DNA of 64,000 nt from a virus: the IMG/VR virus record IMGVR_UViG_3300029286_000029, one strand, 5' to 3'. The notes under the pieces were generated by a model. That model worked only from the letters and a program-made list of their open reading frames with translations. It made no database searches and was not told the DNA's origin. Position 1 is the stretch's first letter, and the number at the start of each line of letters is the position of its first letter. The translations under genes and the position numbers were made by a program. Positions 1 through 64,000 of the stretch are shown here, one piece after another.

Positions 1-117
1 CCACCTTCAGCATCATCTTCTTCATCTTCGACATCTTTACCTTTAACTTTTTTATCTTCATCATCAATTGACTCTTTTACAGACTTCTTAACTATACTTT
101 TTTTTGTTTTTGCCATG
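1..117 (-). CDS. Partial CDS (start codon at 115-117, runs off the left edge). Its N-terminus MAKTKKSIVKK belongs to the shared MKTKKSILK-tag family seen in the neighbouring small genes.
   Basis: Reverse-complement translation reads MAKTKKSIVKKSVKESIDDEDKKVKGKDVEDEEDDAEGG. The N-terminus matches those of ORFs 843..1355, 1374..1539 and 1540..1950. Confidence 0.35.
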
Positions 118-224
118 CTAGTTTCTTTATTTTTTTAATAATTGACTTTTTAAGAGATACATCGACCTTTAATCTGCCCTCGTTAAATGAATTTGCTGTT
201 GAAGTTGGACCAGAATAATTTTGA

Positions 225-428
225 TTAATATCCAACATTTTTCGTTTTCTTAACTGCCTTCTTCAAAACTGCCATCTTCTTAGCTTTAGGAATCTTAACT
301 TTTGTAAATTTACTAAAATTGAAATCCTTAGGCGTTTTATTCTTTGGCATTACAATCTTTGGTAGCTTAAAAGAAGTTGCCTTTGGCACTTTACTTAAGC
401 TACTGATTCTAGAACTTTTCATTGCCAT
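225..428 (-). CDS. Small lysine-rich basic protein of 67 aa. It may be a DNA-binding or internal virion protein.
   Basis: ORF track. Composition is very basic (K/R-rich) and it sits in the minus-strand structural block. Confidence 0.4.
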   Translation of the reverse strand: MAMKSSRISSLSKVPKATSFKLPKIVMPKNKTPKDFNFSKFTKVKIPKAKKMAVLKKAVKKTKNVGY

Positions 429-462
429 TTTTATTTTTAATTATACCACATTTATAATTTAA

Positions 463-819
463 TTAAATAACACCATACGCTCCTCCGTTTTCCTCTATGT
501 CTTTTTCTTTTTTATATTTAGGATTTTCTGTTTTTTTTGATTCAAACTTTAAAGAAAGAACTGCATCCTGTAAATCAAGCATCCCTGTAATTACACCCTG
601 ATACTGAGATATTTTTGACGGTTCCTTAACTGGATCGATTATTAGAAATGAATCCTGAATTGAAGCAATTCTTTCTTGATTGTATTTAAGAATTGCAAAC
701 CAAACTGGTGTTCCCTCTAATGCCCTGAGATGAGTTCTCATATCCTCGTTTGACATCTCTCTTACAGCTGTACGAATGTCATCTGTATAATAATCCTTGA
801 TTTGATTAGTTTTATTCAT
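463..819 (-). CDS. Hypothetical protein, 118 aa.
   Basis: ORF track. Strand is consistent with the neighbouring minus-strand block. Confidence 0.45.
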   Translation of the reverse strand: MNKTNQIKDYYTDDIRTAVREMSNEDMRTHLRALEGTPVWFAILKYNQERIASIQDSFLIIDPVKEPSKISQYQGVITGMLDLQDAVLSLKFESKKTENPKYKKEKDIEENGGAYGVI

Positions 820-842
820 ATTTTATATTATTTAATAATTAT

Positions 843-1355
843 TTATACCTTTTCTGAAACGTCTTTACCTTTTGTATATTTTGTATAACCACGCATTATA
901 CTACCAGGTTTATAATCTGGTTCCATCCAAGATGGCTTTACTTCAGTCTTCTGTTTAAATTCTGGTTTAAGAGTCTTTCTAATAGTCTTAAACTTAGAAT
1001 TAAAGTCTGAAACATCTTTTGGTGTAGGATTTATGATCTCCCCCATGGAATTCTTCTTTGAAGTAGTAGGAAAATTGCCTGGCGTTATCTTCTTTATGGT
1101 ATTTTTCAATATTTCTTTTTTAGGAGAAACAATTTCTTTAGCTTTTTTGAGAGCACTCCAAGCCCCTCCAATTGGCGCCTTTAGAGCGGCACTGGCATAA
1201 GAAACTGGATCATTACCGCCCATTAATGACTTATCATAAGCCAGATTCTTCTTAAATGTATCCTTAACACCAGAAATACCGGCTTTTACCACATCTTTCA
1301 ATGGTCCACCCTTACCCATACACACCTCTTTTAAAATTGATTTTTTAGTTTTCAT
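843..1355 (-). CDS. Hypothetical protein of 170 aa carrying the conserved N-terminal tag MKTKKSILKEV..GKGGP. Candidate internal virion protein.
   Basis: The N-terminus is shared with three neighbouring genes. It lies directly downstream of the candidate portal gene. Composition is basic and low-complexity. Confidence 0.5.
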   Translation of the reverse strand: MKTKKSILKEVCMGKGGPLKDVVKAGISGVKDTFKKNLAYDKSLMGGNDPVSYASAALKAPIGGAWSALKKAKEIVSPKKEILKNTIKKITPGNFPTTSKKNSMGEIINPTPKDVSDFNSKFKTIRKTLKPEFKQKTEVKPSWMEPDYKPGSIMRGYTKYTKGKDVSEKV

Positions 1356-1373
1356 CTTATTATTTTTAATTTA

Positions 1374-1539
1374 TTAATTACCTAAAGAATTTGATTTTGA
1401 CTTAGGAATTGCGGTGGCGGTTGGGGGTATCCCGGGATTCTCAAGAAGATTAATAGGGGAGTCGGCTTGAGAAAAAGAAGTTTGTTCTAAACCACCCTTA
1501 CCAAGATACCTTTTTAAAATAGCTTTTTTCTTATTCATA
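1374..1539 (-). CDS. Small protein of 54 aa, not in the ORF track. It has the same N-terminal tag (MNKKKAILKRYLGKGG) and the motif SPINLLENPGIPP.
   Basis: Manual translation of the minus strand gives MNKKKAILKRYLGKGGLEQTSFSQADSPINLLENPGIPPTATAIPKSKSNSLGN. The SPINLL motif also occurs in the C-terminus of the portal candidate. Confidence 0.4.
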
Positions 1540-1950
1540 TTATATCATTTTATTTATTCTTCTCTTCAGTGAATCTCTTTTAATATCCTTTTGACTCGGA
1601 ATCTGACCTTTCTGAACTTCAGTTTGACTCTGAATCATTCCACCTCTTGTTACAGGAGGAAGTGGTCTTTTTAAATTGGCCTGACTAGGAATACGTTGAG
1701 AAGGAACAACCACATCAGTTAAGTTTTTAGGACCTGGAGTAGCGAAATTAGTAGAATAAGTTATTCTTGGTTTTGTCTTAACTTGGACACTAGGATTTGT
1801 TGTTGAAGAAGGAAAAACTGACTTATTTATAATTTCCTTAGGAACAATGTCATTACCTCTTGTTCGTGTCCTTAAAATATCCCGAATATCATTATGAATA
1901 GGTCCACCTTGACCTAAATATTTTTTTAAAATTGATTTTTTAGTTTTCAT
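1540..1950 (-). CDS. Hypothetical protein with the N-terminal tag MKTKKSILKKYLGQGGP. The start was moved to the internal ATG; the ORF track gives 1540..1983.
   Basis: The internal Met gives an N-terminus homologous to the paralogs and removes the overlap with the upstream gene, whose stop is at 1955. Confidence 0.5.
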   Translation of the reverse strand: MKTKKSILKKYLGQGGPIHNDIRDILRTRTRGNDIVPKEIINKSVFPSSTTNPSVQVKTKPRITYSTNFATPGPKNLTDVVVPSQRIPSQANLKRPLPPVTRGGMIQSQTEVQKGQIPSQKDIKRDSLKRRINKMI

Positions 1951-1954
1951 CTTG

Positions 1955-4105
1955 TTATTTACCTTTCTGTAAACTACTTGCACGATTCATTAATGCACTT
2001 TCTGGATTGCTATTTGCACTATGAATACTTGTATTTGTATTCACCTTTCCTGTCCTGTTCATCCCCCTTGGATTCGTCGTAGGAAGTTGTACTCTCTGTC
2101 CGACACCCATTACAGTAGGTGGTAATCCACCAGAACCAAGTAAATTAATAGGGGAAGAGGCCTGACCAAAACCAGAAGGAGGTGTTCCACCCGAATTACC
2201 TCTCAACATAGCTAAGGCGCTTTGTGCTACATCAGGAGGAATATTTGACGTTCCTACAGGTGGAGCTGATACTTCAGGAGATCCAGAAACCATCTCCGCC
2301 ATAGGATCCGTTTGTATTGGTTGACCATCTGGACCCAACATCGGTTGTCCATCTGGACCAACAGACGACGATACCTCTTCTTCACCCTTTACCACTGAGT
2401 CGAGTGACCAGTTCCAATCCACAAGAATCTTTTGTGTAAGTTTTTGAGGATCAACAAATGGCAAATTGATAAGAAGTTGGAAAAGATCCATATCTTGCTT
2501 CTTTTTTATATCCTGTTGACCGGCAATAGATGGAAGAACAGAGGCTCTATAGTCAAATTTACCCTCCAAATCATCTTTTTGAATAATTGGGAATAATTCC
2601 TTACCATCGTCACCTACAATTCGAATAATCATGTCTTCTGTAAAGAATTGACGTGACATATCCATCCAATATCTCATTAAATCAGAAAAACCGTTACCTA
2701 AATGGTTAACAAACAGCCTAACGCGTTCCAAAGTAGACTCTCGAAGATGCCTTACCTCTGTTGCAGACCCTGCCGACCCACCTGCACCCATCGAAAAATC
2801 GTCAACGCCAGAAGCATAACGCATATCAGCCTTCAAAAGATCTTCTTCCTTGTAAGCACTGGCTTTTATATCACTAAACTGAACTTCCCGGACGCCATTT
2901 GGGTCTACAGAGTAAATAATACCGAAAGGACGCGTTACAAGTTCCTCCTTGTTGATATTTGCCAATGGATTAACGATCCACATCTTATGGATTGACAAAG
3001 TAGCAGAATCAAGACGTTGATTCTTGATCATGTTCATCATAATTTGAGGATTTTCCAAGATCATTGGCAAACCATAACCCTCAAATTCACCTGGAACCTT
3101 CAAATAAGGAAAATCAATGAAATTTGCTTCCTTAAAATCGTAAGGAATAGGCATCCAACCGTCCTTAAAGATAGGTGTCCAACTTCCGCCAACGTGAACA
3201 GAGTAAGAATCAGCAAAAGGTTGCGTCCATTCGAAAACTTCATACATCTGTAAGTCAGGATCACCGAAATTATTATATTTATCACTACCAAATCCATAGG
3301 CTGGTCCATTAAAAGTACTAATTCCTTTAACAATTAGGTCTTGATTTTGTTTTACTTGGACACGAATAGAGGCATAATCACTCAAATCACCTCCTGGATT
3401 ATTCAATGCTAGTTGTAAACGCTCAGGATCAGCGTTGGGATAACGTCTTTTAATCTCTGGTGCAGTCAAAACCAACCTTTTAAACCAATATTGCTTGTTT
3501 TGACGTTCGGTATTGTGCCAATCATACATGAGTGAGTAATTATCTACCCATTCAGCGCACGGAGCATCATAAAAAGTTCTTTCCTCCTCCTTCCATTCAT
3601 ATTTTTTCCTTAATATATCCTTTGTTTTAAGAAATTTTTGCTTTCTAACATCTTTTTTCCAAAAAACCTGTAAATATCCCATGCCATAGACAAGAGAAGA
3701 ACGAACTACATCTTCTGTCGTCTTGTCCATCTTGGAAATTTCCCATAAATAATCACCGAGTTGTTGTTGTTTTTCAGCTTTTAGTGCATCTTCCTGAGTT
3801 CTGCCTTGGACATCAAAATCTGGTCTAGCATCTAAAACACGAGGCATGAGGGTTTCCACTACAGCCTGAACGTAGGGTACAAATATATTTGATTGCCAAG
3901 ACTTTATTTGAAGTTGACGATCTCCGTTATAAGCAATATAAAGTTTATAAGATCGATCAAGACGAGGTTTGATTACCCGAAGGAAATATTGACGTGCATC
4001 TTGCATCTGAAGATGAAATTTCGACTGGAAAGAAACTTCCTCAGGACCGTAATCCGACGGGGTATAGGTATTAAAACGCGTATATTTATTAATTATGATA
4101 GACAT
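1955..4105 (-). CDS. Candidate portal protein, 716 aa. The C-terminal tail is rich in Gly, Pro and Ser.
   Basis: The call rests on position and size. It lies immediately downstream of the large terminase in the canonical order TerS-TerL-portal. No portal motif was recognised. Confidence 0.5.
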   Translation of the reverse strand: MSIIINKYTRFNTYTPSDYGPEEVSFQSKFHLQMQDARQYFLRVIKPRLDRSYKLYIAYNGDRQLQIKSWQSNIFVPYVQAVVETLMPRVLDARPDFDVQGRTQEDALKAEKQQQLGDYLWEISKMDKTTEDVVRSSLVYGMGYLQVFWKKDVRKQKFLKTKDILRKKYEWKEEERTFYDAPCAEWVDNYSLMYDWHNTERQNKQYWFKRLVLTAPEIKRRYPNADPERLQLALNNPGGDLSDYASIRVQVKQNQDLIVKGISTFNGPAYGFGSDKYNNFGDPDLQMYEVFEWTQPFADSYSVHVGGSWTPIFKDGWMPIPYDFKEANFIDFPYLKVPGEFEGYGLPMILENPQIMMNMIKNQRLDSATLSIHKMWIVNPLANINKEELVTRPFGIIYSVDPNGVREVQFSDIKASAYKEEDLLKADMRYASGVDDFSMGAGGSAGSATEVRHLRESTLERVRLFVNHLGNGFSDLMRYWMDMSRQFFTEDMIIRIVGDDGKELFPIIQKDDLEGKFDYRASVLPSIAGQQDIKKKQDMDLFQLLINLPFVDPQKLTQKILVDWNWSLDSVVKGEEEVSSSVGPDGQPMLGPDGQPIQTDPMAEMVSGSPEVSAPPVGTSNIPPDVAQSALAMLRGNSGGTPPSGFGQASSPINLLGSGGLPPTVMGVGQRVQLPTTNPRGMNRTGKVNTNTSIHSANSNPESALMNRASSLQKGK

Positions 4106-4135
4106 TTTTATAATTTTATCACAGTCCCGTGATTA

Positions 4136-5617
4136 TTAATATCCAGCCGGAGGCATATAATTTTGATAATTCAATTGTGTCATTGGTTTATCACTTAAAA
4201 CCTTGAATCCTTGTAAGGCAATCGCCGTCGCAAAAATAGCATCATCATGATATCCGTCCATCGCAACCATATTATTAGCATCGTTAAAAATAAAAACCGT
4301 CATTTCATCTACTGTCTCTTTTGAATGTAAAGTAATGGTATCTTCCCTTGTACTTTGCTCAAATTCGTCAATTAAAATTGGCCGGGTTAATTTAGTTGTC
4401 TTCCAACCTAATTTGTCACTCCAAGGATTTCCAATTGTATCAAATCTTGCAGGACGAAAATACAAAGAAGGATAAAGCATTTGCTTAAGAATATTTAACA
4501 CAACACTTCCGTGCGCCTCTGCTTCTACCACCATCAGGGCGTTATTGTACTTTCTTCCCCACTTGTCCAGGACTTTTGCAAATTTATCTGGGGCAATATG
4601 ACCACGCCAAAAAGCGACCTCTTCCCCACTATTCCTATCTAAAATTACAGCAACGGCATAGTCACCCCCGGTTACGCCCTCTGAACAGTCAGCCCCAAGA
4701 ACATAAAAATGACCATTCTCTGGTGGTTTATAAATTCTAAATCCTTCTTCTTCCCGAACAATATGTTCAGATCCATCAGCCATCTTTACTGAACTACCTA
4801 CCTTTAAAACTCTCTTCCTTTGCAAGTTAATTGCTTCCTGTGTAAAAACAGATCGTCCAGAAATTAAAAACTCAAGAGCATAGTTGTTATTAAACTTACG
4901 CTCATTATTCATTCTTCTCTTAATTATCTCTATTTCTGATTCAGAATAATTCCACCACCACCCATATTCTTTTTTTATATAATCGTTATCAGAAACCCAC
5001 ATTCGATGGAAATAATCTCCCACAGCACCGGGAGAAGATTCGATAATTATTTTCCCGTTTACAGGAACAGACGCCTCGAGAGTCACCATTTTTTCTTCTG
5101 TTTTATCCCAGAAAGGCACCTCAGTCAACAAGGCATAATTTATTGTATATCCTCGACCAACGTTCTCAGTAGAAGGAAGAACTAAAATTTTAGAATCCAC
5201 CTTCGGAAAAGAAATTTCATACTTAGAGTTGTAATGGATCGTTGGTTTTATAGCGTCTGGAGTTGTCCTATAAAAAGTTTTAATTTTGTCCAAAAGTTCA
5301 GCCGTTAAGTCGTTGTTGTACCCAACTAACGCTGTCGTTACACCAGCAGTAGTAATTGTTTTATGATAAAGAAATCCAGTAACGGCAGTTGAAAATCCGA
5401 TCTGCCGCGCTTTCATTATAATAATACGGTTATTTCTTTGAATCGTATTAAAAATATCAAGTTGCGCAGGTTTAAGAATAAAGGGAACTAAACCCTTTCC
5501 TTCTTTTCCTTTGATTCTACAAAAATTCTCTATGTAGTATCTAGGATCAGCCAGTTGTTCAATTCCAGCATTAGTCATAAAGTCCTCTTGATTCTTTATT
5601 AGCCTTTTCTTTAGCAA
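4136..5617 (-). CDS. terL: Terminase large subunit (ATPase plus nuclease). The annotated start is TTG; an alternative ATG start at 5578 gives MTNAGIEQL.
   Basis: A Walker-A-like motif KARQIGFSTAV is typical of TerL. The C-terminal RNase H-like nuclease region carries acidic motifs (VLGADCSEG, MVVEAEAHG, DGYHDD). Confidence 0.85.
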   Translation of the reverse strand: MLKKRLIKNQEDFMTNAGIEQLADPRYYIENFCRIKGKEGKGLVPFILKPAQLDIFNTIQRNNRIIIMKARQIGFSTAVTGFLYHKTITTAGVTTALVGYNNDLTAELLDKIKTFYRTTPDAIKPTIHYNSKYEISFPKVDSKILVLPSTENVGRGYTINYALLTEVPFWDKTEEKMVTLEASVPVNGKIIIESSPGAVGDYFHRMWVSDNDYIKKEYGWWWNYSESEIEIIKRRMNNERKFNNNYALEFLISGRSVFTQEAINLQRKRVLKVGSSVKMADGSEHIVREEEGFRIYKPPENGHFYVLGADCSEGVTGGDYAVAVILDRNSGEEVAFWRGHIAPDKFAKVLDKWGRKYNNALMVVEAEAHGSVVLNILKQMLYPSLYFRPARFDTIGNPWSDKLGWKTTKLTRPILIDEFEQSTREDTITLHSKETVDEMTVFIFNDANNMVAMDGYHDDAIFATAIALQGFKVLSDKPMTQLNYQNYMPPAGY

Positions 5618-6086
5618 TTCTTATGTGTTCAGGCATTGGAGGTTCTATTACCTTATATTCAATTATTTTTTCGGGTTCACCCTTTTTTTCTGCCTCAGAA
5701 TTGAGTTTTAAAAGAATATCTTCCCAACCGCCACCGCTAATAGCGGTTTCTTCATATTTATCTAACCCGATAGACTTCAAAAGCATATTCAAAGCAGCCA
5801 ATTTGTCTGACGACTTATAAGCATTATCTATTTCATGTTTTACATTACTAACAATGTAATCAAAAGTAATTCCCGCCTTTGATAAAGCAGCATGATATTC
5901 TTTTCTCATGGCAACCTTATCTAAAGTACGATAAACCTCAGCCACTGTTCTAACACCAATTAATTCTTTTAACTTTTTTGGATCTTGGGTGATCTTTAAA
6001 GCCTTAAGCAACATTATTTGCTGAGTAGTATTCTGAGCGTTGTAAGGGTATTTACCTTGGACAAAAATAACCGGTTTTAATTTCAT
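5571..6086 (-). CDS. Candidate small terminase subunit, 171 aa.
   Basis: It sits immediately upstream of terL with a small overlap. Size and a helical N-terminal region are consistent with TerS. No diagnostic motif was seen. Confidence 0.35.
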   Translation of the reverse strand: MKLKPVIFVQGKYPYNAQNTTQQIMLLKALKITQDPKKLKELIGVRTVAEVYRTLDKVAMRKEYHAALSKAGITFDYIVSNVKHEIDNAYKSSDKLAALNMLLKSIGLDKYEETAISGGGWEDILLKLNSEAEKKGEPEKIIEYKVIEPPMPEHIRIAKEKANKESRGLYD

Positions 6087-6087
6087 A

Positions 6088-6762
6088 TTATTTTTTTCTT
6101 CTAGCCCTAACTGGTAATTTATCTAAATCCCTTATATAAACCAGGACATAGGAAGACCCACGATTACTCATTAGGCGATATCTTTCTCTTCCTAATTTTT
6201 CGTTAATAGAACTTATATGGTTAATTACATAATCTATAAACTTAGAATAGGTCATCTTACGTTCATCAGCAATTTTAAGTAATTCCAATCTGTCATCCAT
6301 CTTAGACACTAACGGTAAAAAATCTAAAGAAATATTTTTAAATGGGAATTTATAATATTCAGGATTTTTAAAAGGATTTTCCTCTACGAACAATGGAAAC
6401 AATTCAAGAAAATATGTTTCTAATGATGGAAAAATCCTACTCTTTGTAATAGGTTGAACGTCCTTACCGACAATCCGTCTTACAAATTTAGAAAAACCAA
6501 CGCAAAAACGAGGAGAATTATTCTTCATCTGAAGAGTAGACTTTTCCCCACTATATGAAAATTGTAAACGCAACCAAGATAACTTTACTGCATTATCAAA
6601 AAAAGAAGAATAAAAATCAGTTAAAAAATCCCGACTAAGATTAATATATTCATTTAAATCCATCCCATTAGAAACTGAAATATGATCTAAATTTAATCTA
6701 GCTGGATTTCTTATATGATCAGAAGAAAAAACATCTTCGTATGTTTTAGGGTACTGTTCCAT
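6088..6762 (-). CDS. Hypothetical protein, 224 aa.
   Basis: ORF track. It is tightly packed with its neighbours. Confidence 0.5.
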   Translation of the reverse strand: MEQYPKTYEDVFSSDHIRNPARLNLDHISVSNGMDLNEYINLSRDFLTDFYSSFFDNAVKLSWLRLQFSYSGEKSTLQMKNNSPRFCVGFSKFVRRIVGKDVQPITKSRIFPSLETYFLELFPLFVEENPFKNPEYYKFPFKNISLDFLPLVSKMDDRLELLKIADERKMTYSKFIDYVINHISSINEKLGRERYRLMSNRGSSYVLVYIRDLDKLPVRARRKK

Positions 6763-6800
6763 TGTTTTTTATTTATATTCATATTTATAACCAGCGAAAA

Positions 6801-7214
6801 CTATACTAACGCAGAACCTTCTTCTGGTGACGGAAGAACTTGCTCGTTTTGTACTTCTGGACTTTCAGAATCACCATTAAGTAAAGTCTTTAATGCCTGT
6901 TCAACCTGTTGATAGAGTTCTGGATTATTCTGTTTTATCGTATCTAAAAATTCTTTAACTTCTTCAGGATTATTCGGATCGATCCCTTTGGATTCGAATA
7001 AATCAAATAGTTCCCTAAGAACCTGACTCTTAATTTCTTGTGATTGATTATCTGAAGAAAACTTTTGAGCATTAAATTCTTGATATTTTCCATCAACTTT
7101 TGCCATCATGTCTTGAAGATTAGTTCTCATTTGATCTTGAGACAGTCCGGGATCATCAACCGGCGGCTGAACCTGCTGAGGAGTTTCGTTATCTGGTTGT
7201 ATTAATGGATCCAT
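6801..7214 (-). CDS. Highly acidic protein of 137 aa. It could be a scaffold or a DNA mimic.
   Basis: The ORF is rich in Asp, Glu and Gln and is predicted to be helical. Confidence 0.5.
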   Translation of the reverse strand: MDPLIQPDNETPQQVQPPVDDPGLSQDQMRTNLQDMMAKVDGKYQEFNAQKFSSDNQSQEIKSQVLRELFDLFESKGIDPNNPEEVKEFLDTIKQNNPELYQQVEQALKTLLNGDSESPEVQNEQVLPSPEEGSALV

Positions 7215-7237
7215 ATTTTTATATTAATTAATAATTT

Positions 7238-10200
7238 TTATTTAGAGATTTTAGTCGTGTCCAAAGTATACATCGGAATACCCGTAGTGCCAAGTACTGA
7301 GCGTAAAGTCTTAACAATGGCATTTTCTTTTGTCATCGCGCCGACTGAACTCCTCCCTTGTTCTGCCAGAGCCGTACTTCTAAAACGGTAACTTGGAATT
7401 AAATTAATTACCTCCGATGGTAATCCACCACCGAATAAACCTAAATATCCAAGTGACCCAGGGACAACTGACTCAAGCATTGTTCTTCCAGCATAAAAAG
7501 CTTTTATTCCTAGGTTATCTTTTGTCAATTTACCTTTATCATCATAGGTCGGATAAACCGGTTGGCCAAACTGTCCTTGTGGAGCTTGGTTTGTTCCAGA
7601 TAGGATTAAAGGTTGAATAAAAAAGTCTTTAATCACCTGTCCAGCTGGATCTTGCAATATCGGCATTTTATCTAACATCTTTAAGAAACGACCCTGAGCA
7701 GAATCATCATAAGTTTTTTCAGAAGGATTAAAAATGTTCATACCGTAAATTGGGATAGCATTTTTAACATTGGTGTTTATCATTCCAAAAATCTTCACAA
7801 CAGTTGGTGAGTTAAGATATTGATTATACTTTTCTTGCATCGCTAGTTTCTCAGCTGGTGTCCTCGAACCGGAAATTTCACTAAGCACAAAACCAATCTT
7901 ATTAAAAACAGCTGGGTTAGCAATTGCAGTTTTACCCATCTTAATCGCCATAGCGTATTGAAAAGAAAAGAACGGTGAACCCAAGATTGGTAAAGATTTC
8001 ATTATCTGAACAAATCCAGGCATTGCAGCATAATTCATAAAAGCCTCCATTGAAGCTTCCACTGCTTTCAGCGGAGTAAGACGATACAATTTCTCCCCCC
8101 CCGAAATTATTGGATCTAAAAAGTCTCCTTTTACTATCGGTATCTGTCTACTCATTGTCACTAACTCCTGCTCTGTTAAACCAACTTTGGTCATATAATT
8201 AACCGAAGCAATTTTTTGAATCTGATCAACATGCTCATACATCCTTGGGAGTTTATTAACCACCAGATTAGCTCCCTGGGCTATTATATTACCCGGTTCA
8301 TCTTCCACTATTTTAGCAATCCAATTTCTAAATTGATCAAGTTTCGCATTATTTATTTCATTCTCAAGGAACGAAGTAGTCTTCTCAGATTCTCTAACTG
8401 GAGCTTCTTTTGCTAATTTTGCTAAGGTTTCTGATTGTGTTGGGTATTTACCCATTGCCTGCTTCACAGATGAAATTTGTGTCTTAGTAGCTTCTTTTTC
8501 AAATTTTACAGCATCTTCAAACTTACTAGCATTTGACATAGCTGAATCAAAATCTTCCCATTGTTTAGATAAAAATGATTTTACTTCCTTAAAACCGTCA
8601 CCCTTACTTAATTCTCCAATAATTCTTTGTTCGATAGACATCTTATCAATCACAGTACTGGGACTAACTCCGGTAAAAGTTCTGAAGACATTAGAATTTT
8701 TCTCCATCATCTCAGTCAAAGAATTTATATCAGATAAAAACATGTTACGTAGCTCCAATGCGGTAAGTTTGTTATTTAAAAAATTACGAGCAGACATTAA
8801 TTCCTTTAAATAAGCCGCTTTGTAAGTAGGAATACCCAACATTGGACCCATAAGAAAGTTACCAGCGGTATTCACTACCGCCGATCCAACGTTCATTCCT
8901 GTTTTAGTTGCTTTCATTACAGCTGTCCAATCAACCAGACCGGTTAGAATCTTTTCAAAAGGATGCCATTCACCAGGGGTCATTTTAGGAATAGATTTTA
9001 CAACATCAATAGCATTAGTTTTAACAGCATTAGTTTTAACAGCATTAAAACTATTCCAAAGTCTAACAGTTTCTTCAGCACCATCAATAACAGCTTTTTC
9101 GACTTCTACCGCTGTTGCTGGAACTGATTTAAAACCATTTTTAACATAATTAAAAATGTCGTTATAACTTGTAGCCTTTACTTTATCTATAAAATTATCA
9201 TACCAAGATACCCCCGTTTTACCGTAGTCAACTACCTTATAAGCATCAACTAAACGCTTCATATTCTCACTGTCCTCAGCTATACCAGTAAGTACCTTGG
9301 CATTTTCTAATGAATCATAGATCTTAATTTTACCTGTTAGAGCTGGATTTAAGATCCCTTGAGCATTTCTTACTTCAAGATTATAAACACCATCAGCATC
9401 CTTTACTGCCATCTTAGCTAATTCATCCGTTGCTTCTGATATTGTTATAGTTGCACCTGGTTTTTCAAAATCAGCAATATCTACAAAGTGAGCTTTACCC
9501 ATAGATCTTTCGAATGCAGCACCCTTCATTTTGTATAATTGTTCAACTTCATCTTTTTGTTTTGTTACCGCCAGAGTATCTGCAGGAGAATACTTAAAGA
9601 ATTTAACAATCGATTCTCCACCGGAAACTTTTTTAATTAAATTTTCAACAGTCTTACCTACAACTCCAGACGGCAAACCAGTAAGAATTCCTTTTCCTAA
9701 TTTATCATAAACACTTGTTCCCATTAAGGAATCATATTTATCAGCATTTTTAATCGCTTTTGCTCCAATTTTTGCCACTATGTCAGTGTACCCTGGAACA
9801 TTATGAGCAAAAGGCACCAACTTCATTGCAGTTGCTGTTTTTTGTTCAACGCCAGATTTTAATCCTTCCCATCCAGTTTCAAGTGCCTTGGTAGGACTCC
9901 ACCCTCCACTAACGGCATTCTTAACTTCTGCCACTCTAGAACCAATAGATTCTCCTAATGGTTTCAATCCACTCTCTGCTACTTCTCTCAAAGCCGTCTC
10001 CCCTAAGTTTTTAGTCCCCGTCTTTAAGCCTCCTTTTATCAATCCCGCTCCCACTCTGGGGATAAGGGCTGCCGTCCCAGCGGTTGCCCAGTTGATCGGA
10101 TCCAACGCTACGTCTAAAGCAAAACCCAAAGGAATTTGGACAAAACGTGGTGCACCAAATTGAGTAAGAACATTACCGGCAGTAAGACCCGTTTCTATCG

Positions 10201-17931: not shown

Positions 17932-18186
17932 ATGACAACAATATTTATAATTTGGTTAATAATCTCTATAATCCAATGGTTTATAATTTATAGTTTAGAA
18001 TTCGCTTTCTGGACTCGTTATCCAGATGGAGCACAATTAGTTGAATGGTATGGAGATAAACAAACAAAAGAAAATAAACAAACCTCAATATTATTAGCAT
18101 TTATCGCGTGTTGGATACCAATAATAGGAATAATTATATCATTCAGTTCATGTGAAAATGGAAAATACGGCTTAAGAATCAAATAA
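17932..18186 (+). CDS. Small membrane protein of 84 aa with two predicted TM helices.
   Basis: Hydrophobic segments IFIIWLIISIIQWFIIY and ILLAFIACWIPIIGIIISF. Confidence 0.5.
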   Translation: MTTIFIIWLIISIIQWFIIYSLEFAFWTRYPDGAQLVEWYGDKQTKENKQTSILLAFIACWIPIIGIIISFSSCENGKYGLRIK

Positions 18187-18299
18187 TCCCATGATCCGCA
18201 TCAAAGCCATCCAACGTGAAAAAAGAAAGAGAAACAACCAAAAAATGATTGTTTCCAATCGATCTATCTTTAACTTAATAACAATTAAAAGTAAAAAAC

Positions 18300-18506
18300 A
18301 TGCCAAATAGAAATATCCAAGAACTAAGCATCCTCATATTCCCTACTACTGAAGGAAAATGGCAATTCGATATTATGAATATTATTCCCGATTTTACTTC
18401 AGATGAACCAATTGATGGCGGCATTTGTACCACCACAATGCTTAACGCCCTTGAAATGGCTTATCAACAAGCTAGAGAATTAATAATCCATAAAGCAAAT
18501 AAATAA
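18300..18506 (+). CDS. Hypothetical protein, 68 aa.
   Basis: ORF track. Confidence 0.4.
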   Translation: MPNRNIQELSILIFPTTEGKWQFDIMNIIPDFTSDEPIDGGICTTTMLNALEMAYQQARELIIHKANK

Positions 18507-18510
18507 AATA

Positions 18511-18663
18511 ATGAAAGAAATATCGAGAAACGAAGCTATAAAAGAACTTCTTAATCCACAGTTTGAATCATTAGAAAATGAATACAGAAACAAAGCCGAT
18601 GAAGAAATTGAAGAAGAATATGAATTAGCATATAAAGAGAAAATAAAAATCACAACATTATGA
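18511..18663 (+). CDS. Small acidic helical protein of 50 aa, not in the ORF track.
   Basis: Manual translation gives MKEISRNEAIKELLNPQFESLENEYRNKADEEIEEEYELAYKEKIKITTL. Confidence 0.35.
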   Translation: MKEISRNEAIKELLNPQFESLENEYRNKADEEIEEEYELAYKEKIKITTL

Positions 18664-18923
18664 TCCCAATAAATAAATATAAACTAAATGACGCAACAAG
18701 ATTATTCTTTGTTGTAATAAATCCAGATACAAATGAAGAAATCTTCGAAACACTTGGAGAAGCACAGTCATATATCAACAACAAAAAACAAATAATTTGG
18801 ATTGCCCTAGTTAATCATGCTTATAAAGAACATGATTACAAAAAAAGTGACAAAAATTCAGTACTAAAATGGAATTACAATGATTTAGCCGATACATTCC
18901 AATTTATAAGAGTTATTGAATAA
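18660..18923 (+). CDS. Hypothetical protein, 87 aa.
   Basis: ORF track. Confidence 0.4.
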   Translation: MIPINKYKLNDATRLFFVVINPDTNEEIFETLGEAQSYINNKKQIIWIALVNHAYKEHDYKKSDKNSVLKWNYNDLADTFQFIRVIE

Positions 18924-19269
18924 CCACATGCTCACCCAACTCTTAATCACCTTAATATTCCTAGAAACCAATCTAACCCGCCTTCAAAATCATCTTCCTC
19001 AACTCACGCAAACGATTGAATTAAATCAAATCGCTCAAAATAGAGCTGAAACAATCAATAAAACAAGAAACTTCTCTCACAACACTTCCTGGGTCGATAA
19101 CACTGATTGTTCCTGGTATGGCGAAAATCTCGCCGAAGGTTACGATGATCCAGTCCAAGCCTGGCTCAAGTCACCAACTCATCGTCTTAATATCCTATTC
19201 CCTGAATTCAATCAGATCGGTATAGGAAAATCAGGCAAATACACCGTCGAAGTATTTTGCCAAGAATAA
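18916..19269 (+). CDS. CAP/SCP/PR-1-like domain protein, 117 aa.
   Basis: CAP signature-like segments CSWYGENLAEGY and WLKSPTHRLNIL..IGIG (compare GENIA and H.TQ.VW). Confidence 0.45.
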   Translation: MNNHMLTQLLITLIFLETNLTRLQNHLPQLTQTIELNQIAQNRAETINKTRNFSHNTSWVDNTDCSWYGENLAEGYDDPVQAWLKSPTHRLNILFPEFNQIGIGKSGKYTVEVFCQE

Positions 19270-19281
19270 AAAAATAAACAT

Positions 19282-19458
19282 ATGACACAAAACATGCCCC
19301 AAGAACCTAAAATAAGTCGTATTTACAACATTCTTTCGGAATATCGCATTGTTCATACTTTTGAAGTCTCTGGTCAAGATGAAAAAGAATGCAAAATGCG
19401 AGCCACCGAAGAAATGGAAGAATTCATTAATCACCTCGAATTAGAACAAGAACAATAA
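19282..19458 (+). CDS. Small hypothetical protein of 58 aa, not in the ORF track.
   Basis: Manual translation begins MTQNMPQEPKISRIYNILSEYRIVHTFEVSGQDEKECKMRATEEMEEFINHLELEQEQ. Confidence 0.35.
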   Translation: MTQNMPQEPKISRIYNILSEYRIVHTFEVSGQDEKECKMRATEEMEEFINHLELEQEQ

Positions 19459-19459
19459 T

Positions 19460-19867
19460 ATGGGTTTTGACTTAATGGGCCTAAAGGCCAAAAACAAAAA
19501 AGGAGAATATTTTCGTAACAATGTTTGGTGGTGGCGTCGTTTATGGAGATTTGTTTGTTTAAATTGCTCAGATATTCTCACCAAAAATGAACAAAAAAAC
19601 GGAGAATACAACAATTGTAAAGAAATATCAGAAGAAAAAGCATTAAAAATAGCCATCAGATTAAAAGAAAAAATAAAAGATGAAACTGTCTCAAATTACC
19701 TAAAAGAAGTAAATAAATTAATAAAAGAAGCAAAAAAAGAAAACAAAGAATACAATAAAATAAAAAGCAAAAAACATAATTGGGAAGAAGATTATCAATT
19801 CACTATTACAAACCTAAAAGAATTCATCACCTTTGTCGAAAATTCAGGTGGATTCGAAATATGCTAA
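19460..19867 (+). CDS. Lys/Glu-rich hypothetical protein, 135 aa.
   Basis: ORF track. Low-complexity and charged. Confidence 0.4.
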   Translation: MGFDLMGLKAKNKKGEYFRNNVWWWRRLWRFVCLNCSDILTKNEQKNGEYNNCKEISEEKALKIAIRLKEKIKDETVSNYLKEVNKLIKEAKKENKEYNKIKSKKHNWEEDYQFTITNLKEFITFVENSGGFEIC

Positions 19868-19874
19868 TAAAACC

Positions 19875-20063
19875 ATGGATAAAATAGAACAACAAAGCAT
19901 CCCTGTCTTATATAACGATGCCAGAGAACCAGTTGCCATTGTTTTATACTTCGAGCGTCATCGTATTGTTTACCTGCTTAAAGAAGCCAACGAAGAAGAA
20001 ATCGTCGCTCTCTTCGAAAAGAAAGATAAAATCATCAAACAAGATGCCAACAAAAAGAATTAA
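19875..20063 (+). CDS. Small hypothetical protein. The start is the internal Met of track ORF 19833..20063.
   Basis: MDKIEQQSIPVLYNDAREP.. in an ATAAAACCATGG context. The region has ORFs in all three frames, so assignment is uncertain. Confidence 0.3.
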   Translation: MDKIEQQSIPVLYNDAREPVAIVLYFERHRIVYLLKEANEEEIVALFEKKDKIIKQDANKKN

Positions 20064-20358
20064 AAAACCCAAAAAAGAAATTGATTTATATGATGCAGAT
20101 CATCCATTTCGTCGAACGGCCATCGACATCATTGAATCAGTCATTGAACCGCTTCTACAAAGAGGAATCAATGGCAAACAATATTATCATCTCGAAGATT
20201 CCATCACTATCGCTATTAACGAAAGACTCAAAAATCACTTCAAATTCACTAAACTGGATAATACCAACAAAAAAAGTCGAAAAATCATAGATAATGATGT
20301 TCTTCCAGACAGTGATAATGATGAATGGACTCAAGATGAAGAAAAAGATTCATTCTAA
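20044..20358 (+). CDS. Basic then acidic hypothetical protein. The start is an internal Met of track ORF 19918..20358.
   Basis: MPTKRIKKPKKEIDLYDADHPFRR.. The frame choice in the 19830-20360 region is uncertain. Confidence 0.3.
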   Translation: MPTKRIKKPKKEIDLYDADHPFRRTAIDIIESVIEPLLQRGINGKQYYHLEDSITIAINERLKNHFKFTKLDNTNKKSRKIIDNDVLPDSDNDEWTQDEEKDSF

Positions 20359-20378
20359 TTATTAACTAACCCAATTAT

Positions 20379-21002
20379 ATGGCCTGGCAATGCCCACACT
20401 GCAATCACACACTTGAGAAATTAAATTATGGCGTCGATACAAATCAAAGAGAATATGGAACCGCCTACTTAACAGACGAAAAACCAGAAACAACTGAAGA
20501 CAGAAATAATTCCAATGAAATGATTGAAGATTGGAATCAAGATGACAATGGAGATTCTGAATGGTCAGAAGATCCAAGTTATTCTTGTCATGAATGTAAT
20601 GAAGAATTAGAATTAAGTGACTTAATCTGGATAGAAGAAGAAAAAATAACAATAGAAAAAATAGAACCGGAAAAAACAACTGAACCAGAAGAAACTCTTC
20701 ATAATATAATCCATCCTGAAAAATCTCTTTTAGATGAAAGAGAAAATCGAAAAAGAGTCTTTGATGCAACAATAATCTGCAAAAAATGCAACCATGTTTT
20801 TATCAATGAAAATGATCAATATACAGATATGCATGGAATTAGCAGTAATGAAAACAATAGTTGCGAATGTCCAAAATGTTCAGAAATGAATTCCACCAAA
20901 GAATTCCAAGAATTACTCAAAAAAGGTTACTTTAACAACATTAATCCCAAACAATATGCAAGAAAGAAGAATAAATCTAAACTTCTCGGAACTTTGGGTT
21001 AA
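20379..21002 (+). CDS. Acidic multi-zinc-ribbon protein, 207 aa.
   Basis: Four CxxC pairs (CPHCNH, CHECNE, CKKCNH, CECPKC) separated by acidic linkers. Confidence 0.5.
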   Translation: MAWQCPHCNHTLEKLNYGVDTNQREYGTAYLTDEKPETTEDRNNSNEMIEDWNQDDNGDSEWSEDPSYSCHECNEELELSDLIWIEEEKITIEKIEPEKTTEPEETLHNIIHPEKSLLDERENRKRVFDATIICKKCNHVFINENDQYTDMHGISSNENNSCECPKCSEMNSTKEFQELLKKGYFNNINPKQYARKKNKSKLLGTLG

Positions 21003-21630
21003 TCCGAATAATAAATTCATTGTCAGATTCTTAGATATTAATGAACAAAGACAAAAAATGTTTGCCAAAAGAATCAAACAAACTGCCAAATATCGAAGAA
21101 TCAGGAATGAAAATGGACCAACAGAACAAGAAATATATGAATTATTATCAGAAATCAATCCTATAATCTTCTCTGAAAAAATAACAGATAGAGGATGGCA
21201 TAGCCCAAACAGTCCTCAAAATTTCAATTTCTTCCAATGTCACACAATCGCTAATCCATTATATCGAATTCTATGCAAAATAATCTATATTATCCTTTGT
21301 CTGAAAAAACCGTTAAAAACAAAGGAAATGAGCAATTTAATATATCTAATATGCGGAGATTGGAATCTAGTTACGGAATGGCGAAGAACACATTATCCAG
21401 AAATACCAGAATTAAATCCACATGCAATATTAGCTAATGAAAATCCCAGAAGAGAAGTCGAAGAAATTAGCTTAGATATTATTGAACAAGCCAGAAGAAG
21501 AGTTACTAATGGTCCAGAAGATAGAGGAGAAGAAGAAAATGCTAATGAACCAATAATGAGAAGCAGAACAATAATTGAGATAACTCCTGAAGGAATATAT
21601 AGAAGAGATTATAATGATTATAATATTTAA
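20956..21630 (+). CDS. Hypothetical protein of 224 aa. The true start may be the internal Met at about 21058.
   Basis: ORF track. It overlaps the previous gene by 47 nt when the first start is used. Confidence 0.45.
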   Translation: MQERRINLNFSELWVNPNNKFIVRFLDINEQRQKMFAKRIKQTAKYRRIRNENGPTEQEIYELLSEINPIIFSEKITDRGWHSPNSPQNFNFFQCHTIANPLYRILCKIIYIILCLKKPLKTKEMSNLIYLICGDWNLVTEWRRTHYPEIPELNPHAILANENPRREVEEISLDIIEQARRRVTNGPEDRGEEENANEPIMRSRTIIEITPEGIYRRDYNDYNI

Positions 21631-21650
21631 CAAATTAATAACTAATCAAA

Positions 21651-23285
21651 ATGTCAACAAAAGAAAAAGAAACCCTAAAAGAATTTGATTTCAAAATAGG
21701 CGCAGATCCAGAATTTATTCTCACCATGCAGGGCAGAAAGGTCGATGCCAAACAAACCATGGAAATAATGCTTAAAAATAAGCCAGATTTAAGAAAAGTA
21801 GGAATGGGTTATGCTATTAAAGACAAAAATTGTGGTGATATAGGTTGGGACGGAGCTGATTCCACCGGTGAAATTCGTCCTAGTGCCAGCAACGATCCCA
21901 AAAAAGTAATCAACAACCTCGGAACATTGCTAAAAATATTCACCAAATACATCAAACTTTGTGATATGTCCACCATCTCTGAATATAGTTCAATTGGAGG
22001 GCATATACATCTGGAAGTTCCAAAAGGAGAGCATTGGTCAAGAGAAAAAGAAAATCTTATCCATCGTCGATTAGCTTCATTTTATCTTCCAGTCTTAATT
22101 TCCGAAAATAAAACTAATCTAAATCTGAGATTAAGACAGTCATATGGCTCAATCAAAGATCATCGGATAGAAAATAAGTTCACTTATGAAGATGGCGCAG
22201 ATGGAAAAACATTCGAATTCCGTTGTCCATCAGCTGAATGGTTAACCACCCCTAAATTAGCCGAAGCCACTCTTGCTTATATGGCAGTTGTCTATCATGA
22301 AATTCTAAAACACCCTAAGAATTTCTCAAACTTCAATGATATTGTTTATAAAAGCGACAAACAAGGCGATGCTTTACAAACTCTAGCCATCATGGAATTC
22401 GAACTATTAACTGACAACATCTTACAAAAAGCCAGAAAATATGTCCGAACCTTCGAAATGTATCCACAATACAAAAATGAAATCGAATATATCTTTAATC
22501 CAAAACAAATAATTAAAGATAAGCAAAAAGCCGATTTCAACATTGCATTAGGTTGGAAACTTCTCGATCGGCAATCAGTTCCTAAGAAATCCGAAATTCT
22601 ATCATCAAAAAAGAAAATCATGAGCATTGCTAAACAAAAAGATTTCGATATCTTAAAACAAGTCATGAATATCCACCACAATGATGATACTAATGTCGGA
22701 GTCTTCGTCGAAAATCTCAAAGATCGAGTTGCTGCTTTCAATTGGAAGCTAAAAAACAATTATTTCATCTTCGGCATAAGAAAAGGCATCAATGAAATAA
22801 TCACCAGGAATCTAAAAGGTGAATATCTAACAGGTAAAAATATAATCAAAACAGAATTAGATCATGATGCTATTAGTCGTTTATTCGATAAAATGAATAA
22901 TAAATTCAATAGCAATATCGATCGCACCTTAAGCACAACTCTAGATTTCACCACCGGCAAACCAAAGGACTTAAGAGAATCAATCATTCTAATTGGTTTA
23001 CCTTATGGAATGAGAGTCAGTGAAGAAATTAAACCATTTCTTAATCTGATTTGGTCATTAGAGAAAGGTGAAATAACCAGTAAAAATGCAATCAATAATA
23101 AAAATGAACAAAAACTAATTAATGATTGTAATCTACCAGATGAACAAAAAGGTGAAATCTATAAAATTCTAAACAGAAAAATAGAAACCAATCAACAAGA
23201 AGTAGTGATGGATAATGGATCGACAAGCCTAAGACATCATTTGAACGCCGTCGACCAAATGATCAATGAATTTCCTGCAAATTAA
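21651..23285 (+). CDS. Glutamine synthetase-like amidoligase (Amidoligase_2/GCS2-like COOH-NH2 ligase), 544 aa.
   Basis: N-terminal FKIGADPEFIL matches the G.E.E-type motif. SIGGHIHLEV matches the G.H.H motif of GCS2/amidoligase families. The gene is followed directly by a class-II GATase gene. The assignment is motif-based inference. Confidence 0.5.
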   Translation: MSTKEKETLKEFDFKIGADPEFILTMQGRKVDAKQTMEIMLKNKPDLRKVGMGYAIKDKNCGDIGWDGADSTGEIRPSASNDPKKVINNLGTLLKIFTKYIKLCDMSTISEYSSIGGHIHLEVPKGEHWSREKENLIHRRLASFYLPVLISENKTNLNLRLRQSYGSIKDHRIENKFTYEDGADGKTFEFRCPSAEWLTTPKLAEATLAYMAVVYHEILKHPKNFSNFNDIVYKSDKQGDALQTLAIMEFELLTDNILQKARKYVRTFEMYPQYKNEIEYIFNPKQIIKDKQKADFNIALGWKLLDRQSVPKKSEILSSKKKIMSIAKQKDFDILKQVMNIHHNDDTNVGVFVENLKDRVAAFNWKLKNNYFIFGIRKGINEIITRNLKGEYLTGKNIIKTELDHDAISRLFDKMNNKFNSNIDRTLSTTLDFTTGKPKDLRESIILIGLPYGMRVSEEIKPFLNLIWSLEKGEITSKNAINNKNEQKLINDCNLPDEQKGEIYKILNRKIETNQQEVVMDNGSTSLRHHLNAVDQMINEFPAN

Positions 23286-23304
23286 TAACTAACCAATAAT
23301 CCAA

Positions 23305-24675
23305 ATGTGTGGACTTCTCGCTTGTTTTAACACCAAAACCAATAACAAGGAACCAGAAGATGCCAATGATTTCATTGTTAATCAATATGAAGATCAAGTC
23401 AATCGAGGATCAAAAGGATTCGGAATTATAAGAATAGACAAAAAGCAAAATATAGAAATTGATCGCGCCACCGAACCAGTCAAATTCTTACTTGATCTCT
23501 ATATGAAAAAATCCAATATGATTATCGCACACCACAGAACACCAACTTCTACCGATAATCAAATTGATCAAACTCATCCAATGTATGTAACCAATAAGCT
23601 ATTAAAATATGATTATTTGGTAGTTCATAATGGATTAGTCACAAATGATGAAGAATTGCATAAGAAACATCTAGAATTAGGATTCGAATACAGCACAGAA
23701 TACACAATTGAAGACAAATTCCTAAAAGAAAAAGCTAAATGGAATGATTCAGAATCATTAGCCATTGAATTAGCCTTATATATCGAAAAAAGAGTCGATA
23801 AAATAGGAATTGATAATGCTGCTGCGTTCATTATCGTCCAAATCAATAAAGAAAATCTTAAAGCCCATCGCATCTTCTTTGGACGACATGAAACATACAG
23901 CTACTTAAATCTAAGTAAAAAGAAAGGTGAAATGAAAATTTCCAGCGAAGGAATAGGTGAAGAAACAGCCGTCGATAAATTATATTCCTTCGATCCTAAT
24001 GATCCAAAAATGAAATTAACAAAAATCAAAATGACATTTTTGGAAAAACCACCATATGTTAGGCCCACAACAGGACTTTATGAAAAATCAACAACAGATA
24101 TTCATCCAGCCACAACTGCCATTACACCAACAACAGAAACTACATCCCAACCGACCTTAAGACAGTGGATGGGAGAAGATAATGAACCAAAAGGTGTAGA
24201 TGAATTAGCTGGTCCTAATGATTTTATCATAGAATTCGCTGACAAAGGTTATTTAGGAAAATTAAAAACCAAATTCACAGAAAACATAAAAGATATTAAA
24301 GCCGCAGATATAACTCAAGTTCTAAATGACACATTAGAAGAAGAAACAGATACACTTAATCAAATCGTCGAAGCATACAAAGAACAAGTAATCAGTCTAG
24401 AATACTTCGATGATAAAGACAAACAAGAATATATCAACCAGATTTGTCGAATCATTAATGGCATGAAAACAATAACTGAAATAGCCAATGATGAATATCT
24501 GCAAAAAGATTATGAAGAACAAGAAGCAAAAAAAGAATTTGGTGATGAATTAGGATATGCCGGATATCATGAATCAACTGGTGGAATATATGGTGACGAT
24601 TTCAGAGAAGAAGATGCTTTCGGCATGCCACCACATAGACCTGTTGGATACAAAACCCCATATCATCTAGGATGA
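23305..24675 (+). CDS. Class-II glutamine amidotransferase (Ntn hydrolase) domain protein of 456 aa. The GATase domain is about 200 aa and the tail is acidic and low-complexity.
   Basis: The catalytic Cys follows the initiator Met (MCGLLACF). IAHHRTPTSTD resembles the Ntn R..T motif. VVHNGLVTNDEEL matches the GATase-II HNG.I.N oxyanion motif. Confidence 0.75.
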   Translation: MCGLLACFNTKTNNKEPEDANDFIVNQYEDQVNRGSKGFGIIRIDKKQNIEIDRATEPVKFLLDLYMKKSNMIIAHHRTPTSTDNQIDQTHPMYVTNKLLKYDYLVVHNGLVTNDEELHKKHLELGFEYSTEYTIEDKFLKEKAKWNDSESLAIELALYIEKRVDKIGIDNAAAFIIVQINKENLKAHRIFFGRHETYSYLNLSKKKGEMKISSEGIGEETAVDKLYSFDPNDPKMKLTKIKMTFLEKPPYVRPTTGLYEKSTTDIHPATTAITPTTETTSQPTLRQWMGEDNEPKGVDELAGPNDFIIEFADKGYLGKLKTKFTENIKDIKAADITQVLNDTLEEETDTLNQIVEAYKEQVISLEYFDDKDKQEYINQICRIINGMKTITEIANDEYLQKDYEEQEAKKEFGDELGYAGYHESTGGIYGDDFREEDAFGMPPHRPVGYKTPYHLG

Positions 24676-25088
24676 ATAATTATCCCACCGAAAACCAAAT
24701 TCTAAAGAAAAAACCGTATCTCAGTAAGAAAATCATAAAAGCCATAATGATCTGGAAAAAACTAAATTTCTTTAACTGGTCAAAAAAAAACAAAAAAGAA
24801 AAAATAATTGAATTACAAGTATTAATACTTATGATTTCAATCATTGTTAAAAGAAAAATGATCAGCACAGAAGAAACAATGTTCTATGCCTATGATCCAA
24901 TAAGAATTAGAATATTCTTAAACAAAAATAATCCAAGCATTTTATCCACTTTACACGAATTAGGACATTATCTTTATGGTCCAAGTGAATTAACCGCTTG
25001 CCGTTGGTCAGTTTGGATCTTCAAAGAATGTTTTCCAGAATTATTCAAAAACCTAAGGTTCGAAGGCCATTTATTAGTTAAGAAATAA
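24672..25088 (+). CDS. Small HExxH (zinc metallopeptidase-like) protein of 138 aa. It is translationally coupled to the GATase gene through an ATGA overlap.
   Basis: LHELGHYLYGP contains HExxH. The start codon overlaps the upstream stop at 24672-24675. Confidence 0.45.
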   Translation: MNNYPTENQILKKKPYLSKKIIKAIMIWKKLNFFNWSKKNKKEKIIELQVLILMISIIVKRKMISTEETMFYAYDPIRIRIFLNKNNPSILSTLHELGHYLYGPSELTACRWSVWIFKECFPELFKNLRFEGHLLVKK

Positions 25089-25149
25089 CCCAATGACTCA
25101 AATCAGATCACCGTAAGAGAGATTATTAACATTAATAACTAATAACAAA

Positions 25150-25449
25150 ATGCCATCAATAACAATCCCAATCGGTTCTAAAGTCACCCAAACAGAAAGG
25201 AAAAACATTGAAATCCGAGTTCCAAATACAAAATTCTGGATAATCGGACATCAAGACATTACTAGCAAATTGTGGGATGTTTTCCTAGTCGACCCACAAA
25301 CTAAAAGAAAAGAATTAATAAGAGCAAATACTTCAACCAAGGTATTCTCAATGTACACAAACATTGTTCTTAAGCAAGAATTCCCTTATGAGGGAAAAAG
25401 AAACAAAAATTTCGAATTCATTAAAAAAATAATCAAAAAAATAAAATAA
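25150..25449 (+). CDS. Hypothetical protein, 99 aa.
   Basis: ORF track. Confidence 0.45.
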   Translation: MPSITIPIGSKVTQTERKNIEIRVPNTKFWIIGHQDITSKLWDVFLVDPQTKRKELIRANTSTKVFSMYTNIVLKQEFPYEGKRNKNFEFIKKIIKKIK

Positions 25450-25450
25450 T

Positions 25451-25897
25451 ATGAGTGAAAACAACACCGTTTCTACCGTTTTAACCGACAAAGTTAATGC
25501 CTTTAAACTCATCGCCCGCGATGCTCTTCGGATGAAACTTATCAGCCCTCGGTTAAGCAATATCGCCGATTTGGAAAATAACATTACCAACATTACCAAA
25601 GACATTAATGCCAATGATCATATGATCGTAGTTGCCAACTATGAAATGAAAAAATTGGATACTGAACATCCTGATTACGCTGAACACAAAGCTCGCAAAG
25701 AAGATAAAGTAAGATGCATCACCGAAAATGTTGTCAATATGAAGAAAAATATTGATGAAATAAATAAATATATCCAAGAACAAAAAGATGGAATCGCCAA
25801 GATTGAATTAGGTGAAACCAAAGTTTCTCTTGATGATCTTAACGAAATGGTCGATAAACTCGTTAGGGAAGACGCTTATGTTCAGGTAAAGTCCTAA
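25451..25897 (+). CDS. Coiled-coil hypothetical protein, 148 aa.
   Basis: ORF track. Heptad-like charged repeats. Confidence 0.5.
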   Translation: MSENNTVSTVLTDKVNAFKLIARDALRMKLISPRLSNIADLENNITNITKDINANDHMIVVANYEMKKLDTEHPDYAEHKARKEDKVRCITENVVNMKKNIDEINKYIQEQKDGIAKIELGETKVSLDDLNEMVDKLVREDAYVQVKS

Positions 25898-25904
25898 ACT
25901 AAGA

Positions 25905-25941
25905 TAAAAAAGGCGATAGCTTAACGGCTATCGCTTTTTTT
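25905..25941. terminator. Bidirectional rho-independent terminator: stem GCGATAGC/GCTATCGC, flanked by an A-tract and a T-tract.
   Basis: Perfect 8-bp stem with a 6-nt loop, a 7-T run downstream and an A6 run upstream. Confidence 0.6.
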
Positions 25942-25993
25942 ATGTAAGAATTTAAGATCTTATATTGACTGAAAAAATCAACAAAAAGCTCTA

Positions 25994-26021
25994 AAGCCAG
26001 CCTTATAAGCTGGCTTTTTTT
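25994..26021. terminator. Rho-independent terminator: stem AAGCCAGC/GCTGGCTT plus a T7 tract.
   Basis: 8-bp stem, 7-nt loop and a T-run. It is the second unit of a duplicated terminator plus TTGACTGAAAAAAT element. Confidence 0.55.
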
Positions 26022-26070
26022 ATGCAAAACTCAAAATTTTACATTGACTGAAAAAATGGCCGCGTCAAAA

Positions 26071-26107
26071 AGAAAAAGCGTCAACTAGCTGGTAGAGAAC
26101 GCTTTTT
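26071..26107. terminator. Terminator-like hairpin (AGCGT..ACGCT) with a flanking A-tract and T-tract.
   Basis: Imperfect stem followed by CTTTTT. It marks the boundary between the plus and minus transcription blocks. Confidence 0.4.
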
Positions 26108-26132
26108 CTAAAAATAACTTGTTTAAAATATT

Positions 26133-26288
26133 TTACACACCTTCTTCAATCGAAGGATCCACATCATCAACAATTTCATCAACCGGCTCAACATCCTCAA
26201 TTACTTCTTCTTCCTCTTCCGGAACAACCGGAGTAGAAGGAATTGCAACATTCTCTTCTCCACCGACACTCAAAGTTTCTTCTGCCAT
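26133..26288 (-). CDS. Very acidic 51-aa peptide. This is an alternative reading to the Ser-rich plus-strand track ORF 26119..26304.
   Basis: Minus-strand translation gives MAEETLSVGGEENVAIPSTPVVPEEEEEVIEDVEPVDEIVDDVDPSIEEGV. The strand matches the downstream minus block. Which strand is coding is unresolved. Confidence 0.3.
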   Translation of the reverse strand: MAEETLSVGGEENVAIPSTPVVPEEEEEVIEDVEPVDEIVDDVDPSIEEGV

Positions 26289-26327
26289 AAAAAATAAATA
26301 TTAAGTTTAGTAATCTAATCTCGACCG

Positions 26328-26579
26328 TTAATAACTGGAAACGATTAATTTTATACCATCTTTCTTTTGCCTTTCCCTGATTTCTATTAGTAATTTTGCA
26401 GCTTTATTCAATCTTTCTTTTCTCTGTTTTTCTGTTTTTTTCAATTGATCCTTATAATCTTTCAGATAATCTGCATACATTTTACCCTTATTTACTCTAT
26501 CTTTAACTGGTGTACATTGGGTCCAATCAATTTTAGCAACTTCCTTAGGTTGCGTTGGAACGTGACGTGAACTTTTCAT
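26328..26579 (-). CDS. Basic hypothetical protein, 83 aa.
   Basis: ORF track. Confidence 0.45.
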   Translation of the reverse strand: MKSSRHVPTQPKEVAKIDWTQCTPVKDRVNKGKMYADYLKDYKDQLKKTEKQRKERLNKAAKLLIEIRERQKKDGIKLIVSSY

Positions 26580-26601
26580 AATAAATAATTTGAAATTTAA
26601 A

Positions 26602-26892
26602 TTAATTATTAAGAATCAAAATCACGTCTGAAGAATTAACTAACAAATAATCTTTACCATCTAATTTTACAATAGTCCCGTAATTAAACATAATTTTATT
26701 ACCGACGGCAACTGAATTTATGATATAAGAGCCATTATCGGTCACTCTTCCCGGTCCCGCTGCCACCACCACACCTATTTTTATCTCACCAGGGTTGTCA
26801 TCAGACTTAGAAATGACTAATCCACTACCCCGAACTTCAGTCTCGTCAACACTAACCAAAACACGATCACCGAGAAGTTTTATATTGTCCAT
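26602..26892 (-). CDS. groS: Co-chaperonin GroES.
   Basis: Classic GroES sequence: IKLLGDRVLV...ETEVRGSGLVI...GEIKIGVVVAAGPGR. Length is 96 aa. Confidence 0.85.
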   Translation of the reverse strand: MDNIKLLGDRVLVSVDETEVRGSGLVISKSDDNPGEIKIGVVVAAGPGRVTDNGSYIINSVAVGNKIMFNYGTIVKLDGKDYLLVNSSDVILILNN

Positions 26893-26900
26893 ATTATTTA

Positions 26901-27233
26901 TTAATTATATAAATCTTGTAAAAAGCGTCCAAAAAGCTCAAAACCTTCCTTAACTTGCTTGTTATGCTCTTCTTTTTCTTTGTCACTCATCTTGGTTTTA
27001 TCTAGGATCGCATTCTTGAACGCATAATCCATTTTCTGCAAAATCTCTAACCACGCCGCAGGATCAGCTCTTAATTCTTCTGGTAAAGTGGTGCCTTGCT
27101 CCGTTTGATATAATACAAAATCAGCTAAAGGACTGCGAATTTTGTTTATAATAAATAAATTCAAATTCTTAACGTCATCTTCGTTATAGTCTTTTTCCTT
27201 CTTTTTGGCAAAATTAAATAGTTTCCCAAACAT
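26901..27233 (-). CDS. Hypothetical protein, 110 aa.
   Basis: ORF track. Confidence 0.45.
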   Translation of the reverse strand: MFGKLFNFAKKKEKDYNEDDVKNLNLFIINKIRSPLADFVLYQTEQGTTLPEELRADPAAWLEILQKMDYAFKNAILDKTKMSDKEKEEHNKQVKEGFELFGRFLQDLYN

Positions 27234-27243
27234 ATTTTTTCTA

Positions 27244-27717
27244 TTATTTAGTTTTTAATTTTTTAAAACTTCCTAATTCCTTCAAACGCTTCAAGGTTTG
27301 GACGCTCCTCTTATAACGTCCCGCCTTCTTGTCGCCCCTCACAAACCAGAACTTTTTACCCTTTTTAAGATTCTTCAGGGTTTTGGGATCCTGACAATCT
27401 CTCTTAATTTTTCGATAATGGTCAGGAATCAATCCTTTTTTTACATCATAACCAAATTCTTTTTTGTATTCTCTTCCTAAAATACCGTGTTTTTCATAAA
27501 CGTGAGTTAGAACTTGAACATACCAACGTCCACAGATTTTACATTGTATCTTATTTTTAGCGGGAAATAAAGCTGCTAAATCTTTTATTCTGCTGTCTTT
27601 ATCTCTTCCGCCATTTTCCCAGCGCCACTTGTTCCGACAATAGACTGAACAAAATTTAATATTTCTAGTTTGGGGATTAACAATAACAATTCTCTTATTA
27701 CAATTCTTACATTTCAT
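27244..27717 (-). CDS. Zinc-ribbon protein with a Ros/MucR-like C2H2 zinc finger, 157 aa.
   Basis: N-terminal CKNC..C..C zinc ribbon. CKICGRWYVQVLTHVYEKHG matches the Ros/MucR pattern C..CG..[FY]..L..H....HG. Confidence 0.45.
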   Translation of the reverse strand: MKCKNCNKRIVIVNPQTRNIKFCSVYCRNKWRWENGGRDKDSRIKDLAALFPAKNKIQCKICGRWYVQVLTHVYEKHGILGREYKKEFGYDVKKGLIPDHYRKIKRDCQDPKTLKNLKKGKKFWFVRGDKKAGRYKRSVQTLKRLKELGSFKKLKTK

Positions 27718-27739
27718 ATAATATTTTTTTAACTTAACT

Positions 27740-27982
27740 TTAACTTTCTAATGCTTCGATCACTTTTATTTTATCAAATCCACTAATATATGTTTCTCCG
27801 ATCTTAATGATAGGCGCACTGCGTTGACCGGTTTTTTCAACTAAAAATGTTAAGATATTGGGATTTTTAGACAAGTCGACGGTGGTTATGTTAGCCATGT
27901 CTGCTAAAAAATCTTTGGCTCGCTGACAATTATGGCAACCCGGGGTGGTATAAATCACAACGTCTTTCTTGTCTTTGTTCAT
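27740..27982 (-). CDS. NrdH-like glutaredoxin. The start was set at the internal Met; the track ORF extends to 28075 across the tRNA.
   Basis: VVIYTTPGCHNCQRAKDFL has a CxxC active site in a glutaredoxin fold pattern. The longer track ORF would overlap tRNA-Asn. Confidence 0.6.
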   Translation of the reverse strand: MNKDKKDVVIYTTPGCHNCQRAKDFLADMANITTVDLSKNPNILTFLVEKTGQRSAPIIKIGETYISGFDKIKVIEALES

Positions 27983-28014
27983 TTGTTTTTTTATTAAAAC
28001 TAATAATAAAATTA

Positions 28015-28090
28015 TGGCTGGCAAGGTAGGACTCGGACCTACAACCAATTCCTTAACAGGGAATCGCTCTGCCAATTGAGCTACTTGCCA
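28015..28090 (-). tRNA. tRNA-Asn (anticodon GTT) with an encoded CCA.
   Basis: Acceptor pairs TGGCAAG with CTTGCCA. D-arm is GCTC..GAGC. Anticodon stem-loop is ATTCC-CTGTTAA-GGAAT, identical to the E. coli Asn loop. T-arm is GTAGG-TCCGAGT-CCTAC, with discriminator G followed by CCA. Confidence 0.75.
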
Positions 28091-28094
28091 TCAA

Positions 28095-28518
28095 AAATAC
28101 TAATTAAGAGATGAACAGTAGGGGAGTTTCCTGATGTCGCCGTAACGCGAAGTTACGAAACTCGTCTTGTGTTGTGGACAATTACCTCCACTCAATCAGG
28201 ACGATACCCCCACTATCCACTTCTTTTTTCAACGACCTCAAGAACACATTACTGGGAGCAAATATTGCCGAGTCTATTTTAGGAGACAGAAAAACCTAAA
28301 TACTCGTATAGTCAATTTGCATGTTAGGGCCTTCAGCTCATGGAAGCAGCCCCGCCTTGAAAAATATGTGAGTCCCCCGACTCATCCATGATTAAGGGCG
28401 TCTCTTTCCGCCATCCCAGAATCTGTTCTCAAAACAATCGCGGGGGTTTAACAAATAGTGTCTTGGAGCAAGAGCACTCACCGACTTATTCTTATATCTC
28501 GCCGGGTCCCCACGATCT
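28095..28518 (-). ncRNA. Candidate non-coding RNA or long leader (about 420 nt) transcribed from a consensus promoter. No ORF is present and it is GC-richer than its surroundings.
   Basis: An ORF-free region lies between the groEL stop and tRNA-Asn. A perfect TTGACA-N16-TATAAT promoter on the minus strand points into it. Local hairpins include GAGTC-CCCC-GACTC. The class of RNA was not identified. Confidence 0.3.
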
Positions 28519-28524
28519 ACTTCC

Positions 28525-28552
28525 ATTATATACCCATTATCTTACTTGTCAA
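28525..28552 (-). promoter_or_regulatory. Consensus sigma70-type promoter, TTGACA-N16-TATAAT (minus strand), inside the palindrome CACTTGACAAGT.
   Basis: -35 at 28547-28552 and -10 at 28525-28530, both read as the reverse complement. It belongs to the CTTGACAAGT family. Confidence 0.6.
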
Positions 28553-28561
28553 GTGAAAAGC

Positions 28562-30181
28562 TTACTTCACTCCGTTTGGTAGAACTTGTGGCTCATCAGC
28601 CATGGCCGTTTGCATTGTCAAAAGTATGCTACCAGCCGACACCGCATTTTCTACCGCCGAACGAGTAACCTTAACTGGATCAATTATACCAGCGTTTATC
28701 AGGTCGTCCACATACACATTTTTAAGAGCGTCATAACCCCCACCCTCCTTCATTTCTTTAACCTTTGACACCACCATCGAACCGTCTCCTAGTCCGCAAT
28801 TAATAGCGATATTCGTCAGGGGCGATTCAAGAGCCAAAGCTAGGATCTCAAAGCCGATCTTTTCATCGGAAGTCAAGTTAGAATTGGCCGTCAGAGCCTC
28901 TAGAACCCTCTTAGACGCACGAACAAGGGTCGCACCGCCTCCTGGCACTATTCCCTCTTCAATCGCCGCTTTTACGGCCGCTACCGCATCTTCAATTTTG
29001 AGTTTTAGATAACGACTTTCGGTTTCCGTGGCGGCACCGACCTTGATCACGGCAACACCACCCGACAAACGAGCAATCCTTTCCTCAATTTTCAATTTAT
29101 CATGTTTAGACTCCTGTGTTTCCACTTCTTTTTTAGCCGACGCAATCCGAGTATTAATTTCTTCTGGATAACCTTTGCCACCAACTATCGTCGTCTTTTC
29201 TCGCTTGGACACCACCCGATCAGCTGTTCCCAAGTCAGCAAATTTAACCGTCTCCAGTTTCCGACCCAATTCACTAGAAATAAAAGTGGCGCCAGTCAAA
29301 ATGGCAATATCTTCCAAGTAATCTTTCTTTCGTAAGCCAAATCCAGGTGCTTTAATACAAAGAGTCGTAAAGATTCCTCGTAATTTATTGACGATAGCGG
29401 TTTGCAACGCTTCGCCAACCACATCTTCCGAAATAATAACCAATTCTTTACCGCCATTTTGCATCACTTCTTCTATGATTCTAGCTAAATGTTCAGCCGA
29501 ACCGATTTTTAAATCCGTTACTAGAATTTTTACATTTTTGCATTCCGCTTCCAATCTTTCTGCATCCGTTACCATATAAGGCGAAATAAACCCCTTGTCA
29601 AATTCCATACCTTGGCTTACTTCGGTCGTAATACCAGTGGTAGGAGACTCTTCAATAGTAATAACGCCATCCGTACCCATTTTGGCGATAGTATCAGCAA
29701 TCAACTTACCAATCTCTTCTGATTCGGCGGAAATGGTCGCTACTTGAACAGTCTCATCGCCTTCCTTGATTGGTTTGGCTATTGACTTCAGATATTCCAT
29801 CACGACTTTGGACGCCTTTTCAATTCCATTGCGGATTCCCACAGCGTTTACACCCACCGCAATTTTCTTCATACCTTCAGCGACAATAGCCTGAGCCAAG
29901 ACGACAGAGGTTGTCGTCCCGTCTCCTGCGGCATCATTCGTTTTTTGCGCCACTTCCTTAGCAATGCCACACCCCATATTTTGTATCGGGTCTTTCAAGA
30001 CGACTTCCCGGGCAATTGTTACACCGTCGTTAGTGATTTGAGGACCGCCATATCCTTTATCGAAGACCACGTTGCGACCACCTGGTCCGATTGTTACTCT
30101 TACAGCATCACCAACTGCGTCTACACCAACTTTTAATTCCTTACGAGCTTCGTCGCCAAATTTTATGATCTTATGTGACAT
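28562..30181 (-). CDS. groL: Chaperonin GroEL (Hsp60), 539 aa.
   Basis: Unambiguous GroEL sequence: DAVRVTIGPGGRNVV, GDGTTTSVVLAQAI, equatorial, apical and intermediate domains are present, and the C-terminus reads VVSKV. Confidence 0.95.
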   Translation of the reverse strand: MSHKIIKFGDEARKELKVGVDAVGDAVRVTIGPGGRNVVFDKGYGGPQITNDGVTIAREVVLKDPIQNMGCGIAKEVAQKTNDAAGDGTTTSVVLAQAIVAEGMKKIAVGVNAVGIRNGIEKASKVVMEYLKSIAKPIKEGDETVQVATISAESEEIGKLIADTIAKMGTDGVITIEESPTTGITTEVSQGMEFDKGFISPYMVTDAERLEAECKNVKILVTDLKIGSAEHLARIIEEVMQNGGKELVIISEDVVGEALQTAIVNKLRGIFTTLCIKAPGFGLRKKDYLEDIAILTGATFISSELGRKLETVKFADLGTADRVVSKREKTTIVGGKGYPEEINTRIASAKKEVETQESKHDKLKIEERIARLSGGVAVIKVGAATETESRYLKLKIEDAVAAVKAAIEEGIVPGGGATLVRASKRVLEALTANSNLTSDEKIGFEILALALESPLTNIAINCGLGDGSMVVSKVKEMKEGGGYDALKNVYVDDLINAGIIDPVKVTRSAVENAVSAGSILLTMQTAMADEPQVLPNGVK

Positions 30182-30217
30182 TTTATGTTAAATAATTAAT
30201 ATTAATAATTTATAATT

Positions 30218-30457
30218 TTATTTATTTCTCTCCTCTTCCTCTCGCTTTTTTGCTCTCTCTTCAATATCATGCGCCAAACCGTACATCCCCTCGATCGACA
30301 AATTATTATACAACACGTTGGGATCGCCACCACTTTCCGGTATGTAGAACACAAAAACGGCCTTAACGTGATTATTGTTAAAGAAATCAATTATCATCTT
30401 ATTAAGAATAATTTCCTGTGAGAAAGGTGATTCTATTGGCTGATTTTTTGAGTCCAT
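30218..30457 (-). CDS. Hypothetical protein of 79 aa with an acidic, E/R-rich C-terminus.
   Basis: ORF track. The overlapping alternative 30202..30390 was rejected. Confidence 0.45.
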   Translation of the reverse strand: MDSKNQPIESPFSQEIILNKMIIDFFNNNHVKAVFVFYIPESGGDPNVLYNNLSIEGMYGLAHDIEERAKKREEEERNK

Positions 30458-32154
30458 TATTTTTTATACTTTAATGAAAGTTCTTTTATATAGTCATCGA
30501 CCATATTCTTTTCTTCTTTTTCCTCATTACCTTCGATCAACTGATCCACTATCTCCTGTTTTCTTTTTAATAACTTTTTCATAAAACCATCAATCGAATT
30601 TCTACTAATGATGGTATAAATGTTTAAACATTCATATTCTGCCCCGGGACGATGAGCTCTATCTTGTGCCTGAATAATATCGGCGTTCGTCCATGGCATG
30701 TCCAAGAAAATAACGTGGCTAGCCGAAGTCAACGTAATTCCTGTACCAGCCGCTTTCGTCCCACCAAAGAAAATTTGAGTTCCAGGATTCTCTTGAAACT
30801 TCTTTACAATATCACCTCGTTCATCAACAGGAGTCTCACCAAGAATCATTACCGAATTCTCTTCATACTGTTCAGCTAACTCTTTAAGTGGCGCGTTAAA
30901 GGAAGAAAAGACCAAAACTTTTTCGTCAGACTCAATAATACCGTCAATCAATTCCTTGGCAGTGGAAATTTTACCCATCGCGTTTATTTCCCTTAAGAGG
31001 TTTAATTTAACCAATTTTTCTGCTTGCAACGATCTAACAATTTCTTTATCTGTTTTTTCTTTTTTATAAGTCTTAAGATATTTTACCAGATTTTCTTCAA
31101 CTAAATCATATTGAGTTCTCTCTTCTTTTGGCAGATCAATAGGGATATCAATAAAGCTTTTTGGCGGTAGTTCCTTTAAAACTTCTTCTTTAGTTCGACG
31201 AAGAAAATACTTACTAATCCTCTGACGAAGTTCAAGTATGTTGGTGGCTCCTTTATTTTCAAACCCCCAGTAGCCTTGTTTTCCATCACAATATTTTACA
31301 GCGTAAGCATAAAAGTTATTCCAAGTCTTCGGGTCAATGATATTTAAAGTGTTAAAGATCTCCGAAGGTCTATTCAAAACAGGAGTCCCGGTTAAAAGAA
31401 TGACATTAGGAATCATTCGAGAAATAGCTTTAATTGCTTTTGATCGCTGAGCGGAAGGATTTTTTATAAGGTGGCTCTCATCCACAATCAATGCATCCCA
31501 TTTCCATTTCATGAACTCATTAAAGAATTTTTTAAGTATATCGTAATTAATAATAACAACATTAATACTATATGGAATATCCGCCAAATTCGTTTTTGGT
31601 TCTACAATAAAATAATTAAGGCTGGTCCATTTTTCGATCTCATTCCCCCATGAGAACTTCACCGAGGCGGGACAAACAACCAAACTTCGATTAAAACCAC
31701 TATGAGCAATAAAACCCAAAGCCTGAAGACTCTTACCTACACCAGGTGCGTCTGCTAATAGTGCCCTTCCCCCACTATTAAGCAGAAACTCAATTCCGAG
31801 TTTCTGGTATTCATAAGGATGACCTTTGATTCCTTTCAACTGAAGATCCGAGGTTGTCGCTTCTCTTATCTGCTGTGCTCTTTCCTCGCGGCTTCGATCT
31901 TCCTCCTCTTTTTTATCATATTGTCTTAAATCATCAAAGACTTCCTGGCTGACAATCGTCTCTGGAAATTTTGTCATCAACATATTAACTACAGCCAAAT
32001 CGGAGAAACGCCATTTCTTATTTGCAATATCCCAAGTAAATTCTTTCCAACCAAAGGTCGTTCTTAAGAATTGGCAATAATCAACAAGCGATTGATTAAA
32101 ATCGCTTTCCAAAGCATAAGCATGATATAACGTGACCTCTTTGGTGATATTCAT
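30457..32154 (-). CDS. SNF2-family helicase/ATPase, 565 aa.
   Basis: Walker A reads LLADAPGVGKSLQALG. The DExH box reads LIVDESHLIKN. Motif III reads LLTGTP. The C-terminal helicase domain contains IFFGGTKAAGTGITLT and QAQDRAHRPG. Confidence 0.85.
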   Translation of the reverse strand: MNITKEVTLYHAYALESDFNQSLVDYCQFLRTTFGWKEFTWDIANKKWRFSDLAVVNMLMTKFPETIVSQEVFDDLRQYDKKEEEDRSREERAQQIREATTSDLQLKGIKGHPYEYQKLGIEFLLNSGGRALLADAPGVGKSLQALGFIAHSGFNRSLVVCPASVKFSWGNEIEKWTSLNYFIVEPKTNLADIPYSINVVIINYDILKKFFNEFMKWKWDALIVDESHLIKNPSAQRSKAIKAISRMIPNVILLTGTPVLNRPSEIFNTLNIIDPKTWNNFYAYAVKYCDGKQGYWGFENKGATNILELRQRISKYFLRRTKEEVLKELPPKSFIDIPIDLPKEERTQYDLVEENLVKYLKTYKKEKTDKEIVRSLQAEKLVKLNLLREINAMGKISTAKELIDGIIESDEKVLVFSSFNAPLKELAEQYEENSVMILGETPVDERGDIVKKFQENPGTQIFFGGTKAAGTGITLTSASHVIFLDMPWTNADIIQAQDRAHRPGAEYECLNIYTIISRNSIDGFMKKLLKRKQEIVDQLIEGNEEKEEKNMVDDYIKELSLKYKK

Positions 32155-32162
32155 AAAACATA

Positions 32163-32405
32163 TTATTTCATATTTTTAATTACTTCCAACGTCTTACCGT
32201 TTTTCTGGCCTGCTTCTATTTTTTTAATGATTTTAACTGTCGATACCTGATCGAAGACATTCATCCGACCAATTTGAGCTACTGGTTTGAGCAAACCAAG
32301 TGAAAAGTAGTAAGCCAGTTTTGACTTGTTTACCCCCAGCTGGATCGCCAACTCTCCTAAAGAAACTTGTTTCATAGCGTTATTTGTTAATTGATATAAT
32401 TCCAT
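32163..32405 (-). CDS. Small HTH DNA-binding protein of 80 aa, MerR/Xre-like. Candidate regulator of the palindromic promoter family.
   Basis: VSLGELAIQLGVNKSKLAYYF is an HTH-like segment. Immediately upstream are a strong SD (AGGAGGAAGGAG) and a CTTGACAAGT palindrome. Confidence 0.55.
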   Translation of the reverse strand: MELYQLTNNAMKQVSLGELAIQLGVNKSKLAYYFSLGLLKPVAQIGRMNVFDQVSTVKIIKKIEAGQKNGKTLEVIKNMK

Positions 32406-32410
32406 TGTAC

Positions 32411-32440
32411 TCCTTCCTCCTTACTTGTCAAGCATTATTT
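32411..32440 (-). promoter_or_regulatory. GCTTGACAAGT palindrome plus SD directly upstream of the HTH gene. It may be an operator or promoter.
   Basis: TTGACA (reverse complement) at 32425-32430. A TACAAT-like -10 would overlap the ATG, so operator function is equally plausible. Confidence 0.4.
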
Positions 32441-32914
32441 AAGACGATCGACAATATCGTATTCTGTGACTTCTGATATCCAGTCAAGTGGTACATCTGC
32501 CGTCCAGATGACACAACTCTCGTTCCCTGATTGTAACCAATCATATATTTCCCCCGGTGTGTCAACGTGGTTTAAATTAACCATATTACCTTCTGGAGAA
32601 TAAAGAACATCATCTTTATCAGGAAAATTAATTTTCAATAAGACAATTTTCCCCTCCTTTAGTTTTTTAGCTTGGGACAAAATTAATTTAGCATGAGAAA
32701 TTCCATTCAACATATGATCCCACACCCAAACTCCTTCAACCTTTACCCCAGGGAAAAACTTAAGTATCTCTGGATTCGTTACAAGGTGAGGTTTTATTCG
32801 GCCATCTTTTTTTATATTTTCCCAATTACTCATACTCGTGTAATGATAACCCTTCCACTTAACAAGATCTTCTAAAAATTTATTACCCTCCCATGGTTGC
32901 TTTGTCTTTTCCAT
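32435..32914 (-). CDS. Hypothetical protein, 159 aa.
   Basis: ORF track. Confidence 0.5.
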   Translation of the reverse strand: MEKTKQPWEGNKFLEDLVKWKGYHYTSMSNWENIKKDGRIKPHLVTNPEILKFFPGVKVEGVWVWDHMLNGISHAKLILSQAKKLKEGKIVLLKINFPDKDDVLYSPEGNMVNLNHVDTPGEIYDWLQSGNESCVIWTADVPLDWISEVTEYDIVDRLK

Positions 32915-32931
32915 ATCATTTGTTATTTATT

Positions 32932-33384
32932 TTACTTAAATTTACCTCTTTTATCTCGTGATTGCTCTTTCGAATGTTTACTACGATGAACTCCATTATT
33001 ATCATAAATAACGAGGTTCTCAATCTTATTATTTATTTTATTACCATCATCATGGTGGACAACTTGGCTACGATTAGTAATTTCTTTTTCTTTTAATAAT
33101 CGATGTTCTGCCACCCAACCATCTTTTCTAGCCAACCAATGACCCGGACGAAAAATGTGACGATAACCTTTTACCATCCTAATGCCGCCTTTCCAACTTC
33201 CACTTTTGTCACCACTCGCTCTTTTCCAATCCTTTCTTCTATCTATCGAACTTCTTTTTAAAGAATTAAGAATAGATTGTTTATAAACACTATATTTTTC
33301 TGCAATCTGCTGAGCAGCCATCCCAGAAAGATACATTTCTGCAACCACACGATCTTGTTCTTTAGTTATTTTTGATTTAGGCAT
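32932..33384 (-). CDS. HNH endonuclease with an N-terminal HTH.
   Basis: HNH motif VVHHDDGNKINNKIENLVIY. The N-terminal region VVAEMYLSGMAAQQIAEKY is like sigma region 4 or an HTH. Confidence 0.7.
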   Translation of the reverse strand: MPKSKITKEQDRVVAEMYLSGMAAQQIAEKYSVYKQSILNSLKRSSIDRRKDWKRASGDKSGSWKGGIRMVKGYRHIFRPGHWLARKDGWVAEHRLLKEKEITNRSQVVHHDDGNKINNKIENLVIYDNNGVHRSKHSKEQSRDKRGKFK

Positions 33385-33415
33385 ACCTGTATGATATCAC
33401 AAAGGGATGAATAAA

Positions 33416-33937
33416 TCAAGAAGTATGAAACCAGTTATAATATATATCAGTCTCCCCGCCCTTTTTAGGCCAATCTGAGTGAATAATGTTAAGTAATAAT
33501 CCAAGTTTCTTTCGTTGCCATGCATAAATCAACCTAAAGGTACGACCATTAAAATCCTCAAAAGGATGCACATCTTCAAATTTAATGTGCATATCTTGAG
33601 TAAATTTATTAGGTTTTTTTAATGTCGCTTTACTGGGATTGTTAACTTCAAAACATATATCTTCTATACGTTTTTCAATATCTTGGATACTAAGAAATAC
33701 CTTTCTCTTCCCACCAATCCATACATCGCACTCACGCCACTTACCAGCAATACGTGGATTAATATTCCGGGCTAGTAACATATGAACAGCCAAAATCGTT
33801 CCCGGTGTAATAACTGGTTGTTTAGCAAGATAAGCCCACGCTTTATAAGCATCAGCTAATGCTTCTTTGCCATAAACCTGCTCAATGGCGTTGCTCTCTT
33901 TCAAGAACTTTAACATTTCGGGTTTGTAATAATACAT
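33416..33937 (-). CDS. Fic/Doc-family domain protein with a non-canonical motif (HPFEDFNGRTFR).
   Basis: Fic motif HPF.[DE]GNGR..R has G replaced by F. An upstream ESNAIEQV segment resembles the Fic S..IEG motif. Confidence 0.55.
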   Translation of the reverse strand: MYYYKPEMLKFLKESNAIEQVYGKEALADAYKAWAYLAKQPVITPGTILAVHMLLARNINPRIAGKWRECDVWIGGKRKVFLSIQDIEKRIEDICFEVNNPSKATLKKPNKFTQDMHIKFEDVHPFEDFNGRTFRLIYAWQRKKLGLLLNIIHSDWPKKGGETDIYYNWFHTS

Positions 33938-33938
33938 A

Positions 33939-34268
33939 TCATTTTTTCAATTTAATATAACTTTTAATATTTATGATTTCATCAGTCTTACCATTTTCGT
34001 TACATTTTAAGATGTAATTATAATGTTCAAACATTTTATCGCGTGAGTAATCATACTTAATATAATCAGCCATATCTTTCGGATTGAAGAAATAATCATT
34101 GATAAAATATATGCCACCAATATCACCTGCTATCCACCACTCTTCGCAGTCTCGTCCAAAATACCGTTTGGCAAAGTAATGAGCCAACTTACCATTAGCA
34201 TTTCTCCAATCATCAAGTTCTTGTGGTTTTTTCATTTTATTTTTTATCTTACTAATCACCTCACTCAC
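33939..34268 (-). CDS. Hypothetical protein, 109 aa.
   Basis: ORF track. Confidence 0.45.
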   Translation of the reverse strand: MSEVISKIKNKMKKPQELDDWRNANGKLAHYFAKRYFGRDCEEWWIAGDIGGIYFINDYFFNPKDMADYIKYDYSRDKMFEHYNYILKCNENGKTDEIINIKSYIKLKK

Positions 34269-34278
34269 AGACTTGGGA

Positions 34279-34464
34279 TTAGTTTTTAAGACTTCTTAGC
34301 AAATTATAAAGTTGTTCTGTCGCTTTATTAAAATCAATTACAGAATAACTAATCTTAAATCCGCAATCACCCACTTGCCCATTGTCAGTAATACCCGCTA
34401 CTACAGGATTACTATTTTGATACAAAATACCTCGTATTCGATCTTTAATTCCTCTTTTTTTCAT
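34279..34464 (-). CDS. Hypothetical protein, 61 aa.
   Basis: ORF track. Confidence 0.35.
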   Translation of the reverse strand: MKKRGIKDRIRGILYQNSNPVVAGITDNGQVGDCGFKISYSVIDFNKATEQLYNLLRSLKN

Positions 34465-34479
34465 ATTTTATTTTAACAA

Positions 34480-34692
34480 TTACACCATTCCTACAATATC
34501 TTCATCGCCTTCGTCATATTTATTAGCAAAATGTATTACTTCGTAGTCCTGTCTCCAAACCAACTTATTTATTTTCTTATTATCATCATTCAATTCTAAT
34601 AAAAATGCCGAGCCACATTCACCACAGCCAGCTATCTGTAATCCGTATTTTAGACATAACTGTTTGTATTCTTTTAAGAATTCCTCTTTCAT
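34480..34692 (-). CDS. Small Cys-containing protein, 70 aa.
   Basis: ORF track. Contains the motif CGECGS. Confidence 0.4.
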   Translation of the reverse strand: MKEEFLKEYKQLCLKYGLQIAGCGECGSAFLLELNDDNKKINKLVWRQDYEVIHFANKYDEGDEDIVGMV

Positions 34693-34693
34693 A

Positions 34694-34939
34694 TTATTTA
34701 ATTATTTCTAAGCTATCGCCATAGATATTTTCACATTCCTCAATTTTTCCATTTTTTCTCTTAACCAAATAAGATACCCCGGACTGAAATTCCCCTCTCC
34801 AATGTTGCATCCCCAAGAACTCTACTTGTTCATAACCATACTCGGCATTACTTTCTAAAGCGTCCCAAAAATGTTTCCTAACAGTATTGGTATTCGGTTT
34901 TGTTACTACTCTAATCCAACAAAGTTTTTTATTTTTCAT
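34694..34939 (-). CDS. Hypothetical protein, 81 aa.
   Basis: ORF track. Confidence 0.4.
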   Translation of the reverse strand: MKNKKLCWIRVVTKPNTNTVRKHFWDALESNAEYGYEQVEFLGMQHWRGEFQSGVSYLVKRKNGKIEECENIYGDSLEIIK

Positions 34940-34947
34940 AGTTTTAC

Positions 34948-35157
34948 TTAATCTAATAATACTGTAGTTTTATCTTGAGAATGTATAAGCAAAGCTCTCT
35001 TTTTACTTAAGTACATACTACCTCCTTCTCCTGCAACAATAATTGGAGTTCCGTCTTTGGTGAGAAGTAACCCATAATAATTTTCTTCATCTGTACCAAT
35101 ATAAAGTTCTTTTCCCGTTAAACCTTGACTAAGAAGTGCGTTACGATAGATATTCAT
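34948..35157 (-). CDS. Hypothetical protein. The start was moved to the internal Met; the track gives 34948..35226.
   Basis: The internal start removes a 65-nt overlap with the HAD phosphatase gene. Confidence 0.35.
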   Translation of the reverse strand: MNIYRNALLSQGLTGKELYIGTDEENYYGLLLTKDGTPIIVAGEGGSMYLSKKRALLIHSQDKTTVLLD

Positions 35158-35161
35158 TGGA

Positions 35162-35494
35162 TTATTTTCCTTTAACAATAAGATTAATTCCCCCCATATC
35201 GAAGAAGGGCTCATCATCGATCGCAATATCTACCCGACCATGCAACGTCTCATCATATTCCGCTTTGCCGATACACTCATCGACCCACTTCTCCAGGCCA
35301 AACTTAGACACGATCTGAGCCGCGTATTCCTTGCCGCCGCCAGACCAGGCAATAATCTTAACATTCCGGATATGCTCATGAAGCAATTCTAGCAATTGGA
35401 CAGTCCGCAAATTCAAAACCGGCTCAGCTTTATGCATAAAAGGCGAACCATATATCGTTCCATCTATGTCGACACAAATAGTTACTTCTTTCAT
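35162..35494 (-). CDS. HAD-superfamily phosphatase-like protein, 110 aa.
   Basis: Motif I reads VDIDGTIY (DxDGT). A later segment reads WSGGGKE, and the C-terminal acidic motif is IDDEPF. Confidence 0.55.
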   Translation of the reverse strand: MKEVTICVDIDGTIYGSPFMHKAEPVLNLRTVQLLELLHEHIRNVKIIAWSGGGKEYAAQIVSKFGLEKWVDECIGKAEYDETLHGRVDIAIDDEPFFDMGGINLIVKGK

Positions 35495-35498
35495 AATT

Positions 35499-35708
35499 TT
35501 ATTTATTTTTTAATCCCATCATTTCTCTCTGCATCTTGTTAGACTTTTCCGCGCATTCCTTGATGACGTCTTTGTCGGAAAGTAAGTCGATTAAAGTTCT
35601 TTTGTAATAACTACAATGTTTATTACAAGCCGAACAGATAGGACAATCCACATCCTGCGGAAAGATAACAGGTGCTTGGCAACAAGCGCTTAGAGGTTTA
35701 TAGAACAT
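35499..35708 (-). CDS. Cys-rich small protein, 69 aa.
   Basis: CCQAP..CPICSACNKHC. Confidence 0.4.
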   Translation of the reverse strand: MFYKPLSACCQAPVIFPQDVDCPICSACNKHCSYYKRTLIDLLSDKDVIKECAEKSNKMQREMMGLKNK

Positions 35709-35709
35709 A

Positions 35710-36105
35710 CTATTTTAGTAATTTTAATAATTCCGGATTCTCATATTTGTTACCGAGGACTTCACCATACTCATAGGCAGTAAAATATGACCAAAATCCT
35801 TGCTCATTAAACTCAACAGTTTTAACCTCTTCAGGATTTAAAGAATCCAAAGGAAGTTTAATTATATCTCCTTCGTATATTTCTTTTTTATTTTTATCCT
35901 TACATCCTGTGTATTGCATTAATTCTAAATCTTCTTTATTTATTTGATGCAATCCTTGTTCAGGATCTCCTTCATTATCAGGAGTTATCACCCAGCAATC
36001 AACCCATTCAATACCACTTTTATTTAACTCTAAACGCATCATTTGATCTGATGGTATCATCATATCTTGTCTTTTATCATATGCTCGAAACTTTATTTCT
36101 CTCAT
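35710..36105 (-). CDS. Hypothetical protein, 131 aa.
   Basis: ORF track. Confidence 0.5.
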   Translation of the reverse strand: MREIKFRAYDKRQDMMIPSDQMMRLELNKSGIEWVDCWVITPDNEGDPEQGLHQINKEDLELMQYTGCKDKNKKEIYEGDIIKLPLDSLNPEEVKTVEFNEQGFWSYFTAYEYGEVLGNKYENPELLKLLK

Positions 36106-36260
36106 AATTTAATCTTGCGACCAATCTGGATAGGAATTTGAATTCTCCTCTCCAAATCTGTCAATCATTTTGTTAACTTCGACCTCATTACAGTTTGGGC
36201 AACCAATTTACTCAAGTGTGCATCCACAATTTTCACAATATCCATATTTGCCATGTCGTT

Positions 36261-36563
36261 TTAAACAAAATTTTTATCTTTTAATATTCTTTTTAATTGA
36301 CTTGGGTCTAAATTTGATTGAATAATCTTTTCATATCTTTTAAAAGCAATCAGTAACATTTTCTTTAACCATTCCATATCCTTTCTTGTTCCTTTATGAT
36401 CTAAAGTAAACCCCTGATGTTCAATCCAAAAAGTTACTTTATACTTTTTAGGTTGTGTTTTTCCAATAAGTATTTTGATTCCTTTCATTTTATCTTTGAT
36501 TACACTTCGGACAAATTTTCTTAAACCTTTCTTTCGACCTGAAAGGTTTGTGACACACATCAC
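36261..36563 (-). CDS. Basic hypothetical protein, 100 aa.
   Basis: ORF track. Confidence 0.45.
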   Translation of the reverse strand: MMCVTNLSGRKKGLRKFVRSVIKDKMKGIKILIGKTQPKKYKVTFWIEHQGFTLDHKGTRKDMEWLKKMLLIAFKRYEKIIQSNLDPSQLKRILKDKNFV

Positions 36564-36595
36564 ACCAACAACGATTCTTTTTATTTGCGGACATA

Positions 36596-36922
36596 TTATC
36601 TCTTACGATAATAATAAGCGATTAAATTCTTCAATTTAATTTCCTTTTCAGATTTCTTGACTATCTCTTCAGCTTTATCTTTCAATTCTTTTATTTTCTT
36701 TTCTGATTCCAGTCGACGTTCATCTCTATCCCATGGAGTCATATCTAAGGGTTGAGGACGTATTTGACTTTGATACTGAGGATAACGCATCATCTCTTCC
36801 TGCATTCTTATTCTTTCTATCATCATTTCTTCCTCAACTATATTATGAGTAGAATAGACAGATGTCCATCCATCTCTCTCATAATCACGTCGTCTTCTCC
36901 ACTCAGGAACAAAAGCTGCCAT
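36596..36922 (-). CDS. Hypothetical protein, 108 aa.
   Basis: ORF track. Confidence 0.45.
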   Translation of the reverse strand: MAAFVPEWRRRRDYERDGWTSVYSTHNIVEEEMMIERIRMQEEMMRYPQYQSQIRPQPLDMTPWDRDERRLESEKKIKELKDKAEEIVKKSEKEIKLKNLIAYYYRKR

Positions 36923-36926
36923 AGTT

Positions 36927-37379
36927 TTATTTAATTAACTGAATAGAATTTTTACTCACCACACCATCTACCAATTTATTCAGAATGTCTTTCATATCCT
37001 TAACGTCGAATCCAAGATTCTCGAAGGCCTTAGTCAAGATTTCAACCTCTTTGGTCTTATTATTAAGATCCATCTTCATATTATCCCTTTCAACTGTAAC
37101 TTCTTTAACCGCCGCAGAAATTTTATTATCTACTTCGAAATCTTTACGAGCCAAAATAATCTTATTATCCTTTTCTTTATCATCCTCCTCTTTGATCATA
37201 TCGGCAATCTTTTTATCATACTTTTTCTTTAAAGCGGCGATTTCTTCGTCATAAATCTTTTTCTTCTCTTCAATTATTTTCTGTAACTCCTTAACTTCAG
37301 AATTATCTTCAATATCCTCAATATCCTTAGCTTTATTGACTAACTCTTCATAAGTTTTACTAGATATAATTTTTAACAT
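36927..37379 (-). CDS. Coiled-coil protein, 150 aa.
   Basis: ORF track. Charged heptad repeats. Confidence 0.5.
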   Translation of the reverse strand: MLKIISSKTYEELVNKAKDIEDIEDNSEVKELQKIIEEKKKIYDEEIAALKKKYDKKIADMIKEEDDKEKDNKIILARKDFEVDNKISAAVKEVTVERDNMKMDLNNKTKEVEILTKAFENLGFDVKDMKDILNKLVDGVVSKNSIQLIK

Positions 37380-37399
37380 ATCATTTAATAATTTAGTTT

Positions 37400-37831
37400 T
37401 TAATAACCACTCTCACACTGATCCCTCGGACTCGTATCTGGTGCATTTTGACAAGAATCCAAACACCTTGTTCTACTTTCCCCAAGTGGGGCGTTAAAAC
37501 AATTATCTCTACACGTTTGTTGTTCAGTTCTACTCGGTAAATTTGAACAATCACGTGTCCGCGACTGCTGATCCGCCGGTTGCACGGCCGACGGATCAAA
37601 CTGCTGCTTGTACCAATCAGGTACTTCCACATATTGGAGACATCCAGCTGGCAACTCAGAAATTGTATTATGACTAATTTTCGTCTTACACATTTCTTCT
37701 AAAGTACCGATTTTCCCATTTTCTTCGGCTTTTTTTCTTGCTGATGATAGAGAAGATAGAACAATAGTTGACAGAATACCAATAATCGCGATTATAACCA
37801 GGAGTTCAATTAAGGTAAATCCTTTTTTCAT
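37400..37831 (-). CDS. Type IV pilin/pseudopilin-like protein of 143 aa with a prepilin N-terminus and a Cys-rich C-terminal domain.
   Basis: MKKGFTLIELLVIIAIIGILSTIVL is the class III signal G|FTLIE followed by a hydrophobic helix (N_methyl motif). Confidence 0.6.
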   Translation of the reverse strand: MKKGFTLIELLVIIAIIGILSTIVLSSLSSARKKAEENGKIGTLEEMCKTKISHNTISELPAGCLQYVEVPDWYKQQFDPSAVQPADQQSRTRDCSNLPSRTEQQTCRDNCFNAPLGESRTRCLDSCQNAPDTSPRDQCESGY

Positions 37832-37832
37832 G

Positions 37833-38687
37833 TTATTTTAGATTCAAAAAAGGAACAGCACCTCCGGGCACCATTTGCGTAGGCAAGTGGCCATCCCAGG
37901 ATTTCACGGCTTGCAACTGAACATAATCAGCTCCACCTTGTGAATTAATCGCGGCGGCCGAAATACGGATAGCTTCAGCATCAGCCTTCGCCTTCTCAAT
38001 CGTCTGTTGAGCTTCAAACTTTACCTGTTCAAGTTTATTCTTAGCAGCCTCAGAATTTTGTACAGCCGTAACCTTGGCCTCAATCGCCGCGGAAAACGCC
38101 TTAGAAAACTCAAAGTTCGTAACAGAGAAACGTTCCATTACCGCATTCTTTTCAGTGAACTGAGTAGCGAGTAATACATTAACCTTATCAGAAAATTCCG
38201 CCCGCTTTGTTACCAATTCCTCAGCTGTATATTGAGCCGAAACCGATTTTACAATTTCCCGAATCATCGGTTCAATCACGTTGGACTGGTAATTTTCAAC
38301 TGAACTGTATTGAGAATAAATATCCTGAACTTTTTCAGCTTTGACGTGATAGTTAACCACTACGCCAATCGTCACATCCTGCAAGTCTTTAGACGCACCA
38401 AACAGATTGGTATCGGTTTGTTTCTCGTCGCCATTATCGCCACCTTTATCATAATTAATCGTCTGAGTCTTGATCGACATCGCATGGACCGCTTCAATAA
38501 ACGGCAACTTAAAATACAAACCTTGCTGGATAGTTCCCACGACTGCGCCGAAACGAGTCTTGACGCCAATTTCACCAGCCTTAATGGTTCCGATTGAACC
38601 CCACAAGAGAGAAATTACGATAATAATTCCAACCACCCACGCAACCATCGTTCCGATACCTTTAATATTTTTTATATCTTCGTCCAT
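37833..38687 (-). CDS. SPFH/band-7 (prohibitin/HflK/C-like) membrane protein, 284 aa.
   Basis: An N-terminal TM helix is followed by a band-7 core and the characteristic C-terminal helix RFSVTNFEFSKAFSAAIEAKVTAVQNSEAAKNKLEQVKFEAQQ. Confidence 0.8.
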   Translation of the reverse strand: MDEDIKNIKGIGTMVAWVVGIIIVISLLWGSIGTIKAGEIGVKTRFGAVVGTIQQGLYFKLPFIEAVHAMSIKTQTINYDKGGDNGDEKQTDTNLFGASKDLQDVTIGVVVNYHVKAEKVQDIYSQYSSVENYQSNVIEPMIREIVKSVSAQYTAEELVTKRAEFSDKVNVLLATQFTEKNAVMERFSVTNFEFSKAFSAAIEAKVTAVQNSEAAKNKLEQVKFEAQQTIEKAKADAEAIRISAAAINSQGGADYVQLQAVKSWDGHLPTQMVPGGAVPFLNLK

Positions 38688-38713
38688 ATAATTTTATTTT
38701 TAATTAATTATTA

Positions 38714-39115
38714 TTATTTCGATTCATCTTCCTTTTCCTTCAAGAGATCATCAACCACTTCTTTCTTGAAGTCTGGACCGTGCTTCTTTAACAACCAGGA
38801 TAGGAAAATCTTCTGACCGTCTTCGGTCAAGAAATCATCACCATTGGTAATTTCCAACTTGCGGAAAGACTTTTCAGGCTCACTCTTAAAGGCTAACGTA
38901 AACTTTTCTTTGATATTCATAGTTTTTTTATTATTTATTAATGTCAACCAACTTTCTAGATAACTAGAATGACTATTTTCACCATCAATTCGTATCATCC
39001 AACCTCTATCGCTGGGACAATCAGATGTAAAATCTCCAATATATCTTTCAGCTATTACACCCTCAATGCCCATATTACTTCCCCGATTTAACATCACTCG
39101 ATCACCTATTTGCAT
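38714..39115 (-). CDS. Hypothetical protein, 133 aa.
   Basis: ORF track. Confidence 0.5.
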   Translation of the reverse strand: MQIGDRVMLNRGSNMGIEGVIAERYIGDFTSDCPSDRGWMIRIDGENSHSSYLESWLTLINNKKTMNIKEKFTLAFKSEPEKSFRKLEITNGDDFLTEDGQKIFLSWLLKKHGPDFKKEVVDDLLKEKEDESK

Positions 39116-39144
39116 AATTTTATTTCATTATTTTTAATTCGACC

Positions 39145-40107
39145 TTATTCCCCTGACTTAAGTTTCTTCATTTCTTCTTTCTTGCCAGATAGATACCAAC
39201 CCATATAAGCTCCGAGCGCTCGCAGATCTTTGACGACCATCGGGCGATGAAAGTCATCAAAACTATCTAATGGATGTTCATCAAGCAATTCCATCAATTC
39301 AACAGCTTTTTCTGAAATGAATTTCATCGCATCAGCTGGTTCCTTCACGCGAGACATTTCGTCAGGAATAATCTTATTGATCTTATGAAGAGCTTCAACT
39401 GAAGTTAAACCTTCATAATTTTCTTTTAGTAATTCTTTTACTAGATGATCTTCTTCGTATTTTTCAGCTCTCTTTAATGCACTAGCAATATTTCTGACTG
39501 TATCGCGAGTGACATCTTTTTGAGAGGCCACCAAATGCCTTAAATCTGCTTGATATTTTTTAGGAGAATTATTTACAATCTCAACCTTTGACATCTGAAA
39601 TCCTTGGGTCTGAAGAGCTTTTTTCATTTCACCAGTCTCACCTAGAAGATCCAAGAAACGTGAAATAGTGCTTTCTGGTGTACCGAGAAGTTTATGAAGT
39701 TCAAGAATACCTTTTCGATAACGATCAGCTTGATGTTTCTTATCACGATCCAGTTCCACCGTGGAACTGGATACCCAGGTTCGGATCTTCTCTAACGAAG
39801 TGGCTGTATCCAATGGAGACATTGTATTCTGATGAATATTTTCTTGTACCTGACGAATAAAACGTTCCTTAGGTGAAATTTTTTCTATTATCTTAACCGG
39901 AATCTCTTTTAAGCCCGCCATCTTTGATGCCCGCCAGCGACGTTCACCGGTTATAATTACCATATCCTTATCAACTTCGATCGCGTTAATCACTCCTTCA
40001 TTACTAATTGAAACAGTCATTTCTTTTAACGCTTCCTCGTCAAAGTTTTTTCTCGGCTGATTAGGATCTGGACGAATTTTATCAATTGGTATTGTTTGAT
40101 ATTTCAT
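39145..40107 (-). CDS. ParB/Spo0J-like protein with an N-terminal ParB nuclease domain, 320 aa.
   Basis: IPIDKIRPDPNQPRKNFDEEALKEM ... ITGERRWRASKMAGLKEIPVKI carries the ParB box motifs. The phage gene is not assigned as parB. Confidence 0.8.
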   Translation of the reverse strand: MKYQTIPIDKIRPDPNQPRKNFDEEALKEMTVSISNEGVINAIEVDKDMVIITGERRWRASKMAGLKEIPVKIIEKISPKERFIRQVQENIHQNTMSPLDTATSLEKIRTWVSSSTVELDRDKKHQADRYRKGILELHKLLGTPESTISRFLDLLGETGEMKKALQTQGFQMSKVEIVNNSPKKYQADLRHLVASQKDVTRDTVRNIASALKRAEKYEEDHLVKELLKENYEGLTSVEALHKINKIIPDEMSRVKEPADAMKFISEKAVELMELLDEHPLDSFDDFHRPMVVKDLRALGAYMGWYLSGKKEEMKKLKSGE

Positions 40108-40112
40108 TTTTA

Positions 40113-40511
40113 TTATTCTTTATTGATATTGGTCGCTTCGTTAAGCATTTTTAATAATTCTTTTGGCTTAACAGCTAGAGAAGCAAACTGTTCACCAATT
40201 TCCGTTTCCTGCATCACCAATCTTCTTGAAGTCGACAAATGCAACCGGCGACGCCAATTCAGATATTTTGAACATTCTGTCAGGCTTCCAGCTATCCTAA
40301 GAGGGGTTCCTGGACCTCTTACAGGAAAAACTCGGAATCCGTCTTTTCGAAGAGAAACCAAAGCATTGTCAATTTGCTTTTGAGTTTTATGAAGAATATC
40401 TGTTAACATCATTCTCGTAACATCATTTCTCGATTCTAGAAGAATCACAATTTTACTTTTAAGTGACTGAAATTTTACACCTTTTTCTTTTATTATTTTA
40501 TTCTTTTTCAT
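40113..40511 (-). CDS. Hypothetical protein, possibly a winged helix, 132 aa.
   Basis: ORF track. Confidence 0.45.
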   Translation of the reverse strand: MKKNKIIKEKGVKFQSLKSKIVILLESRNDVTRMMLTDILHKTQKQIDNALVSLRKDGFRVFPVRGPGTPLRIAGSLTECSKYLNWRRRLHLSTSRRLVMQETEIGEQFASLAVKPKELLKMLNEATNINKE

Positions 40512-40580
40512 TTTATAATTTATCTCATAATTGATTTAATAATTTCGTACCAAACAACACACTATCGACCTCTTACCTAC

Positions 40581-40608
40581 AGTATACACCCGCCTTTTTA
40601 CTTGTCAA
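40581..40608 (-). promoter_or_regulatory. Promoter TTGACA-N16-TATACT (minus strand) within GCTTGACAAGTAAAAAGG. A second half-palindrome GACAAGT is adjacent.
   Basis: -35 at 40603-40608 and -10 at 40581-40586, both reverse complement. It lies upstream of gene 40113..40511. Confidence 0.55.
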
Positions 40609-40626
40609 GCGACAAGTTGTTTAATT

Positions 40627-41817
40627 TCATTTTTTTCCATCTTTAATCCACTGTAAAGCTTTCATGTTGGCTTCAATATAACCTTCCGTGGAGTACCCGG
40701 CATCCATCCACTCTCCTTCTATTTTTCTATAAGAAAGATTTTTAGATTTAGCAAGAAAATCATTTAAATCACTTATTTCTAACTCACCTCTCTTAGATGG
40801 TTTGAAATTTTTTAAAATTTCAAATACTTTAGGTTGATAAGCATACAAACCTGTTACTGCTAAATTAGTTTTAGGTTTTTCTGGTTTTTCTGTCACTTCA
40901 ATAACTCGATCTCCTTTAATTTCCGCGATACCATAATCTTTTGGATTTTTTACTTCTTTTAAAAAAACACATCCAGCTGACCAAAAAGTTATCGGACGAT
41001 CAAATTCATTCATTTGGAAAATATTATCTCCCAAAACTACATACATTGTTCTATTCTTTACAAAATTTTCAGCCAATGATAAAGCTTCAGCAATTCCACC
41101 CGCACTATTTTGAATTTTATAAGTAAAATTCATACCAAACTCACTCCCGTCCCCTAACATCTCTATAATTCTTCCAACTCTTCCTCTGTCTAAGACAATT
41201 AAGACATCAGTTATTCGCAATGATCTCAATATTCTTATGGGATAAAAAATCATTGGAACAGCGCCTACTGGGAGTTCGTGTTTATTATGAAATGAAGTTA
41301 TTGGCGCCAAACGAGTTCCTCTACCTCCAGCAAGGATAACTCCACAAATTTTATTTTTCTGTAATATGAGTAATCGACACTCTTCAGCTCTTTTATGGCA
41401 TTGATTACAAAGAGTAATCAAATTATCAATATTATTATTTTTACTTTTCTTAAAAGGGTCCATGTGATGGACTTCTAAATTATCGACTAAACCACAATGA
41501 CGGCATCTATTTCCGTCCCTTTCTAAGGCAAGTTTCTTGTTAATTGACCAACTATTGATATTATCATTAGAATAATCTAATTTTATCTTTTCTTTATTTC
41601 TTTTTTTCTTAGGAATTCTTAAAGCTAACTTATGTTTCTCACTTTTTGGTTTCCCCTTTGATGCCTTTGAAAGATTTTCTTTCCATTCATCATTTTCACT
41701 TCTCTTTACCATAGACCTTTTTAAACCGCATAATCTACAATAAACACTTTTTTGACTTTTAATATCTTTAACCTTACGAACCCGACCACAATCCTTACAA
41801 TTTGTATTTTTACCCAT
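40627..41817 (-). CDS. Fusion protein of 396 aa: N-terminal zinc ribbons plus an HNH nuclease domain, and a C-terminal sugar-phosphate nucleotidyltransferase (RmlA/GalU-like) domain.
   Basis: HNH segment NRCRHCGLVDNLEVHHMDPF..NLITLCNQCH. Nucleotidyltransferase segment ICGVILAGGRGTRLAPIT (G-G-x-G-T-R-L) ... VVLGDNIF. Confidence 0.75.
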   Translation of the reverse strand: MGKNTNCKDCGRVRKVKDIKSQKSVYCRLCGLKRSMVKRSENDEWKENLSKASKGKPKSEKHKLALRIPKKKRNKEKIKLDYSNDNINSWSINKKLALERDGNRCRHCGLVDNLEVHHMDPFKKSKNNNIDNLITLCNQCHKRAEECRLLILQKNKICGVILAGGRGTRLAPITSFHNKHELPVGAVPMIFYPIRILRSLRITDVLIVLDRGRVGRIIEMLGDGSEFGMNFTYKIQNSAGGIAEALSLAENFVKNRTMYVVLGDNIFQMNEFDRPITFWSAGCVFLKEVKNPKDYGIAEIKGDRVIEVTEKPEKPKTNLAVTGLYAYQPKVFEILKNFKPSKRGELEISDLNDFLAKSKNLSYRKIEGEWMDAGYSTEGYIEANMKALQWIKDGKK

Positions 41818-41846
41818 TTGCTTAATTTTTAACCACTAATACACCC

Positions 41847-41874
41847 AGTCTACACCCTACTTTTTACTTGTCAA
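41847..41874 (-). promoter_or_regulatory. Promoter TTGACA-N16-TAGACT (minus strand) within GCTTGACAAGTAAAAAGT.
   Basis: -35 at 41869-41874 and -10 at 41847-41852, both reverse complement. It lies upstream of gene 40627..41817. Confidence 0.5.
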
Positions 41875-41942
41875 GCGGTTAAATAATGACATTCTTGGTA
41901 CTCATGGTACAATAAGGATATTATTCGTTTAAATGAAATTAT

Positions 41943-42218
41943 ATGGAAGAAAATTTTTCGACTCGTGATCTTTATTTGGCAGCCACATTGGTTACTTTAA
42001 AATTCTATTTAAAGGGAATAGATTATCTTGTGGACGGCTCAAAAAATCAACCAATAGGGTATTTTAAATTTGCCGATACGCCGGAATTACAAAAAATTAA
42101 GTCTGATTACACTCAAGGATTAATTTTAGTGGAACCTAAATCTTTTGTCACAAATCTTAAAAGTCTTAAGTCTGAGATTGTTAATATGTACAACAATCCT
42201 CACTTAAATACGCCTTAA
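41943..42218 (+). CDS. Hypothetical protein, 91 aa.
   Basis: ORF track. Confidence 0.45.
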   Translation: MEENFSTRDLYLAATLVTLKFYLKGIDYLVDGSKNQPIGYFKFADTPELQKIKSDYTQGLILVEPKSFVTNLKSLKSEIVNMYNNPHLNTP

Positions 42219-42293
42219 AATAAGGGTTTTTAACACTAGATACTTGTCAAGATTACTAGAAATGTTCTAATTATATTTCTGTTAATTTTCTAT

Positions 42294-42321
42294 TTGACAA
42301 TGTTCAAAATGGGTTTATGAT
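42294..42321 (+). promoter_or_regulatory. Promoter-like TTGACA-N16-TATGAT. Its -10 overlaps the annotated ATG of the next gene, so the gene start or the promoter call is uncertain.
   Basis: TTGACA at 42294-42299 and TATGAT at 42316-42321. An ACTTGTCAAG palindrome is also present at 42243-42252. Confidence 0.35.
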
Positions 42322-43303
42322 AGGGGGATGGATAAATCGCAAAATTATCAACTATTGTTGCCAACAGGGAGTTATCCATACAGGCTTTTGCGAGCCCTTC
42401 CAGTGGATAACTCCCTTTTGGTTGCATAAAATTATTAAACTAAACATGAATGAAAAAATCAAAATTAGGGATATTCGTAACCAGAATTGGTTCTGGTTAG
42501 GTAATGATTTCATTGATAAATATTCAAGAATTTTAGGCGCGTCCTGCTCTATGGTCTATGTCGCTTTATGCCGACATAGTGACAATAAGACACAACAAGC
42601 TTTCCCGGGTATGAGACTGATTTCAGAGGAATTAAAAATGGGTACAAAAACAGTGGAAAGAGCGACAAAAAAATTAAAAAAATTTGGTCTGATTGAGATT
42701 GACAAGAAAAAAAACAAAAAAGGAATTTATTCAAATAATACCTATACTTTACTACCCATTGAACCATCAGACATTTTGAACCATCAGACATTTCAACCAT
42801 CAGACAAAATAGACCCATGTCCATCAGACATTCCAGACCCACGGCTAAGCTTAAGCCATCAGACACCACAACCACATAACAATACTCAAACTAAGAATAC
42901 TAAGATTAAGAAGACTATTATACCCAAAAAATCCAAAAAAGAGGATAAATTAGAAGAAACCGAAGAACCGTTTAAGAAAGAGATCAACTATTGGTTTCCT
43001 CTCTTTAGCCGCCTGAATAAGAACTGGAAGTCCCTTTATGGAATTCCCACACAACGACAAGCTTTAGCAAATATTCTGCAATTCGCCAAGGATGATGGTA
43101 TAGGGATGACCCAGTTGATCGATATGGCTCAGGAGCTTCATGGAGTCGAATATGCGCCTCAGATATTCACCCCTATGGAAATGGCGAATAAGTATTCTAA
43201 GTTAATGGCTTTTAGGAATAAGAAAATTAATAACCCTACACTCCCTATTGGAACTACTTACACACCGGGGAAGTTTAAGGACCATAAGGAACATATCTTT
43301 TAA
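42317..43303 (+). CDS. Putative replication initiator/replisome organiser of 328 aa with a wHTH-like region. It contains internal iterons.
   Basis: MRLISEELKMGTKTVERATKKLKKFGLIEIDKK is HTH-like. It is followed by DnaC-like and primase-helicase genes. There are five CCATCAGACA repeats inside the ORF. Confidence 0.4.
   Translation: MIGGWINRKIINYCCQQGVIHTGFCEPFQWITPFWLHKIIKLNMNEKIKIRDIRNQNWFWLGNDFIDKYSRILGASCSMVYVALCRHSDNKTQQAFPGMRLISEELKMGTKTVERATKKLKKFGLIEIDKKKNKKGIYSNNTYTLLPIEPSDILNHQTFQPSDKIDPCPSDIPDPRLSLSHQTPQPHNNTQTKNTKIKKTIIPKKSKKEDKLEETEEPFKKEINYWFPLFSRLNKNWKSLYGIPTQRQALANILQFAKDDGIGMTQLIDMAQELHGVEYAPQIFTPMEMANKYSKLMAFRNKKINNPTLPIGTTYTPGKFKDHKEHIF
42764..42865 (+). repeat. Iteron-like direct repeats, 5 x CCATCAGACA, spaced 15-35 nt. 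Candidate replication origin.
   Basis: Copies are at 42764, 42781, 42796, 42821 and 42856, within the initiator-like gene (compare lambda O and ori). Confidence 0.45.
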
Positions 43304-43321
43304 AAATAATAATATAAAAAT

Positions 43322-43867
43322 ATGAAATTAGATTACCAAAAAATAATTCCGTTACGCTATCACAATGTCTCTTTTGAAGCAGACATAGAGGAGAGGATAA
43401 AAAAAGTTGTCATAGAGTCAATCCAAAAAAAGAGCAGTCTTTACATTTATGGCACAGTTGGATCCGGAAAAACCCATCTTGCCTGTGCTTTAGTTAAAAA
43501 TCTTCTAGATTCTAGCATAGAAGTCCGTTTTTATAATACAGGTGATTTTGTAGAAAAACTCAGAGAAGAATTCGAGATTGGTTTTGAACGAGAAGATAAT
43601 TATCCAGGATTATTTCGAGAAATAATGGATTTTAAAGGTATTTTAGTTCTTGATGATATTGGCGCCGAAAAGATTTCTGATTGGGTTAGAGAAAGGCTTT
43701 ACTTGATAATTAACAAGAAATACGAGGATATTATTCCGATTATCTTTACTTCTAATTGTGATATGGAAATTATGTCAGCTAGATTAGGAGATCGAGTTTC
43801 TTCACGAATTGGGCAAATGGCCGAAACAATTCGTTTAACGAGTAAGGATAGAAGGTTAATAAATTAA
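43322..43867 (+). CDS. DnaC/IstB-like AAA+ helicase-loader ATPase, 181 aa.
   Basis: Walker A reads YGTVGSGKTHLACAL. Walker B reads ILVLDDIGAEK. Confidence 0.7.
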   Translation: MKLDYQKIIPLRYHNVSFEADIEERIKKVVIESIQKKSSLYIYGTVGSGKTHLACALVKNLLDSSIEVRFYNTGDFVEKLREEFEIGFEREDNYPGLFREIMDFKGILVLDDIGAEKISDWVRERLYLIINKKYEDIIPIIFTSNCDMEIMSARLGDRVSSRIGQMAETIRLTSKDRRLIN

Positions 43868-43872
43868 ATGTT

Positions 43873-45624
43873 ATGGAAAATAAAGATAAAATGGTCGAAT
43901 TAGCTCTTGGTTATCTTAAAAGAGGATGGTCAGTTTTACCTTGTGGCAAGGACAAGGTTCCTCTTATACCATGGAAAAAATTTCAGGAGGAATATGCTTC
44001 GGAATCAACTGTTCGATCATGGTTTGATAATTTTCCAGAAGCTCAGGTGGGAGTAATTACGGGAAAAATAAGTAATCTTACTGTTATAGATTTTGAGAAA
44101 GGTGCCGATCCATCAATCGTTCCCCAAGATACGTTTATAGTTCAGACTGGAGGGATGGGTTTTCATTTCTACTACCTTTACGAAGAAGGTGTTAGAAATA
44201 AAACTAGAGTACTTCCTCTTGTTGATTTTCGTAGTGAGGCGGGATTTGTCGTCGCCGGTGGATCATACTCAGAAAAAGGACCTTACACCATCCTCCAGGA
44301 TGTTCCGCTTATTCCTTTTCCGAAAGAATTATTTCCAACAAGAATTGAAAAAATAGATATTTTTCAGACACCTGACGCTAGCACACCGCAATTGTTCGAG
44401 AAAAAACCGTTGAATGAATATCCGGGTTACTCAACCGGTCAACGGAATGATGGCATGACCCGATATATTGGTTATGTCTTAACGCAAATTCATCCGGCGG
44501 ATTGGGTGATAGAAGGTTGGAATGTTGTTCAACAAGCCAACACCAGAAACACGCCACCACTTGGGCTTTTAGAACTTAGAACCATCTTTGAGAGTGTGGT
44601 ACGTCTAGAGCGTCGAAACAACCCCCAAGGACGCGTCAGCGGGGCACACAGAGCCTTTGGCGGGGTGTCTAGCGCTCGGACCGAACCGATAATCTTGAGT
44701 GATGGAAGCGATGAAATCAAACATCTGGCGACTGTTGCCGAAGAACAAAAAATTGATCAAACAGATATTTATCCACTTCAGATGCCTTGTTTTGACAATG
44801 TAATCCTTGGTGGTGTTGCTCCAGGTGACTTAGTGGTAGTTGCCGGAAAGACAGGCGAGGGGAAAACGAGTTTATGTCAGGACTGGACGCTCTCTCTCAT
44901 CCGGGGTGAAAAACATCCCAAGAGTCTTTGGTTCTCTTATGAAGTCTTACCAACTCATCTCTGGAATAAGTTTCAGGAAATGGGTATGAGTCAAGAAGAT
45001 TGTGTTTTTATCCCGGCAAAACATTCATCCGGTAATGTCACGTGGGTAGAACAAAAAATAAAAGAAGGAAAGGAAAAATTCGGAATTAAAATAGTGATGA
45101 TAGACCATCTAGGCTTTCTCTTACCGAAGACTGATGGAACACTTGGTGTTAAAAATTTATCATCTAATTACTCAACTTTCCTTACTCAGGTAGTACGTGA
45201 TCTTAAAACTATCGCGCTCAAAGAAGAAGTAATTATTTTTCTACCAGTCCATATGAGAAAAACAGAAAAAGGCAATCGACGGTCTGATGTAGAAGATATT
45301 AAAGATAGTTCAGGAGTAGCCCAAGAATCAGATTTGGTTTTCTTAATTGAACGTGAAAAAAATAAGGACCAAGACGCTAAGTCTTATTTTACTGACACAA
45401 CAAAAATAACTTTAGCCAAGAATCGAAAAACTGGACAAACAGTTATTGGTAACTTCACCATGGTGAATGGCCGATTCGCTTATGATGATTCTAAAGAGAA
45501 GGTCAATGAAGTGTTTGAAAGTTTCGGTAAACCTAAAGTTGACGTTCCTAAGATTACGATAACTGAAGAAATTATTATTGAAGAAGAAGGCATTCCAGAC
45601 GATATTTGGAATGCCCCAGTCTAA
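43873..45624 (+). CDS. Primase-helicase of 583 aa: N-terminal Prim-Pol (bifunctional primase/polymerase) domain and C-terminal DnaB/RecA-like P-loop helicase domain.
   Basis: Prim-Pol-like N-terminus reads GWSVLPCGKDKVPLIPWKKFQ ... VIDFEKG ... GMGFHFYY. Helicase Walker A reads VVVAGKTGEGKTSL. Walker B reads IVMIDHLGFL. Confidence 0.7.
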   Translation: MENKDKMVELALGYLKRGWSVLPCGKDKVPLIPWKKFQEEYASESTVRSWFDNFPEAQVGVITGKISNLTVIDFEKGADPSIVPQDTFIVQTGGMGFHFYYLYEEGVRNKTRVLPLVDFRSEAGFVVAGGSYSEKGPYTILQDVPLIPFPKELFPTRIEKIDIFQTPDASTPQLFEKKPLNEYPGYSTGQRNDGMTRYIGYVLTQIHPADWVIEGWNVVQQANTRNTPPLGLLELRTIFESVVRLERRNNPQGRVSGAHRAFGGVSSARTEPIILSDGSDEIKHLATVAEEQKIDQTDIYPLQMPCFDNVILGGVAPGDLVVVAGKTGEGKTSLCQDWTLSLIRGEKHPKSLWFSYEVLPTHLWNKFQEMGMSQEDCVFIPAKHSSGNVTWVEQKIKEGKEKFGIKIVMIDHLGFLLPKTDGTLGVKNLSSNYSTFLTQVVRDLKTIALKEEVIIFLPVHMRKTEKGNRRSDVEDIKDSSGVAQESDLVFLIEREKNKDQDAKSYFTDTTKITLAKNRKTGQTVIGNFTMVNGRFAYDDSKEKVNEVFESFGKPKVDVPKITITEEIIIEEEGIPDDIWNAPV

Positions 45625-45675
45625 CCAGTTCCACGGTGGAACTGGTTCATTAAAAAAAATATTTATCTAATTGTT

Positions 45676-46227
45676 ATGACATTCACATCCATAGAACAGT
45701 TTTCAAATTTTCTTGTTAACCACCAAAAAGATTTTTTTGATGAAATGAGAATTGCTGATTACGGTGGTATTGACGAAGGAGATGGAACGAATATTATCCG
45801 GGAGTTATTGGAATCTGGAAATCTAAAAAATTATCAGATGTTAGATTTTGAAAGTGGCGTGGATTTGAGAAAACCCATTAAAGGTAAAAAATTTGATATG
45901 GGAATCTGTATGGATTTACTTGAACATACCAGTAATCCATTCACCGTTGCTAAGAACATCATGAATTCTTTAAAACCCGGTGCTTATCTATTTGTCACTG
46001 TGCCATTTGTTTGGTGGCTTCATGGATTTCCAGATGACTATTGGCGCTTTACACCACATGGTTTAAGTGAATTATTTAAAGAGATGGAAACAGAATCAGT
46101 ATTTGCTATCGTTGATCGTTTTAATCCAAAGGCAGAAATAAGTGTTGATCCAGATTATCATCCGATTATTCCAGTGACGGAACCTTTTTCGAGAATTATA
46201 GGAATTTTTAGAAAGAAAATAAAATGA
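45676..46227 (+). CDS. Probable class I SAM-dependent methyltransferase, 183 aa.
   Basis: FDMGICMDLLEHTSNPFTVAKNIMNSLKPGAYLFVTVP matches the Methyltransf_11-like post-II/III region. The motif I region is atypical. Confidence 0.5.
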   Translation: MTFTSIEQFSNFLVNHQKDFFDEMRIADYGGIDEGDGTNIIRELLESGNLKNYQMLDFESGVDLRKPIKGKKFDMGICMDLLEHTSNPFTVAKNIMNSLKPGAYLFVTVPFVWWLHGFPDDYWRFTPHGLSELFKEMETESVFAIVDRFNPKAEISVDPDYHPIIPVTEPFSRIIGIFRKKIK

Positions 46228-46484
46228 CCGACGAAGAAATCAGACAAACTCTAGAGCAAATAGATCCTGAAGGGAAAATACCTCAAGAAAAAATTGAGGA
46301 ACTGATTGTTGCTATTAAGGACAAAGAAAAAAATCCACCGAAGGACGGTGATCCTGTTCCTGGTATGCCTGGAGCGAGATACGGAGTATTAGAAGCTAAT
46401 TTAAAAGCTCAGTTGGGGGTCGAAACTGATTGGAGAAAAAAATCAGCAATAGCAGCAAAAATTATTAGTTTAAATTTGGATTAG
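46224..46484 (+). CDS. Hypothetical protein, 86 aa.
   Basis: ORF track. It overlaps the upstream gene by 4 nt. Confidence 0.45.
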   Translation: MTDEEIRQTLEQIDPEGKIPQEKIEELIVAIKDKEKNPPKDGDPVPGMPGARYGVLEANLKAQLGVETDWRKKSAIAAKIISLNLD

Positions 46485-46488
46485 TTTA

Positions 46489-46707
46489 ATGAACAAGAAA
46501 ATTGTTTGTCCACATGGAAAAAGAAGATATGACAAAAAAGGCGCTGTCACAATGAAGAATTTATCAATGAAGTTACACCATATTGAGATGGAAATTTATG
46601 AATGTCCTGATTGTAAATACTGGCACCTCGCCTCGGTCGGTAAGCATAAACAGTTCCGGCATAATGCTAACCGCTTGACAAGTAAAAAGGAAGGAGTATA
46701 CTGGTAA
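46489..46707 (+). CDS. Small zinc-ribbon protein, 72 aa.
   Basis: CPHGKRRY ... CPDCKYWH. Its 3' end contains the promoter for the next gene. Confidence 0.45.
   Translation: MNKKIVCPHGKRRYDKKGAVTMKNLSMKLHHIEMEIYECPDCKYWHLASVGKHKQFRHNANRLTSKKEGVYW
46675..46702 (+). promoter_or_regulatory. Promoter TTGACA-N16-TATACT within CCGCTTGACAAGTAAAAAGG.
   Basis: -35 at 46675-46680 and -10 at 46697-46702, upstream of the gene starting at 46739. Confidence 0.55.
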
Positions 46708-46738
46708 GGTCGAAATTAAAAGTTAATAAAAAAAATTA

Positions 46739-46990
46739 ATGAGTAAAGCGTCAACGTTGGGTTTTAGTATATTTATCGATAAGGAAATGAATGAACTATT
46801 TTCCTTATTCTGTATTTTATTTTCAGACTTTGAAGAACAGGCAAAAAAAGAAAAATTTGAAGATTATAAAATTATAGAAGCAAGAAAGACTTTTGATCGA
46901 TTTATAGAAGTAATGGCTGGTCCTGTTCATGAACTCGGTTGGTGTAATGATCCAACATGTACATGGAAGGAAGATCAAAAGAAAAATTAA
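46739..46990 (+). CDS. Hypothetical protein, 83 aa.
   Basis: ORF track. Confidence 0.45.
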   Translation: MSKASTLGFSIFIDKEMNELFSLFCILFSDFEEQAKKEKFEDYKIIEARKTFDRFIEVMAGPVHELGWCNDPTCTWKEDQKKN

Positions 46991-46993
46991 AAT

Positions 46994-47230
46994 ATGAAAA
47001 AATTATCTTTAAAAATGAGAATATTGGCTTATCTCAGACGACAAGGTAATTTTAGAAATGGCGGCGAGATAGAGCGTTTGGCGGAAAGTTCAGGGTATAA
47101 GGCGTCAAACGCTTCCCGTCGGTGTCGAGAATTAGAAAATGAAGGTTTAATTGAACGCAAAATGGTCGAAGGTCCAAAAACCAGTAGCGTGTGGTACCGG
47201 GCGATAATAGCTAATGGTAAATTATTCTGA
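46994..47230 (+). CDS. Winged-helix DNA-binding protein, 78 aa.
   Basis: LAYLRRQGNFRNGGEIERLAESSGYKASNASRRCRELENEGLIER is wHTH-like. Confidence 0.45.
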   Translation: MKKLSLKMRILAYLRRQGNFRNGGEIERLAESSGYKASNASRRCRELENEGLIERKMVEGPKTSSVWYRAIIANGKLF

Positions 47231-47513
47231 TGAAAAAAAGAACCAAAGTTAAAAGAGTAGGTGGCCCGGAAGATTATTGCTGGATGTGTAGAGTCAATCT
47301 TCGGGGAAATGCCAGTATCTATTGTGTTCAGTGCCAGGAATTAATGAAATTAAAGATTATCAAACCTAAGTTTTTCAATTAATATGAGAAAACCTTACTG
47401 GCGAAAGGTCGGCGAAGATGAGACAATGGAACAATGGTCAGATGATGGTTCATGCTATGTTGAAGTTCCCAAGGGGGTTGTTGAACAAGTTAAGTTAAAT
47501 ACAATCAAAAAAT

Positions 47514-47909
47514 ATGAAAAAGAAAAAAACAAAAATTAAAACTGAAAAACAATTCATCACCTGGATCGAACAACAGATTAAATTTTATTCGCCATATCTT
47601 GGTCTTCAACTTCACGACGTCAGAGTCAAACGATTTTCGAAACAAAATGACAATCCTGATGATTTCCTAGCGATTGATTGTACTTACCCATACCTTGATC
47701 CGAATATTCGTTATTCAAGAAAAGTATTTGAAGAATGGGCTCATGGGAATGTCAGGAAAGATCGGATCCTACATGAACTGATCCATATCATCACTGATCC
47801 ATTATTCTGCAAGGCAATCACCCGATACGTTTCTCAGAATGAAATTAAAGACGAACGAGAGAAGTTGACAGATACATTCGCGGCGATTATTAGGAATTTA
47901 ATAAAATAA
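47514..47909 (+). CDS. Small HExxH-motif protein of 131 aa (HELIH), immediately upstream of recA. Possibly an ImmA/IrrE-like or SprT-like metalloprotease.
   Basis: ILHELIHIITDP contains HExxH. The class assignment is speculative. Confidence 0.4.
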   Translation: MKKKKTKIKTEKQFITWIEQQIKFYSPYLGLQLHDVRVKRFSKQNDNPDDFLAIDCTYPYLDPNIRYSRKVFEEWAHGNVRKDRILHELIHIITDPLFCKAITRYVSQNEIKDEREKLTDTFAAIIRNLIK

Positions 47910-47910
47910 G

Positions 47911-48921
47911 ATGAAAAAAACCAAAGAAGAAAATGAGGCAGTAGAAGAAGCAATGGCTTCACTTCAAAAAAAATACGGTAAAGACGTTTTAATTCAAATG
48001 GATGCAGAAATGAGCTTCAAAGTAGAGGCTATCCCGACTGGCTGTTATTCCCTGGATGAAGCCTTGGGTTGTGGCGGACTACCTCGTGGACGTATCATCG
48101 AAATCTTCGGTAAAGAGAGTTCCGGCAAAAGCACTCTTACAACTTTTTTGATGGCGCAAATTCAGAAGTCTGGTGGACGAGCAGCTCTAATTGACGCAGA
48201 AATGGCTTTTGATGGAAGTTATGCTAAAGCCATTGGTGTTGAGGTGTCTAAACTCATGGTTTCACAACCTGGATCGTTGGAAGAGGGAATGGATGTTTTA
48301 CGAGAATTAGTTAACACTAAAGCATTTGATATTATTGTGATTGATTCAGTTGCCGCACTTGTACCTAAATCTGAAATTGAAGGGGATGAGATGTTAAAAG
48401 ATTCGATGGCAGTACAGGCACGTCTCCTTGGGAAAGCATTAAGAATTTTAGCTGGGGAAATTTCAAAGTCTAACACGATTGTAATATTTGTCAACCAAAT
48501 TAGAGATAAAATAGGCGTTTTTTATGGTGCGAAGACAGTGACACCAGGTGGCCGAGCTCTAAAATTCTTTAGTTCTATCCGTATGGACGTCTCTGCTGGA
48601 GATAAAATACTCGGAAAGAATGATGAACAAATTGGCAATTCACTCAGAGTTAAAATGGCAAAGAATAAGACCGCTCCACCATGGAGGGAAGCAAATTTCG
48701 ATTTATACTACTCAAGAGGGATAGACCTTATATCAGATGCTGTGGATTATGGCGAGAAAATCGGCGCGATAAAGAAAAGTGGAAACACTTATTCCTTCGA
48801 AGGTAAGGAATTAGGGGTAGGGCGCGAGAAGGTAATCAAAGCAGTCACTAATGATGAAAAGTTATTTAACGATATTAAAGACAAGATTAATAATGTAATC
48901 AAAACTAAAGATGCAAAGTGA
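47911..48921 (+). CDS. recA: RecA-family recombinase, 336 aa.
   Basis: GLPRGRIIEIFGKESSGKSTLT (Walker A), ALIDAEMAFD, IIVIDSVAALVPKSEIEGDEM and the L1/L2 loop region are all present. Confidence 0.9.
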   Translation: MKKTKEENEAVEEAMASLQKKYGKDVLIQMDAEMSFKVEAIPTGCYSLDEALGCGGLPRGRIIEIFGKESSGKSTLTTFLMAQIQKSGGRAALIDAEMAFDGSYAKAIGVEVSKLMVSQPGSLEEGMDVLRELVNTKAFDIIVIDSVAALVPKSEIEGDEMLKDSMAVQARLLGKALRILAGEISKSNTIVIFVNQIRDKIGVFYGAKTVTPGGRALKFFSSIRMDVSAGDKILGKNDEQIGNSLRVKMAKNKTAPPWREANFDLYYSRGIDLISDAVDYGEKIGAIKKSGNTYSFEGKELGVGREKVIKAVTNDEKLFNDIKDKINNVIKTKDAK

Positions 48922-49507
48922 TGAGAAAAAGTTAATAGATAAAAAAGTTTATGGTCTGTTAATTGAAATTAATAATAAAAATTTATTCATCAGCGTTCAA
49001 ACTGCTTTTAGTTTAGAAGAAGCTTTCCAGTTGGCCGGTAAGGAGTTTCAAACTCTTAATCCACCAAGACGGACCGGAGAAGATTTATTTAAGGGTTCAA
49101 AGATTGTTCTTTTTACAATTAAAACCTTTGAAGATTTAGCTTTCTCTAATAGCATTCCCATTCTTAATATAAAAACTGAACCTAAAAACGCTAGTAAGGA
49201 AGATATCCAGGCATTAGGAAAAGAAATAGATGAAACTCTTAAGCTTATGGGGATGATGTTTGACGGGCCACGATCAATAAAGAAACCGATAATTTCTACC
49301 GGGGTAAGAATTAAAGAGCAAGAAAAAAAATTACCTTTCCCGATGCCCAGACTGGAAAAACCAGTAGAAAAAGTTCTGACAAAAGAAGAAGAAAAAAATA
49401 ATCTAATGAGGATGATTATTGCGACTAAAGATAAAAAGTTGTTCGAGCAAAACAAGAAATCGCTTTCTAGAGCAGAAAAGGCATATATTACAAAACATCT
49501 AATATAA
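48911..49507 (+). CDS. Hypothetical protein, 198 aa.
   Basis: ORF track. Confidence 0.45.
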   Translation: MQSDEKKLIDKKVYGLLIEINNKNLFISVQTAFSLEEAFQLAGKEFQTLNPPRRTGEDLFKGSKIVLFTIKTFEDLAFSNSIPILNIKTEPKNASKEDIQALGKEIDETLKLMGMMFDGPRSIKKPIISTGVRIKEQEKKLPFPMPRLEKPVEKVLTKEEEKNNLMRMIIATKDKKLFEQNKKSLSRAEKAYITKHLI

Positions 49508-49527
49508 AGTGTAAATCCGCTTTTCAC

Positions 49528-49555
49528 TTGACAAGTGATATATCGGGTATATACT
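49528..49555 (+). promoter_or_regulatory. Promoter TTGACA-N16-TATACT within GCTTTTCACTTGACAAGT. Its upstream 18 nt are identical to the reverse complement of the 28.5-kb promoter.
   Basis: -35 at 49528-49533 and -10 at 49550-49555, upstream of the gene starting at 49618. Confidence 0.55.
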
Positions 49556-49617
49556 TAAGGGATAAGGTCGATGTTATTAGAAAGTTAAGTTAATTATAAA
49601 GTTAATCAAATAAAATT

Positions 49618-50280
49618 ATGACAAATATTTTTGAAGCCGCAAAAGAAAAAATTATGCCAACTTGGATGAAGTTTATTAATGCCGGAGATAGTGTACAAGG
49701 TACCTATGTCGGCAAAATAGTCGGTCAAATTGACGGATATGGCAATGAACAAATAATCTACCAATTATTGCAGGACGACGGAACGGTTATGAATGTCGGT
49801 TTTGGTGTTAACAAGAAATTCCTTAACCAGGACATGGAATCGGTAAAGTTTGGTCAAATCATTGGATTCAAATACAAAGGAACTATTTCTGTAAAAGACA
49901 AGTTTGGTAAACCAGTTAATGTTAAAGATTTTGCTCTGCATCAAGATCCTAAAATCGTTAACGAAACATGGTTGAAAGAAAATGAAGGTAATATGCCGGA
50001 AGTAACTCGCGTGTCTAAGTCTGACGCATCAGTTAGCGCCAAAGAAGATTTTGGTGCTTTTAACAATGTTCCTAAAGAGAAAGAAGTTGACGATGTACCA
50101 TTTAGTAGCGAGGGAAGTTTGACGAATGAAGATAAACTCGCTGTCATTGAAAAACTCGCTAAAGATAAATTGGGTGTTACCGATCCATCTTTAGTTAAAG
50201 ATAAAGTCATGGAGACGCTTGGCGTAGCCTTCATCCCTGTGAACTTTTCCTCAATCATCGAGAAATTAAAGACGATGTAA
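49618..50280 (+). CDS. Hypothetical protein, 220 aa.
   Basis: ORF track. It is preceded by a family promoter. Confidence 0.5.
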   Translation: MTNIFEAAKEKIMPTWMKFINAGDSVQGTYVGKIVGQIDGYGNEQIIYQLLQDDGTVMNVGFGVNKKFLNQDMESVKFGQIIGFKYKGTISVKDKFGKPVNVKDFALHQDPKIVNETWLKENEGNMPEVTRVSKSDASVSAKEDFGAFNNVPKEKEVDDVPFSSEGSLTNEDKLAVIEKLAKDKLGVTDPSLVKDKVMETLGVAFIPVNFSSIIEKLKTM

Positions 50281-50324
50281 TTCGAGATTATTGCATATTT
50301 TCTCATAGATGCTATAATGTATCT

Positions 50325-50768
50325 ATGAGAAAATGCAATAATTGTGGTAAGGAATACGACGAAACAATAAAAGGAGCGATAAAAAAATATTGTTCCAAGA
50401 GTTGTGGCCGTCAAGATTATTATCAGAAAAATAAAGAAAGAGAAAAAATAAATTGTTCCTTGTGGTATAAGAATCATAAAGAAAGTGAAATATCTAAAAA
50501 TAAGGAATATCGTAAGGAGAAAAAGGAACTTTTCAACTGGTATCACAATAAAGATAGATTTGATGGAATGAGAGAGATTATTCTTGCAAGAGATAATAAT
50601 CAGTGCCAAAGTTGTGGGAGTAAGAAGGTCGTGATACATCATAAAGACGGATCCGGTATTAAAAAAAATAAAATATCCGGGATAAAAATTAATAACGACT
50701 TAAATAATTTGATTTGTTTATGTCATCCATGTCATATGAAACTTCACCACTGGCAAAAAAAGAAATAA
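50325..50768 (+). CDS. HNH endonuclease with an N-terminal zinc ribbon, 147 aa.
   Basis: CNNCGK..C..SC; NNQCQSCGSKKVVIHHKDG ... NLICLCHPCHMKLH. Confidence 0.7.
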   Translation: MRKCNNCGKEYDETIKGAIKKYCSKSCGRQDYYQKNKEREKINCSLWYKNHKESEISKNKEYRKEKKELFNWYHNKDRFDGMREIILARDNNQCQSCGSKKVVIHHKDGSGIKKNKISGIKINNDLNNLICLCHPCHMKLHHWQKKK

Positions 50769-50819
50769 GGTCGTTTTGTCAGATAATTATGAAATTATAA
50801 AAATAATTCAAGAAAATAG

Positions 50820-51842
50820 ATGAAAATACTCGTTGTTGGTGATACACATTTTAAAGAAGAATTATCTTATGCAGATTATATTCTAGATAGAAGAAATACA
50901 GAGAAAAAAGAAATTTTAGATTTCATAATTAAATCAGCAAAAGACTGTCAACATGTTATTTTTCTTGGAGATTTCTTTAATTCGAAAAATAATTCATCAG
51001 AAGTTAATAGACAAGCAATTGAATTTTTAGAGAAATTTGGGAAAGAAAATCTGTATATCATTTCTGGTAATCATTGCAAAAAAGGAGATGGATCCACCGC
51101 CTTAGACTTTATTAGAGAGATTAAGGATAAACCGAATTGGCATATATTTACCAAACCAAGTTCAATGAATGTCGGAGATTTCAAAGTCGATTTTCTTCCT
51201 TATATGTTGGATTCAGAACTTGGCGTAGAGAATCATGAAGAAGCGACTAAGGCGATAATGAAGAATTTGGATGGCGGCGACATCTTATTTACTCATCACG
51301 CCATATCTGGAACAGTTTTTAATGGAATAAAAACTGACTTATTGAACGAAGTAATCTTACCTAGGGCCAAGTTAAGCAAGAAATACAAACTGACTATGGC
51401 TGGTCATATTCACAGTTCCCAGGCGACTGACAACGTAATTACTACTGGAAGTATCTTTGCTAATGAAGTTGGTGAAACAGAAAAATTTATTTGGAAAATT
51501 AAGGATGATTTATCAGTTGAACCATTAAGACTGCCGGGGCGTGGGATATGGAAATTAGAAAATCCTACATTGGACCAATTAATTAAACTACCCAAGAGTT
51601 CTATTATTAAAATCATTGTAAGTGATAAAAAGGTCGATGTTGAAGAACTAAAAGTAGTTGCTAGTGGATTCGATGCCCATCTTTTGATTGAGGATTATCC
51701 CAGTGAACGTAAAAAAATGCATATTGAAGAAGGCGCGATGGATTTTTCTGTCAAGGCACTTCTGAAGATGTATGCCGAGGAACGTAAAATAGATTATCAG
51801 AAACTTCTTAAGGGATTAGAAATAATAAGTCAGAATGCCTAA
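50820..51842 (+). CDS. sbcD: Mre11/SbcD-like nuclease (calcineurin-like metallophosphoesterase), 340 aa.
   Basis: Phosphoesterase motifs ILVVGDTHFK, FLGDFFN, ISGNHC, FTHH and AGHIHS. Confidence 0.75.
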   Translation: MKILVVGDTHFKEELSYADYILDRRNTEKKEILDFIIKSAKDCQHVIFLGDFFNSKNNSSEVNRQAIEFLEKFGKENLYIISGNHCKKGDGSTALDFIREIKDKPNWHIFTKPSSMNVGDFKVDFLPYMLDSELGVENHEEATKAIMKNLDGGDILFTHHAISGTVFNGIKTDLLNEVILPRAKLSKKYKLTMAGHIHSSQATDNVITTGSIFANEVGETEKFIWKIKDDLSVEPLRLPGRGIWKLENPTLDQLIKLPKSSIIKIIVSDKKVDVEELKVVASGFDAHLLIEDYPSERKKMHIEEGAMDFSVKALLKMYAEERKIDYQKLLKGLEIISQNA

Positions 51843-52386
51843 ATCTAAAATTATAAGTGCGGGATTTGATCTTAGTCTAACCGGAACCGGAGTAATTGTT
51901 CTGGAAAATGACAAGATAGTCAAACAGCATTTAATTAAATCAAAACCGACACCGGACGGGACACCGAAAGATGAAGTTTTAAGAATCTTAAAAATCGTTG
52001 ATGAAATAGAAAAAATTGTAGGAATATTCAAACCAGAAGTTGCTGTTATCGAAGGACTCGCCTTCATGGTCAGAAATGCCACCGCCTTAGTTCAGTTATC
52101 AGCGCTTAATTATATGATCAGGTCGATGTTAATCACCTATGACACACCGTTTGTTATCGTAGCACCAACCAGCCTTAAAAAATTTGTAACAGGTAATGGC
52201 GGCGCCAAAAAAGATGTGATGTTGATCGAGACATTCAAACGTTGGGGTGTGACATTACTTGATGATAATATTTGTGACAGTTTTGGGTTGGCTCAAATAG
52301 GTCTAGCGTTAAAGGGTGGTGTTTGTAAAAAGATTGGTCAAAAGCAAGAAGAAGTCTTAAGTCTATTAAAGAAACAATTAAATTAA
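51835..52386 (+). CDS. RuvC-like Holliday junction resolvase candidate, 183 aa.
   Basis: An N-terminal Asp-containing strand reads ISAGFDLSLTGTGVIVL. Later acidic segments read VAVIEGLAF and GNGGAKKDVM. It sits between sbcD and sbcC. Confidence 0.5.
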   Translation: MPKSKIISAGFDLSLTGTGVIVLENDKIVKQHLIKSKPTPDGTPKDEVLRILKIVDEIEKIVGIFKPEVAVIEGLAFMVRNATALVQLSALNYMIRSMLITYDTPFVIVAPTSLKKFVTGNGGAKKDVMLIETFKRWGVTLLDDNICDSFGLAQIGLALKGGVCKKIGQKQEEVLSLLKKQLN

Positions 52387-52388
52387 TT

Positions 52389-52721
52389 ATGAAAAACGAT
52401 AAAAAAGAGTTAAAAGGAACGTTACTGACGAAAGTTCAAAGCGACACAGTTAAAGATATGATTGTCGGTTCAATGCGCGATGCTTATTCTAGGTCCGGGA
52501 TGGTTGCTTCCGCCGGGTTAGACGCAGCAGCCGCTGAAATTGCTGATAAGATTATTAAGAACACGCAAATGGCACTTATTCAAAACACTGTTTTTGCGAA
52601 AGCGGTCGATAACAGTAAACCATTAAAAATTGAGATTAAAAAGAAAAATAATATGTCTATTAAGAAAGTCATAAAGAAGGCCGCCGCGGGAAAGAAGAAA
52701 ATTACCAAGAAGTCTAAGTAA
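52389..52721 (+). CDS. Hypothetical protein of 110 aa with a Lys-rich, histone-like C-terminus.
   Basis: C-terminus KKVIKKAAAGKKKITKKSK. Confidence 0.45.
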   Translation: MKNDKKELKGTLLTKVQSDTVKDMIVGSMRDAYSRSGMVASAGLDAAAAEIADKIIKNTQMALIQNTVFAKAVDNSKPLKIEIKKKNNMSIKKVIKKAAAGKKKITKKSK

Positions 52722-52728
52722 TAAAAAC

Positions 52729-53016
52729 ATGTCAGATAACAACACAATTAAGTCGATCACTACTCATACTTGTCCTCATTGTGGAGAAGAAATATTAATT
52801 GAAAGTCAAATGACTCCGCCGGTTGTATCTTCACTATTTACTAGTGAAGACGTGAAGAAAGCTAAGGAAGATTGTTTGGCCCGAGTTGAAACCCTGACAC
52901 TTGAGGACGAGAAGAAGGCCGCCGTTATCAAATGGTTAAGCGATCCGGCGACCGTCTTCGGTCCTAGCGAGACAGAATCAATAATATTAAGTTTACTTAA
53001 ACCGGATCAAGAATAA
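52729..53016 (+). CDS. Small zinc-ribbon protein, 95 aa.
   Basis: CPHCGEE near the N-terminus. Confidence 0.4.
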   Translation: MSDNNTIKSITTHTCPHCGEEILIESQMTPPVVSSLFTSEDVKKAKEDCLARVETLTLEDEKKAAVIKWLSDPATVFGPSETESIILSLLKPDQE

Positions 53017-53034
53017 AGTTAATGAAATAAAATT

Positions 53035-55149
53035 ATGATATTGTTAAAAACATTACAACTTAATAATTTCCTATCCCATGAAGATACTAAAATTGATTTC
53101 ACTTCGAGTGAAAAACTTTTGGTTGATGGTAAAAGTGGTGGTGGCAAGAGTTCGATCACCGAAGGGATACTTTGGTGCTTGTACGGGAAGGGAAGGGTCG
53201 ATAACAGATCTCTCGTTAGACGCGGGACAAAGACTGCGACAGTTTCTTTACAATTGTCAGATGGACCATCGATATTTATCATCACGCGTTCTGTATCATC
53301 CACGGGGAAAAATACTCTCACTATTACAAAAAACTCGGGAAAGAGTGGACAATTTCTTCCAATCGAAAGAGTTGGATTAAAGGATCTTCAAGATTGGATC
53401 GAGGGCAAGTTCCTTCGTTCAAGTTACGAATTGTTCACAAATTCTGTAGCTTATCCACAGGATAATGAAGCAAGTTTTGTAAAAGCTAGTGCATCGAAAC
53501 GTAAAGATTTATTACTCGAGATTGTAGGTGCCAAAGGATTTGACGACCTCTATGAAAAGGCACGTTTAGCTTTATCCGACAACCAACTTGAAAGCGCCTT
53601 AACCTCGAATGAGATTAAGAATGCCGAAGAAACGATCAGTAAGTCAAAAGAACTGGCAGATAAATATGACTTTTTTAAAGAACAGGAAGAAAAATCATCT
53701 GTCACTATCGATAGTTTTAAACTAACAGAAAGAGATCTGGAAGCTAAAATAAACAATATCTCCAGTATTTCCAATGATTTGGCCAATAACAAGAGGATTC
53801 GTTCGATGTTAATCAATTCAATTGACAAAATTGATGTTCAATTATCTGATGATCAGAAACTCATTACTGAACACAATAATTTAAATATAAATTCAGCTCG
53901 GAATGATGTCTTGGGATTGGAAAAACTGACTATTGAAGAAAACACATTACAACAGGAACTAGAAAATAACTCAATAGCACAACAAAAAGTTAACGCTCAC
54001 TTGGCAAATCGTCCTAGTGTCTTTGATTATTCAGTAGAGATAGCTGAAATTAATAAAAGACTAATTATTCTGATGAAAGATGTGGGGAAATGCCCGGCGG
54101 GAGACAAATGTCCTTTTATTGTTCCGATTAAAGGACAGATTGATTACTTAACCGAACAACTAACAGAAAAGTCCGTAAAGTCAATTAATGAACAGGATGC
54201 CATGAGGTTATGGGAACAAAAACTTTCATCCTTACCTCCAATAAAGGACACAAGTGTCTTATATCTGAAACAGAAAGAGTTAAGAGAGAAAATCTCTGTC
54301 CTTTCCCGTTCTAAAGAAGTCATTACTAAATACGACTCATTCACTCAGACGTTGGATGAAATAAATGCGCGTAAGGTCAAATTGGAGTCAGATAAGATGG
54401 AATTTAAGGAAAATCTGAATCAAACAGATATGAAGATAAAAGAACTAGAAGACATCATAAATACTTTCGATGTCAATAGAGTTAATTCTGATTTGGCTAA
54501 CCTTCGTATAATGATCCAGCAAGTGCAGAAAGCTAAGGAAGAAGCCACTCTTAACGTCTCGTTGGCACTGACGGCCCAAAACACAATCAAAGAGGCCTCA
54601 GACGCCCTCCTACGGCTTCAGAATACCATTAAGAAGGGTAATGAAGACAAAGAATCATTGGAATTACTTAAGGAAGCCTTTAGTCCTCGAGGAATTCGAG
54701 CAGTGGTTGTGGATTACATAATTCCTCAGTTAGAAAGTAAAATTAATGATATTCTTAGTCAATTATCAGATTTCCGAATTAGACTTGATACTCAACAAGC
54801 CAAGTTAAGTGAAGAAGAGGGGGTAAAGGAAGGATTATTTCTTACTGTAATTAATGATTGTGGAGAAGAAATGTCTTATCAGAATTACTCTGGTGGTGAG
54901 AAAAATAGAATTACAATAGCTATTTCTGAAGGACTTGCTTCCTTGACTTCAATAATGGGATTTCGTATAATGGATGAGATGATTGTTGGTCTTAATGCAG
55001 AAATGATCATTGATTTTGTTGAAATATTATTAAAACTTCAAGAAAAATATCCACAAGTAATCTGTATAAGTCACATTCCAGAGGTTAAAGAAGTTTTTGA
55101 AAAAGTTATAACAATAACAAAAGTCAATGGAATATCAAAAATTAATTAA
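53035..55149 (+). CDS. sbcC: SbcC/Rad50-like ATPase, 704 aa.
   Basis: N-terminal Walker A reads VDGKSGGGKSSITEGILWCLYG. A long coiled-coil with a central CPAGDKCP zinc hook follows. The C-terminal signature reads YSGGEKNRITIAI and the D-loop reads IMDE. Confidence 0.85.
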   Translation: MILLKTLQLNNFLSHEDTKIDFTSSEKLLVDGKSGGGKSSITEGILWCLYGKGRVDNRSLVRRGTKTATVSLQLSDGPSIFIITRSVSSTGKNTLTITKNSGKSGQFLPIERVGLKDLQDWIEGKFLRSSYELFTNSVAYPQDNEASFVKASASKRKDLLLEIVGAKGFDDLYEKARLALSDNQLESALTSNEIKNAEETISKSKELADKYDFFKEQEEKSSVTIDSFKLTERDLEAKINNISSISNDLANNKRIRSMLINSIDKIDVQLSDDQKLITEHNNLNINSARNDVLGLEKLTIEENTLQQELENNSIAQQKVNAHLANRPSVFDYSVEIAEINKRLIILMKDVGKCPAGDKCPFIVPIKGQIDYLTEQLTEKSVKSINEQDAMRLWEQKLSSLPPIKDTSVLYLKQKELREKISVLSRSKEVITKYDSFTQTLDEINARKVKLESDKMEFKENLNQTDMKIKELEDIINTFDVNRVNSDLANLRIMIQQVQKAKEEATLNVSLALTAQNTIKEASDALLRLQNTIKKGNEDKESLELLKEAFSPRGIRAVVVDYIIPQLESKINDILSQLSDFRIRLDTQQAKLSEEEGVKEGLFLTVINDCGEEMSYQNYSGGEKNRITIAISEGLASLTSIMGFRIMDEMIVGLNAEMIIDFVEILLKLQEKYPQVICISHIPEVKEVFEKVITITKVNGISKIN

Positions 55150-55891
55150 AAAAATAGGAAGACCTTCATTTTTACATTTTAAAATGGGGACTAGATTTGG
55201 GTTACTTGAATTTATTAAAGAGATAGACAAGAAGAAATCTGAAAAAGACCGAATGGCACTTTGTAACTGTGATTGTGGAAAAGAGATTAGAGTACCTTTA
55301 AAATCATTAAAATCAGGAAATAAAAAATCATGTGGGTGTCTCAAAACAAATTATCCGGCCCATAATAGAAAAAACTTAATAGGAAAAAGATTCGAAAGAT
55401 TGATTGTTGAAAATTTTAGTCATATTGATAAAGGGAATCGCGCTGTCTGGGTTTGTCTTTGTGATTGTGGAAAAAGAATTAATCTGAATACTAATCAATT
55501 AACGGACGACTATTCTCATTCTTGTGGATGTCTTAAAAAAGAAGAACTAAGTAAACGTGTTACTACTCATGGATTTACATCAGGAAAAGCAACAAAAATG
55601 ATGATATCGTTTATAAAAAAATGGAGTAACTTAAAATCTCGTTGTAGTAATAATAAAATAAGAGAATACCCATCTTATGGAGGAAGAGGAATTAAATGTG
55701 AATGGAATTCTTTTGAGGAATTTAGAGATGACATGTGGGATTCATTTTTAACACATATTAAAGATTATGGGTTATTACAAACTACCTTAGATAGGATAAA
55801 TGTTAACGATAACTATTCTAAGAAAAACTGTAGATGGGCAACGTGGGAAGAACAATTTAAAAATAAAAGAAAAAATATTGTTAATTATTAA
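55127..55891 (+). CDS. Cys-rich protein of 254 aa with two copies of a G.RF..L-C.C.CG-x-SCGC module.
   Basis: Repeats ALCNCDCGKEIRV...KSCGC and WVCLCDCGKRINL...HSCGC are paralogous to the N-terminus of 58067..58705. Confidence 0.5.
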   Translation: MEYQKLIKKIGRPSFLHFKMGTRFGLLEFIKEIDKKKSEKDRMALCNCDCGKEIRVPLKSLKSGNKKSCGCLKTNYPAHNRKNLIGKRFERLIVENFSHIDKGNRAVWVCLCDCGKRINLNTNQLTDDYSHSCGCLKKEELSKRVTTHGFTSGKATKMMISFIKKWSNLKSRCSNNKIREYPSYGGRGIKCEWNSFEEFRDDMWDSFLTHIKDYGLLQTTLDRINVNDNYSKKNCRWATWEEQFKNKRKNIVNY

Positions 55892-55901
55892 CTAAAATTA
55901 T

Positions 55902-56126
55902 ATGAAATTACAACAAGATAACGTATTGAGATTTTTTCTATTATCAGCGACAGGACTTCTAGTTTTTACTGCATTCCTTTTTGGAATTATAGGATTAGTA
56001 ATAATCTATCTTTTACTTGGTTTAGTGGTTTGGGTTGCTGGTGAAGGTGGTTCAAGAATTATCCCAACCTTATTTCTCTGGTATCCAGTGTTTTTATTCG
56101 ATAAAATGGAATTAATTCAAAAATAA
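55902..56126 (+). CDS. Small membrane protein of 74 aa with two TM helices.
   Basis: Hydrophobic segments FFLLSATGLLVFTAFLFGIIGLVIIYLLLGLVVWV. Confidence 0.45.
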   Translation: MKLQQDNVLRFFLLSATGLLVFTAFLFGIIGLVIIYLLLGLVVWVAGEGGSRIIPTLFLWYPVFLFDKMELIQK

Positions 56127-56127
56127 T

Positions 56128-56688
56128 ATGAAAGATGATATAAGAGATAAAGATTCTAAAGACGTTAAGATTGAAGCTGAAGTTCCAATCACTGTAGTCG
56201 AACCAGAAAAATCGGTCCTCAAGCGGTTGGTGCCGCCGCATACCAAGGTGAGTCGCGCGGTGACAGATGACGACATCGAGAAAGTGGTAGAAGAAGCGAA
56301 GATTCTTCATGCCATTTGCTTCGAGTCGATGGGAAGGTACAAAGGGGCTTATGCGATGCATCATTCTCAGATCGATGACAAAGATCCGATGAGTTTCTAC
56401 GTTACTTATGATCGGAAGATTATCATCAACCCGGTTATCACCAGGCATACGAATACCCCGGTTGACAGCAAGGAAGCGTGTATGTCCTTTCCTTATGAAG
56501 AAGAAGTTATCGTCCCGCGCTGGCATAAATTAGAAATGGATTTTGTTACTATTATGTCTGATCCAGACAATGAAGGTAAATTTAAATTATCGAGTGTTCA
56601 GCACGAGGATTTAAGCGGGCATCAGGCGTTCGTCGCTCAGCATGAAATAGATCATGGCGAGGGTCGATTTATTCATCCAATTAAATAA
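56128..56688 (+). CDS. def: Peptide deformylase, 186 aa.
   Basis: PDF motif 2 appears as EACMSFP (EGCLS) and motif 3 as AQHEIDHGEG (QHE.DHL.G). The motif-1 region GAYAMHHSQI is degenerate. Confidence 0.65.
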   Translation: MKDDIRDKDSKDVKIEAEVPITVVEPEKSVLKRLVPPHTKVSRAVTDDDIEKVVEEAKILHAICFESMGRYKGAYAMHHSQIDDKDPMSFYVTYDRKIIINPVITRHTNTPVDSKEACMSFPYEEEVIVPRWHKLEMDFVTIMSDPDNEGKFKLSSVQHEDLSGHQAFVAQHEIDHGEGRFIHPIK

Positions 56689-56689
56689 T

Positions 56690-57211
56690 ATGAAATATTT
56701 CTTTACCGCCGACGAGCATTATGGTCACTCAAACATCATAGGATACTGTGATCGTCCTTTTGCTACGGTTGAAAAAATGGATGAAGAGTTGATCAAACGA
56801 CATAATGAAGTAGTCGGTTCGGAAGAAGTGGTCTTTCATTTAGGAGATTTTACGATGAAGGATAGTAGTGAAGCAGAAAAATATATAAAACAATTAAACG
56901 GAAAACCGGTTTTCATTAAAGGTTCACATGATGAGAATTGGATGGAAAAAAATCTTTTTCACACCTACAATGAAATCTGGGAAGGAGAAATTGAAAATCA
57001 TTATATCGTTCTCTGTCATTATGCAATGAGAATTTGGCCACGATCCCATTATAATTCATGGCAGCTGTACGGCCATTCGCATGGTAAATTTGCCGGAACT
57101 GGCAAACAAATGGACGTCGGAGTCGATACGCATAATTTCTATCCTTATTCTCTCGAAGAAATTGAGGAAATCATGAAAACTAAAAAAGATAATATTAACA
57201 AGTTAAAATAA
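56690..57211 (+). CDS. Calcineurin-like metallophosphoesterase. The start was set at the internal MKYFFTADEHYGH; the track ORF begins at 56654.
   Basis: Motifs DEHYGH, HLGDF, GSHDEN and YGHSHG (the GDxHG / GDxxDRG / GNH[DE] series). The internal start removes the overlap with def. Confidence 0.65.
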   Translation: MKYFFTADEHYGHSNIIGYCDRPFATVEKMDEELIKRHNEVVGSEEVVFHLGDFTMKDSSEAEKYIKQLNGKPVFIKGSHDENWMEKNLFHTYNEIWEGEIENHYIVLCHYAMRIWPRSHYNSWQLYGHSHGKFAGTGKQMDVGVDTHNFYPYSLEEIEEIMKTKKDNINKLK

Positions 57212-57215
57212 TGAT

Positions 57216-57410
57216 ATGACCGAAAAATTAAAAAAGGTTAGGGAAGTTAAAGTCAAGGCTTGGGCCGTAATTAATAATAATGGTAAAATTGGTAATGAAT
57301 TCAGTAATGAATTAGAGATTTATCCAAACCATACTTTGGCTAATAAATTTGGTGTTCTTAAAGAACAAGGTGATTCTGCGGTCGAATGTGTTATAACTTA
57401 TATAATCTAA
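57216..57410 (+). CDS. Hypothetical protein, 64 aa.
   Basis: ORF track. Confidence 0.35.
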   Translation: MTEKLKKVREVKVKAWAVINNNGKIGNEFSNELEIYPNHTLANKFGVLKEQGDSAVECVITYII

Positions 57411-57619
57411 ACATGAAAGAGAAAACTATCTATGATCTCGAATTAAATGAAGGAATGGAAGTCAAGTCGACCATTGCCGGTGGTAAAATTGAGGTGACAA
57501 GGGTACCAGGTGGCTGGGTATATGCCTTTGATTATCCCGGTTATCATCAATCGCCAGTTGTGTTTATCCCATGGAATAGCGAATTTCATGGCATTATTAA
57601 AGATAAAAAAACTAAATAA
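57386..57619 (+). CDS. Hypothetical protein, 77 aa.
   Basis: ORF track. Confidence 0.35.
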   Translation: MCYNLYNLNMKEKTIYDLELNEGMEVKSTIAGGKIEVTRVPGGWVYAFDYPGYHQSPVVFIPWNSEFHGIIKDKKTK

Positions 57620-57696
57620 TATGTTTACATTCATATGTTTCGTAGTGGGAATTGTAGTTGGTTATTTATTCGGTGTAGGGTTAACCAAATAATAAA

Positions 57697-58062
57697 ATGC
57701 AGGATTATGAACAATTGTATGCAGATTTCATCAAGAATTATGCTCTAAACGTTACGACCGGCGAACAGGTAGGTGAACTGGTGGCACGTCTAGCAGGATT
57801 TTATCCCTCATATAACGCTTCTCTTGCACGCGCCGAACGTGCCTACGCTCTGGTGTGCCGGGACGAAGTGTTAAAGACTGATGATGTAACGGGAAAAGCC
57901 ACATCTTCGGCAAAAGCGGAAACTATCGCTAACGCCAGTGCTGAAGCTACGGCTTTTAAAACAGCCAAGATGCATATAACTAATTTGGAAGTCCTCATAC
58001 AATCAGCGAAGTCGTTGCAACGCGGCTTATTGCAGGAAATGTCTCATTCGAATCTATCTTAA
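57697..58062 (+). CDS. Hypothetical protein, 121 aa.
   Basis: ORF track. Confidence 0.45.
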   Translation: MQDYEQLYADFIKNYALNVTTGEQVGELVARLAGFYPSYNASLARAERAYALVCRDEVLKTDDVTGKATSSAKAETIANASAEATAFKTAKMHITNLEVLIQSAKSLQRGLLQEMSHSNLS

Positions 58063-58066
58063 TAAC

Positions 58067-58705
58067 ATGCAATCTCTGGTTAAAATAGGCGAAAGATTTA
58101 ATAAATTAACAATAATTAAAAAACTTTTACCTCAAGTAACTCCATCTGGACAAAAACGTACATTTGTTCGTGTTAAATGTGAATGCGGGACTATAAAAGA
58201 TATTTCTTATTCCAATATTCGTCAAGGGAAAACAAGGGATTGTGGATGTTCATTTCATAATCCAATGTGGAAAGACCCCGAATGGGTTAAAAGATATATG
58301 GGAGAATATTACATAAAAAATAGAACAAATATAATAAGAAATAATATCAAACGAGGTGGTGCTTATAAAAAATATAAAAAATCGATAGATCCTGCTTATA
58401 AATTAGCTGCATTATTACGAACTCGTTTATATAATGTTCTAAAAAGAAAATCAAAAAATGGATCAGCTATAGAATTATTAGGTTGCACAACAGAAGAAGC
58501 AGTAAAATACATTGAAAAACAATTCCTTCCGGGAATGACATGGGATAATTGGACATGGAAAGGTTGGCATATCGATCATAAAATACCTCTTTCTTCTGTA
58601 GATCTTACAAACAAAAAACAATTAGCAAAAGTTTGTCATTATACAAATCTTCAGCCGATGTGGTGGTATGATAATATCAAAAAAAGTAATAAATTAATAA
58701 AATAA
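58067..58705 (+). CDS. HNH endonuclease of 212 aa with an N-terminal Cys4 module paralogous to 55127..55891.
   Basis: N-terminus GERFNKLTII...VKCECGTIKD...RDCGC. C-terminal HNH motif WHIDHKIPLS...NLQP. Confidence 0.55.
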   Translation: MQSLVKIGERFNKLTIIKKLLPQVTPSGQKRTFVRVKCECGTIKDISYSNIRQGKTRDCGCSFHNPMWKDPEWVKRYMGEYYIKNRTNIIRNNIKRGGAYKKYKKSIDPAYKLAALLRTRLYNVLKRKSKNGSAIELLGCTTEEAVKYIEKQFLPGMTWDNWTWKGWHIDHKIPLSSVDLTNKKQLAKVCHYTNLQPMWWYDNIKKSNKLIK

Positions 58706-58717
58706 TACAAGAATTTT

Positions 58718-59014
58718 ATGCTTCCAAAAATAAAATGCCAAACATGTGGAATCATATTTCAACCAGTTAGCGAGAGAAATCTTTTTCATAATCGTCGTTG
58801 TTTCAAGAAGGCATACTACCACCGAAAAAAAGCGGAAGAACTGAACGCCAGTCACTTCCCCTTTTTTAAGTGTCCAGATTGTCAGCAAATGATTGTTTTA
58901 GACTTTGACCCGGTTGTTGACTCCATGCGTTGGTTAAAGTTTAAATGTCCGATCTGTAATGCCTTAATGATCAGCATTTCTGAAAACATAATAACTACTG
59001 ACTCTTATATCTGA
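58718..59014 (+). CDS. Small double zinc-ribbon protein, 98 aa.
   Basis: CQTCG..C and CPDCQ..CPICN. Confidence 0.45.
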   Translation: MLPKIKCQTCGIIFQPVSERNLFHNRRCFKKAYYHRKKAEELNASHFPFFKCPDCQQMIVLDFDPVVDSMRWLKFKCPICNALMISISENIITTDSYI

Positions 59015-59019
59015 TATAT

Positions 59020-62000
59020 TTAATCGCTAAGAGAGGAAGTAGCATTATAAATAGAATTAAAATTCTTGACATAGTTTGGATTTTGATATTTACCTGAACC
59101 TGGTGGATAAGAATTAGTCATGCCCTTATTGTGAATATCTGCTATCTCAGCTGGAGAATAACCTAAATTATTTAGGTAAATAGCCTTGTTAATCATATAG
59201 GTATCTTGTAACTCTGGGGAAGATAAAAATTCTTGTTTAGTGATTTTCCTTCCTACATATCTTGGACCATAGGAACTCAATTCTCCTTCCGTCACACGAT
59301 ATTTACCCATTGCTGATCCTAAATTTGAATATCCAGATGGCTGGTGAGAAGAATATTTGTCCCCCTTAACAATACTGGTTTCATTAGTTCCTATCCCCTG
59401 TAAGAATTTTTTAGTATCCAAATTCGGAATTTGTTTTTCAGGTGCTTGATAGACACGGGTGTTTGATAAAACATTTTTTATTCCTCCCCATATATTAGAG
59501 ATAGGACCCCCTTGACCGTCGTTTTTTGTCGGACCACCTTGACCTTTTGGATCTAGTAAATCAAATTTCTTTTTTAAAGAATCTTTTAATTTATCAAAAT
59601 CAACATAATTGGCTGATTTTTTCATTTTAAAGATACTAGCGGCAACGTTTAATCCATCCTTAAGACCTTCTTCAAAAGTAGGTTCTCCACTGTTTTTAAG
59701 AACAATTTTACTTCCTAATTTCCATGTTTTAACTTCATCGGGAATATTAGCAGAAAGTTTTTTGATCTGTTCAAATAATAATTTCATCTGACTTGATAAT
59801 TCAGGTTTGACGAGTCCAACTCCACCGATCTCTTTTCTAAGAGAATTATATTCATTTATTAATTGATTTCTTGCTTCAGCGTTAAGAAGTCCGTTGGTCA
59901 TCATATCAAAGGGAGTCAAATCCTCGGAAACATTTTTTATTTGATTCTCGTCTTTTACTCTCATTCCCTCGGGAATAACTGGCGCTTTTCCTCCCGCGAT
60001 TTTGTCTAAACGATCTAATCTATTTTGTTCACTAATTTTACGTGTCTGAACATCAGCTCTCCCTACTGCCTTGCTAATATCGGCAGAACTTTTACCAGCA
60101 GTGATAGCTGCAATTCGACGATAAGGTTGAGAATGACTATAACCTTCTTCATTCGTGAGGTTAAACCAATTACGTGTAATGTTCCTTAAGGAAGAGTTTA
60201 ATTTCCAACTACCTTCCCACCCATATCTTGTTTGACCGGTATTTTTATCCTTAATATCGAATTTTTCACTCATAGCCGAATCAAAGGCTCTAGCAAAACC
60301 TTTGGCATAAGGATGTTCGCTCTTTTCCATGTTTTTTATATCAGTTGCCCATTCTTTGCTTGTACTCGAAAGATTGTCTTTATATAATTTAATTTCATCG
60401 CCTAACATTGAACCCCAATAATCTATCGGAGATAGATCTTTATTATTTAAAGTATTTCGGAATTCGTCAGAAAACATTGGATTACCTTTTTTATCCAATT
60501 CTAAATACTGGACGCCGTTCTCATTCGGTTCCTTAAGTTTTAAATTAAATTTATTAGCTAAAACCAAACTGGTATCTTTACCTCCAAGGTAATTTTGTGT
60601 CAGAGTAAAACGTTGTTTGTTTAAATTAGCGACTTGTTTTATTTCGTCACTCGTTAACGGTCTTTTTTCATTTTGAGCCTTCACATTAATGTTCTGCGTT
60701 TCTTGCTGGAGTTGAATATATTTTTTTATCTTTGACTCTAAGTCATTCATCTCAGTTTTTTCGAATGGTTTCAAGATAACTCCGTTATCACCTTCTATAC
60801 CACTACCAGTTTCTTTTCTCTTAAGTTCATTGTAACGTTTAATTAAAACATTATCACTTTCCGATTTCTTTGTTCGGGCATAAGTATCATCAGTTCCGAA
60901 GTATTTAGTTCCCTTATACGTTGAATCAATAAAATCTTGAACGAAAATTGTTGCCCGTCCTTTAGCGGTGCTCATCGCAGTCTTGAAATCTTCTTCCTTT
61001 AGACCTGGATTTTTTCTTTTAAATCCCTTAACCACATCCATGAGAATCTTTTCATGACTACTAGGATTAGTTGGTTTTATTTTAAGATTTTCAATTTTAT
61101 CTACCATATCTCCGAAGAATTCATTTGTGGACACGTCAATAGGATCTTTTGTAGACATTTTTGACGAAATAGCTTTTGAAACAATCTGGGATGATGGTTG
61201 AGCCACCTCAGATACTTTAATAGCATTCTGGGGCATTTTCGGGGCTAAATCGGCCTTCCTAGTGGTTTCTTCAAGTGAGATCGGGGTGCCAAGTTCAGCC
61301 ATTTTTCTTTTTACAAAGTCAGGTTGAAAATCCGCCGGTTGTGGGCTAACGGGAGTTTTTTCTGGGGTAATTGGTGTTGTTGGATTAACATCTTTTGTGG
61401 CAAGACTTCTGAGGTAATCATTCCTAGTGACATTAAATTCAATTGAGGGATCTTTTATGTTTTCTCCTGCACCAATAGGGGATATTTTAGTTACATCAAC
61501 AATTAAAACAGGAATATCTAATTCCTTCATCCTAGGAGTTACCATGGAATTATCGATTGTATATTTAACTAAAGAATTTGATGGCTGTAGATTCCTAAGA
61601 ATATCTTCATTAGTCATAGCAGGAACCTGATTCTTCATGGCGAATAGTTCCTGTGCTTTTTCTATCGTTATAGGTGAATCCTTAAAGGCCTTATCCTTAT
61701 TAATAATTTCCATTAAAGAATTAGCATCCGGAGAATTTAACCAGGTTGACTTAAAACGATTAACCATATCGATATATGGTTTATTTGTACTAAGAGGATT
61801 TTTTTCACTTATCCCTTTTGGTTGAGTAAAATATCCAATAGGCAGAAACTCCCCAGTATTCGTATCTTTCATAAAACCTCGTAAGGTATTTTCCGGATTA
61901 GAAATTGGCGGTGGAGTTCCACTAGAAATAGCTTCGTTATTAATTAACGTTCCAATCTTTTGAGACTTTTCATTTACGGGAAAATAAATTTTTCCGTCAC

Positions 62001-64000
62001 TTTTTCTCTTTCCGACAGCAAAATCATTAAGATTGGTTCGGGCTTCTGGATCTAAGGCGACTCCTTTTTCATCACGACCGATCCCCCTGGTTGTTGAATA
62101 ACCCTCTGGCAGGAGTTCATTCTTATATTTTTCTTGGATATCGACAGAAATATTATTTTTATCAACTACATTTATCGGTAATTTATCTAAAACTTCCGTG
62201 GCATTCATTGCCGGTCTAACTTGCTCCTTTTTGATTTGCGGTCTTAATTTCTCGCCAAGAGTAACCAGATCTTTCCATTCCTTCATTTGTCTCTCTGCTG
62301 TAGGTAACATCTGATTCCCCAGCTGGTTTATAGAGACAGCTACTCGTTGAAGTTCTTTTTGTATCTGTTCTTCTGATTTGACTTCCTTTTTGAAGTCTAA
62401 AACATTCTTACGTGATACTTGTTCCAAGAAGTTTAAAGCCTCCCACTCATTCGTGATTGGGCCGAGATCTTTAAATCTATTATCTAATGGATATTTCTTT
62501 TGATATTCAACTCTGGCATTATCATATTTTTGTAACGTCGGAGCATCAAAAGTAAGTTGCTGTGGAACAGCTTCTTTAAGTTTTATTGTTGGAAATAATC
62601 CGTCTGAATATTGATTGATTGTCGTCGCAGACATCTTGTACGCTTCATCACTTGCCATTCTATTGCGTGGATCCATTTTCCTATTTTTATATCCCATTCC
62701 ATGTAATCCGGTCATAATTATCCCTTCTTTTACTGCGTCTTGAATATCAGCACCTTGTATTAACGACCAAGCGGTAGTTCCTAGACCGACATGAGCATAT
62801 CCCTTGATTGTCTGGCCTCCCTTACCATAGACACCAGCAGAACCCAAAAGAGTACCGTAAATGGTATCAACGGCTGCTTGTTTAACATGATTTGAAAAAT
62901 CAAATTCTTCTTGTCCTGTCATTTCTCTTCCCGTCAATCCAAGTTGACCCCAAGCAGTAAGAAGAAGGGCATTGTTTTTTATTGAAGTTCCAACGGTAGT
63001 CCATTTTCCAACCTTCGCAACATTACCCACATCAGTAATAAGTCCCGCTGTCTTCAGTGCGCTATCGGCAACATTAACAGCTTTTTTAATTCCGAGAAGT
63101 GATTTTGCCCCCTTAATTCCAAGACCTATACCCTTACCCATAAGACCGATACCAGTCAGCATACCGACAAGATTACCGGCGAAGTTACTGATACCGCCAA
63201 CAATACCAGATTCCTTTGTTGGGGCGGTTCCAGGCACAATCCCTGCCGTTCCTCCGCCAACAAGTCCTTTAGCAAATTCACCAACTACTGGAATTTGATT
63301 ACCCAGATTCGACATATTTTCTTTAAAGGCTTCGCCAAAATAACTCCACATACTAGGACCTTCTTGCCATTTTTTAGCGATTTTTTCAGCCACGTCAACT
63401 GGAATATAACCTTTATCATCTGGAATGGGTATTCCTTTTGCCTCTTTATCTTTCCAGGTTAAAGCCATCACTTTAGCCTGATTAAGATCAATCTTACCAT
63501 TGGCTAACAGGGTAAGAGGAACAGACTGAACGGCTGTTTTTTGGGCGTGAGTTATATTATCAAAAATTTGTAAATTTCCCAGGGTATCAGCTCCACCAAT
63601 CCAAAGAGGAACGATGTGATCTACTTGATAATCTTGTGGGGATAATTTACCTAAAACTTTTTGTTTGGCACCAGGATTGATTTTGTAATCCATGATGGCT
63701 CGAGTAGATTTCACCATCTTACCCGGCTGGGTTGGATCCACAGCATATTGTCCACCACCCATGTCTAATGGCCAGTTTCTAAGATTTGTTTGATCTGATG
63801 GATTAACCCAATTACCGTTTGCGTCAGTAGGCGCAAACTGATTATAGCCCTCAGGAAGAGGTTGTGTTTTTGTTGCAGTATTTCGAATTGTCGGTTCAAA
63901 AACCCCCGACTGATAGTTCTCTACCTGCTGTGGGGCAATAGGTTGTCCAAGAGGAATCCCTGTTTCCACTTGTGTTGCTGATGGAACAGACTTTTTATTT
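59020..64000 (-). CDS. Giant protein of more than 1649 aa, 5'-partial. The annotated GTG start at 63969 has no upstream in-frame stop within the window. It has an HNH-like His-Me finger near the N-terminus and Gly-rich and coiled segments. Candidate tape-measure or ejected virion protein.
   Basis: DHIVPLWIGGADTLGNLQIFDNITHAQK is HNH-like. GKGIGLGIKGAKSLLGIKKAVNVADSALKTAGL is a Gly-rich segment. The ORF is open beyond position 64000. Confidence 0.65.
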   Translation of the reverse strand, partial: NKKSVPSATQVETGIPLGQPIAPQQVENYQSGVFEPTIRNTATKTQPLPEGYNQFAPTDANGNWVNPSDQTNLRNWPLDMGGGQYAVDPTQPGKMVKSTRAIMDYKINPGAKQKVLGKLSPQDYQVDHIVPLWIGGADTLGNLQIFDNITHAQKTAVQSVPLTLLANGKIDLNQAKVMALTWKDKEAKGIPIPDDKGYIPVDVAEKIAKKWQEGPSMWSYFGEAFKENMSNLGNQIPVVGEFAKGLVGGGTAGIVPGTAPTKESGIVGGISNFAGNLVGMLTGIGLMGKGIGLGIKGAKSLLGIKKAVNVADSALKTAGLITDVGNVAKVGKWTTVGTSIKNNALLLTAWGQLGLTGREMTGQEEFDFSNHVKQAAVDTIYGTLLGSAGVYGKGGQTIKGYAHVGLGTTAWSLIQGADIQDAVKEGIIMTGLHGMGYKNRKMDPRNRMASDEAYKMSATTINQYSDGLFPTIKLKEAVPQQLTFDAPTLQKYDNARVEYQKKYPLDNRFKDLGPITNEWEALNFLEQVSRKNVLDFKKEVKSEEQIQKELQRVAVSINQLGNQMLPTAERQMKEWKDLVTLGEKLRPQIKKEQVRPAMNATEVLDKLPINVVDKNNISVDIQEKYKNELLPEGYSTTRGIGRDEKGVALDPEARTNLNDFAVGKRKSDGKIYFPVNEKSQKIGTLINNEAISSGTPPPISNPENTLRGFMKDTNTGEFLPIGYFTQPKGISEKNPLSTNKPYIDMVNRFKSTWLNSPDANSLMEIINKDKAFKDSPITIEKAQELFAMKNQVPAMTNEDILRNLQPSNSLVKYTIDNSMVTPRMKELDIPVLIVDVTKISPIGAGENIKDPSIEFNVTRNDYLRSLATKDVNPTTPITPEKTPVSPQPADFQPDFVKRKMAELGTPISLEETTRKADLAPKMPQNAIKVSEVAQPSSQIVSKAISSKMSTKDPIDVSTNEFFGDMVDKIENLKIKPTNPSSHEKILMDVVKGFKRKNPGLKEEDFKTAMSTAKGRATIFVQDFIDSTYKGTKYFGTDDTYARTKKSESDNVLIKRYNELKRKETGSGIEGDNGVILKPFEKTEMNDLESKIKKYIQLQQETQNINVKAQNEKRPLTSDEIKQVANLNKQRFTLTQNYLGGKDTSLVLANKFNLKLKEPNENGVQYLELDKKGNPMFSDEFRNTLNNKDLSPIDYWGSMLGDEIKLYKDNLSSTSKEWATDIKNMEKSEHPYAKGFARAFDSAMSEKFDIKDKNTGQTRYGWEGSWKLNSSLRNITRNWFNLTNEEGYSHSQPYRRIAAITAGKSSADISKAVGRADVQTRKISEQNRLDRLDKIAGGKAPVIPEGMRVKDENQIKNVSEDLTPFDMMTNGLLNAEARNQLINEYNSLRKEIGGVGLVKPELSSQMKLLFEQIKKLSANIPDEVKTWKLGSKIVLKNSGEPTFEEGLKDGLNVAASIFKMKKSANYVDFDKLKDSLKKKFDLLDPKGQGGPTKNDGQGGPISNIWGGIKNVLSNTRVYQAPEKQIPNLDTKKFLQGIGTNETSIVKGDKYSSHQPSGYSNLGSAMGKYRVTEGELSSYGPRYVGRKITKQEFLSSPELQDTYMINKAIYLNNLGYSPAEIADIHNKGMTNSYPPGSGKYQNPNYVKNFNSIYNATSSLSD

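What the first reader, a model, noticed from the sequence alone, without database searches (positions are those of the whole stretch)
1..1983. Family of four or more small proteins sharing an N-terminal MKTKKSILK..G.GG tag directly downstream of the portal gene. Candidate capsid-targeting/propeptide sequence.
Four adjacent minus-strand genes begin with near-identical N-termini: 1..117 (partial) MAKTKKSIVKK, 843..1355 MKTKKSILKEVCMGKGGP, 1374..1539 MNKKKAILKRYLGKGGL, and 1540..1950 MKTKKSILKKYLGQGGP. Their downstream sequences are unrelated, basic and low-complexity.

A conserved N-terminal peptide of about 15 aa on otherwise divergent proteins, placed right after the candidate portal gene, is analogous to the capsid-targeting sequences of T4 internal proteins. 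Those sequences are removed by the prohead protease. In addition, the motif SPINLL(E/G) is shared between ORF 1374 (SPINLLENPGIPP) and the C-terminal tail of the portal candidate (SPINLLGSGGLPP). This hints at a shared processing or interaction site. These genes may therefore encode packaged or ejected internal proteins.
Basis: seen in the sequence. Interest (0 to 1): 0.6.

Follow-up and report, generated by a model that had tools for sequence, protein, structure and literature searches.

The report
Shared address tag on phage head proteins
Three small, very basic proteins encoded right after the portal gene of an uncultured phage share a conserved 17-residue peptide that related phages attach to at least 15 unrelated protein tails, so it looks like a portable docking tag for loading variable proteins into the phage head, although nothing shows that it is cut off by a head protease.

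Summary
A tag profile built only from related phages picks out exactly these three among 957 window ORF segments. The fourth "member" (1-116, partial) has only the KKSIVKK half, scores below threshold, and is not adjacent.

The tag, KK-x-I-L-K-K-x-x-G-(K/Q)-G-G-P, is conserved at the protein level with synonymous codon changes. It occurs on 34 distinct proteins falling into 15 unrelated tail families. All lie in a hypervariable slot between the portal gene and a conserved 118-aa gene. It is N-terminal in 27 and internal in 7.

SPINLL is part of a 40-column match (P 3e-16) between p54 and the portal's C-terminal tail. The GxGGP half recurs in two large proteins of a putative ejection/cell-wall operon (6 occurrences against 0.35 expected).

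No prohead protease was found in about 78 kb of sequence. About 55 larger window proteins were profile-scanned.

Best reading: a portable docking peptide that brings variable basic proteins into the procapsid, as in T4 internal proteins or P22 ejection proteins. Cleavage is unproven, and packaging is inferred, not shown.

The parts
1540..1950 (-). p136: tag protein 1 (136 aa, pI 11.1, net +19); tag = residues 1-17, MKTKKSILKKYLGQGGP
   Evidence: ORF; tag HMM E 1e-6; called as a gene in public assemblies; orthologues in L011, L125 and L129
1374..1538 (-). p54: tag protein 2 (54 aa); tag plus a copy of the portal-tail motif
   Evidence: Tag HMM E 5e-5; portal-tail HMM E 7e-12; hhalign against portal tails P 3.3e-16 over 40 columns; family of 8 and further members
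843..1355 (-). p170: tag protein 3 (170 aa, pI 10.0, net +21); tag MKTKKSILKEVCMGKGGP
   Evidence: Tag HMM E 3e-3; family of 8 orthologues; single-sequence AlphaFold2 mean pLDDT 49, no confident fold, helix at 4-12 then coil at the GKGG
1900..1950 (-). Tag-coding segment of p136
1488..1538 (-). Tag-coding segment of p54
1302..1355 (-). Tag-coding segment of p170
1924..1960 (-). 37-nt repeat copy A (10 nt upstream of the ATG plus 27 nt of coding sequence), 36/37 identical to copy B
   Evidence: none expected in shuffles
1329..1365 (-). 37-nt repeat copy B; indicates recent gene conversion between p136 and p170
1398..1478 (-). Portal-tail-like motif in p54 (SFSQADSPINLLENPGIPPTATAIPKS)
   Evidence: (residues 23-49 of the ORF segment)
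2099..2173 (-). Corresponding motif in the portal's C-terminal tail (GFGQASSPINLLGSGGLPPTVMGVG)
   Evidence: found in portal tails of 45 related loci (about 33 distinct sequences), down to about 57% portal identity
1955..4105 (-). Portal protein (716 aa) with a C-terminal tail of about 150 residues rich in Pro, Gly, Ser, Thr, Asn and Gln
   Evidence: Pfam and PHROG hits; composition of the tail
463..819 (-). p118: conserved all-helical 118-aa protein that bounds the variable slot on the downstream side
   Evidence: 138 homologues, all unannotated; AlphaFold2 pLDDT 82; no informative fold match
92..238 (-). p48: 48-aa protein with a capsid-protein N-terminus-like motif (TSTANSFNEGRLKVDV) followed by KKSIIKKIKK, which looks like the first half of the tag
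   Evidence: hhalign of the p48 family against capsid-protein N-termini: Prob 95.3%, P 2.2e-8; in L031, L036 and L079 this motif sits in front of a tag plus tail
1..116 (-). p50 (partial in the window; 50 aa in L085): KKSIVKK half-tag, an acidic insert, then EGGPF
   Evidence: (domain E 0.09)
59020..64000 (-). Giant protein (1719 aa; its ATG lies beyond the window end) carrying two GQGGP motifs near its C-terminus (codons at about 59517 and 59544)
   Evidence: HMM of the 846-aa family motif hits it at E 0.004

Best explanation
p136, p54 and p170 are small, very basic, probably largely disordered accessory proteins of the head module. They share a portable peptide of about 17 residues: a basic/hydrophobic stretch KK-x-(I/L/M)-(L/I/M)-K-K-x-x followed by a glycine turn G-(K/Q)-G-G-(P/L/M).

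I propose the peptide is a docking ("address") element that recruits whatever tail is attached to it into the assembling procapsid. The most likely partner is the acidic scaffold-like protein (pI 4.7) or another internal head component. This would parallel P22, where N-terminal parts of ejection proteins mediate incorporation that depends on scaffolding protein, and T4, where the capsid-targeting sequence loads internal proteins. The proteins would then stay with the DNA as internal or ejected proteins.

p54 additionally carries a free copy of a 40-residue stretch of the portal's own C-terminal tail, so it should bind whatever that tail binds.

The evidence does not require removal of the tag. 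If removal happens, a classical prohead protease is unlikely. A host oligopeptidase, as for P22 gp7, is the better candidate.

Shown: the sequence family, its conservation, its modularity, the motif sharing, and the lack of a detectable protease gene. Inferred: packaging, the binding partner and the fate of the tag.
For: 1. Specificity. A tag HMM built from relatives finds only these three ORFs in the window.

2. Selection on the peptide. The amino acids are conserved while Gly, Leu, Ile, Lys, Cys and Ala codons vary among paralogues and orthologues.

3. Portability. 34 distinct tag proteins from this clade form 15 tail clusters at BLASTP E<1e-3: three recurrent families and 12 singletons.

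4. Position. Every tag gene whose context was retrieved lies in the head module. Most are in the 0-1.5 kb hypervariable slot between portal and p118, while the flanking genes stay 57-84% identical. A strict DNA pattern found no other copies in IMG/VR, including a 101-kb contig.

5. Motif sharing with core head proteins.
- p54 against the portal tail: P 3.3e-16.
- The p48 family against the capsid-protein N-terminus: P 2.2e-8.

6. GxGGP distribution. G[KQR]GG[PLMVF] occurs 6 times in a 78-kb composite against 0.35 in shuffles. The occurrences are in the three tag proteins, an 846-aa protein and the 1719-aa protein, which share an operon with an M23 peptidase and a LysM protein. In the 846-aa family the motif is nearly invariant near the N-terminus, preceded by AKSvLSIMKKvGG.

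7. Charge complementarity. The tag proteins carry net +5 to +21; the scaffold-like protein carries -15.

8. Precedents.
- P22 ejection proteins need scaffolding protein, not portal, and their N-terminal parts mediate incorporation.
- The 10 N-terminal residues of T4 IPIII suffice for targeting (both PMC8402733).
- T4 internal proteins are diverse and share only the conserved targeting sequence (PMC3012670).
Against: - There is no proteomic or structural evidence that these proteins are in virions.
- The phage is uncultured and has no characterised relatives.
- The slot is empty in some relatives (L013-L015), so these proteins are dispensable accessories.
- The full tag with GKGG is confined to the subclade with portal identity of about 73% or more. 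More distant relatives have only looser KK-x-I-L-K-K N-termini or unrelated proteins.
- The tag is not significantly amphipathic by hydrophobic moment against shuffles, and the AlphaFold2 model is low-confidence.
- Similarity of the tag to the 846-aa protein motif is weak: HMM E 3-6, hhalign P 0.008 over 7-14 columns.
- Similarity of the tag to the portal segment upstream of SPINLL is not significant.
- No binding partner has been identified.
Confidence: 0.4

Rival explanations
1. The tag is a T4-type capsid-targeting propeptide that is removed by a phage-encoded prohead protease after assembly.
For: A conserved N-terminal peptide on divergent proteins in a hypervariable head-module locus matches the T4 internal-protein pattern. 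An invariant Gly-Gly could be a cleavage site.
Against: - There is no protease gene between portal and capsid genes, where such genes normally lie.
- No prohead-protease or adenain-like family appears among about 55 Pfam-scanned window proteins.
- A separate acidic scaffold-like protein is present.
- The tag is internal or C-terminal in 7 of 34 proteins.
- There is no sequence similarity to the T4 sequence.
Confidence: 0.06
2. A leader is cut by a non-classical protease at or near the Gly-Gly. The enzyme could be a host oligopeptidase, as for P22 gp7, or the phage's own M23 peptidase. M23 is a family that includes glycyl-glycine endopeptidases, and the phage gene sits in the operon whose proteins also carry GQGGP.
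For: - The 20-residue N-terminal leader of P22 gp7 is removed by host OpdA, and the mature protein starts KGGKGG (GenBank BK000583 note; PMC8402733).
- An M23 peptidase gene lies next to the 846-aa protein.
- GxGGP is restricted to five virion-module proteins.
- From my own memory, not checked here: the classic oligopeptidase A substrate is cleaved at Gly|Gly-Pro.
Against: - The resemblance to gp7 is four low-complexity residues.
- P22 cleavage is before KGGKGG, not within a GG-P.
- Phage M23 domains are usually peptidoglycan hydrolases.
- The host is unknown.
- Nothing here tests cleavage.
Confidence: 0.12
3. The proteins are not packaged cargo but assembly regulators or decoys. By copying pieces of the portal tail (p54), and in the neighbouring p48 the capsid-protein N-terminus, they would compete for or pre-occupy the binding sites of those elements. 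This could control portal incorporation or nucleation, and they would leave before or during DNA packaging.
For: Significant mimicry of the portal tail and of the capsid N-terminus. Location among the assembly genes. The proteins are dispensable in some relatives.
Against: This does not explain why the same tag sits on 15 unrelated, fast-evolving, strongly basic tails. It also does not explain why GxGGP is shared with the large operon proteins.
Confidence: 0.15
4. The tag has no dedicated function. The genes are paralogues whose tails drifted apart. Their starts are kept alike by gene conversion and by the Lys/Asn-rich N-terminal codon bias of an AT-rich genome.
For: 36/37-nt identity, including the upstream region, between p136 and p170. 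Many genes here start MNK or MKK.
Against: - In L011 and L001 the paralogous tags differ at synonymous sites yet keep the peptide.
- The G-x-G-G part is not explained by AT bias.
- The tag persists across portal identities of 73-84%, and also at internal positions.
- The HMM separates the tags from all other K-rich N-termini.
Confidence: 0.1
5. The conserved element acts at the nucleotide level, as a translation-initiation region or RNA structure, and the peptide similarity is a by-product.
For: In this window the identity extends 10 nt upstream of the ATG.
Against: - Synonymous divergence in relatives.
- The tag is found in the middle or at the end of ORFs.
- No Rfam match.
- No excess of promoter-like or terminator-like sites.
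Confidence: 0.02

Closest known systems
Phage T4 internal proteins (IPI, IPII, IPIII) and their capsid-targeting sequence
   Same: A short conserved N-terminal peptide on otherwise unrelated, basic, dispensable proteins. The locus is hypervariable between related phages. The genes belong to the head module (PMC3012670; PMC8402733).
   Different: - No sequence similarity to the T4 peptide.
- T4 targets the proteins to a scaffolding core and removes the peptide with the gp21 prohead protease. No such protease is found here.
- The tag can be internal.
- The phage is a podovirus-type lineage with an SU10/P22-like portal and an SU10-like capsid protein, not a T4-like myovirus.
P22 ejection proteins gp7, gp20 and gp16 (and SU10 gp20-24)
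   Same: - A protease-less, scaffold-dependent head.
- Internal proteins are recruited through their N-terminal parts in a scaffolding-protein-dependent way.
- gp7 has an N-terminal leader next to a KGGKGG sequence.
- SU10 has five ejection proteins, one with transglycosylase activity (PMC9509320). This resembles the operon encoding the 846-aa protein, M23 peptidase, LysM protein and 1719-aa protein here.
   Different: - No detectable homology: no PHROG or Pfam hits for the tag proteins.
- P22 ejection proteins share no common tag.
- The P22 gp7 leader is dispensable and is cut by a host enzyme.
- The proteins here are much smaller and sit next to the portal gene rather than after the tail genes.
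Encapsulin cargo-loading (targeting) peptides
   Same: A short conserved terminal peptide is joined by a flexible Gly-rich linker to diverse cargo. The cargo genes lie next to the gene of an HK97-fold shell, and the peptide docks the cargo to the shell lumen (PMC8346489, listed).
   Different: The consensus is different. Encapsulin peptides are usually C-terminal. The cargo there is enzymes, not basic low-complexity proteins. Binding to the capsid lumen is untested here.
T7 gp6.7 and gp7.3 (my own knowledge, not checked here)
   Same: Small basic virion proteins encoded beside the portal gene of a podovirus and released at infection.
   Different: No shared tag is known for them, and no homology was detected. 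This is a resemblance from memory, not a test.

Membership tests
T4-type internal proteins with capsid-targeting sequence | Conserved short N-terminal peptide on otherwise unrelated proteins | tested here: met
   Tag HMM hits; tails unrelated; 15 tail clusters
T4-type internal proteins with capsid-targeting sequence | Hypervariable locus in which only the tag is conserved between related phages | tested here: met
   The slot between portal and p118 spans about 0-1.5 kb with 0-3 genes, while the flanks are conserved. A p170 search of 5.8 billion proteins finds only itself plus one 41%-identical hit
T4-type internal proteins with capsid-targeting sequence | Sequence relationship to the T4 peptide or to T4 internal-protein families | tested here: not met
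   No PHROG or Pfam family for any tag protein; no phage-database match
T4-type internal proteins with capsid-targeting sequence | Phage-encoded prohead protease that removes the peptide | tested here: not met
   None lies between portal and capsid genes. None was found among about 55 Pfam-scanned window proteins, and the gene tables for both extensions carry no protease annotation other than M23. Caveats: the genome is not closed, and small or unscanned ORFs remain
T4-type internal proteins with capsid-targeting sequence | Proteins present inside the head and ejected with the DNA | not testable with these tools
   Needs virion proteomics
Paralogue of the portal C-terminal tail (applies to p54 only) | Significant sequence similarity to the portal tail of the same phage clade | tested here: met
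   HMM E 7e-12; hhalign Prob 98.7%, P 3.3e-16, 40 columns starting at the G-K-G-G. The KK-x-I-L-K-K part is not covered: P 0.13
P22 gp7-type ejection protein with host-cleaved leader | N-terminal leader removed by a host oligopeptidase; mature N-terminus KGGKG | tested here: inconclusive
   Only a GKGG resemblance. Cleavage is not testable and the host is unknown
Encapsulin cargo-loading peptides | Terminal peptide plus flexible linker on cargo encoded near an HK97-fold shell gene | tested here: met
   Tag plus Gly-rich turn. The capsid gene (Pfam SU10_MCP) lies about 3-7 kb downstream of the tag genes
Encapsulin cargo-loading peptides | Binding of the peptide to the shell lumen, and the family consensus motif | not testable with these tools
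   Binding needs experiments or multimer modelling. By eye the consensus differs from what I recall for encapsulins
Double-glycine leader peptides (bacteriocin-type export signals) | Leader ending in GG together with a C39-peptidase ABC transporter | tested here: not met
   No C39 peptidase or ABC exporter among the scanned proteins. The tag is strongly basic, and by inspection it lacks the conserved acidic/hydrophobic spacing
Sec or lipoprotein signal peptides | Hydrophobic core after the basic N-terminus; lipobox before the Cys | tested here: not met
   By inspection there is no hydrophobic stretch after the tag. KKAC-G does not fit a lipobox

The most novel reading that the evidence does not exclude
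The heads of this protease-less podovirus lineage use a small code of short linear motifs to load variable cargo. The KK-x-I-L-K-K/GxGGP tag would be a transferable encapsidation signal shared by small accessory proteins and by the large ejection proteins. Other accessory peptides would dock by imitating the portal's C-terminal tail (p54) or the capsid protein's N-terminal arm (p48). If so, this would be the first sequence-defined packaging signal for internal proteins in a scaffold-dependent podovirus, and a direct handle on how ejection proteins are recruited.
Probability: 0.22. Interest if true: 0.72.

Novelty: new variant of a known kind. Interest (0 to 1): 0.52.

Why it matters
How internal and ejection proteins are recruited into procapsids of phages without a prohead protease (P22, T7, SU10 and relatives) is poorly understood. 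For P22 it is known only that scaffolding protein and the N-terminal parts of the proteins are needed (PMC8402733).

A short, sequence-defined, portable tag attached to many unrelated tails would make that question directly testable with fusion proteins. It could also be used to load foreign proteins into capsids, as the T4 sequence has been.

The variable, strongly basic tails in a hyperplastic slot are also candidates for injected host-takeover or anti-defence proteins, by analogy with T4 IPI*.

The copying of portal-tail and capsid-arm motifs into free-standing peptides is, as far as I know, undescribed.

Tried and rejected
1. **Tag derived from the portal segment upstream of SPINLL (ALAMLRGG).** The architecture is the same, but it is not significant (HMM; hhalign P 0.13).

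2. **The giant protein carries a full tag.** The tag HMM does not hit it. Only the GQGGP half is shared.

3. **C-terminal lytic transglycosylase in the giant protein.** This was my guess from reading the sequence. Pfam, PHROG and PDB searches gave no support; the only hit is a weak HNH motif at residues 110-157 of the window ORF.

4. **Programmed -1 frameshift joining p48 to p50 at the A8 run.** Neither the overlap nor the slippery site is conserved in L001 and L011. Translational coupling is more likely.

5. **Frameshift fusion of portal and p136 through the overlapping GTG ORF (1540-1983).** The arrangement is not conserved in relatives.

6. **Amphipathic-helix claim.** The hydrophobic moment does not exceed shuffles.

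7. **Function of p118 from its fold.** The model is good (pLDDT 82), but Foldseek against the PDB gives only generic helical hairpins with E>2.

8. **Close relatives of the giant and 846-aa proteins in IMG/VR by pattern scan.** None found.

9. **Loose tag pattern in metagenomes.** Most hits are unrelated recurring families: a 360-630-aa enzyme with KKEILKKLKGKGGL.AYLGT, which I take to be butyrate-kinase-like, and a KKYLLKKFPGKGGWT family.

10. **Signal peptide, lipobox, double-glycine leader, adenovirus-type (M/L/I)XGG|X site.** Rejected by inspection and by the absence of the matching enzymes.

11. **RNA element or promoter.** No Rfam match and no excess of sites.

12. **Spurious hits in the representative search.** Two long repeat proteins (P0125, P0133) match p54 only through low complexity.

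Full report
**Context**

The window is part of an uncultured phage genome with about 35% GC.
- On the minus strand it reads, from about 6.1 kb down to position 1: a possible small terminase gene (weak PHROG hit only), large terminase (4136-5617; PHROG 2, E 4e-30), portal (1955-4105; Pfam SU10_portal 1.9e-22, P22_portal 9.8e-22), then a run of small genes.
- There is no DNA match in 50,697 phage records. The only protein match for the portal is 27% identity to a Bacillus phage.
- IMG/VR holds at least 110 stretches encoding portal relatives. I kept 80 loci with 56-84% identity, from contigs up to about 102 kb.
- Public assemblies carrying identical genes let me extend the window by 9,144 nt on the left (L085) and 5,014 nt on the right (L207). 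The composite is 78,158 nt and its ends do not overlap.
- To the left, the head module continues with small genes, a 265-aa acidic scaffold-like protein, and a capsid gene of the SU10_MCP family that is interrupted by two insertions carrying LAGLIDADG ORFs.

**The observation**

Three consecutive genes after the portal start with MKTKKSILKKYLGQGGP (p136, 1540-1950), MNKKKAILKRYLGKGGL (p54, 1374-1538) and MKTKKSILKEVCMGKGGP (p170, 843-1355).
- A 17-column profile built only from tags of other phages recovers exactly these three among 957 six-frame ORF segments of the window (E 1e-6, 5e-5, 3e-3). The next hit is at E 0.85.
- KK[SA]I[LVI]K occurs five times in the six-frame translation of the 64 kb, all within the first 2 kb.
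- p136 and p170 match each other only over residues 1-33 (E 3e-5). Their tails do not match (E 0.3).
- The proteins are strongly basic: pI 10-11, net charge up to +21.
- Gene callers of three public assemblies call the same ORFs.

Corrections to the finding:
- The fourth gene begins at 116.
- It encodes a 50-aa protein with only the KKSIVKK half of the tag, followed by an acidic insert and then EGGPF.
- It is below threshold (domain E 0.09).
- It is separated from p170 by three other genes.
- A fifth, partial copy (KKSIIKKIKK) forms the C-terminus of the 48-aa ORF 92-238.

**Duplication or conserved element?**

In this genome p136 and p170 share 27/27 coding nucleotides plus 9/10 upstream, which indicates recent gene conversion. 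That is local. In L011 the two equivalent tags differ at four synonymous positions. Across orthologues the Gly, Leu, Ile, Lys, Cys and Ala codons vary while the peptide is kept. In an alignment of 14 tag proteins the only invariant or nearly invariant columns are K4, K5, K9, G14, G16 and G17, against a mean column identity of 22%.

**Modularity**

I collected 34 distinct tag-bearing proteins from clade members in IMG/VR and in metagenomes.
- Their tails form 15 clusters at BLASTP E<1e-3. Three families recur (p54-like 8, p170-like 8, p136-like 4) and 12 are singletons, including Pro/Met/Gly-rich and other low-complexity tails.
- Every tag gene whose context was retrieved lies in the head module. 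Most are in the slot between the portal gene and a conserved 118-aa gene (p118, 463-819).
- The slot varies from about 0 to 1.5 kb and holds 0-3 genes, while portal and p118 stay conserved.
- A strict back-translated pattern found the tag only at these positions in IMG/VR, including in a 101-kb contig.
- A looser pattern in metagenomes found 12 more matches in this clade, all N-terminal and each with portal, terminase or p118 homologues on the same contig. The remaining hits were unrelated families and chance matches.
- The tag is not obligatorily N-terminal. In L082, L009, L005 and P0123/P0127 the tag-plus-SPINLL unit follows a domain of about 50 residues (MPFxSxAQMR...EWADAT).
- In P0130 the unit is at the C-terminus of a 223-aa protein. 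In L031 and L036 the tag follows a capsid-arm-like motif.
- More distant relatives often have only a looser KK-x-I-L-K-K start, or quite different proteins, in the slot.

**The SPINLL motif**

The portal tails of this clade carry a conserved F-x-(Q/E)-A-(S/G)-(S/A)-P-I-N-L-L-x2-3-G-x-P-P-T-A-x2-I-P motif. It was found in 45 related loci, down to about 57% portal identity.
- A profile of that motif hits p54 at E 7e-12.
- Profile-profile alignment of the p54 family against the portal tails gives Prob 98.7%, P 3.3e-16, over 40 columns that begin at the G-K-G-G and run to the end of p54.
- p54 is therefore a free-standing copy of a stretch of the portal's disordered C-terminal tail, prefixed by the basic half of the tag.
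- The basic half itself cannot be shown to derive from the portal (P 0.13).
- Nothing indicates that SPINLL is a processing site.

**A second case of the same kind**

The p48 family (92-238 and 17 relatives) aligns with the N-terminal arm of the capsid protein of these phages: P-x-T-T-A-x-S-x2-E-G-R-L-K-V-D against R-T-T-A-x-S-x-A-E-G-R-L-I-V-D-A-V-D. The score is Prob 95.3%, P 2.2e-8. Its C-terminal KKK-I-I-KK-x-L-KK tail looks like the first half of the tag.

**The GxGGP half elsewhere**

- In the 78-kb composite, G[KQR]GG[PLMVF] occurs six times in six-frame ORFs of 40 aa or more. Residue shuffles give 0.35 (none of 1000 shuffles reach six). Without the three tags the count is three, P 0.005.
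- The three extra copies lie in an 846-aa protein (SIMKKIGGLKNDGQGGPIDSIL, residues about 55-75) and twice near the C-terminus of the 1719-aa protein (KGQGGPTKNDGQGGPISNIW).
- Both genes sit in one operon with a 135-aa Peptidase_M23 gene and a 588-aa LysM gene.
- One homologue of the 846-aa protein has an SLT transglycosylase domain.
- This looks like the ejection/cell-wall module of short-tailed phages. SU10 has five ejection proteins, one with transglycosylase activity (PMC9509320).
- In 44 homologues of the 846-aa protein, the N-terminal GSTKR-x-QAKSvLSIMKKvGG-x2-NDG(Q/M)GGP is nearly invariant.
- A profile of it hits the giant protein (E 0.004), but hits the tags only at E 3-6. hhalign of tags against this region gives P 0.008 over 7-14 columns.
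- So the architecture (basic/hydrophobic stretch, then a Gly-Gly-Pro turn) is shared, but homology is only suggestive.

**Protease**

- No protease gene lies between portal and capsid genes in this phage or in L001.
- Pfam scans of about 55 window proteins found no prohead protease, adenain-like protease or C39 peptidase.
- The only peptidase seen in the two extensions is the M23 domain noted above.
- A separate scaffold-like protein (265 aa, pI 4.7, net -15) precedes the capsid gene.
- From general knowledge of the P22, T7 and SU10 types, this fits scaffold-dependent, protease-independent assembly.
- The genome is not closed and short ORFs were not scanned, so absence is not absolute.

**Precedents**

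- P22 incorporation: ejection proteins need scaffolding protein but not portal, and the N-terminal parts of gp7 and gp20 mediate incorporation (PMC8402733).
- P22 cleavage: gp7 loses a 20-residue leader to host OpdA and then starts KGGKG; the leader is largely dispensable. The GenBank note and my translation agree: MLYAFTLGRKLRGEEPSYPE|KGGKGGADK.
- The GKGG resemblance is too short to count as homology. It does show that N-terminal processing of an ejection protein can occur without a phage protease.

**Interpretation**

The sequence facts are best explained by a portable docking peptide under purifying selection that brings interchangeable, basic, probably disordered tails into the head. The acidic scaffold is the most plausible partner. 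p54 additionally uses the portal-tail motif. I put this at about 0.4.

The main alternatives are:
- leader cleavage by a host or M23 peptidase (0.12);
- assembly regulators or decoys that are not packaged (0.15);
- no dedicated function (0.10);
- a nucleotide-level element (0.02).

AlphaFold2 on p170 alone is low-confidence (mean pLDDT 49). It shows a helix at residues 4-12 and a break at the GKGG. The hydrophobic moment of the tag is not above shuffles, so I do not claim an amphipathic helix.

**Novelty and score**

The logic (conserved tag, variable cargo, hyperplastic head locus) is known from T4. The sequence family, the lineage, the protease-less setting, the internal placements, and the copying of portal-tail and capsid-arm motifs into separate peptides are new as far as these searches and my knowledge go. 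I rate this as a new variant of a known kind, interest about 0.5.

Noticed in passing
window 92-238 (-); relatives in L001, L005, L007, L008, L011, L016 and others: A family of 40-60-aa proteins copies a motif from the N-terminal arm of the phage's own major capsid protein (P.TTA.S..EGRLKVD). It ends in a basic KKKIIKKxLKK tail. hhalign Prob 95.3%, P 2.2e-8.
   Followed up: yes
L085 4326-8208 (left extension of the window): The major capsid gene (Pfam SU10_MCP on the last piece) is split into at least three pieces by two insertions carrying LAGLIDADG homing-endonuclease ORFs (4619-5293 on +, 6651-7424 on -). Rfam finds no group I or II intron there.
   Followed up: partly
L207 15469-20297 (right extension) and window 59020-64000 (-): An operon of a 341+ aa protein, a 588-aa LysM protein, a 135-aa Peptidase_M23, an 846-aa protein (one homologue has an SLT domain) and a 1719-aa protein. 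It is probably the ejection/cell-wall-degrading module. The 846-aa family has a nearly invariant N-terminal GSTKR.QAKSvLSIMKKvGG..NDG(Q/M)GGP.
   Followed up: partly
window 59020-63969 (-): The giant protein has a weak HNH-nuclease-like motif (residues 110-157 of the window ORF) and a Gly-rich hydrophobic stretch (about residues 230-330). Pfam and the PDB give no other recognisable domain.
   Followed up: partly
window 463-819 (-): p118 is a highly conserved all-helical 118-aa protein (138 homologues, all unannotated). It always lies at the downstream edge of the variable slot. The AlphaFold2 model is confident (pLDDT 82) but has no informative fold match.
   Followed up: yes
window 28562-30181 (-): Phage-encoded GroEL-like chaperonin (Cpn60_TCP1, E 3e-63).
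   Followed up: no
window 21651-24675 (+): A phiEco32-like COOH-NH2 ligase (E 5e-12) is followed by a weakly GATase-like protein. This is another link to Kuravirus-type phages. From memory, such ligases have been proposed to modify peptides or proteins.
   Followed up: no
window 37400-37831 (-): A 143-aa protein with a prepilin-type N-terminal methylation motif (N_methyl, E 3.5e-7), which is unusual in a phage.
   Followed up: no
window 56128-56688 (+), 47911-48921 (+), 33416-33937 (-), 10557-10868 (-), 40627-41817 (-), 37833-38687 (-): Auxiliary genes: peptide deformylase, RecA, a Fic/DOC protein, an HU-like DNA-binding protein, a nucleotidyl transferase with an N-terminal HNH domain, and an SPFH/Band 7 protein. 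There are also four tRNAs (Trp, Tyr, Pro, Asn) at 11551, 13153, 14644 and 28015.
   Followed up: no
L082 1167-1475, L009 10613-10921, L005 10596-10913, L008 12156-12482; P0123, P0127: An N-terminal domain of about 50 residues, MPFxSxAQMRxAFxGxLGPxM...EWADAT, has no Pfam match. In several relatives it is fused in front of the tag-plus-SPINLL unit. In L012 and L024 a shorter MP(Y)VSxKQE... variant stands alone.
   Followed up: partly
window 88-150 (-): The end of ORF 92-238 overlaps the start of the next gene across an A8 run (A_AAA_AAA). I considered a -1 frameshift. The overlap and the slippery site are not conserved in L001 or L011.
   Followed up: yes
window 2316-2359 (-): A tandem GPDGQP(M/I) repeat in the portal tail, encoded by a 20-nt direct repeat that is 90% identical.
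   Followed up: no
P0011, P0037, P0043 (homologues of p118): NCBI MAG records label contigs of this phage clade as Candidatus Shapirobacteria, Nanoarchaeota and Bacilli. These are probably binning artefacts. The host of the clade is unknown.
   Followed up: no
L085 8348-9064 and 9100-9837: Two paralogous proteins of about 240 aa lie just after the capsid gene (both start MASL.SLQ.RS... and end ...Y.RE). They have no family match and may be decoration or auxiliary capsid proteins.
   Followed up: no

Follow-up and report, generated by a model that had tools for sequence, protein, structure and literature searches.

Described phage amidoligase cassettes

Cassettes that combine an amidoligase with a glutamine amidotransferase (GATase) have been annotated in many phage genomes since 2009, and have been read as cell-wall modifiers, as blocks to superinfection or as nitrogen “auxiliary metabolic genes”, all of these roles being putative. 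Such a cassette was reportedly predicted in phiEco32- and LUZ24-like phages by Iyer, Abhiman, Burroughs and Aravind in 2009, and modification of peptidoglycan stem peptides is said to have been proposed for this classical form by Iyer in 2009 and Hardies in 2013. We know of no characterised example of a class-II GATase that is paired with a GS-fold ligase. The pairing of a ligase with a GATase-II in phage early regions has been a topic of discussion since Iyer et al. [quoted passage not shown]

The window analysed here, 64,000 nucleotides of the IMG/VR virus record IMGVR_UViG_3300029286_000029, carries three linked open reading frames on its plus strand, ORF1 (544 aa, 21651-23285), ORF2 (456 aa, 23305-24675) and ORF3 (138 aa, 24672-25088), exactly where a sequence-only reading of this DNA had placed them. 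That reading treated the three genes as an operon of their own and as the best candidate in the window for an undescribed functional system; neither view can be maintained. The linked ligase–GATase–zincin layout is a variant of the known phage cassette: the Pfam family of the ligase, PF14395, is entitled ‘Phage phiEco32-like COOH.NH2 ligase-type 2’ and is thus named for its phiEco32 context, and the ligase–GATase pairing has long been discussed. Furthermore, an upstream Zn-ribbon protein and two small downstream proteins travel with the three genes, so that the module comprises about six genes, encoding an acidic Zn-ribbon protein, a ligase, a GATase, a zincin, a small basic protein and a coiled-coil protein.

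Comparison with the classical cassette

As in the phiEco32 and LUZ24 cassettes, a PF14395 ligase in the window adjoins a class-II GATase with a non-synthetase C-terminal extension, and the block belongs to the early or replication part of a lytic phage genome. ORF1 has the motifs GADPE and GGHxH in common with LUZ24 gp16, and the N-terminal domain of ORF2 is 29% identical to LUZ24 gp19. Some relatives of the window phage also share a short ligase and an AIG2/GGACT gene with the classical cassette; a second, LUZ24-like short ligase is found in the early block of L005, L012 and L020, and the GGACT protein of L005 is homologous to phiEco32 gp77 (E 9e-8). In contrast to LUZ24 and phiEco32, the window ligase is twice as long, owing to a conserved extra C-terminal domain that is missing from their short ligases, and the block adds the zincin and the Zn-ribbon, small basic and coiled-coil proteins, which have no counterparts there. 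No HExxH motif occurs anywhere in the LUZ24 and phiEco32 cassettes, and HMMs built from the window families give only marginal matches to the classical proteins (lig_N, E 0.005-0.33; gat_N, 4e-5).

Several classical components were not found. Amidoligase_2 (PF12224) gave no Pfam match in the early block, and phmmer searches with LUZ24 gp18 and phiEco32 gp84 found no match in the whole window; the RimK-like ATP-grasp proteins LUZ24 gp21 and phiEco32 gp80 were unmatched in the window, no Pfam ATP-grasp domain appeared among the scanned window proteins, and no AIG2/GGCT gamma-glutamyl cyclotransferase was found in the window. These results bear on the possibility that, early in infection, the ligase and GATase add an amide or an extension to a carboxylate of the host's cell-wall peptide (iso-Glu, mDAP), leading to a block of superinfection or to altered lysis; the zincin would then be a peptidase of stem peptides. 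For such a role the “three unusual linkages” argument needs the ATP-grasp, Amidoligase_2 and GGCT enzymes, all three of which the window lacks. Similarity to amidase_3 does not rise above the noise expected of a generic alpha/beta fold, and the Zn-binding triad lacks conservation. Inspection of the translations by eye revealed no obvious signal peptide or membrane anchor in the block proteins, so action on peptidoglycan would need cytoplasmic precursors. We regard this role as quite unlikely for the window block.

The ligase

The proposal that the first gene encodes an amidoligase of the GS/GCS2 type was correct. ORF1 matches PF14395 well above the gathering threshold (46 bits, cutoff 25; E 5.3e-12), with residues 16-283 aligned to positions 1-234 of the 254-position profile, and the same family was found in every listed ORF1 homologue. 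In the family alignment the columns corresponding to G17, D19, P20, E21 and F22 and to G116, G117, H118 and H120 are invariant, acidic, His and Arg residues are conserved on the predicted active-site strands, and the protein was found to have a GS/GCL-type carboxylate-amine ligase fold. ORF1 is accordingly a predicted ATP-dependent amide-bond ligase, in which an N-terminal GS/GCL/PafA-fold carboxylate-amine ligase domain of the phiEco32-like COOH-NH2 ligase type 2 (aa 1-285; 21651..22505, plus strand) is followed by a conserved alpha/beta domain (aa 286-544; 22506..23285, plus strand).

A sequence search with ORF1 against PDB chains gave no detectable match. Its best structural neighbours, YbdK, GCL and gamma-glutamylmethylamide synthetase, all form gamma-glutamyl bonds. 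ORF1 differs from the YbdK/GCS2 ligases and the gamma-glutamylcysteine ligases in its extra C-terminal domain and, to our knowledge, neither YbdK nor GCL has a GATase and a zincin as obligate genomic partners.

The glutaminase

ORF2 consists of an N-terminal class-II (Ntn) GATase or glutaminase domain with Cys2 as nucleophile (aa 1-245; 23305..24039, plus strand) and an acidic C-terminal tail of variable length (aa 246-456; 24040..24675, plus strand). The protein begins with MCG, and among 54 sequences M1 is kept in 100% and C2 in at least 90%. The motifs R34-G35, H76-H77-R78-x-P80-T81, H108-N109-G110, N147-D148-S149-E150 and S213-S214-E215-G216 fall on invariant columns, as do the motifs that the sequence-only reading had quoted. 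The glutamine-binding and oxyanion residues within these motifs (R34-G35, R78/T81, N109-G110 and D148/E150) align with those of PurF 8w7d; R78 and D148 are the residues that bind the free alpha-carboxylate and the alpha-amino group of glutamine, respectively. A profile of the ORF2 family detects PurF 8w7d (E 1e-6) and GFAT/GlmS in the PDB with MCG, HxRxPT and HNG aligned, and NCBIfam matches are to GlmS-type (1.4e-6) and PurF (1e-4) families. ORF2 alone reaches 18.3 bits against Pfam GATase_6 (PF13522), for which the gathering score is 27; several of its homologues singly pass. Judged from sequence, ORF2 carries a genuine class-II (Ntn) GATase domain, as had been proposed from its MCG and HNG features.

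Like EgtC and the glutaminase domains of PurF and GlmS, ORF2 combines an N-terminal Cys nucleophile with R-x-x-T, an N-G oxyanion hole and a D-S-E glutamine-binding motif. Unlike these proteins it has no fused synthase or isomerase, a feature noted from the outset, and carries a 210-aa acidic tail in its place; residues 246-456 are without a domain match. The earlier description of this tail as acidic and of low complexity holds for its acidity (net charge -21). It is not purely of low complexity, since a segment at about residues 300-400 is moderately conserved among closer relatives (gat_C HMM). A [MLCIV]-G-[FY] motif lies near the C-terminus in 37 of 104 tails, compared with 5.8 +/- 2.3 in shuffles, and takes the form VGY in the window, 7 residues before the end.

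A pathway of the EgtA/EgtC or PuuA/PuuD style, in which the ligase adds a gamma-glutamyl group to a small amine, for instance a polyamine or an amino-acid derivative, and the Ntn domain later strips this group off again, would make the block an auxiliary metabolic or detoxification module. It would agree with the gamma-glutamyl chemistry of the structural neighbours of ORF1, and the ORF2 residues that recognise free alpha-amino and alpha-carboxyl groups also suit a gamma-glutamyl-X compound. Further enzymes that cleave gamma-glutamyl bonds, namely Peptidase_C26 (L003, L007 and L012), which is the PuuD family, and GGACT (L005), occur in the early block of relatives; these accompany ORF2 rather than replacing it, however, and are absent from the window. 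The ORF2 profile matches PurF and GlmS but no EgtC-type PDB chains, the score of ORF2 against GATase_4 is lower than against GATase_6, and such a pathway leaves the zincin, the Zn-ribbon protein, the coiled-coil partner and some 260 aa of additional ligase domain unexplained. We consider it somewhat unlikely.

The zincin and its neighbours

ORF3 is a minimal zincin metallopeptidase with a net charge of +14, characterised by HExxHxxxGxxE and a distal His133. Its ATG overlaps the stop codon of ORF2 as ATGA, which was reported earlier and can be read directly from the sequence (ctaggATGAataatt). The early identification of an HExxH metallopeptidase was also well founded: all 151 of 151 sequences have H95, E96 and H99, the motif lies on helix 90-102 of the structure model, and the protein was found to have the zincin fold. 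Candidate third zinc ligands in the family are E106 (151/151) and H133 (146/151). With a catalytic core of about 110-140 aa and HExxH on the active-site helix of a zincin fold, ORF3 resembles the minigluzincins (proabylysin, projannalysin and selecase), IrrE/ImmA/CapP and SprT/Wss1. It has no match in Pfam, NCBIfam or PDB sequences, the lone weak match being to PHROG 87 ‘metallo-protease’ (E 0.006). The zincin family that it founds is large (627 representatives at 50% identity) and unannotated.

Two small plus-strand genes follow. The first, which we call g4 as the fourth gene counted from the ligase start (25150..25449), encodes a basic protein of 99 aa (net charge +11) in which no domain can be recognised. 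Its homologues are found at the corresponding place in 13 distinct loci, and L018 and L025 have no separate g4 gene; g4 is usually present but dispensable. The fifth gene, g5 (25451..25897), encodes a coiled-coil protein of 148 aa; in most loci its homologues come last in the block. Two representatives carry a zincin-g5 fusion, P0360 (E 8e-27) and P0280 (E 6e-21), and L025 has the order ligase, GATase, zincin-g5 fusion; g5 is a predicted functional partner of the zincin.

The first gene of the conserved block (20379..21002, plus strand) encodes an acidic double Zn-ribbon protein of 207 aa with four CxxC pairs, of which C5, C8, C70 and C73 are invariant; zinc-ribbon matches in Pfam and NCBIfam are weak. 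Its central region (residues 20-130) has a net charge of -24. By jackhmmer, each locus has a homologue next to the ligase, even the distant L022-L024; the gene is present as two tandem copies in L023, and in L021 is shifted downstream of the zincin, yet within the block. Between the Zn-ribbon gene and the ligase the window has a variable inserted gene (20956..21630, plus strand; 224 aa) with a weak match to DUF5677 below the gathering score (Pfam E 1.2e-4). Its homologues are limited to a subset of relatives (L001, L012, L015, L016 and L018), and it is probably outside the core of the block.

The acidic segments of ORF2 and the Zn-ribbon protein invite comparison with pupylation. A PafA/Dop-like ligase might conjugate, or amidate and deamidate, an acidic disordered segment (the ORF2 tail or the acidic loop of the Zn-ribbon protein), with the zincin and its coiled-coil partner processing the tag or removing the conjugate. 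Amide hydrolysis in the window would differ from the PafA/Dop system in falling to the Ntn GATase domain rather than to a Dop paralogue. Such tagging is unlikely: ORF1 is just as good a match to YbdK, which ligates free amino acids; neither the ORF2 tails nor g4 have a conserved C-terminal Gln or Glu equivalent to the GGQ/GGE of Pup; ORF2 has retained residues that recognise a free alpha-amino group, contrary to a peptidyl-Gln substrate; and the window proteins that were scanned included nothing like a proteasome or Mpa gene.

Conservation of the block

Sixteen distinct loci, ranging in GC content from 29–46% and differing in their flanks, retain the six-gene block. Each of the 16 distinct loci of sufficient length to display the three genes has the order ligase–GATase–zincin; ligase identity among them falls as low as 37%, and the co-conservation on which the sequence-only reading had made its case depend holds in every such relative. 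Genes flanking the block vary: the window and L003 have GroES/EL, L023 has RNR and L024 has UvrD. In most loci the stop codon of ORF2 either overlaps the start of ORF3 or directly adjoins it. In the window, a bidirectional intrinsic-terminator-like hairpin (25993..26017), with a GC-containing stem of 9-11 bp and T runs on both strands, ends the plus-strand block at the junction with convergent minus-strand genes. The three ORFs, which were thought to close the early gene block, are near its end but not final, since the genes at 25150-25449 and 25451-25897 intervene before this hairpin.

All full-block loci are phage or phage-like contigs of broadly similar genome size (86-103 kb), so synteny within one lineage could explain part of the linkage. 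That the genes are mere syntenic neighbours acting independently, with no common pathway, nevertheless seems very improbable. The block persists across changed flanks and the full range of GC content, the Zn-ribbon gene of L021 has been relocated without leaving it, two representatives join the zincin to g5 in one protein, and start and stop codons overlap. Moreover, the ligase–GATase pairing recurs in independent architectures, in the unrelated podovirus cassettes (LUZ24 gp16/gp19 and phiEco32 gp86/gp83) and in L028.

Proposed function and significance

With the folds, catalytic residues, gene linkage and gene fusion described above in hand, we infer the direction of the chemistry, the coupling of ORF1 to ORF2 and the nature of the substrate. 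Our preferred reading, to which we assign a probability of roughly 0.45, is that of a phage module of about six genes with the ORF1 ligase, the free-standing ORF2 GATase and the ORF3 zincin as its core, a variant of the Iyer-2009 cassette that would work by glutamine-dependent amidation. It agrees with the closeness of the ORF2 profile to the true amidotransferases PurF and GlmS, and with the gamma-glutamyl enzymes and second short ligases that relatives have in their early block. ORF1 would turn a carboxylate, most probably a glutamate-type gamma-carboxyl, into an acyl-phosphate and couple it to an amine. Cys2 of ORF2 would cleave the gamma-amide either of glutamine itself or of a gamma-glutamyl compound whose alpha-amino and alpha-carboxyl groups are both free, and the ammonia released would most likely be supplied to the ligase. 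ORF3 and its coiled-coil partner may then trim or release a peptide or protein substrate or product. The feeding of the ligase by GATase ammonia is plausible; we know of no GS-fold ligase that draws ammonia from a partner glutaminase, so that the channelling step would be unprecedented, and the conserved residues would suit a gamma-glutamyl amidohydrolase like EgtC or PuuD just as well.

The block probably forms amides, in a glutamine-dependent or γ-glutamyl reaction, on a substrate that is a peptide or protein. A peptide, protein or cell-wall peptide is favoured over a simple metabolite by the C-terminal domain of the ligase, by the three conserved non-enzymatic partners and by charge complementarity within the block, where the GATase tail (-21) and the Zn-ribbon protein (-20) face the zincin (+14) and g4 (+11); this last argument is only suggestive.

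A bolder form of this reading, which we think unlikely, sees in the block a self-contained apparatus for protein modification. A PafA/YbdK-like ligase, which the Ntn glutaminase would either feed or reverse, would amidate or gamma-glutamylate acidic residues of a block or host protein, and the [MLCIV]-G-[FY] motif would be the site at which the zincin and coiled-coil partner process the product. Assembled from other parts, such a system would be the viral counterpart of pupylation or polyglutamylation, and the phages that carry it may be those of CPR/Patescibacteria. Candidate targets within the block for a modification of this kind are the acidic tail of the GATase itself and the acidic Zn-ribbon protein.

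The window represents a second, compact cassette architecture of one ligase, one glutaminase, one zincin and three partner proteins, which is strictly conserved in hundreds of uncultured phages, about 90-100 kb in size. With its smaller set of enzymes, it offers a simpler system in which to work out the chemistry of the whole cassette class. It also brings to light three newly recognised unannotated families, the zincin, the ligase-associated C-terminal domain and the acidic double Zn-ribbon protein. If the substrate is a protein, the block would constitute a new kind of viral post-translational modification system.

Catalytic domains of the ligase, GATase and zincin

Three plus-strand open reading frames lie where the sequence-only reading placed them, encoding a predicted ligase (ORF1, 21651-23285, 544 aa), a class-II (Ntn) glutamine amidotransferase (GATase) with an acidic tail (ORF2, 23305-24675, 456 aa) and a zincin (ORF3, 24672-25088, 138 aa). 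The ORF2/ORF3 junction reads ctaggATGAataatt, so that the start codon of ORF3 (ATG) and the stop codon of ORF2 (TGA) share bases, bearing out the ATGA overlap described earlier.

Residues 16-283 of ORF1 match the Pfam family PF14395, “Phage phiEco32-like COOH.NH2 ligase-type 2”, with a score of 46 bits (gathering score 25). The name of this family reportedly leads back to Iyer, Abhiman, Burroughs and Aravind (2009). The two motifs from which an amidoligase had been proposed fall on invariant columns of a 43-member family alignment (G17-x-D19-P20-E21-F22 and G116-G117-H118-x-H120), in which the acidic or basic residues E74, R76, E152, R160, E189, R191 and E196 are also invariant. The ligase family numbers more than 295 representatives. 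All strong structural neighbours of ORF1 are enzymes that act on the gamma-carboxyl of Glu or Gln. The remainder of the protein (residues 286-544) constitutes a second domain that is kept throughout the family, with N344, D346, G375, P451, Y452 and R455 invariant. Sequence searches of Pfam and the PDB gave no match to this domain, and its structural matches were weak and generic.

By itself, ORF2 scores under the Pfam threshold (GATase_6, 18 bits against 27); NCBIfam supports the GATase assignment, and several ORF2 homologues clear GATase_6 unaided. When the family profile was compared with the PDB, it matched PurF (E 1e-6) and GFAT/GlmS with the MCG, HxRxPT and HNG motifs aligned, and thus the MCG and HNG features on which the class-II GATase claim was based do map onto these enzymes. 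The class-II hallmarks M1-C2-G3, R34-G35, H76-H77-R78-x-P80-T81, H108-N109-G110, N147-D148-S149-E150 and S213-S214-E215-G216 are invariant or nearly so in a 54-sequence alignment. R78 and D148 correspond to the PurF/GlmS residues that hold the free alpha-carboxylate and the alpha-amino group of glutamine, respectively. From this correspondence, ORF2 is predicted to act on either free glutamine or gamma-glutamyl compounds rather than on peptidyl glutamine.

The tail of ORF2 (residues 246-456; 24040-24675 in the window) is indeed acidic, with a net charge of -21. It varies in length and is poorly conserved save for a helical-looking segment and a short motif, [MLCIV]-G-[FY]. Of 104 tails, 37 end in this motif or have it a few residues before the C-terminus (5.8 +/- 2.3 in shuffles), and it could be a docking or cleavage site. 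A Pup-like C-terminal GGQ or GGE was looked for in the ORF2 tails and in g4, a small basic protein of the same block, and was absent from both.

The structure of ORF3 was modelled with a pLDDT of 94.5. An exhaustive profile search assigned 627 representatives at 50% identity to its family (377 with E <=1e-10), and family members are nearly all stand-alone proteins of ~140 aa. Among the best 150 of these 627 representatives plus the window protein, H95, E96, H99 and E106 of the motif HExxHxxxGxxE are invariant (151/151), while H133 is kept in 146/151 and C110 in 144/151. Attempts to place ORF3 directly in a family, by means of Pfam, NCBIfam and PADLOC as well as a profile search of the PDB, yielded no meaningful match, no curated family covering ORF3 was found in Pfam or NCBIfam, and the one match in BFVD is to an uncharacterised phage protein.

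Extent and conservation of the block

We analysed the neighbourhoods of ORF1 and ORF2 homologues from assemblies, IMG/VR and GTDB genomes. The gene order ligase, GATase, zincin is observed in all loci that extend far enough to reveal it, in agreement with the suggested co-conservation of the three genes. The proposed three-gene unit holds as to this order and falls short as to extent, since three further families belong to the block. Upstream of the triad is an acidic double Zn-ribbon protein with four invariant Cys residues (20379-21002), and downstream are g4 (25150-25449) and a coiled-coil protein, g5 (25451-25897). A bidirectional terminator-like hairpin (25993-26017) is located at the end of the block, and a variable insert gene (20956-21630) is found in some relatives only.

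The block is present in 16 distinct loci with GC contents from 29% to 46%, and its flanks vary: L023 has a ribonucleotide reductase there, L024 a UvrD helicase, and both the window and the relative L003 have GroES/GroEL. Variation is also observed within the block: the Zn-ribbon gene has moved in L021, remaining within the block, and is duplicated in L023, and a separate g4 gene is missing from L018 and L025. Zincin and g5 are fused in two protein representatives (P0360, E 8e-27; P0280, E 6e-21), and in L025 such a fusion directly follows the ligase and GATase genes. The block proteins are divided by charge, the Zn-ribbon protein (-20) and the GATase tail (-21) being acidic whereas the zincin (+14) and g4 (+11) are basic, which suggests electrostatic pairing.

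Genomic setting

The window represents a phage genome encoding a portal protein, large terminase, GroEL/GroES, an SNF2 helicase, a primase-helicase, SbcCD, RecA and four tRNAs. No close cultured relative was found, its TerL having at most 28% identity to any cultured phage record. A tblastn search of 50,697 phage records with ORF1 gave zero matches, and ORF2 gave a single weak match among phage records, to an unannotated 2-kb record. Block-bearing contigs (L026 and L027) are binned in CPR/Patescibacteria MAGs (Candidatus Shapirobacteria JBAYUY010000002.1 and Candidatus Paceibacterota JBAYME010000021.1). JBAYUY010000002.1 agrees in length and in the layout of its locus with the viral contig that carries L015 in IMG/VR. 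One ORF2 homologue is also labelled Shapirobacteria. Phages of the window lineage (~90-100 kb) may infect CPR bacteria, or the CPR labels may reflect an artefact of binning.

The block is closely followed, on the minus strand, by genes for a Cpn10-like GroES (26602-26892, 96 aa) and a full-length GroEL (28562-30181, 539 aa; PHROG 5725, E 4e-135), a pair that is kept near the block in L003. Unusual genes near the block in the early regions of relatives encode a DUF2828/DUF7788 protein (L003, 692-2092), an RtcB RNA ligase (L001, 1492-2673) and, in L023, SET-domain (4286-4744) and RRM-domain (16229-16519) proteins. The early block of the window also encodes a CAP/cysteine-rich secretory protein domain (18928-19269, plus strand; PF00188, E 3e-10), which to our knowledge is unusual in phage.

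Elsewhere on the plus strand, genes for full RecA (47911-48921; E 1.5e-97) and a peptide deformylase (56128-56688; Pfam E 5e-11) adjoin those for a DnaD/HTH protein, a DnaC/IstB-like loader, the primase-helicase and SbcCD. An NAD-dependent epimerase/dehydratase-like ORF (13258-14025, plus strand), which matches its Pfam profile in part only, is followed by an HNH-motif ORF (14029-14664, plus strand); bracketed by tRNA-Tyr (13153-13235) and tRNA-Pro (14644-14716), this pair may result from insertion of a mobile HNH element into a sugar-nucleotide gene. Minus-strand genes include a block encoding Fic/DOC-domain (33416-33937), SPFH/Band-7 (37833-38687) and ParB_N-domain (39145-40107) proteins and a protein with a type-IV-pilin N-terminal methylation motif (37400-37831). 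Two very large minus-strand ORFs of 1580 aa (59020-63762) and 1104 aa (7238-10552) matched no PHROG family at E 1e-5; presumably they encode structural proteins or injected ones, of a type not yet described.

Comparison with the phiEco32/LUZ24 cassette

As described in papers that cite Iyer et al. (2009), the classical cassette comprises a COOH-NH2 ligase, Amidoligase_2, a glutamine amidotransferase, ATP-grasp and AIG2/GGCT, is carried by phiEco32, LUZ24-like phages and other podoviruses, has a proposed role in cell wall modification and superinfection block, and in 2025 is still named a “putative peptidoglycan modification module” (PMC3890496, PMC10580990, PMC5498523, PMC11945000). The view of the triad as an undescribed functional system cannot be upheld, since its ligase and GATase domains are already part of this predicted cassette; overall, the observations of the sequence-only reading are confirmed and its interpretation is partly supported.

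The LUZ24 GATase (gp19) and ORF2 show 29% identity across the glutaminase domain, whereas the LUZ24 ligase (gp16) and ORF1 have motifs alone in common. Some relatives of the window phage possess a second, short ligase that matches gp16 (E 2e-20) and the window family (E 1.5e-6) and bridges the homology between gp16 and ORF1. A small contig from a Proteobacteria MAG (L028) has the classical minimal form, namely a short ligase, a GATase without a tail and a protein of 234 aa that is ATP-grasp-like as judged by eye only. The window lacks ATP-grasp, Amidoligase_2, AIG2/GGCT and Peptidase_C26, the first three of which belong to the classical cassette. In contrast, neither counterparts of the zincin, Zn-ribbon protein, g4 and g5 nor any HExxH protein were found in the LUZ24 and phiEco32 cassettes. 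Given the domains in common and the genes absent on each side, the window block has an architecture of its own, with two catalytic domains shared with a known phage system, itself predicted only.

Possible chemistry

Folds, catalytic residues, gene linkage and fusion are established for the block. ORF1 would be expected to form an acyl-phosphate on a carboxylate and then ligate an amine, and ORF2 to cleave a glutamine-type gamma-amide. A serious rival to donation of the resulting ammonia to the ligase is a scheme in which a gamma-glutamyl group would be added and removed, a hint of which is that relatives have Peptidase_C26 (the PuuD family) and GGACT genes in this early block; ammonia donation is our first choice because the ORF2 profile is nearer to PurF and GlmS than to EgtC-type hydrolases. 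The substrate would more likely be a peptide, protein or stem-peptide than a simple metabolite, because the block includes a zincin with a coiled-coil partner (fused in some genomes), a conserved acidic Zn-ribbon protein, an acidic tail, an extra ligase domain and complementary charges.

DNA or nucleotide hypermodification was considered because the block lies near replication genes, and was set aside as the leading idea when a scan of ~45 window proteins revealed no hydroxymethylase, DNA kinase, aGPT-Pplase, DpdA or QueC-like protein. An anti-defence or defence system was also rejected, the PADLOC matches being coiled-coil noise only.

The block represents a very widespread form of a phage enzyme cassette that has long been unsolved, and one that is both compact and tractable, and the window also yields three unannotated protein families: the zincin, the ligase-associated C-terminal domain and the acidic double Zn-ribbon protein.

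Follow-up and report, generated by a model that had tools for sequence, protein, structure and literature searches.

A conserved structured RNA behind groEL in a group of phages, with related copies on two bacterial contigs

Genomic context

The window analysed here is the whole of a 64-kb stretch of viral DNA (IMG/VR record IMGVR_UViG_3300029286_000029). On its minus strand, an interval of about 430 nt separates groEL, whose stop codon TAA is read from the sequence at 28564-28562, from a tRNA-Asn gene. A preliminary description, made from the letters of this DNA, had placed the interval between the groEL stop at 28562 and the tRNA-Asn gene at 28015-28090, both on the minus strand, and had reported a perfect TTGACA-N16-TATAAT promoter in front of it. 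We confirmed the limits of the interval as well as the positions of the promoter. The locus exhibits the following features.

28562..30181, minus strand: groEL, 539 aa, Pfam Cpn60_TCP1, the conserved upstream neighbour
28542..28560, minus strand: extended promoter block CTTTTCACTTGACAAGTAA, including the -35 box and the inverted repeat ACTTG-A-CAAGT
28552-28547, minus strand: -35 box TTGACA, ten bases downstream of the groEL stop
28525..28530, minus strand: -10 box TATAAT, separated from the -35 box by a 16-nt spacer
28015..28090, minus strand: tRNA-Asn (GTT), CCA encoded, found by ARAGORN and by Rfam (67.6 bits)
26602..26892, minus strand: groES, 96 aa, Pfam Cpn10, close to the far end of the operon
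40598-40616, minus strand, and 49520-49538, plus strand: two further copies of the promoter block, both preceding protein-coding genes

The promoter obtains a score of 12/12 in a consensus scan, the runner-up between 25 and 32 kb reaching 10/12, and a perfect TTGACA-N15-18-TATAAT occurs a single time in the 64-kb window (mean of shuffled sequences, 0.11). The 19-nt block is present in three copies in the window at two mismatches or fewer, where 0.04 would be expected. Its reuse in front of protein-coding genes indicates a genuine phage promoter, not one specific to an RNA. Judged from its sequence, the promoter upstream of the interval is of the strong sigma-70 type and belongs to a family of near-identical phage promoters. 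Transcription is predicted to start at about 28520-28517 (~28518, some 7 nt past the -10 box), a position deduced from sigma-70 geometry.

Neither reading of the sequence nor a terminator scan revealed a terminator after groEL. Past tRNA-Asn, the order on the minus strand is grx, a MucR-like gene, a 110-aa ORF, groES and an 83-aa ORF; Pfam assigns Glutaredoxin to the first of these genes and, weakly, ROS_MUCR to the second. The next minus-strand terminator-like sites in the terminator scan are at 26017 and 25934. An operon ending near groES appears to be driven by the promoter at 28552-28525.

The GC content of the interval is 0.43-0.46, as compared with 0.25-0.37 downstream and 0.42-0.51 in groEL upstream; the earlier statement that the region is richer in GC than its flanks holds for the downstream side and not for groEL. 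The whole ~430-nt interval folds with z = -4.05, better than all of 100 shuffles. The same description had called the interval free of ORFs. A mechanical ORF list does contain three: one of 44 aa in the sense direction (28392-28526, starting with an ATG within the -10 box) and, antisense, one of 64 and one of 74 aa. What stands is the lack of a conserved reading frame: a six-frame blastp comparison with 10 homologous intervals detected no conserved translation, the best match (E = 0.005 over 19 aa) lying at the promoter. The homologous intervals span 113-471 nt.

Homologous loci in other phages

Relatives were traced from GroEL homologues of 58-72% identity to their contigs, and by scans with sequence patterns. 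Eleven distinct phage loci carry the RNA described below: L001/L066, L002/L073, L018/L069, L067, L071, L072, L088, L089, L090, L091/L153 and L094, L153 looking like the same phage as L091. The GroEL sequence of the window was also found on an ENA metagenome contig; the window matches the ENA assembly ERZ27250602, and relatives occur in ERZ27250635, ERZ27247780, ERZ28612979 and several SRR runs.

The common gene order runs from a MerR-like gene and an SNF2 helicase to groEL and the RNA, and on through one to three ORFs, small or MucR-like, to groES; L094 has nothing but the RNA and a single small ORF separating groEL from groES. The separation of groES from groEL, which had been noted as unusual in the preliminary description, is therefore real, yet it is the conserved order throughout this phage group and not an oddity of the window genome. 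In 10 of the 11 relatives the same promoter, of the form TTYAC-TTGACAAGTAA-N7-8-GTATAMT follows the groEL stop, with the RNA directly behind it; L088 has a homing-endonuclease ORF inserted between groEL and the promoter. The -10 region of the relatives reads GTATACT or GTATAAT at the equivalent position.

Through optional peripheral domains, the size of the RNA varies from 90 to 430 nt across the members. All relatives lack an intrinsic terminator after the RNA. In most of them an ORF starts 15-40 nt past the last helix, including L067 and L002, which have only the core domain D1 (see below), and the AU-rich spacers between the RNA and the start codons show no structure. Which gene comes first downstream differs between the loci: it is a 42-aa ORF, a 70-aa ORF, a MucR-like gene, an ORF of 76-168 aa, or a tRNA. 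The tRNA behind the RNA is present in the window phage and in none of the 11 relatives. The preliminary description had also considered a tRNA precursor with a long structured leader; this fails as a general explanation, since the RNA of eleven relatives with no tRNA behind it cannot be merely a tRNA leader. On the sequences compared, the tRNA and the domain D3 are additions in the window phage.

Structure of the RNA

The interval can be divided into three domains, with the following elements.

28433..28521, minus strand: D1, a three-way-junction core, matched by the covariance model at 59.4 bits (E about 1e-12)
28517-28508 with 28445-28436, minus strand: helix P1 of D1
28505-28501 with 28485-28481, minus strand: helix P2 of D1, with an A-rich 15-nt loop
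28478-28457, minus strand: P3 of D1, part of the three-way junction
28456-28446, minus strand: junction strand J3/1 of D1, UAUUUGUUAAA
28241..28428, minus strand: D2, multi-branched, homologous to L089 4752-4962
28359..28384, minus strand: terminator-like hairpin UGAGUCGGGGGACUCA, then CAUAUUUUUC, within D2, from the terminator scan
28106..28225, minus strand: D3, a 14-bp closing helix around an inner helix and three hairpins

The distance from the end of the promoter to P1 is 4-13 nt. Across the relatives, P1 has about 12 bp and a small internal loop; P2 has 5-6 bp and an A-rich loop of 11-15 nt, with the loop GAAUAAnCAAUA in most members; P3 has at least 4 bp and exhibits a GAAA tetraloop in about half of the members; and J3/1, with the consensus YUGUUAAAC, leads back into P1. 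The minimum-free-energy fold of D1 in the window matches this consensus. D1, the compact first ~85 nt of the RNA, has an aptamer-like fold with invariant junction nucleotides, as riboswitches and cis-regulatory leaders do.

The first alignment of D1 was made by unguided MAFFT with 13 sequences, and the fold was computed by RNAalifold, which gives the three-way junction with compensatory changes at 17 of 21 pairs. In this alignment 92.5% of the cells are paired, against 71.1% in column-preserving shuffles, and none of 500 shuffles equals the observed values on any measure; these shuffle statistics ignore phylogeny and are inflated by the relatedness of the sample, which comprises 14 sequences from one phage clade and two bacterial contigs. 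Slide controls, in which phylogeny is retained, were obtained by moving the 3' partners by 1-3 columns, and pairing then dropped to 33-53%. With all 14 sequences in a model-guided alignment, which leans to the covariance model by construction, 93.8% of the cells are paired and the covariation score is 0.71 versus 0.24.

A covariance model of 80 positions, built from the 13-sequence MAFFT alignment, finds one copy per locus at 45-87 bits. In a strand test the reverse strand scored 23 bits as compared with 79, and many conserved G-U pairs are present. The conserved G-U pairs and this strand asymmetry indicate that the selected molecule is the minus-strand RNA and not a DNA element. As a control for specificity, the model was run on 719 kb of unrelated viral DNA, chosen because the promoter core and the junction 9-mer occur in it correctly spaced, and returned one true member and no false one. 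The candidate phage ncRNA of the preliminary description is thus borne out as a structured RNA, conserved and covarying in 11 related phages, and the comparison with relatives that had been suggested there gave a positive result.

The second domain, D2, can be aligned along its length with that of L089, and comparison of the two sequences shows compensatory changes at 13 of 32 consensus pairs. Its closing base consists of GAACA/UGUUC, an internal loop GAUU/UAAUG and CUGGGA/UCCCAG. This base (5-bp helix, 4x5 internal loop, 6-bp helix) was recognised in eight phages, in which 94% of the cells are paired and 8 of 11 pairs are compensatory, slid controls reaching at most 65%; these figures are weaker evidence than those for D1, because the segments were picked by eye and the alignment was assembled by hand. 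D2 may be as small as a 45-nt hairpin or as large as about 200 nt, and the domain is absent from two relatives. A hairpin mentioned in the preliminary description is the terminator-like one within D2: it reads GAGUC-GGGG-GACUC at 28383-28370, and the terminator scan shows a U-run after it. The position of this hairpin is kept in L089, the U-run is found in the window only, and the hairpin is probably structural, with leaky termination the most that it could provide. Inspection of D2 by eye also suggested a UAA/GAN motif and an 11-nt tetraloop receptor, neither of them conserved across the members.

The support for D3 is purely thermodynamic: folded alone it exhibits z = -5.81, and none of 200 shuffles is as good. 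No homologue of D3 was detected by blastn and nhmmer against all the loci fetched, and no alignment was obtained by MAFFT and RNAalifold with the second domains of L001, L088 and L090. D3 may be specific to this phage lineage, or the sampling may be too thin.

Searches for known families and further members

The search of the window against Rfam 15 at gathering thresholds identified nothing except four tRNAs. At E<=10, an 801-nt region covering the locus matched the tRNA and, on the opposite strand, Fibrobacter-1 at 18 bits (gathering score 77.9). Eight phage relatives searched at E<=1 exhibited no match, and in two bacterial loci carrying the RNA (see below) the only match was LOOT, located alongside the RNA. 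The families without a match in these Rfam searches include tmRNA, RNase P RNA, 6S, group I intron and SRP RNA, as well as GOLLD, ROOL, HEARO, raiA, the known riboswitches and the small ribozymes. The Infernal search proposed in the preliminary description for the tmRNA, RNase P, 6S and group I intron models was in this way run over all of Rfam, with no known family found. Neither the window nor the relatives yielded a tmRNA with ARAGORN.

Two specific candidates were considered and rejected. A diverged RNase P RNA of the type found in candidate-phyla-radiation (CPR) bacteria (PMC8172020) was discarded given the lack of its conserved regions and of even a weak RF00010 match, and a host copy of only ~140 nt. 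Group I introns are frequent in the tRNA-Asn genes of Patescibacteria (PMC13011429), and an intron tied to the tRNA-Asn of the window was likewise rejected, the tRNA being intact and the intron models without a match.

Among deposited phage genomes, blastn searches of INPHARED with the window interval and with the RNA of L001 gave tRNA matches only, or none. A set of 8,495 candidate RNAs from IMG/VR has been described (PMC10690425). It is possible that the 80-nt core is among the unnamed candidate motifs of that study, since four members of the family are in IMG/VR. Apparently, the RNA constitutes an undescribed family among phage structured RNAs of a known kind.

A scan of IMG/VR with the pattern GTGGGG...TTGTTAAACCCCC recovered L001 and one chance match in a coding region (L007). 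The promoter 16-mer matched 22 loci, of which L001/L006 and L018 alone are real, and a looser combination of the promoter and J3/1 matched 83 loci with three real ones (L006, L018 and L153). The scan of metagenomes, with a pattern that proved too strict, yielded 37 loci, two of them real and both duplicates of known members. A scan by the P3 loop plus J3/1 gave two chance matches of 14 bits each, and a host-type pattern scan gave zero matches.

Bacterial copies and the likely host

One pattern scan of species-representative bacterial genomes gave 13 matches, two of which (L086 and L083) are real. Both lie on contigs assembled from metagenomes and assigned to CPR bacteria. L086 (86 bits) is located on a 16.5-kb contig of Candidatus Zambryskibacteria, which also encodes def (peptide deformylase), fmt (Met-tRNA formyltransferase), hpf (ribosome hibernation factor), an S49 peptidase and VanY; this gene content indicates that the contig is chromosomal. 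L083 (84 bits) comes from a contig of 3 kb in a Saccharibacteria bin, an assignment that is unreliable at such a length.

In both bacterial copies an 11-bp terminal helix, P0, encloses D1 and one or two small hairpins, and one compensatory change in P0 is observed between L086 and L083. The two copies fold with z = -6.75 and -3.77. An apparent resemblance, by eye, of the D3 closing helix to P0 was not substantiated and was dropped. The bacterial copies are followed by a same-strand ORF 40-60 nt downstream, and a terminator precedes the RNA. In L086 a LOOT RNA (RF03000; 79 bits, positions 7417-7542) and its terminator lie just upstream of the D1 copy. The proteins encoded downstream of the two bacterial copies have no Pfam match, that of L086 exhibits no similarity to the MucR-like protein of the window, and no partner protein conserved beside the RNA in both phage and host was found.

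The nearest named relatives of the window GroEL are from CPR bacteria (Paceibacterota, Taylorbacteria), at about 60% identity. Given these relatives and the presence of D1 copies on CPR contigs, we infer that the phage most probably has CPR/Patescibacteria as its hosts and one of their small RNAs as the source of its own.

Proposed function and alternatives

We tentatively propose, with a confidence slightly short of even, that the interval encodes a large non-coding RNA, structured and stable, with a function in trans. The transcript would start at ~28518, with its 5' end buried in helix P1. RNase P cleaves at the 5' end of tRNAs, and its cut at the 5' end of tRNA-Asn (28090/28091) would free a discrete RNA of ~430 nt. 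The freed RNA would be stable and act in trans as the phage version of a host small RNA. The invariant single-stranded elements of D1 would most likely bind a conserved host component, such as a protein or the translation or transcription machinery, and D2 and D3 would serve as peripheral scaffolding domains. The RNA is probably highly expressed. As in stand-alone sRNAs, the locus has its own promoter and a structured RNA body that would bury the 5' end. Several observations favour action in trans. The first downstream gene differs among the phages and between the two bacterial contigs; in the window phage an excisable tRNA separates the RNA from the downstream mRNA; a terminal helix encloses the host form, which is a trait of stand-alone stable RNAs; and the size varies by peripheral domains, as in other large stable RNAs.

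Against this proposal stands the layout of the locus, which lacks a terminator after the RNA and has close downstream ORFs in the manner of a 5' UTR element, and the two bacterial copies also precede a same-strand ORF. The main alternative, possible though on balance unlikely, is a 5' leader acting in cis: D1, alone or together with D2, would regulate or stabilise the operon ending in groES, be it as a riboswitch-like or protein-binding element, as a promoter-proximal antitermination RNA comparable to put of HK022, or by shielding the 5' end of the transcript from 5'-end-dependent RNases. The ORFs 15-40 nt downstream are on the same strand, D1 is within a few nt of the inferred start in 10 of the 11 phage loci, the D1-only members L067 and L002 resemble ordinary 5' UTRs of ~110 nt, and the terminator-like hairpin of D2 in the window could in principle attenuate transcription. 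However, a regulatory leader would be expected to go with the gene that it controls, and the first downstream gene is conserved neither among the phages nor between the bacterial contigs. No alternative pairing or expression platform is evident; 330 nt of extra structure and the excisable tRNA intervene between D1 and the first ORF in the window; and the U-run of the D2 hairpin is not conserved. There would also be little to antiterminate, as the operon has no other terminator before 26017.

The remaining explanations carry far less weight with us than the stable RNA acting in trans. The compact three-way junction with its invariant junction strand, an architecture that presumably resembles that of small ribozymes, the conserved loops that could dock on each other, and the GNRA tetraloop of many members would suit a self-cleaving or catalytic element, that is, a new ribozyme class processing a polycistronic transcript from groEL onwards, and the lack of a terminator after groEL means that the flanking genes can be co-transcribed. 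We consider this improbable: the RNA matches no ribozyme family of Rfam, no conserved candidate cleavage site was identified, its own promoter makes processing of read-through unnecessary, and the bacterial copies, preceded by a terminator, are not located between co-transcribed genes. Still less probable is that the interval has no function of its own, as a long leader in the tRNA-Asn precursor or as what is left of a decayed intron or pseudogene. D3 and the tRNA behind it do share a strand and are only 15 nt apart, with no promoter between them, and the frequency of group I introns in Patescibacteria tRNA-Asn genes (PMC13011429) fits a remnant, but eleven relatives keep D1 without an adjacent tRNA, the compensatory changes imply selection on structure, the tRNA is intact and the group I intron models find no match. 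We give hardly any credence to a DNA-level element (operator, origin or packaging site) or to a chance or compositional artefact. The inverted repeat ACTTG-A-CAAGT of the -35 region could bind a regulator, and the locus is near replication genes in some relatives; yet the conserved G-U pairs point to RNA, as does the difference in model score between the strands, no false match occurred in the 719-kb control, and all shuffle and slide controls were exceeded.

A bolder reading, which we regard as rather doubtful, is that D1 is the core of an unrecognised RNA class of CPR/Patescibacteria, captured by phages and elaborated to as much as 430 nt, and that it is a functional RNA machine rather than a simple regulator. 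If so, it might work as a ribozyme, form an RNA-only assembly, or belong as RNA subunit to a host complex replaced or hijacked by the phage, and the native class would have the orphan LOOT RNA as its neighbour on the single host chromosome studied.

A large part of bacterial diversity belongs to the CPR/Patescibacteria, which are almost uncultured, as are their phages. To our knowledge, few non-coding RNAs are known from them. An RNA common to CPR chromosomes and to CPR-type phages carrying groEL and groES would offer a handle on the interaction of phage and host, and the 80-position covariance model is ready for searches. The family also adds a candidate to the large structured RNAs of bacteria and phages with open function, such as GOLLD, ROOL, OLE and raiA.

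Comparison with known systems

The antitermination RNA put of phage HK022 consists of two stem-loops in a promoter-proximal position. The RNA described here is likewise structured, and is located at the start of an operon directly behind a strong phage promoter. It differs from put in having a three-way junction and extra domains, in its bacterial copies, and in the lack of downstream terminators to override. The stable RNAs C and D of phage T4 ("species 1 and 2") are co-transcribed with the T4 tRNA cluster and freed from the tRNA precursor by tRNA-processing enzymes, their function being unknown. The likeness to the present case would be that of a stable phage RNA residing in one precursor with a tRNA, as proposed here for the window phage; in contrast to T4, this linkage is seen in one phage, and the RNA family is independent of tRNAs.

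GOLLD and ROOL often adjoin tRNA genes. Like the RNA of the window, they are large multi-domain RNAs of phages or prophages with open function, in which a conserved core is combined with peripheral domains of varying size (PMC5737381, PMC12286853). There is no similarity of sequence or structure between them and the RNA described here (cmscan negative), which is smaller (90-430 nt), is built on an 80-nt three-way-junction core, lies behind groEL, and has apparent CPR hosts. The LOOT RNA (RF03000) is likewise an orphan sRNA motif, of a different structure, and the Rfam searches of the window and of the phage relatives did not pick it up.

Phages are known to carry copies of host RNAs, for example tmRNA or tRNAs. 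The RNA family described here shares with them the presence of a homologue on a bacterial chromosome (L086, and also L083, at 84-86 bits). Unlike in those cases, the host RNA is itself uncharacterised, and the phage versions are without the terminal helix P0 of the host form and have added the domains D2 and D3.

A phage promoter family

The promoter of the structured RNA lying between groEL and tRNA-Asn belongs to a phage promoter family, of which the other two members are further copies of its 19-nt block in the window:

40598-40616, minus strand, further copy of the 19-nt promoter block
49520-49538, plus strand, further copy of the 19-nt promoter block

These copies, listed in that order, read CTTGTCGCTTGACAAGTAA and CTTTTCACTTGACAAGTGA. 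Both exhibit a GTATACT -10 box and are followed, after a leader of about 70-90 nt, by a protein-coding gene. In all copies of the block in the window, an inverted repeat (CTTG-A-CAAG) spans the -35 element and might be an operator.

Neighboring genes in the window and in related phages

Free-standing ORFs resembling homing endonucleases were identified on either side of groEL in two related phage loci:

L088 4610-5170, ORF of 186 aa that weakly matches NUMOD3, located after the groEL stop and ahead of the RNA promoter
L069 2456-2986, Endonuclease_7 ORF of 176 aa just upstream of groEL

The borders of groEL seem to be hot spots for insertion. In another relative, L094, whose GroEL shows 71% identity, groEL and groES are separated (3489-3962) by four items only:

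the RNA, comprising its three-way-junction core (D1) and a small second domain (D2)
a hydrophobic ORF of about 57 aa
a strong terminator, CCCCCUACCCAC...GUGGGCGGGGG and then UAUUU
another promoter-like site ahead of groES, TATATAAT

In the window, a gene for a Fic/DOC-family protein is found about 5 kb upstream, in the same orientation:

33419-33937, minus strand, Fic/DOC-family protein of 173 aa (Pfam E-value = 3e-8; motif HPFEDFNGRTFR)

The protein is possibly a host-modifying phage enzyme.

Subtypes of D1 and a hairpin in D2

Our alignment A6 reveals two D1 subtypes, in which the P2 loop co-varies with the 5' end of J3/1: a loop with ...AAUAAACAAUA occurs together with the junction sequence UUUUG, and one with ...AAUAAUCAAUA together with AUCUG. 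This pattern fits a putative two-base tertiary pair between loop and junction, changing from A:U to U:A. Shared ancestry could explain the co-variation equally well, because each subtype unites several phage members with a single bacterial one. Columns 46 and 69 of the same alignment also co-vary (U:U, A:A or G:A). Within D2 we identified one further element:

28359-28384, minus strand, terminator-like hairpin with a U-run

Should this hairpin terminate partially, the full-length species would be accompanied by a shorter one, about 160 nt long and made up of D1 and the first part of D2.

A LOOT RNA beside a bacterial copy

The D1 RNA on the Candidatus Zambryskibacteria contig L086 has another orphan RNA directly upstream, with a terminator-like hairpin alone in between:

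L086 7417-7542, minus strand, LOOT RNA (Rfam RF03000), 79 bits against a gathering score of 46.4

The two RNAs, adjacent on L086, may be functionally linked. Contig L083, binned as Saccharibacteria, ends too early to show this stretch.

Transfer RNAs

In the related phage locus L090, ARAGORN called a tRNA-Trp (6742-6816, anticodon at position 36). A search of eight loci at E ≤ 1 with the tRNA model of Rfam did not return it, and the call may represent an atypical tRNA or a false one. The phage tRNA-Asn is uninterrupted:

28015-28090, minus strand, tRNA-Asn(GTT), CCA encoded

Patescibacteria, the inferred hosts, often carry group I introns in their tRNA-Asn genes (PMC13011429), and an intron-free phage tRNA-Asn provided to such a host would be of interest.

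Follow-up and report, generated by a model that had tools for sequence, protein, structure and literature searches.

An in-frame fusion of an HNH nuclease domain to an RmlA-type nucleotidylyltransferase in a clade of environmental phages

Results

Reading frame and reproducibility of the fusion gene

The fusion gene is located at 40627..41817 on the minus strand of the 64,000-nucleotide stretch of phage DNA analysed here (IMG/VR record IMGVR_UViG_3300029286_000029; "the window"); the strand had not been given in the first-pass annotation of this DNA. The gene is a single open reading frame (ORF) with an ATG start, zero internal stops and a stop codon at 40627..40629, encoding a protein of 396 aa. 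An HNH motif (HCGLVDNLEVHHMDPF...NLITLCNQCH, aa 107-141) and the motif GGRGTRLAPIT (aa 164-174) are read in the same frame. Both domains score above their Pfam cut-offs (HNH, E 6.1e-9; NTP_transferase, E 4e-45), and the domain HMM search that had been proposed as a check thus bears out the in-frame fusion of an HNH domain to an RmlA-like enzyme.

An overlooked stop or frameshift separating two genes, considered in the first-pass annotation, was not found. Four further assemblies, which come from other samples, contain the same 1191-nt ORF with 0-1 nucleotide differences (99.9-100% identity), and homologs with fused HNH and nucleotidyltransferase (NTase) domains are encoded by no fewer than 10 additional metagenomic lineages. 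The inter-domain linker (aa 151-158, 41344..41367, minus strand) contains no ATG, GTG or TTG codon, and therefore the NTase cannot be made separately. That the ORF represents two adjoining genes run together through an error in sequencing or assembly, or through a frameshift of recent date, has a negligible probability: nothing was found in favour of such an artefact, the junction lacks a start codon, and the recurrence in four assemblies as well as in more than 10 diverged lineages, one of them a genetic-code-25 phage, refutes it. The HNH-NTase fusion is a genuine single protein whose conservation extends over one clade of phages from environmental samples, largely groundwater.

N-terminal module and HNH domain

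The N-terminal module (aa 1-85, 41563..41817, minus strand) comprises a CxxC-16-CxxC zinc ribbon and a basic helix motif (GKPKSEKHKLAL), both read from the sequence, and is presumed to be the DNA-binding part of the fusion. The Pfam family Zn_Ribbon_TF scores 15-19 bits here, which is sub-threshold (cut-off 29), and the AF2 pLDDT of the module is below 55. No other part of the protein is as poorly conserved or varies as much among the homologs (49% identity), in which 0 to 3 zinc ribbons are found; one of them, P0121, has an HTH-like segment with a sub-threshold Pfam score only. Swapped or lost DNA-binding extensions are typical of homing endonucleases. NUMOD3, suspected from the motif GKxKSxxHKxxLS, was undetected by Pfam even at E <= 10 and was dropped. 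The N-terminal 155 aa alone, used as a protein-database query, gave no scored match, the parent protein included, and therefore a donor family among free-standing HNH genes is untraceable there.

The HNH nuclease core (aa 86-150, 41368..41562, minus strand) contains a Pfam HNH domain (PF01844, a ββα-metal finger) at aa 105-144 with 36.3 bits (cut-off 21.4), and many PHROG HNH-endonuclease families match the protein. The core residues are C105/C108, H117-H118, N128, N132, C137/C140 and H141, which we take, by the general pattern of the family, to represent the catalytic His, a structural Asn, metal-binding His/Asn and the CxxC zinc pairs. With the exception of H117, all of these are invariant in the seven close fusions described below. 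The HNH domain of the window phage is probably still a nuclease travelling with its cargo. No Hint or intein family was among the Pfam matches to the fusion protein at E <= 1. The nuclease domain is N-terminal and not inserted within the enzyme, unlike the layout of an intein.

The RmlA-type nucleotidylyltransferase domain

The C-terminal part (aa 159-396, 40630..41343, minus strand) is a short-form RmlA-type sugar-1-phosphate nucleotidylyltransferase domain by Pfam, PDB and Foldseek searches. The Pfam NTP_transferase match covers aa 159-388 (154.8 bits, cut-off 21.2). The best NCBIfam matches, rmlA_long and rmlA, both remain below cut-off (184 vs 360.65 bits for TIGR01207, 190 vs 320.25 bits for TIGR01208); these profiles are longer than the short-form domain, so that family membership holds while equivalog status fails. 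RmlA entries of the PDB match at 1.9e-64 to 1e-36, the best being B. anthracis RmlA (3hl3/4ecm), which is aligned end to end by aa 159-396 with 43% identity. In the structural search, the TM-score normalised to 4ecm was 0.81 and the top 50 matches were all RmlA. The fusion retains the RmlA motifs GGxGxRL, NKH, LGDN, EKP(x)3K, GELE(I)xD and WxDAG; unlike the B. anthracis enzyme, it carries a 158-aa zinc-ribbon and HNH extension and two signatures specific to the clade, FHNKHELP and GGRGTRL. R169, K179, D264, K311 and D372 are invariant in the alignment across fusions and stand-alone enzymes. Their roles (Arg of GxGTRL, Lys of NKH, Asp of LGDN, Lys of EKP, Asp of WxDxG) are presumably those known from P. 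aeruginosa RmlA. An NTase domain stripped of its catalytic residues, as had been contemplated in the first-pass annotation, is thus not what the locus encodes. The domain is predicted to be an active sugar-1-phosphate nucleotidylyltransferase; given the scores below the equivalog cut-offs, its specificity for dTTP and glucose-1-phosphate is putative.

Sugar pathway partners and glycosyltransferases

The gene previously termed RmlD-like (13258..14025, plus strand, 255 aa) encodes a short-chain dehydrogenase/reductase (SDR) matching the Pfam families RmlD_sub_bind (4e-13) and Epimerase (7e-13). The gene itself is real; the RmlD label is less apt, since the RmlD equivalog TIGR01214 is far from reached (57.4 vs 224 bits) and bacterial RmlD structures match at approximately 1e-6 only, whereas the best solved relatives are the NRS/ER-type 3,5-epimerase/4-reductase 4qqr of Arabidopsis (1.5e-22) and the UDP-L-rhamnose synthase 7jid (1.4e-14). 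It is better described as an NRS/ER-type NDP-4-keto-6-deoxyglucose 3,5-epimerase/4-reductase-like protein (ER gene). T/S-G-C, YxxxK and a later K of these enzymes are conserved, and we take them to be the catalytic residues, as described in the literature. The phage protein is shorter than both structures, and only aa 46-206 were aligned to 4qqr. The ER protein shares 33% identity with the N-terminal domain of P0133, where that domain is joined to an NTase of the same family as in the HNH fusion, and 33% with a reductase of the L005 cluster. It is presumed to catalyse the last step of a sugar-nucleotide pathway. A class I SAM methyltransferase (10871..11533, minus strand) is 45% identical to the one directly downstream of the fusion in L001 and is possibly part of a dispersed sugar module. 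A clade-wide partnership with methyltransferases was dropped, as the ones encoded near the fusion in L007 and L027 resemble their window and L001 counterparts only distantly.

The sugar-nucleotide pathway claimed for this phage is backed by gene neighbourhoods in two relatives, L005 and L007, one of them close and the other distant. In L005, the gene for RmlB, a dTDP-glucose 4,6-dehydratase (389 bits, equivalog cut-off 365), adjoins the fusion gene on its upstream side and is itself preceded by the reductase gene; in L007, RmlB (407 bits) is separated from the fusion by one small ORF, and the cluster again contains a reductase gene. When RmlB, RmlD, cupin and UDP-glucose dehydrogenase of the relatives were used as tblastn queries on the window, no RmlB, RmlD, cupin or dehydrogenase was found; of the two pathway partners seen in these relatives, the window has the reductase alone, in its ER-type form.

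Glycosyltransferase or DNA-modification partners elsewhere in the genome had also been suggested. The Pfam scan covered essentially all ORFs of at least 60 aa in the window plus called genes in ~10 kb to its left and ~5 kb to its right. In the window and these ~15 kb beyond its ends, no glycosyltransferase (DNA glycosyltransferases included), no dCMP/dUMP hydroxymethylase or other base-modification gene and no 4,6-dehydratase was detected. In L026 and L027, glycosyltransferases of the GT2/GT1(GT4) type surround or neighbour the fusion in multi-gene clusters. Such clusters are typical of polysaccharide synthesis. The DNA hypermodification envisaged in the first-pass annotation gains no support from these genes, and glycan synthesis is a more probable destination of the sugar than DNA modification.

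Distribution of the fusion and loss of the active site

Seven proteins, 58-65% identical and encoded in related phages, carry the same fusion. Mean pairwise identity among the close fusions is 66% in the HNH core, 66% in the NTase and 28% in the linker; identity per domain was used as the measure of constraint, synonymous sites being saturated at approximately 60% protein identity. In a distance-based tree built on the NTase domain alone, the HNH-NTase fusions are monophyletic (96/100 bootstrap), indicating that the fusion arose once. It was not detected in 185,579 cellular genomes (pattern scans with tblastn confirmation), species-representative cellular genomes giving only unfused NTases of at most 41% identity, or in 50,697 GenBank phage records (tblastn). 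One GenBank phage match, apparently covering part of the HNH domain, turned out to be an ordinary unfused rml operon (rmlA, rmlC, rmlD, rmlB). An IMG/VR scan with a single fusion protein as query gave no match, while an alignment-based scan recovered only L007 and one HNH-only match.

Between the two lineages with an intact HNH domain, those of the window protein and P0121, conservation is higher in the HNH domain (66% identity) than in the NTase (54%). Three or four further lineages, which include P0122, P0123, L007 and P0126, have lost the catalytic His residues yet retain the domain; in P0122 and P0123, Pfam no longer detects it. The degenerate forms P0123 and L007 share 62% identity in the HNH remnant and 61% in the NTase, and RDxxRCRHCG and NLITxC are still present in degenerate forms, which are without the variable DNA-binding extensions. 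Two degenerate lineages, L007 and L027, have the gene in multi-gene sugar or glycan clusters, one of them with five glycosyltransferases. A domesticated endonuclease, one of the options in the first-pass annotation, is thus met in other lineages of the clade: on the sequences of those without catalytic histidines, domestication of the HNH domain is directly visible. No clade member without the HNH-derived domain was found. Such retention is unusual for a purely selfish element.

Genomic location, neighbouring HNH genes and promoter-like repeats

The fusion gene has a different neighbourhood in each of four cases: the window, L001, L005 and L006. In L001 and L005, the fusion, or the cluster containing it, is flanked by genes whose homologs in the window enclose an empty 110-bp intergenic slot (49508..49617): a 176-aa gene of L001 matches 48911..49507 and a 249-aa gene of L005 matches 49618..50280. 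A free-standing gene for a zinc-ribbon and HNH protein of 147 aa (50325..50768, plus strand) lies between RecA and SbcD, the interval that houses the fusion gene in relatives. Its product has the layout of fusion aa 1-150 and 39% identity to the fusion HNH (tblastn), and matches no Pfam family at E <= 0.001. A minus-strand ORF at 49941..50642 was judged spurious, overlapping two plus-strand genes with homologs. Another free-standing HNH gene (14029..14664, plus strand) starts 4 nt downstream of the ER gene, the two forming a homing-endonuclease/cargo pair; its Pfam HNH score is just under the cut-off (9e-4, 19.8 vs 21.4 bits), and an IscB-HNH match was obtained as well. HNH and LAGLIDADG genes are also abundant elsewhere in the window phage.

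All four near-identical assemblies carry the fusion gene at the same site, and exact look-ups of both flanking proteins revealed no gene-less allele among them, a weak negative given the small sample. These assemblies show no presence/absence polymorphism, and homing is therefore putative. The proposed origin from a homing endonuclease fits the architecture and the free-standing 147-aa HNH gene.

A promoter-like site of the fusion gene (41847..41877, minus strand) consists of TTGACA, 16 nt and TAGACT and carries the 18-mer CGCTTGACAAGTAAAAAG. A second copy of the element (40581..40611, minus strand) lies just downstream of the fusion gene, driving the next gene, 40113..40511. The gene is therefore a promoter-flanked single-gene cassette. 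The 18-mer occurs exactly three times in the window (0.07 expected), the third copy being at 46672; weaker variants are found at 32417 and at 49520, the latter inside the empty slot. In L006, a related motif follows the fusion gene.

Comparison with known systems

Phage RmlA homologs of phAPEC8, Schickermooser, Bacillus phage G and Klebsiella phage 05F01 are ~38% identical to the fusion over aa 159-392 and, like the fusion gene, are encoded near DNA and nucleotide-metabolism genes. All of them are unfused, as part of an rmlBACD operon in the cultured Phapecoctavirus phages phAPEC8 and Schickermooser and as stand-alone RmlA in phage G and 05F01. The Phapecoctavirus operons have separate RmlC and RmlD, whereas the window has an NRS/ER-type reductase, scattered genes and no RmlB that was found. 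The position of that operon in the DNA-metabolism region has been called "peculiar" and its role is unknown (PMC7552041).

In the "HEG islands" formed by free-standing HNH homing endonucleases (PMC10448857; T4 mobE, PMC2790892), nuclease genes flank their cargo. Shared with the present case are an HNH domain with a variable DNA-binding extension, a homing-endonuclease-rich phage, a linked cargo and a varying position, and the pair of ER and HNH genes at 13258..14664 is the classical adjacent version of this arrangement. The fusion differs in that nuclease and cargo are one polypeptide which has lasted through deep divergence, and in that homing is putative here. In the ShiLan HNH insertion in actinophage DNA methylase genes (PMC11855218), an HNH is likewise tied to an enzyme without intein or intron; there it lies within the host gene in a different reading frame, while here it shares the frame of the enzyme and is translated with it as an N-terminal domain. 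Other metagenomic proteins (P0125, P0132, P0133, P0268, P0207 and P0151) are RmlD-RmlA, RmlB-RmlA or SDR-NTase-glycosyltransferase fusions. Like the HNH fusion, the RmlD-RmlA and RmlB-RmlA proteins combine the same short NTase family with an N-terminal partner and a short linker, but the partners are enzymes of the same pathway and not a nuclease. These natural fusions indicate that the NTase N-terminus tolerates fusions.

Discussion

Homing endonuclease genes are usually found as free-standing parasites beside useful genes or hidden in introns or inteins. The explanation proposed here, which we hold at about even strength, is that a homing-type HNH gene was fused once to a phage rmlA, giving a protein of two functions, an NTase and a nuclease travelling with its cargo. 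A free-standing HNH gene, consisting of a DNA-binding extension and a ββα-metal finger, would have been joined in frame to the 5' end of the rmlA-type gene. The C-terminal domain would convert glucose-1-phosphate and dTTP or UTP to NDP-glucose and so open an NDP-6-deoxyhexose pathway with L-rhamnose as its most likely end point. A 4,6-dehydratase and the epimerase/reductase encoded by 13258..14025 would carry out the remaining steps; as the dehydratase was not found in the window, it would come either from the host or from genome sequence beyond what was read. The product would most likely feed glycan synthesis on host or virion surfaces. The N-terminal domain is envisaged as a zinc-stabilised HNH nuclease, most likely cutting the DNA of related genomes without the fusion, whereupon recombinational repair would copy the nuclease and its physically inseparable cargo. 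Cleavage and repair copying would explain the different position of the gene in each related phage. In phages only ~60% identical, ordinary rearrangement could also account for the different positions, as could recombination between the promoter repeats on either side of the gene.

The principal competing explanation, for which we see an appreciable but clearly smaller chance, takes the HNH fold to have become, in every member including the window protein, a built-in component of the enzyme without catalytic function. The domain could then be a zinc finger serving folding or oligomerisation of the NTase, regulation, or DNA binding (e.g. autoregulation of sugar genes), and the catalytic residues of the window clade would be a leftover or have a secondary role. 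The domain is kept in every clade member, even in the four without the catalytic His; where Pfam no longer sees it or where it is otherwise degenerate, it retains RDxxRCRHCG and NLITxC and has changed as slowly as the enzyme (62% vs 61% identity), which points to a function other than that of a nuclease, perhaps also the main one here. The stable sugar or glycan clusters around the L007 and L027 genes, and the tolerance of the NTase family for N-terminal RmlD and RmlB partners, fit this reading as well. Unexpected for a structural finger is the invariance of the catalytic and metal-binding residues in the window clade and P0121, where the linker has drifted to 28% identity; moreover, the intact members keep the variable DNA-binding extensions that are lost in the degenerate forms. 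Mobility without homing is improbable, though the identical 18-mers in ~32-nt promoter-like elements on both sides of the gene, the third copy at 46672, the weaker variants (one in the empty, presumably ancestral, slot) and the related motif in L006 would suit a cassette moved or lost by homologous recombination between promoter repeats with the HNH domain as a passenger. The fusions of L001 and L005 sit in operons without such repeats, and strict conservation of the HNH active site would be left unexplained.

A coupling of NDP-sugar synthesis to DNA through the nuclease or DNA-binding domain is rated slightly lower again. The fusion might provide a donor for glycosylation of phage DNA, it might cleave host or competitor DNA that lacks the modification, the DNA of the phage being shielded by the sugar, or degradation of host DNA might feed dTTP to the NTase. 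The partner of the NTase is, after all, a DNA enzyme, and here and in relatives the gene lies among replication and recombination genes (ParB, DnaD-like, primase-helicase, RecA, SbcCD); for Phapecoctavirus, rhamnosylation of hydroxymethylated bases was proposed (PMC7552041). The window and the flanks read have none of the DNA glycosyltransferase, dCMP/dUMP hydroxymethylase or base-modification genes that this would call for, the glycosyltransferases of the relatives belong to polysaccharide-like clusters, and the loss of nuclease residues in several lineages is a misfit with a restriction-like role. A related and marginally less probable version is that the HNH/zinc-finger part binds DNA, cutting it in some lineages, such that the NDP-sugar is made at a DNA- or chromatin-associated acceptor, or that unglycosylated DNA is destroyed. 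If true, sugar synthesis tied to DNA would explain the rml genes in the DNA-metabolism regions of many phages and the selection on the domain after loss of catalysis.

Under the preferred explanation of a nuclease fused to its cargo, what is seen here seems to be the incorporation of a selfish nuclease gene into a useful one. Nuclease and cargo welded in one protein and kept long in evolution would represent a third outcome for homing endonucleases, and the intact branch with its changeable DNA-binding heads forms, together with the branches with dead sites, a natural series from a selfish nuclease to a part of a host protein. The fusion is also one more concrete starting point for explaining why phages carry rhamnose-pathway genes, and it adds a sugar-nucleotide module, RmlA and an NRS/ER-like reductase of a type known from plants, to these phages. 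Some of the lineages, at least, infect ultra-small groundwater bacteria.

The HNH-nucleotidyltransferase fusion

The gene at 40627..41817 (-) is a single open reading frame of 396 codons with an ATG start and no internal stop, and the fusion of an HNH domain to a nucleotidyltransferase (NTase) that it encodes is real. Four more assemblies, made from different samples, contain the 1191-nt gene with at most one nucleotide changed; its neighbours there are the same, and the DNA around it is 99.8-100% identical. The in-frame fusion proposed in the first-pass annotation was thus borne out. Both the HNH and the NTP-transferase motif quoted there were found in the ORF, and both domains were recognized by Pfam (HNH, aa 105-144, E 6.1e-9, above the curated cut-off; NTP_transferase, aa 159-388, E 4e-45). 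A CxxC-16-CxxC zinc ribbon is readable in the N-terminus with a sub-threshold Pfam score. In PHROGs, the protein matched an unnamed NTase family and about 20 HNH-endonuclease families, one of which spans zinc ribbon and HNH (aa 5-153). Since the inter-domain linker (aa 151-158) contains no ATG, GTG or TTG codon, the transferase can be produced only within the fusion.

The top NCBIfam models were two RmlA models (190 and 184 bits, both below the equivalog cut-offs), and over its whole length the NTase aligns with a short-form RmlA, that of Bacillus anthracis (3hl3/4ecm, E 1.9e-64). In a superposition of the AlphaFold model (mean pLDDT 71; approx 85 in the NTase, 75-82 in the HNH core, poor in aa 1-85) on 4ecm, the TM-score normalised to the target is 0.81. 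Fusions and stand-alone NTases all share R169, K179, D264, K311 and D372, so that the catalytic residues are present; we take them to be the active-site Arg, Lys and Asp residues seen in the RmlA structures of P. aeruginosa and Salmonella. Natural fusions to RmlD-like, NRS/ER-like and RmlB-like domains also occur in this NTase family, whose N-terminus therefore tolerates extra domains.

Distribution and origin

A search of 5.8 billion proteins yielded seven further proteins with 58-65% identity over both domains, after which the matches fell sharply to stand-alone NTases (approx 235-250 aa, approx 50% identity). A few fusion lineages came in addition from a profile search over 1.84 billion cluster representatives, namely P0121 (HTH-like N-terminus, HNH intact), P0124 (a fragment, HNH intact) and P0122, P0123 and P0126 (HNH region degenerate); a degenerate fusion of 329 aa is encoded on the 158-kb IMG/VR phage contig L007. 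None of the homologs with both domains among the matches listed is named by its source. No fusion was detected by tblastn in 50,697 GenBank phage records, which hold only unfused RmlA (approx 38% identity), or, by a pattern scan checked with tblastn, in 185,579 bacterial and archaeal species, one genome each. Each ingredient has precedents: rml genes in phages, HNH homing endonucleases, and NTases fused to enzymes of their pathway. A protein combining HNH and RmlA was not found in the literature searched. The most similar published case is a phage methylase gene that conceals an HNH out of frame (PMC11855218).

In a neighbour-joining tree built from only the NTase domain, all HNH-bearing proteins form one clade (96/100 bootstraps), within which the degenerate forms are not monophyletic (15/100). 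Such a topology is most simply explained if the fusion arose once and the nuclease active site was later lost at least twice, probably three times. Relatives without the HNH part, which the first-pass annotation had suggested looking for, do not occur within the fusion clade: every member keeps the HNH-derived domain, and the nearest HNH-less proteins are the stand-alone NTases.

Mean pairwise identity among the seven close fusions is 66% in both the HNH core and the NTase, 49% in the N-terminal extension and 28% in the linker. The zinc cysteines C105, C108, C137 and C140, H118 of the HH pair, N128, N132 and H141 are invariant in the close fusions. Compared to the distant intact P0121, the window protein is 66% identical in the HNH region and 54% in the NTase. 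In degenerate members, the HH pair is replaced by YK, FQ, HQ or YL, and the last histidine of CxxCH by Y, N or S, or the motif is gone, while RDxxRCRHCG and NLITxC are mostly kept. Between the degenerate P0123 and L007 proteins the remnant (62%) is as conserved as the NTase (61%), which argues for continued purifying selection on the remnant.

Sugar pathway partners

The window's only pathway partner of the fusion is the gene at 13258..14025 (+), previously annotated as an RmlD-like reductase. It does encode a reductase-family protein (N-terminal GxGxxG motif, YxxxK motif), but apparently not one of classical RmlD type: it scores far below the RmlD equivalog cut-off, and its best solved relatives are Arabidopsis NRS/ER 3,5-epimerase/4-reductase (1.5e-22) and UDP-L-rhamnose synthase (1.4e-14), whereas bacterial RmlD matches at approx 1e-6. 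The product shares 33% identity with the N-terminal part of the metagenomic protein P0133, in which an ER-like domain and an NTase are naturally fused.

Neither a 4,6-dehydratase nor a glycosyltransferase was found in the window or the flanks read; a dehydratase must hence be supplied by the host or be encoded in some unseen stretch of the genome. Both partners occur in related phages. The gene order in L005 is RecA, ER-like reductase, dTDP-glucose 4,6-dehydratase (389 bits, cut-off 365) and fusion. In L007 the fusion is flanked by a cupin and a 4,6-dehydratase (407 bits), alongside an RmlD-like reductase, a UDP-glucose-dehydrogenase-like gene and another SDR. The glycosyltransferases sought as partners are present in L026, with an intact fusion 2 kb from a 1688-aa multi-glycosyltransferase/methyltransferase protein, and in L027-L029, with a degenerate fusion within a 13-kb cluster containing five GT2/GT1 glycosyltransferases.

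A tubulin/FtsZ-family gene directly follows the sugar-nucleotide cluster of L007 (12822-14222). The degenerate gene of the groundwater contig L027 (8001-8894; also in L028 and L029) contains 13 in-frame TGA codons, most at positions with glycine in relatives (e.g. ERD*KRC, ILAG*KGTR), so this phage appears to use genetic code 25 (TGA = Gly), which presumably points to a Gracilibacteria or Absconditabacteria host.

Genomic position and nuclease genes

The window derives from a phage with an SU10/P22-type portal, four tRNAs, RecA, SbcCD-like proteins, RuvC, a primase-helicase, an SNF2 helicase and ParB; an SU10-type capsid gene, a peptidase_M23 gene and a LysM-containing gene lie just outside. 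It is unusually rich in homing-type nuclease genes: HNH_3 (11609..11986), HNH (14029..14664), an HNH-like ORF (32932..33384), a 147-aa zinc-ribbon-HNH gene (50325..50768) and LAGLIDADG ORFs in the capsid region outside the window.

The neighbourhood of the fusion gene differs in each related phage. In the window it lies in the replication module between a 132-aa gene and a divergent DUF5659 gene, in L001-L004 downstream of RecA between a 176-aa gene and a methyltransferase, in L005 after RmlB between RecA and SbcD, and in L006 upstream of Fic-MerR-SNF2. The window homologs of the upstream neighbour in L001 (48911..49507) and the downstream neighbour in L005 (49618..50280) are separated by a 110-bp spacer only, and beyond them follows the free-standing 147-aa zinc-ribbon-HNH gene. 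The methyltransferase at 10871..11533, 45% identical to that beside the L001 fusion, lies close to the ER gene, where the DNA is comparatively GC-rich and carries tRNAs and HNH genes.

The fusion gene has its own sigma-70-like promoter, and a near-identical element with the same 18-mer follows the gene. This 18-mer, CGCTTGACAAGTAAAAAG, lies within a sigma-70-like promoter element of approx 32 nt and has three exact copies in the window (40594-40611 (-), 41860-41877 (-) and 46672-46689 (+); 0.07 expected), with variants at 32417 and 49520 and related motifs in L001 and L006. The element is probably the phage's own promoter consensus; its repeats are a possible substrate for cassette shuffling.

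Role of the HNH domain

A homing-type endonuclease would have been fused to a neighbouring cargo gene. Such an origin is suggested by the architecture, which matches the free-standing HNH gene of the same genome, by interchangeable DNA-binding extensions, by the strictly conserved active site in the window branch, and by the variable location in a genome crowded with homing-type nuclease genes. A homing-type HNH joined to rmlA-type cargo and still acting as a nuclease here ranks first, at roughly even odds, and would extend what has been described in other phages as islands of a nuclease and its cargo (PMC10448857). The "domesticated homing endonuclease" of the first-pass annotation fits in its origin and in other branches, where a dead active site in a retained and constrained domain indicates that the fold has gained a catalysis-independent function; the window branch, however, keeps its active site intact. 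Such a function may also exist in the window phage, yet that the domain is already domesticated here, with a dominant non-catalytic role, ranks second and seems rather unlikely. That the fusion is directly tied to DNA glycosylation, a role suggested for the rml operons that cultured coliphages carry (PMC7552041), is improbable, and nothing found supports the DNA hypermodification considered earlier: no DNA-modification gene was detected in the window and flanks read, and the glycosyltransferases of relatives are of polysaccharide type.

Other genes of the region

The stretch 12000-15700 is relatively GC-rich (0.38-0.42 in 2-kb windows, genes 0.41-0.49, overall 0.36) and looks like a separately acquired nuclease/cargo island. 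Besides tRNA-Tyr, tRNA-Pro, the ER gene and an HNH gene, it contains two uncharacterised ORFs (12303..13061, 252 aa; 15127..15546, 139 aa); tRNA-Trp lies just upstream (11551..11623). In the DNA left of the window (L021:4600-11100), LAGLIDADG ORFs and an HNH_3 ORF surround a 221-aa SU10-type capsid ORF near a run of short ORFs; the capsid gene may be interrupted by introns or homing-endonuclease insertions. A 233-aa ORF at 49941-50642 (-) overlaps two plus-strand genes with homologs in related phages and is most likely not a gene, but a trap for longest-frame ORF callers.

At 21651-24675 (+), a phiEco32-type COOH-NH2 ligase (PF14395) precedes a protein of 456 aa whose sequence begins with MCGLL and which, judged by eye only, resembles an N-terminal-nucleophile amidotransferase; the two may form a peptide or metabolite-modification pair. 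The phage encodes GroES (26602-26892 (-), Cpn10, 2.6e-14), a full-length GroEL (28562-30181 (-), Cpn60, 5e-63), a peptide deformylase (56128-56688 (+)) and a Fic-domain protein (33416-33937 (-)). Fic and MerR, adjacent in L006, are separated in the window by the HNH-like ORF and a 159-aa ORF. An N-terminal methylation motif like that of type IV pilins (N_methyl) is present in the protein at 37400-37831 (-), which adjoins an SPFH/Band-7 protein (37833-38687 (-)).
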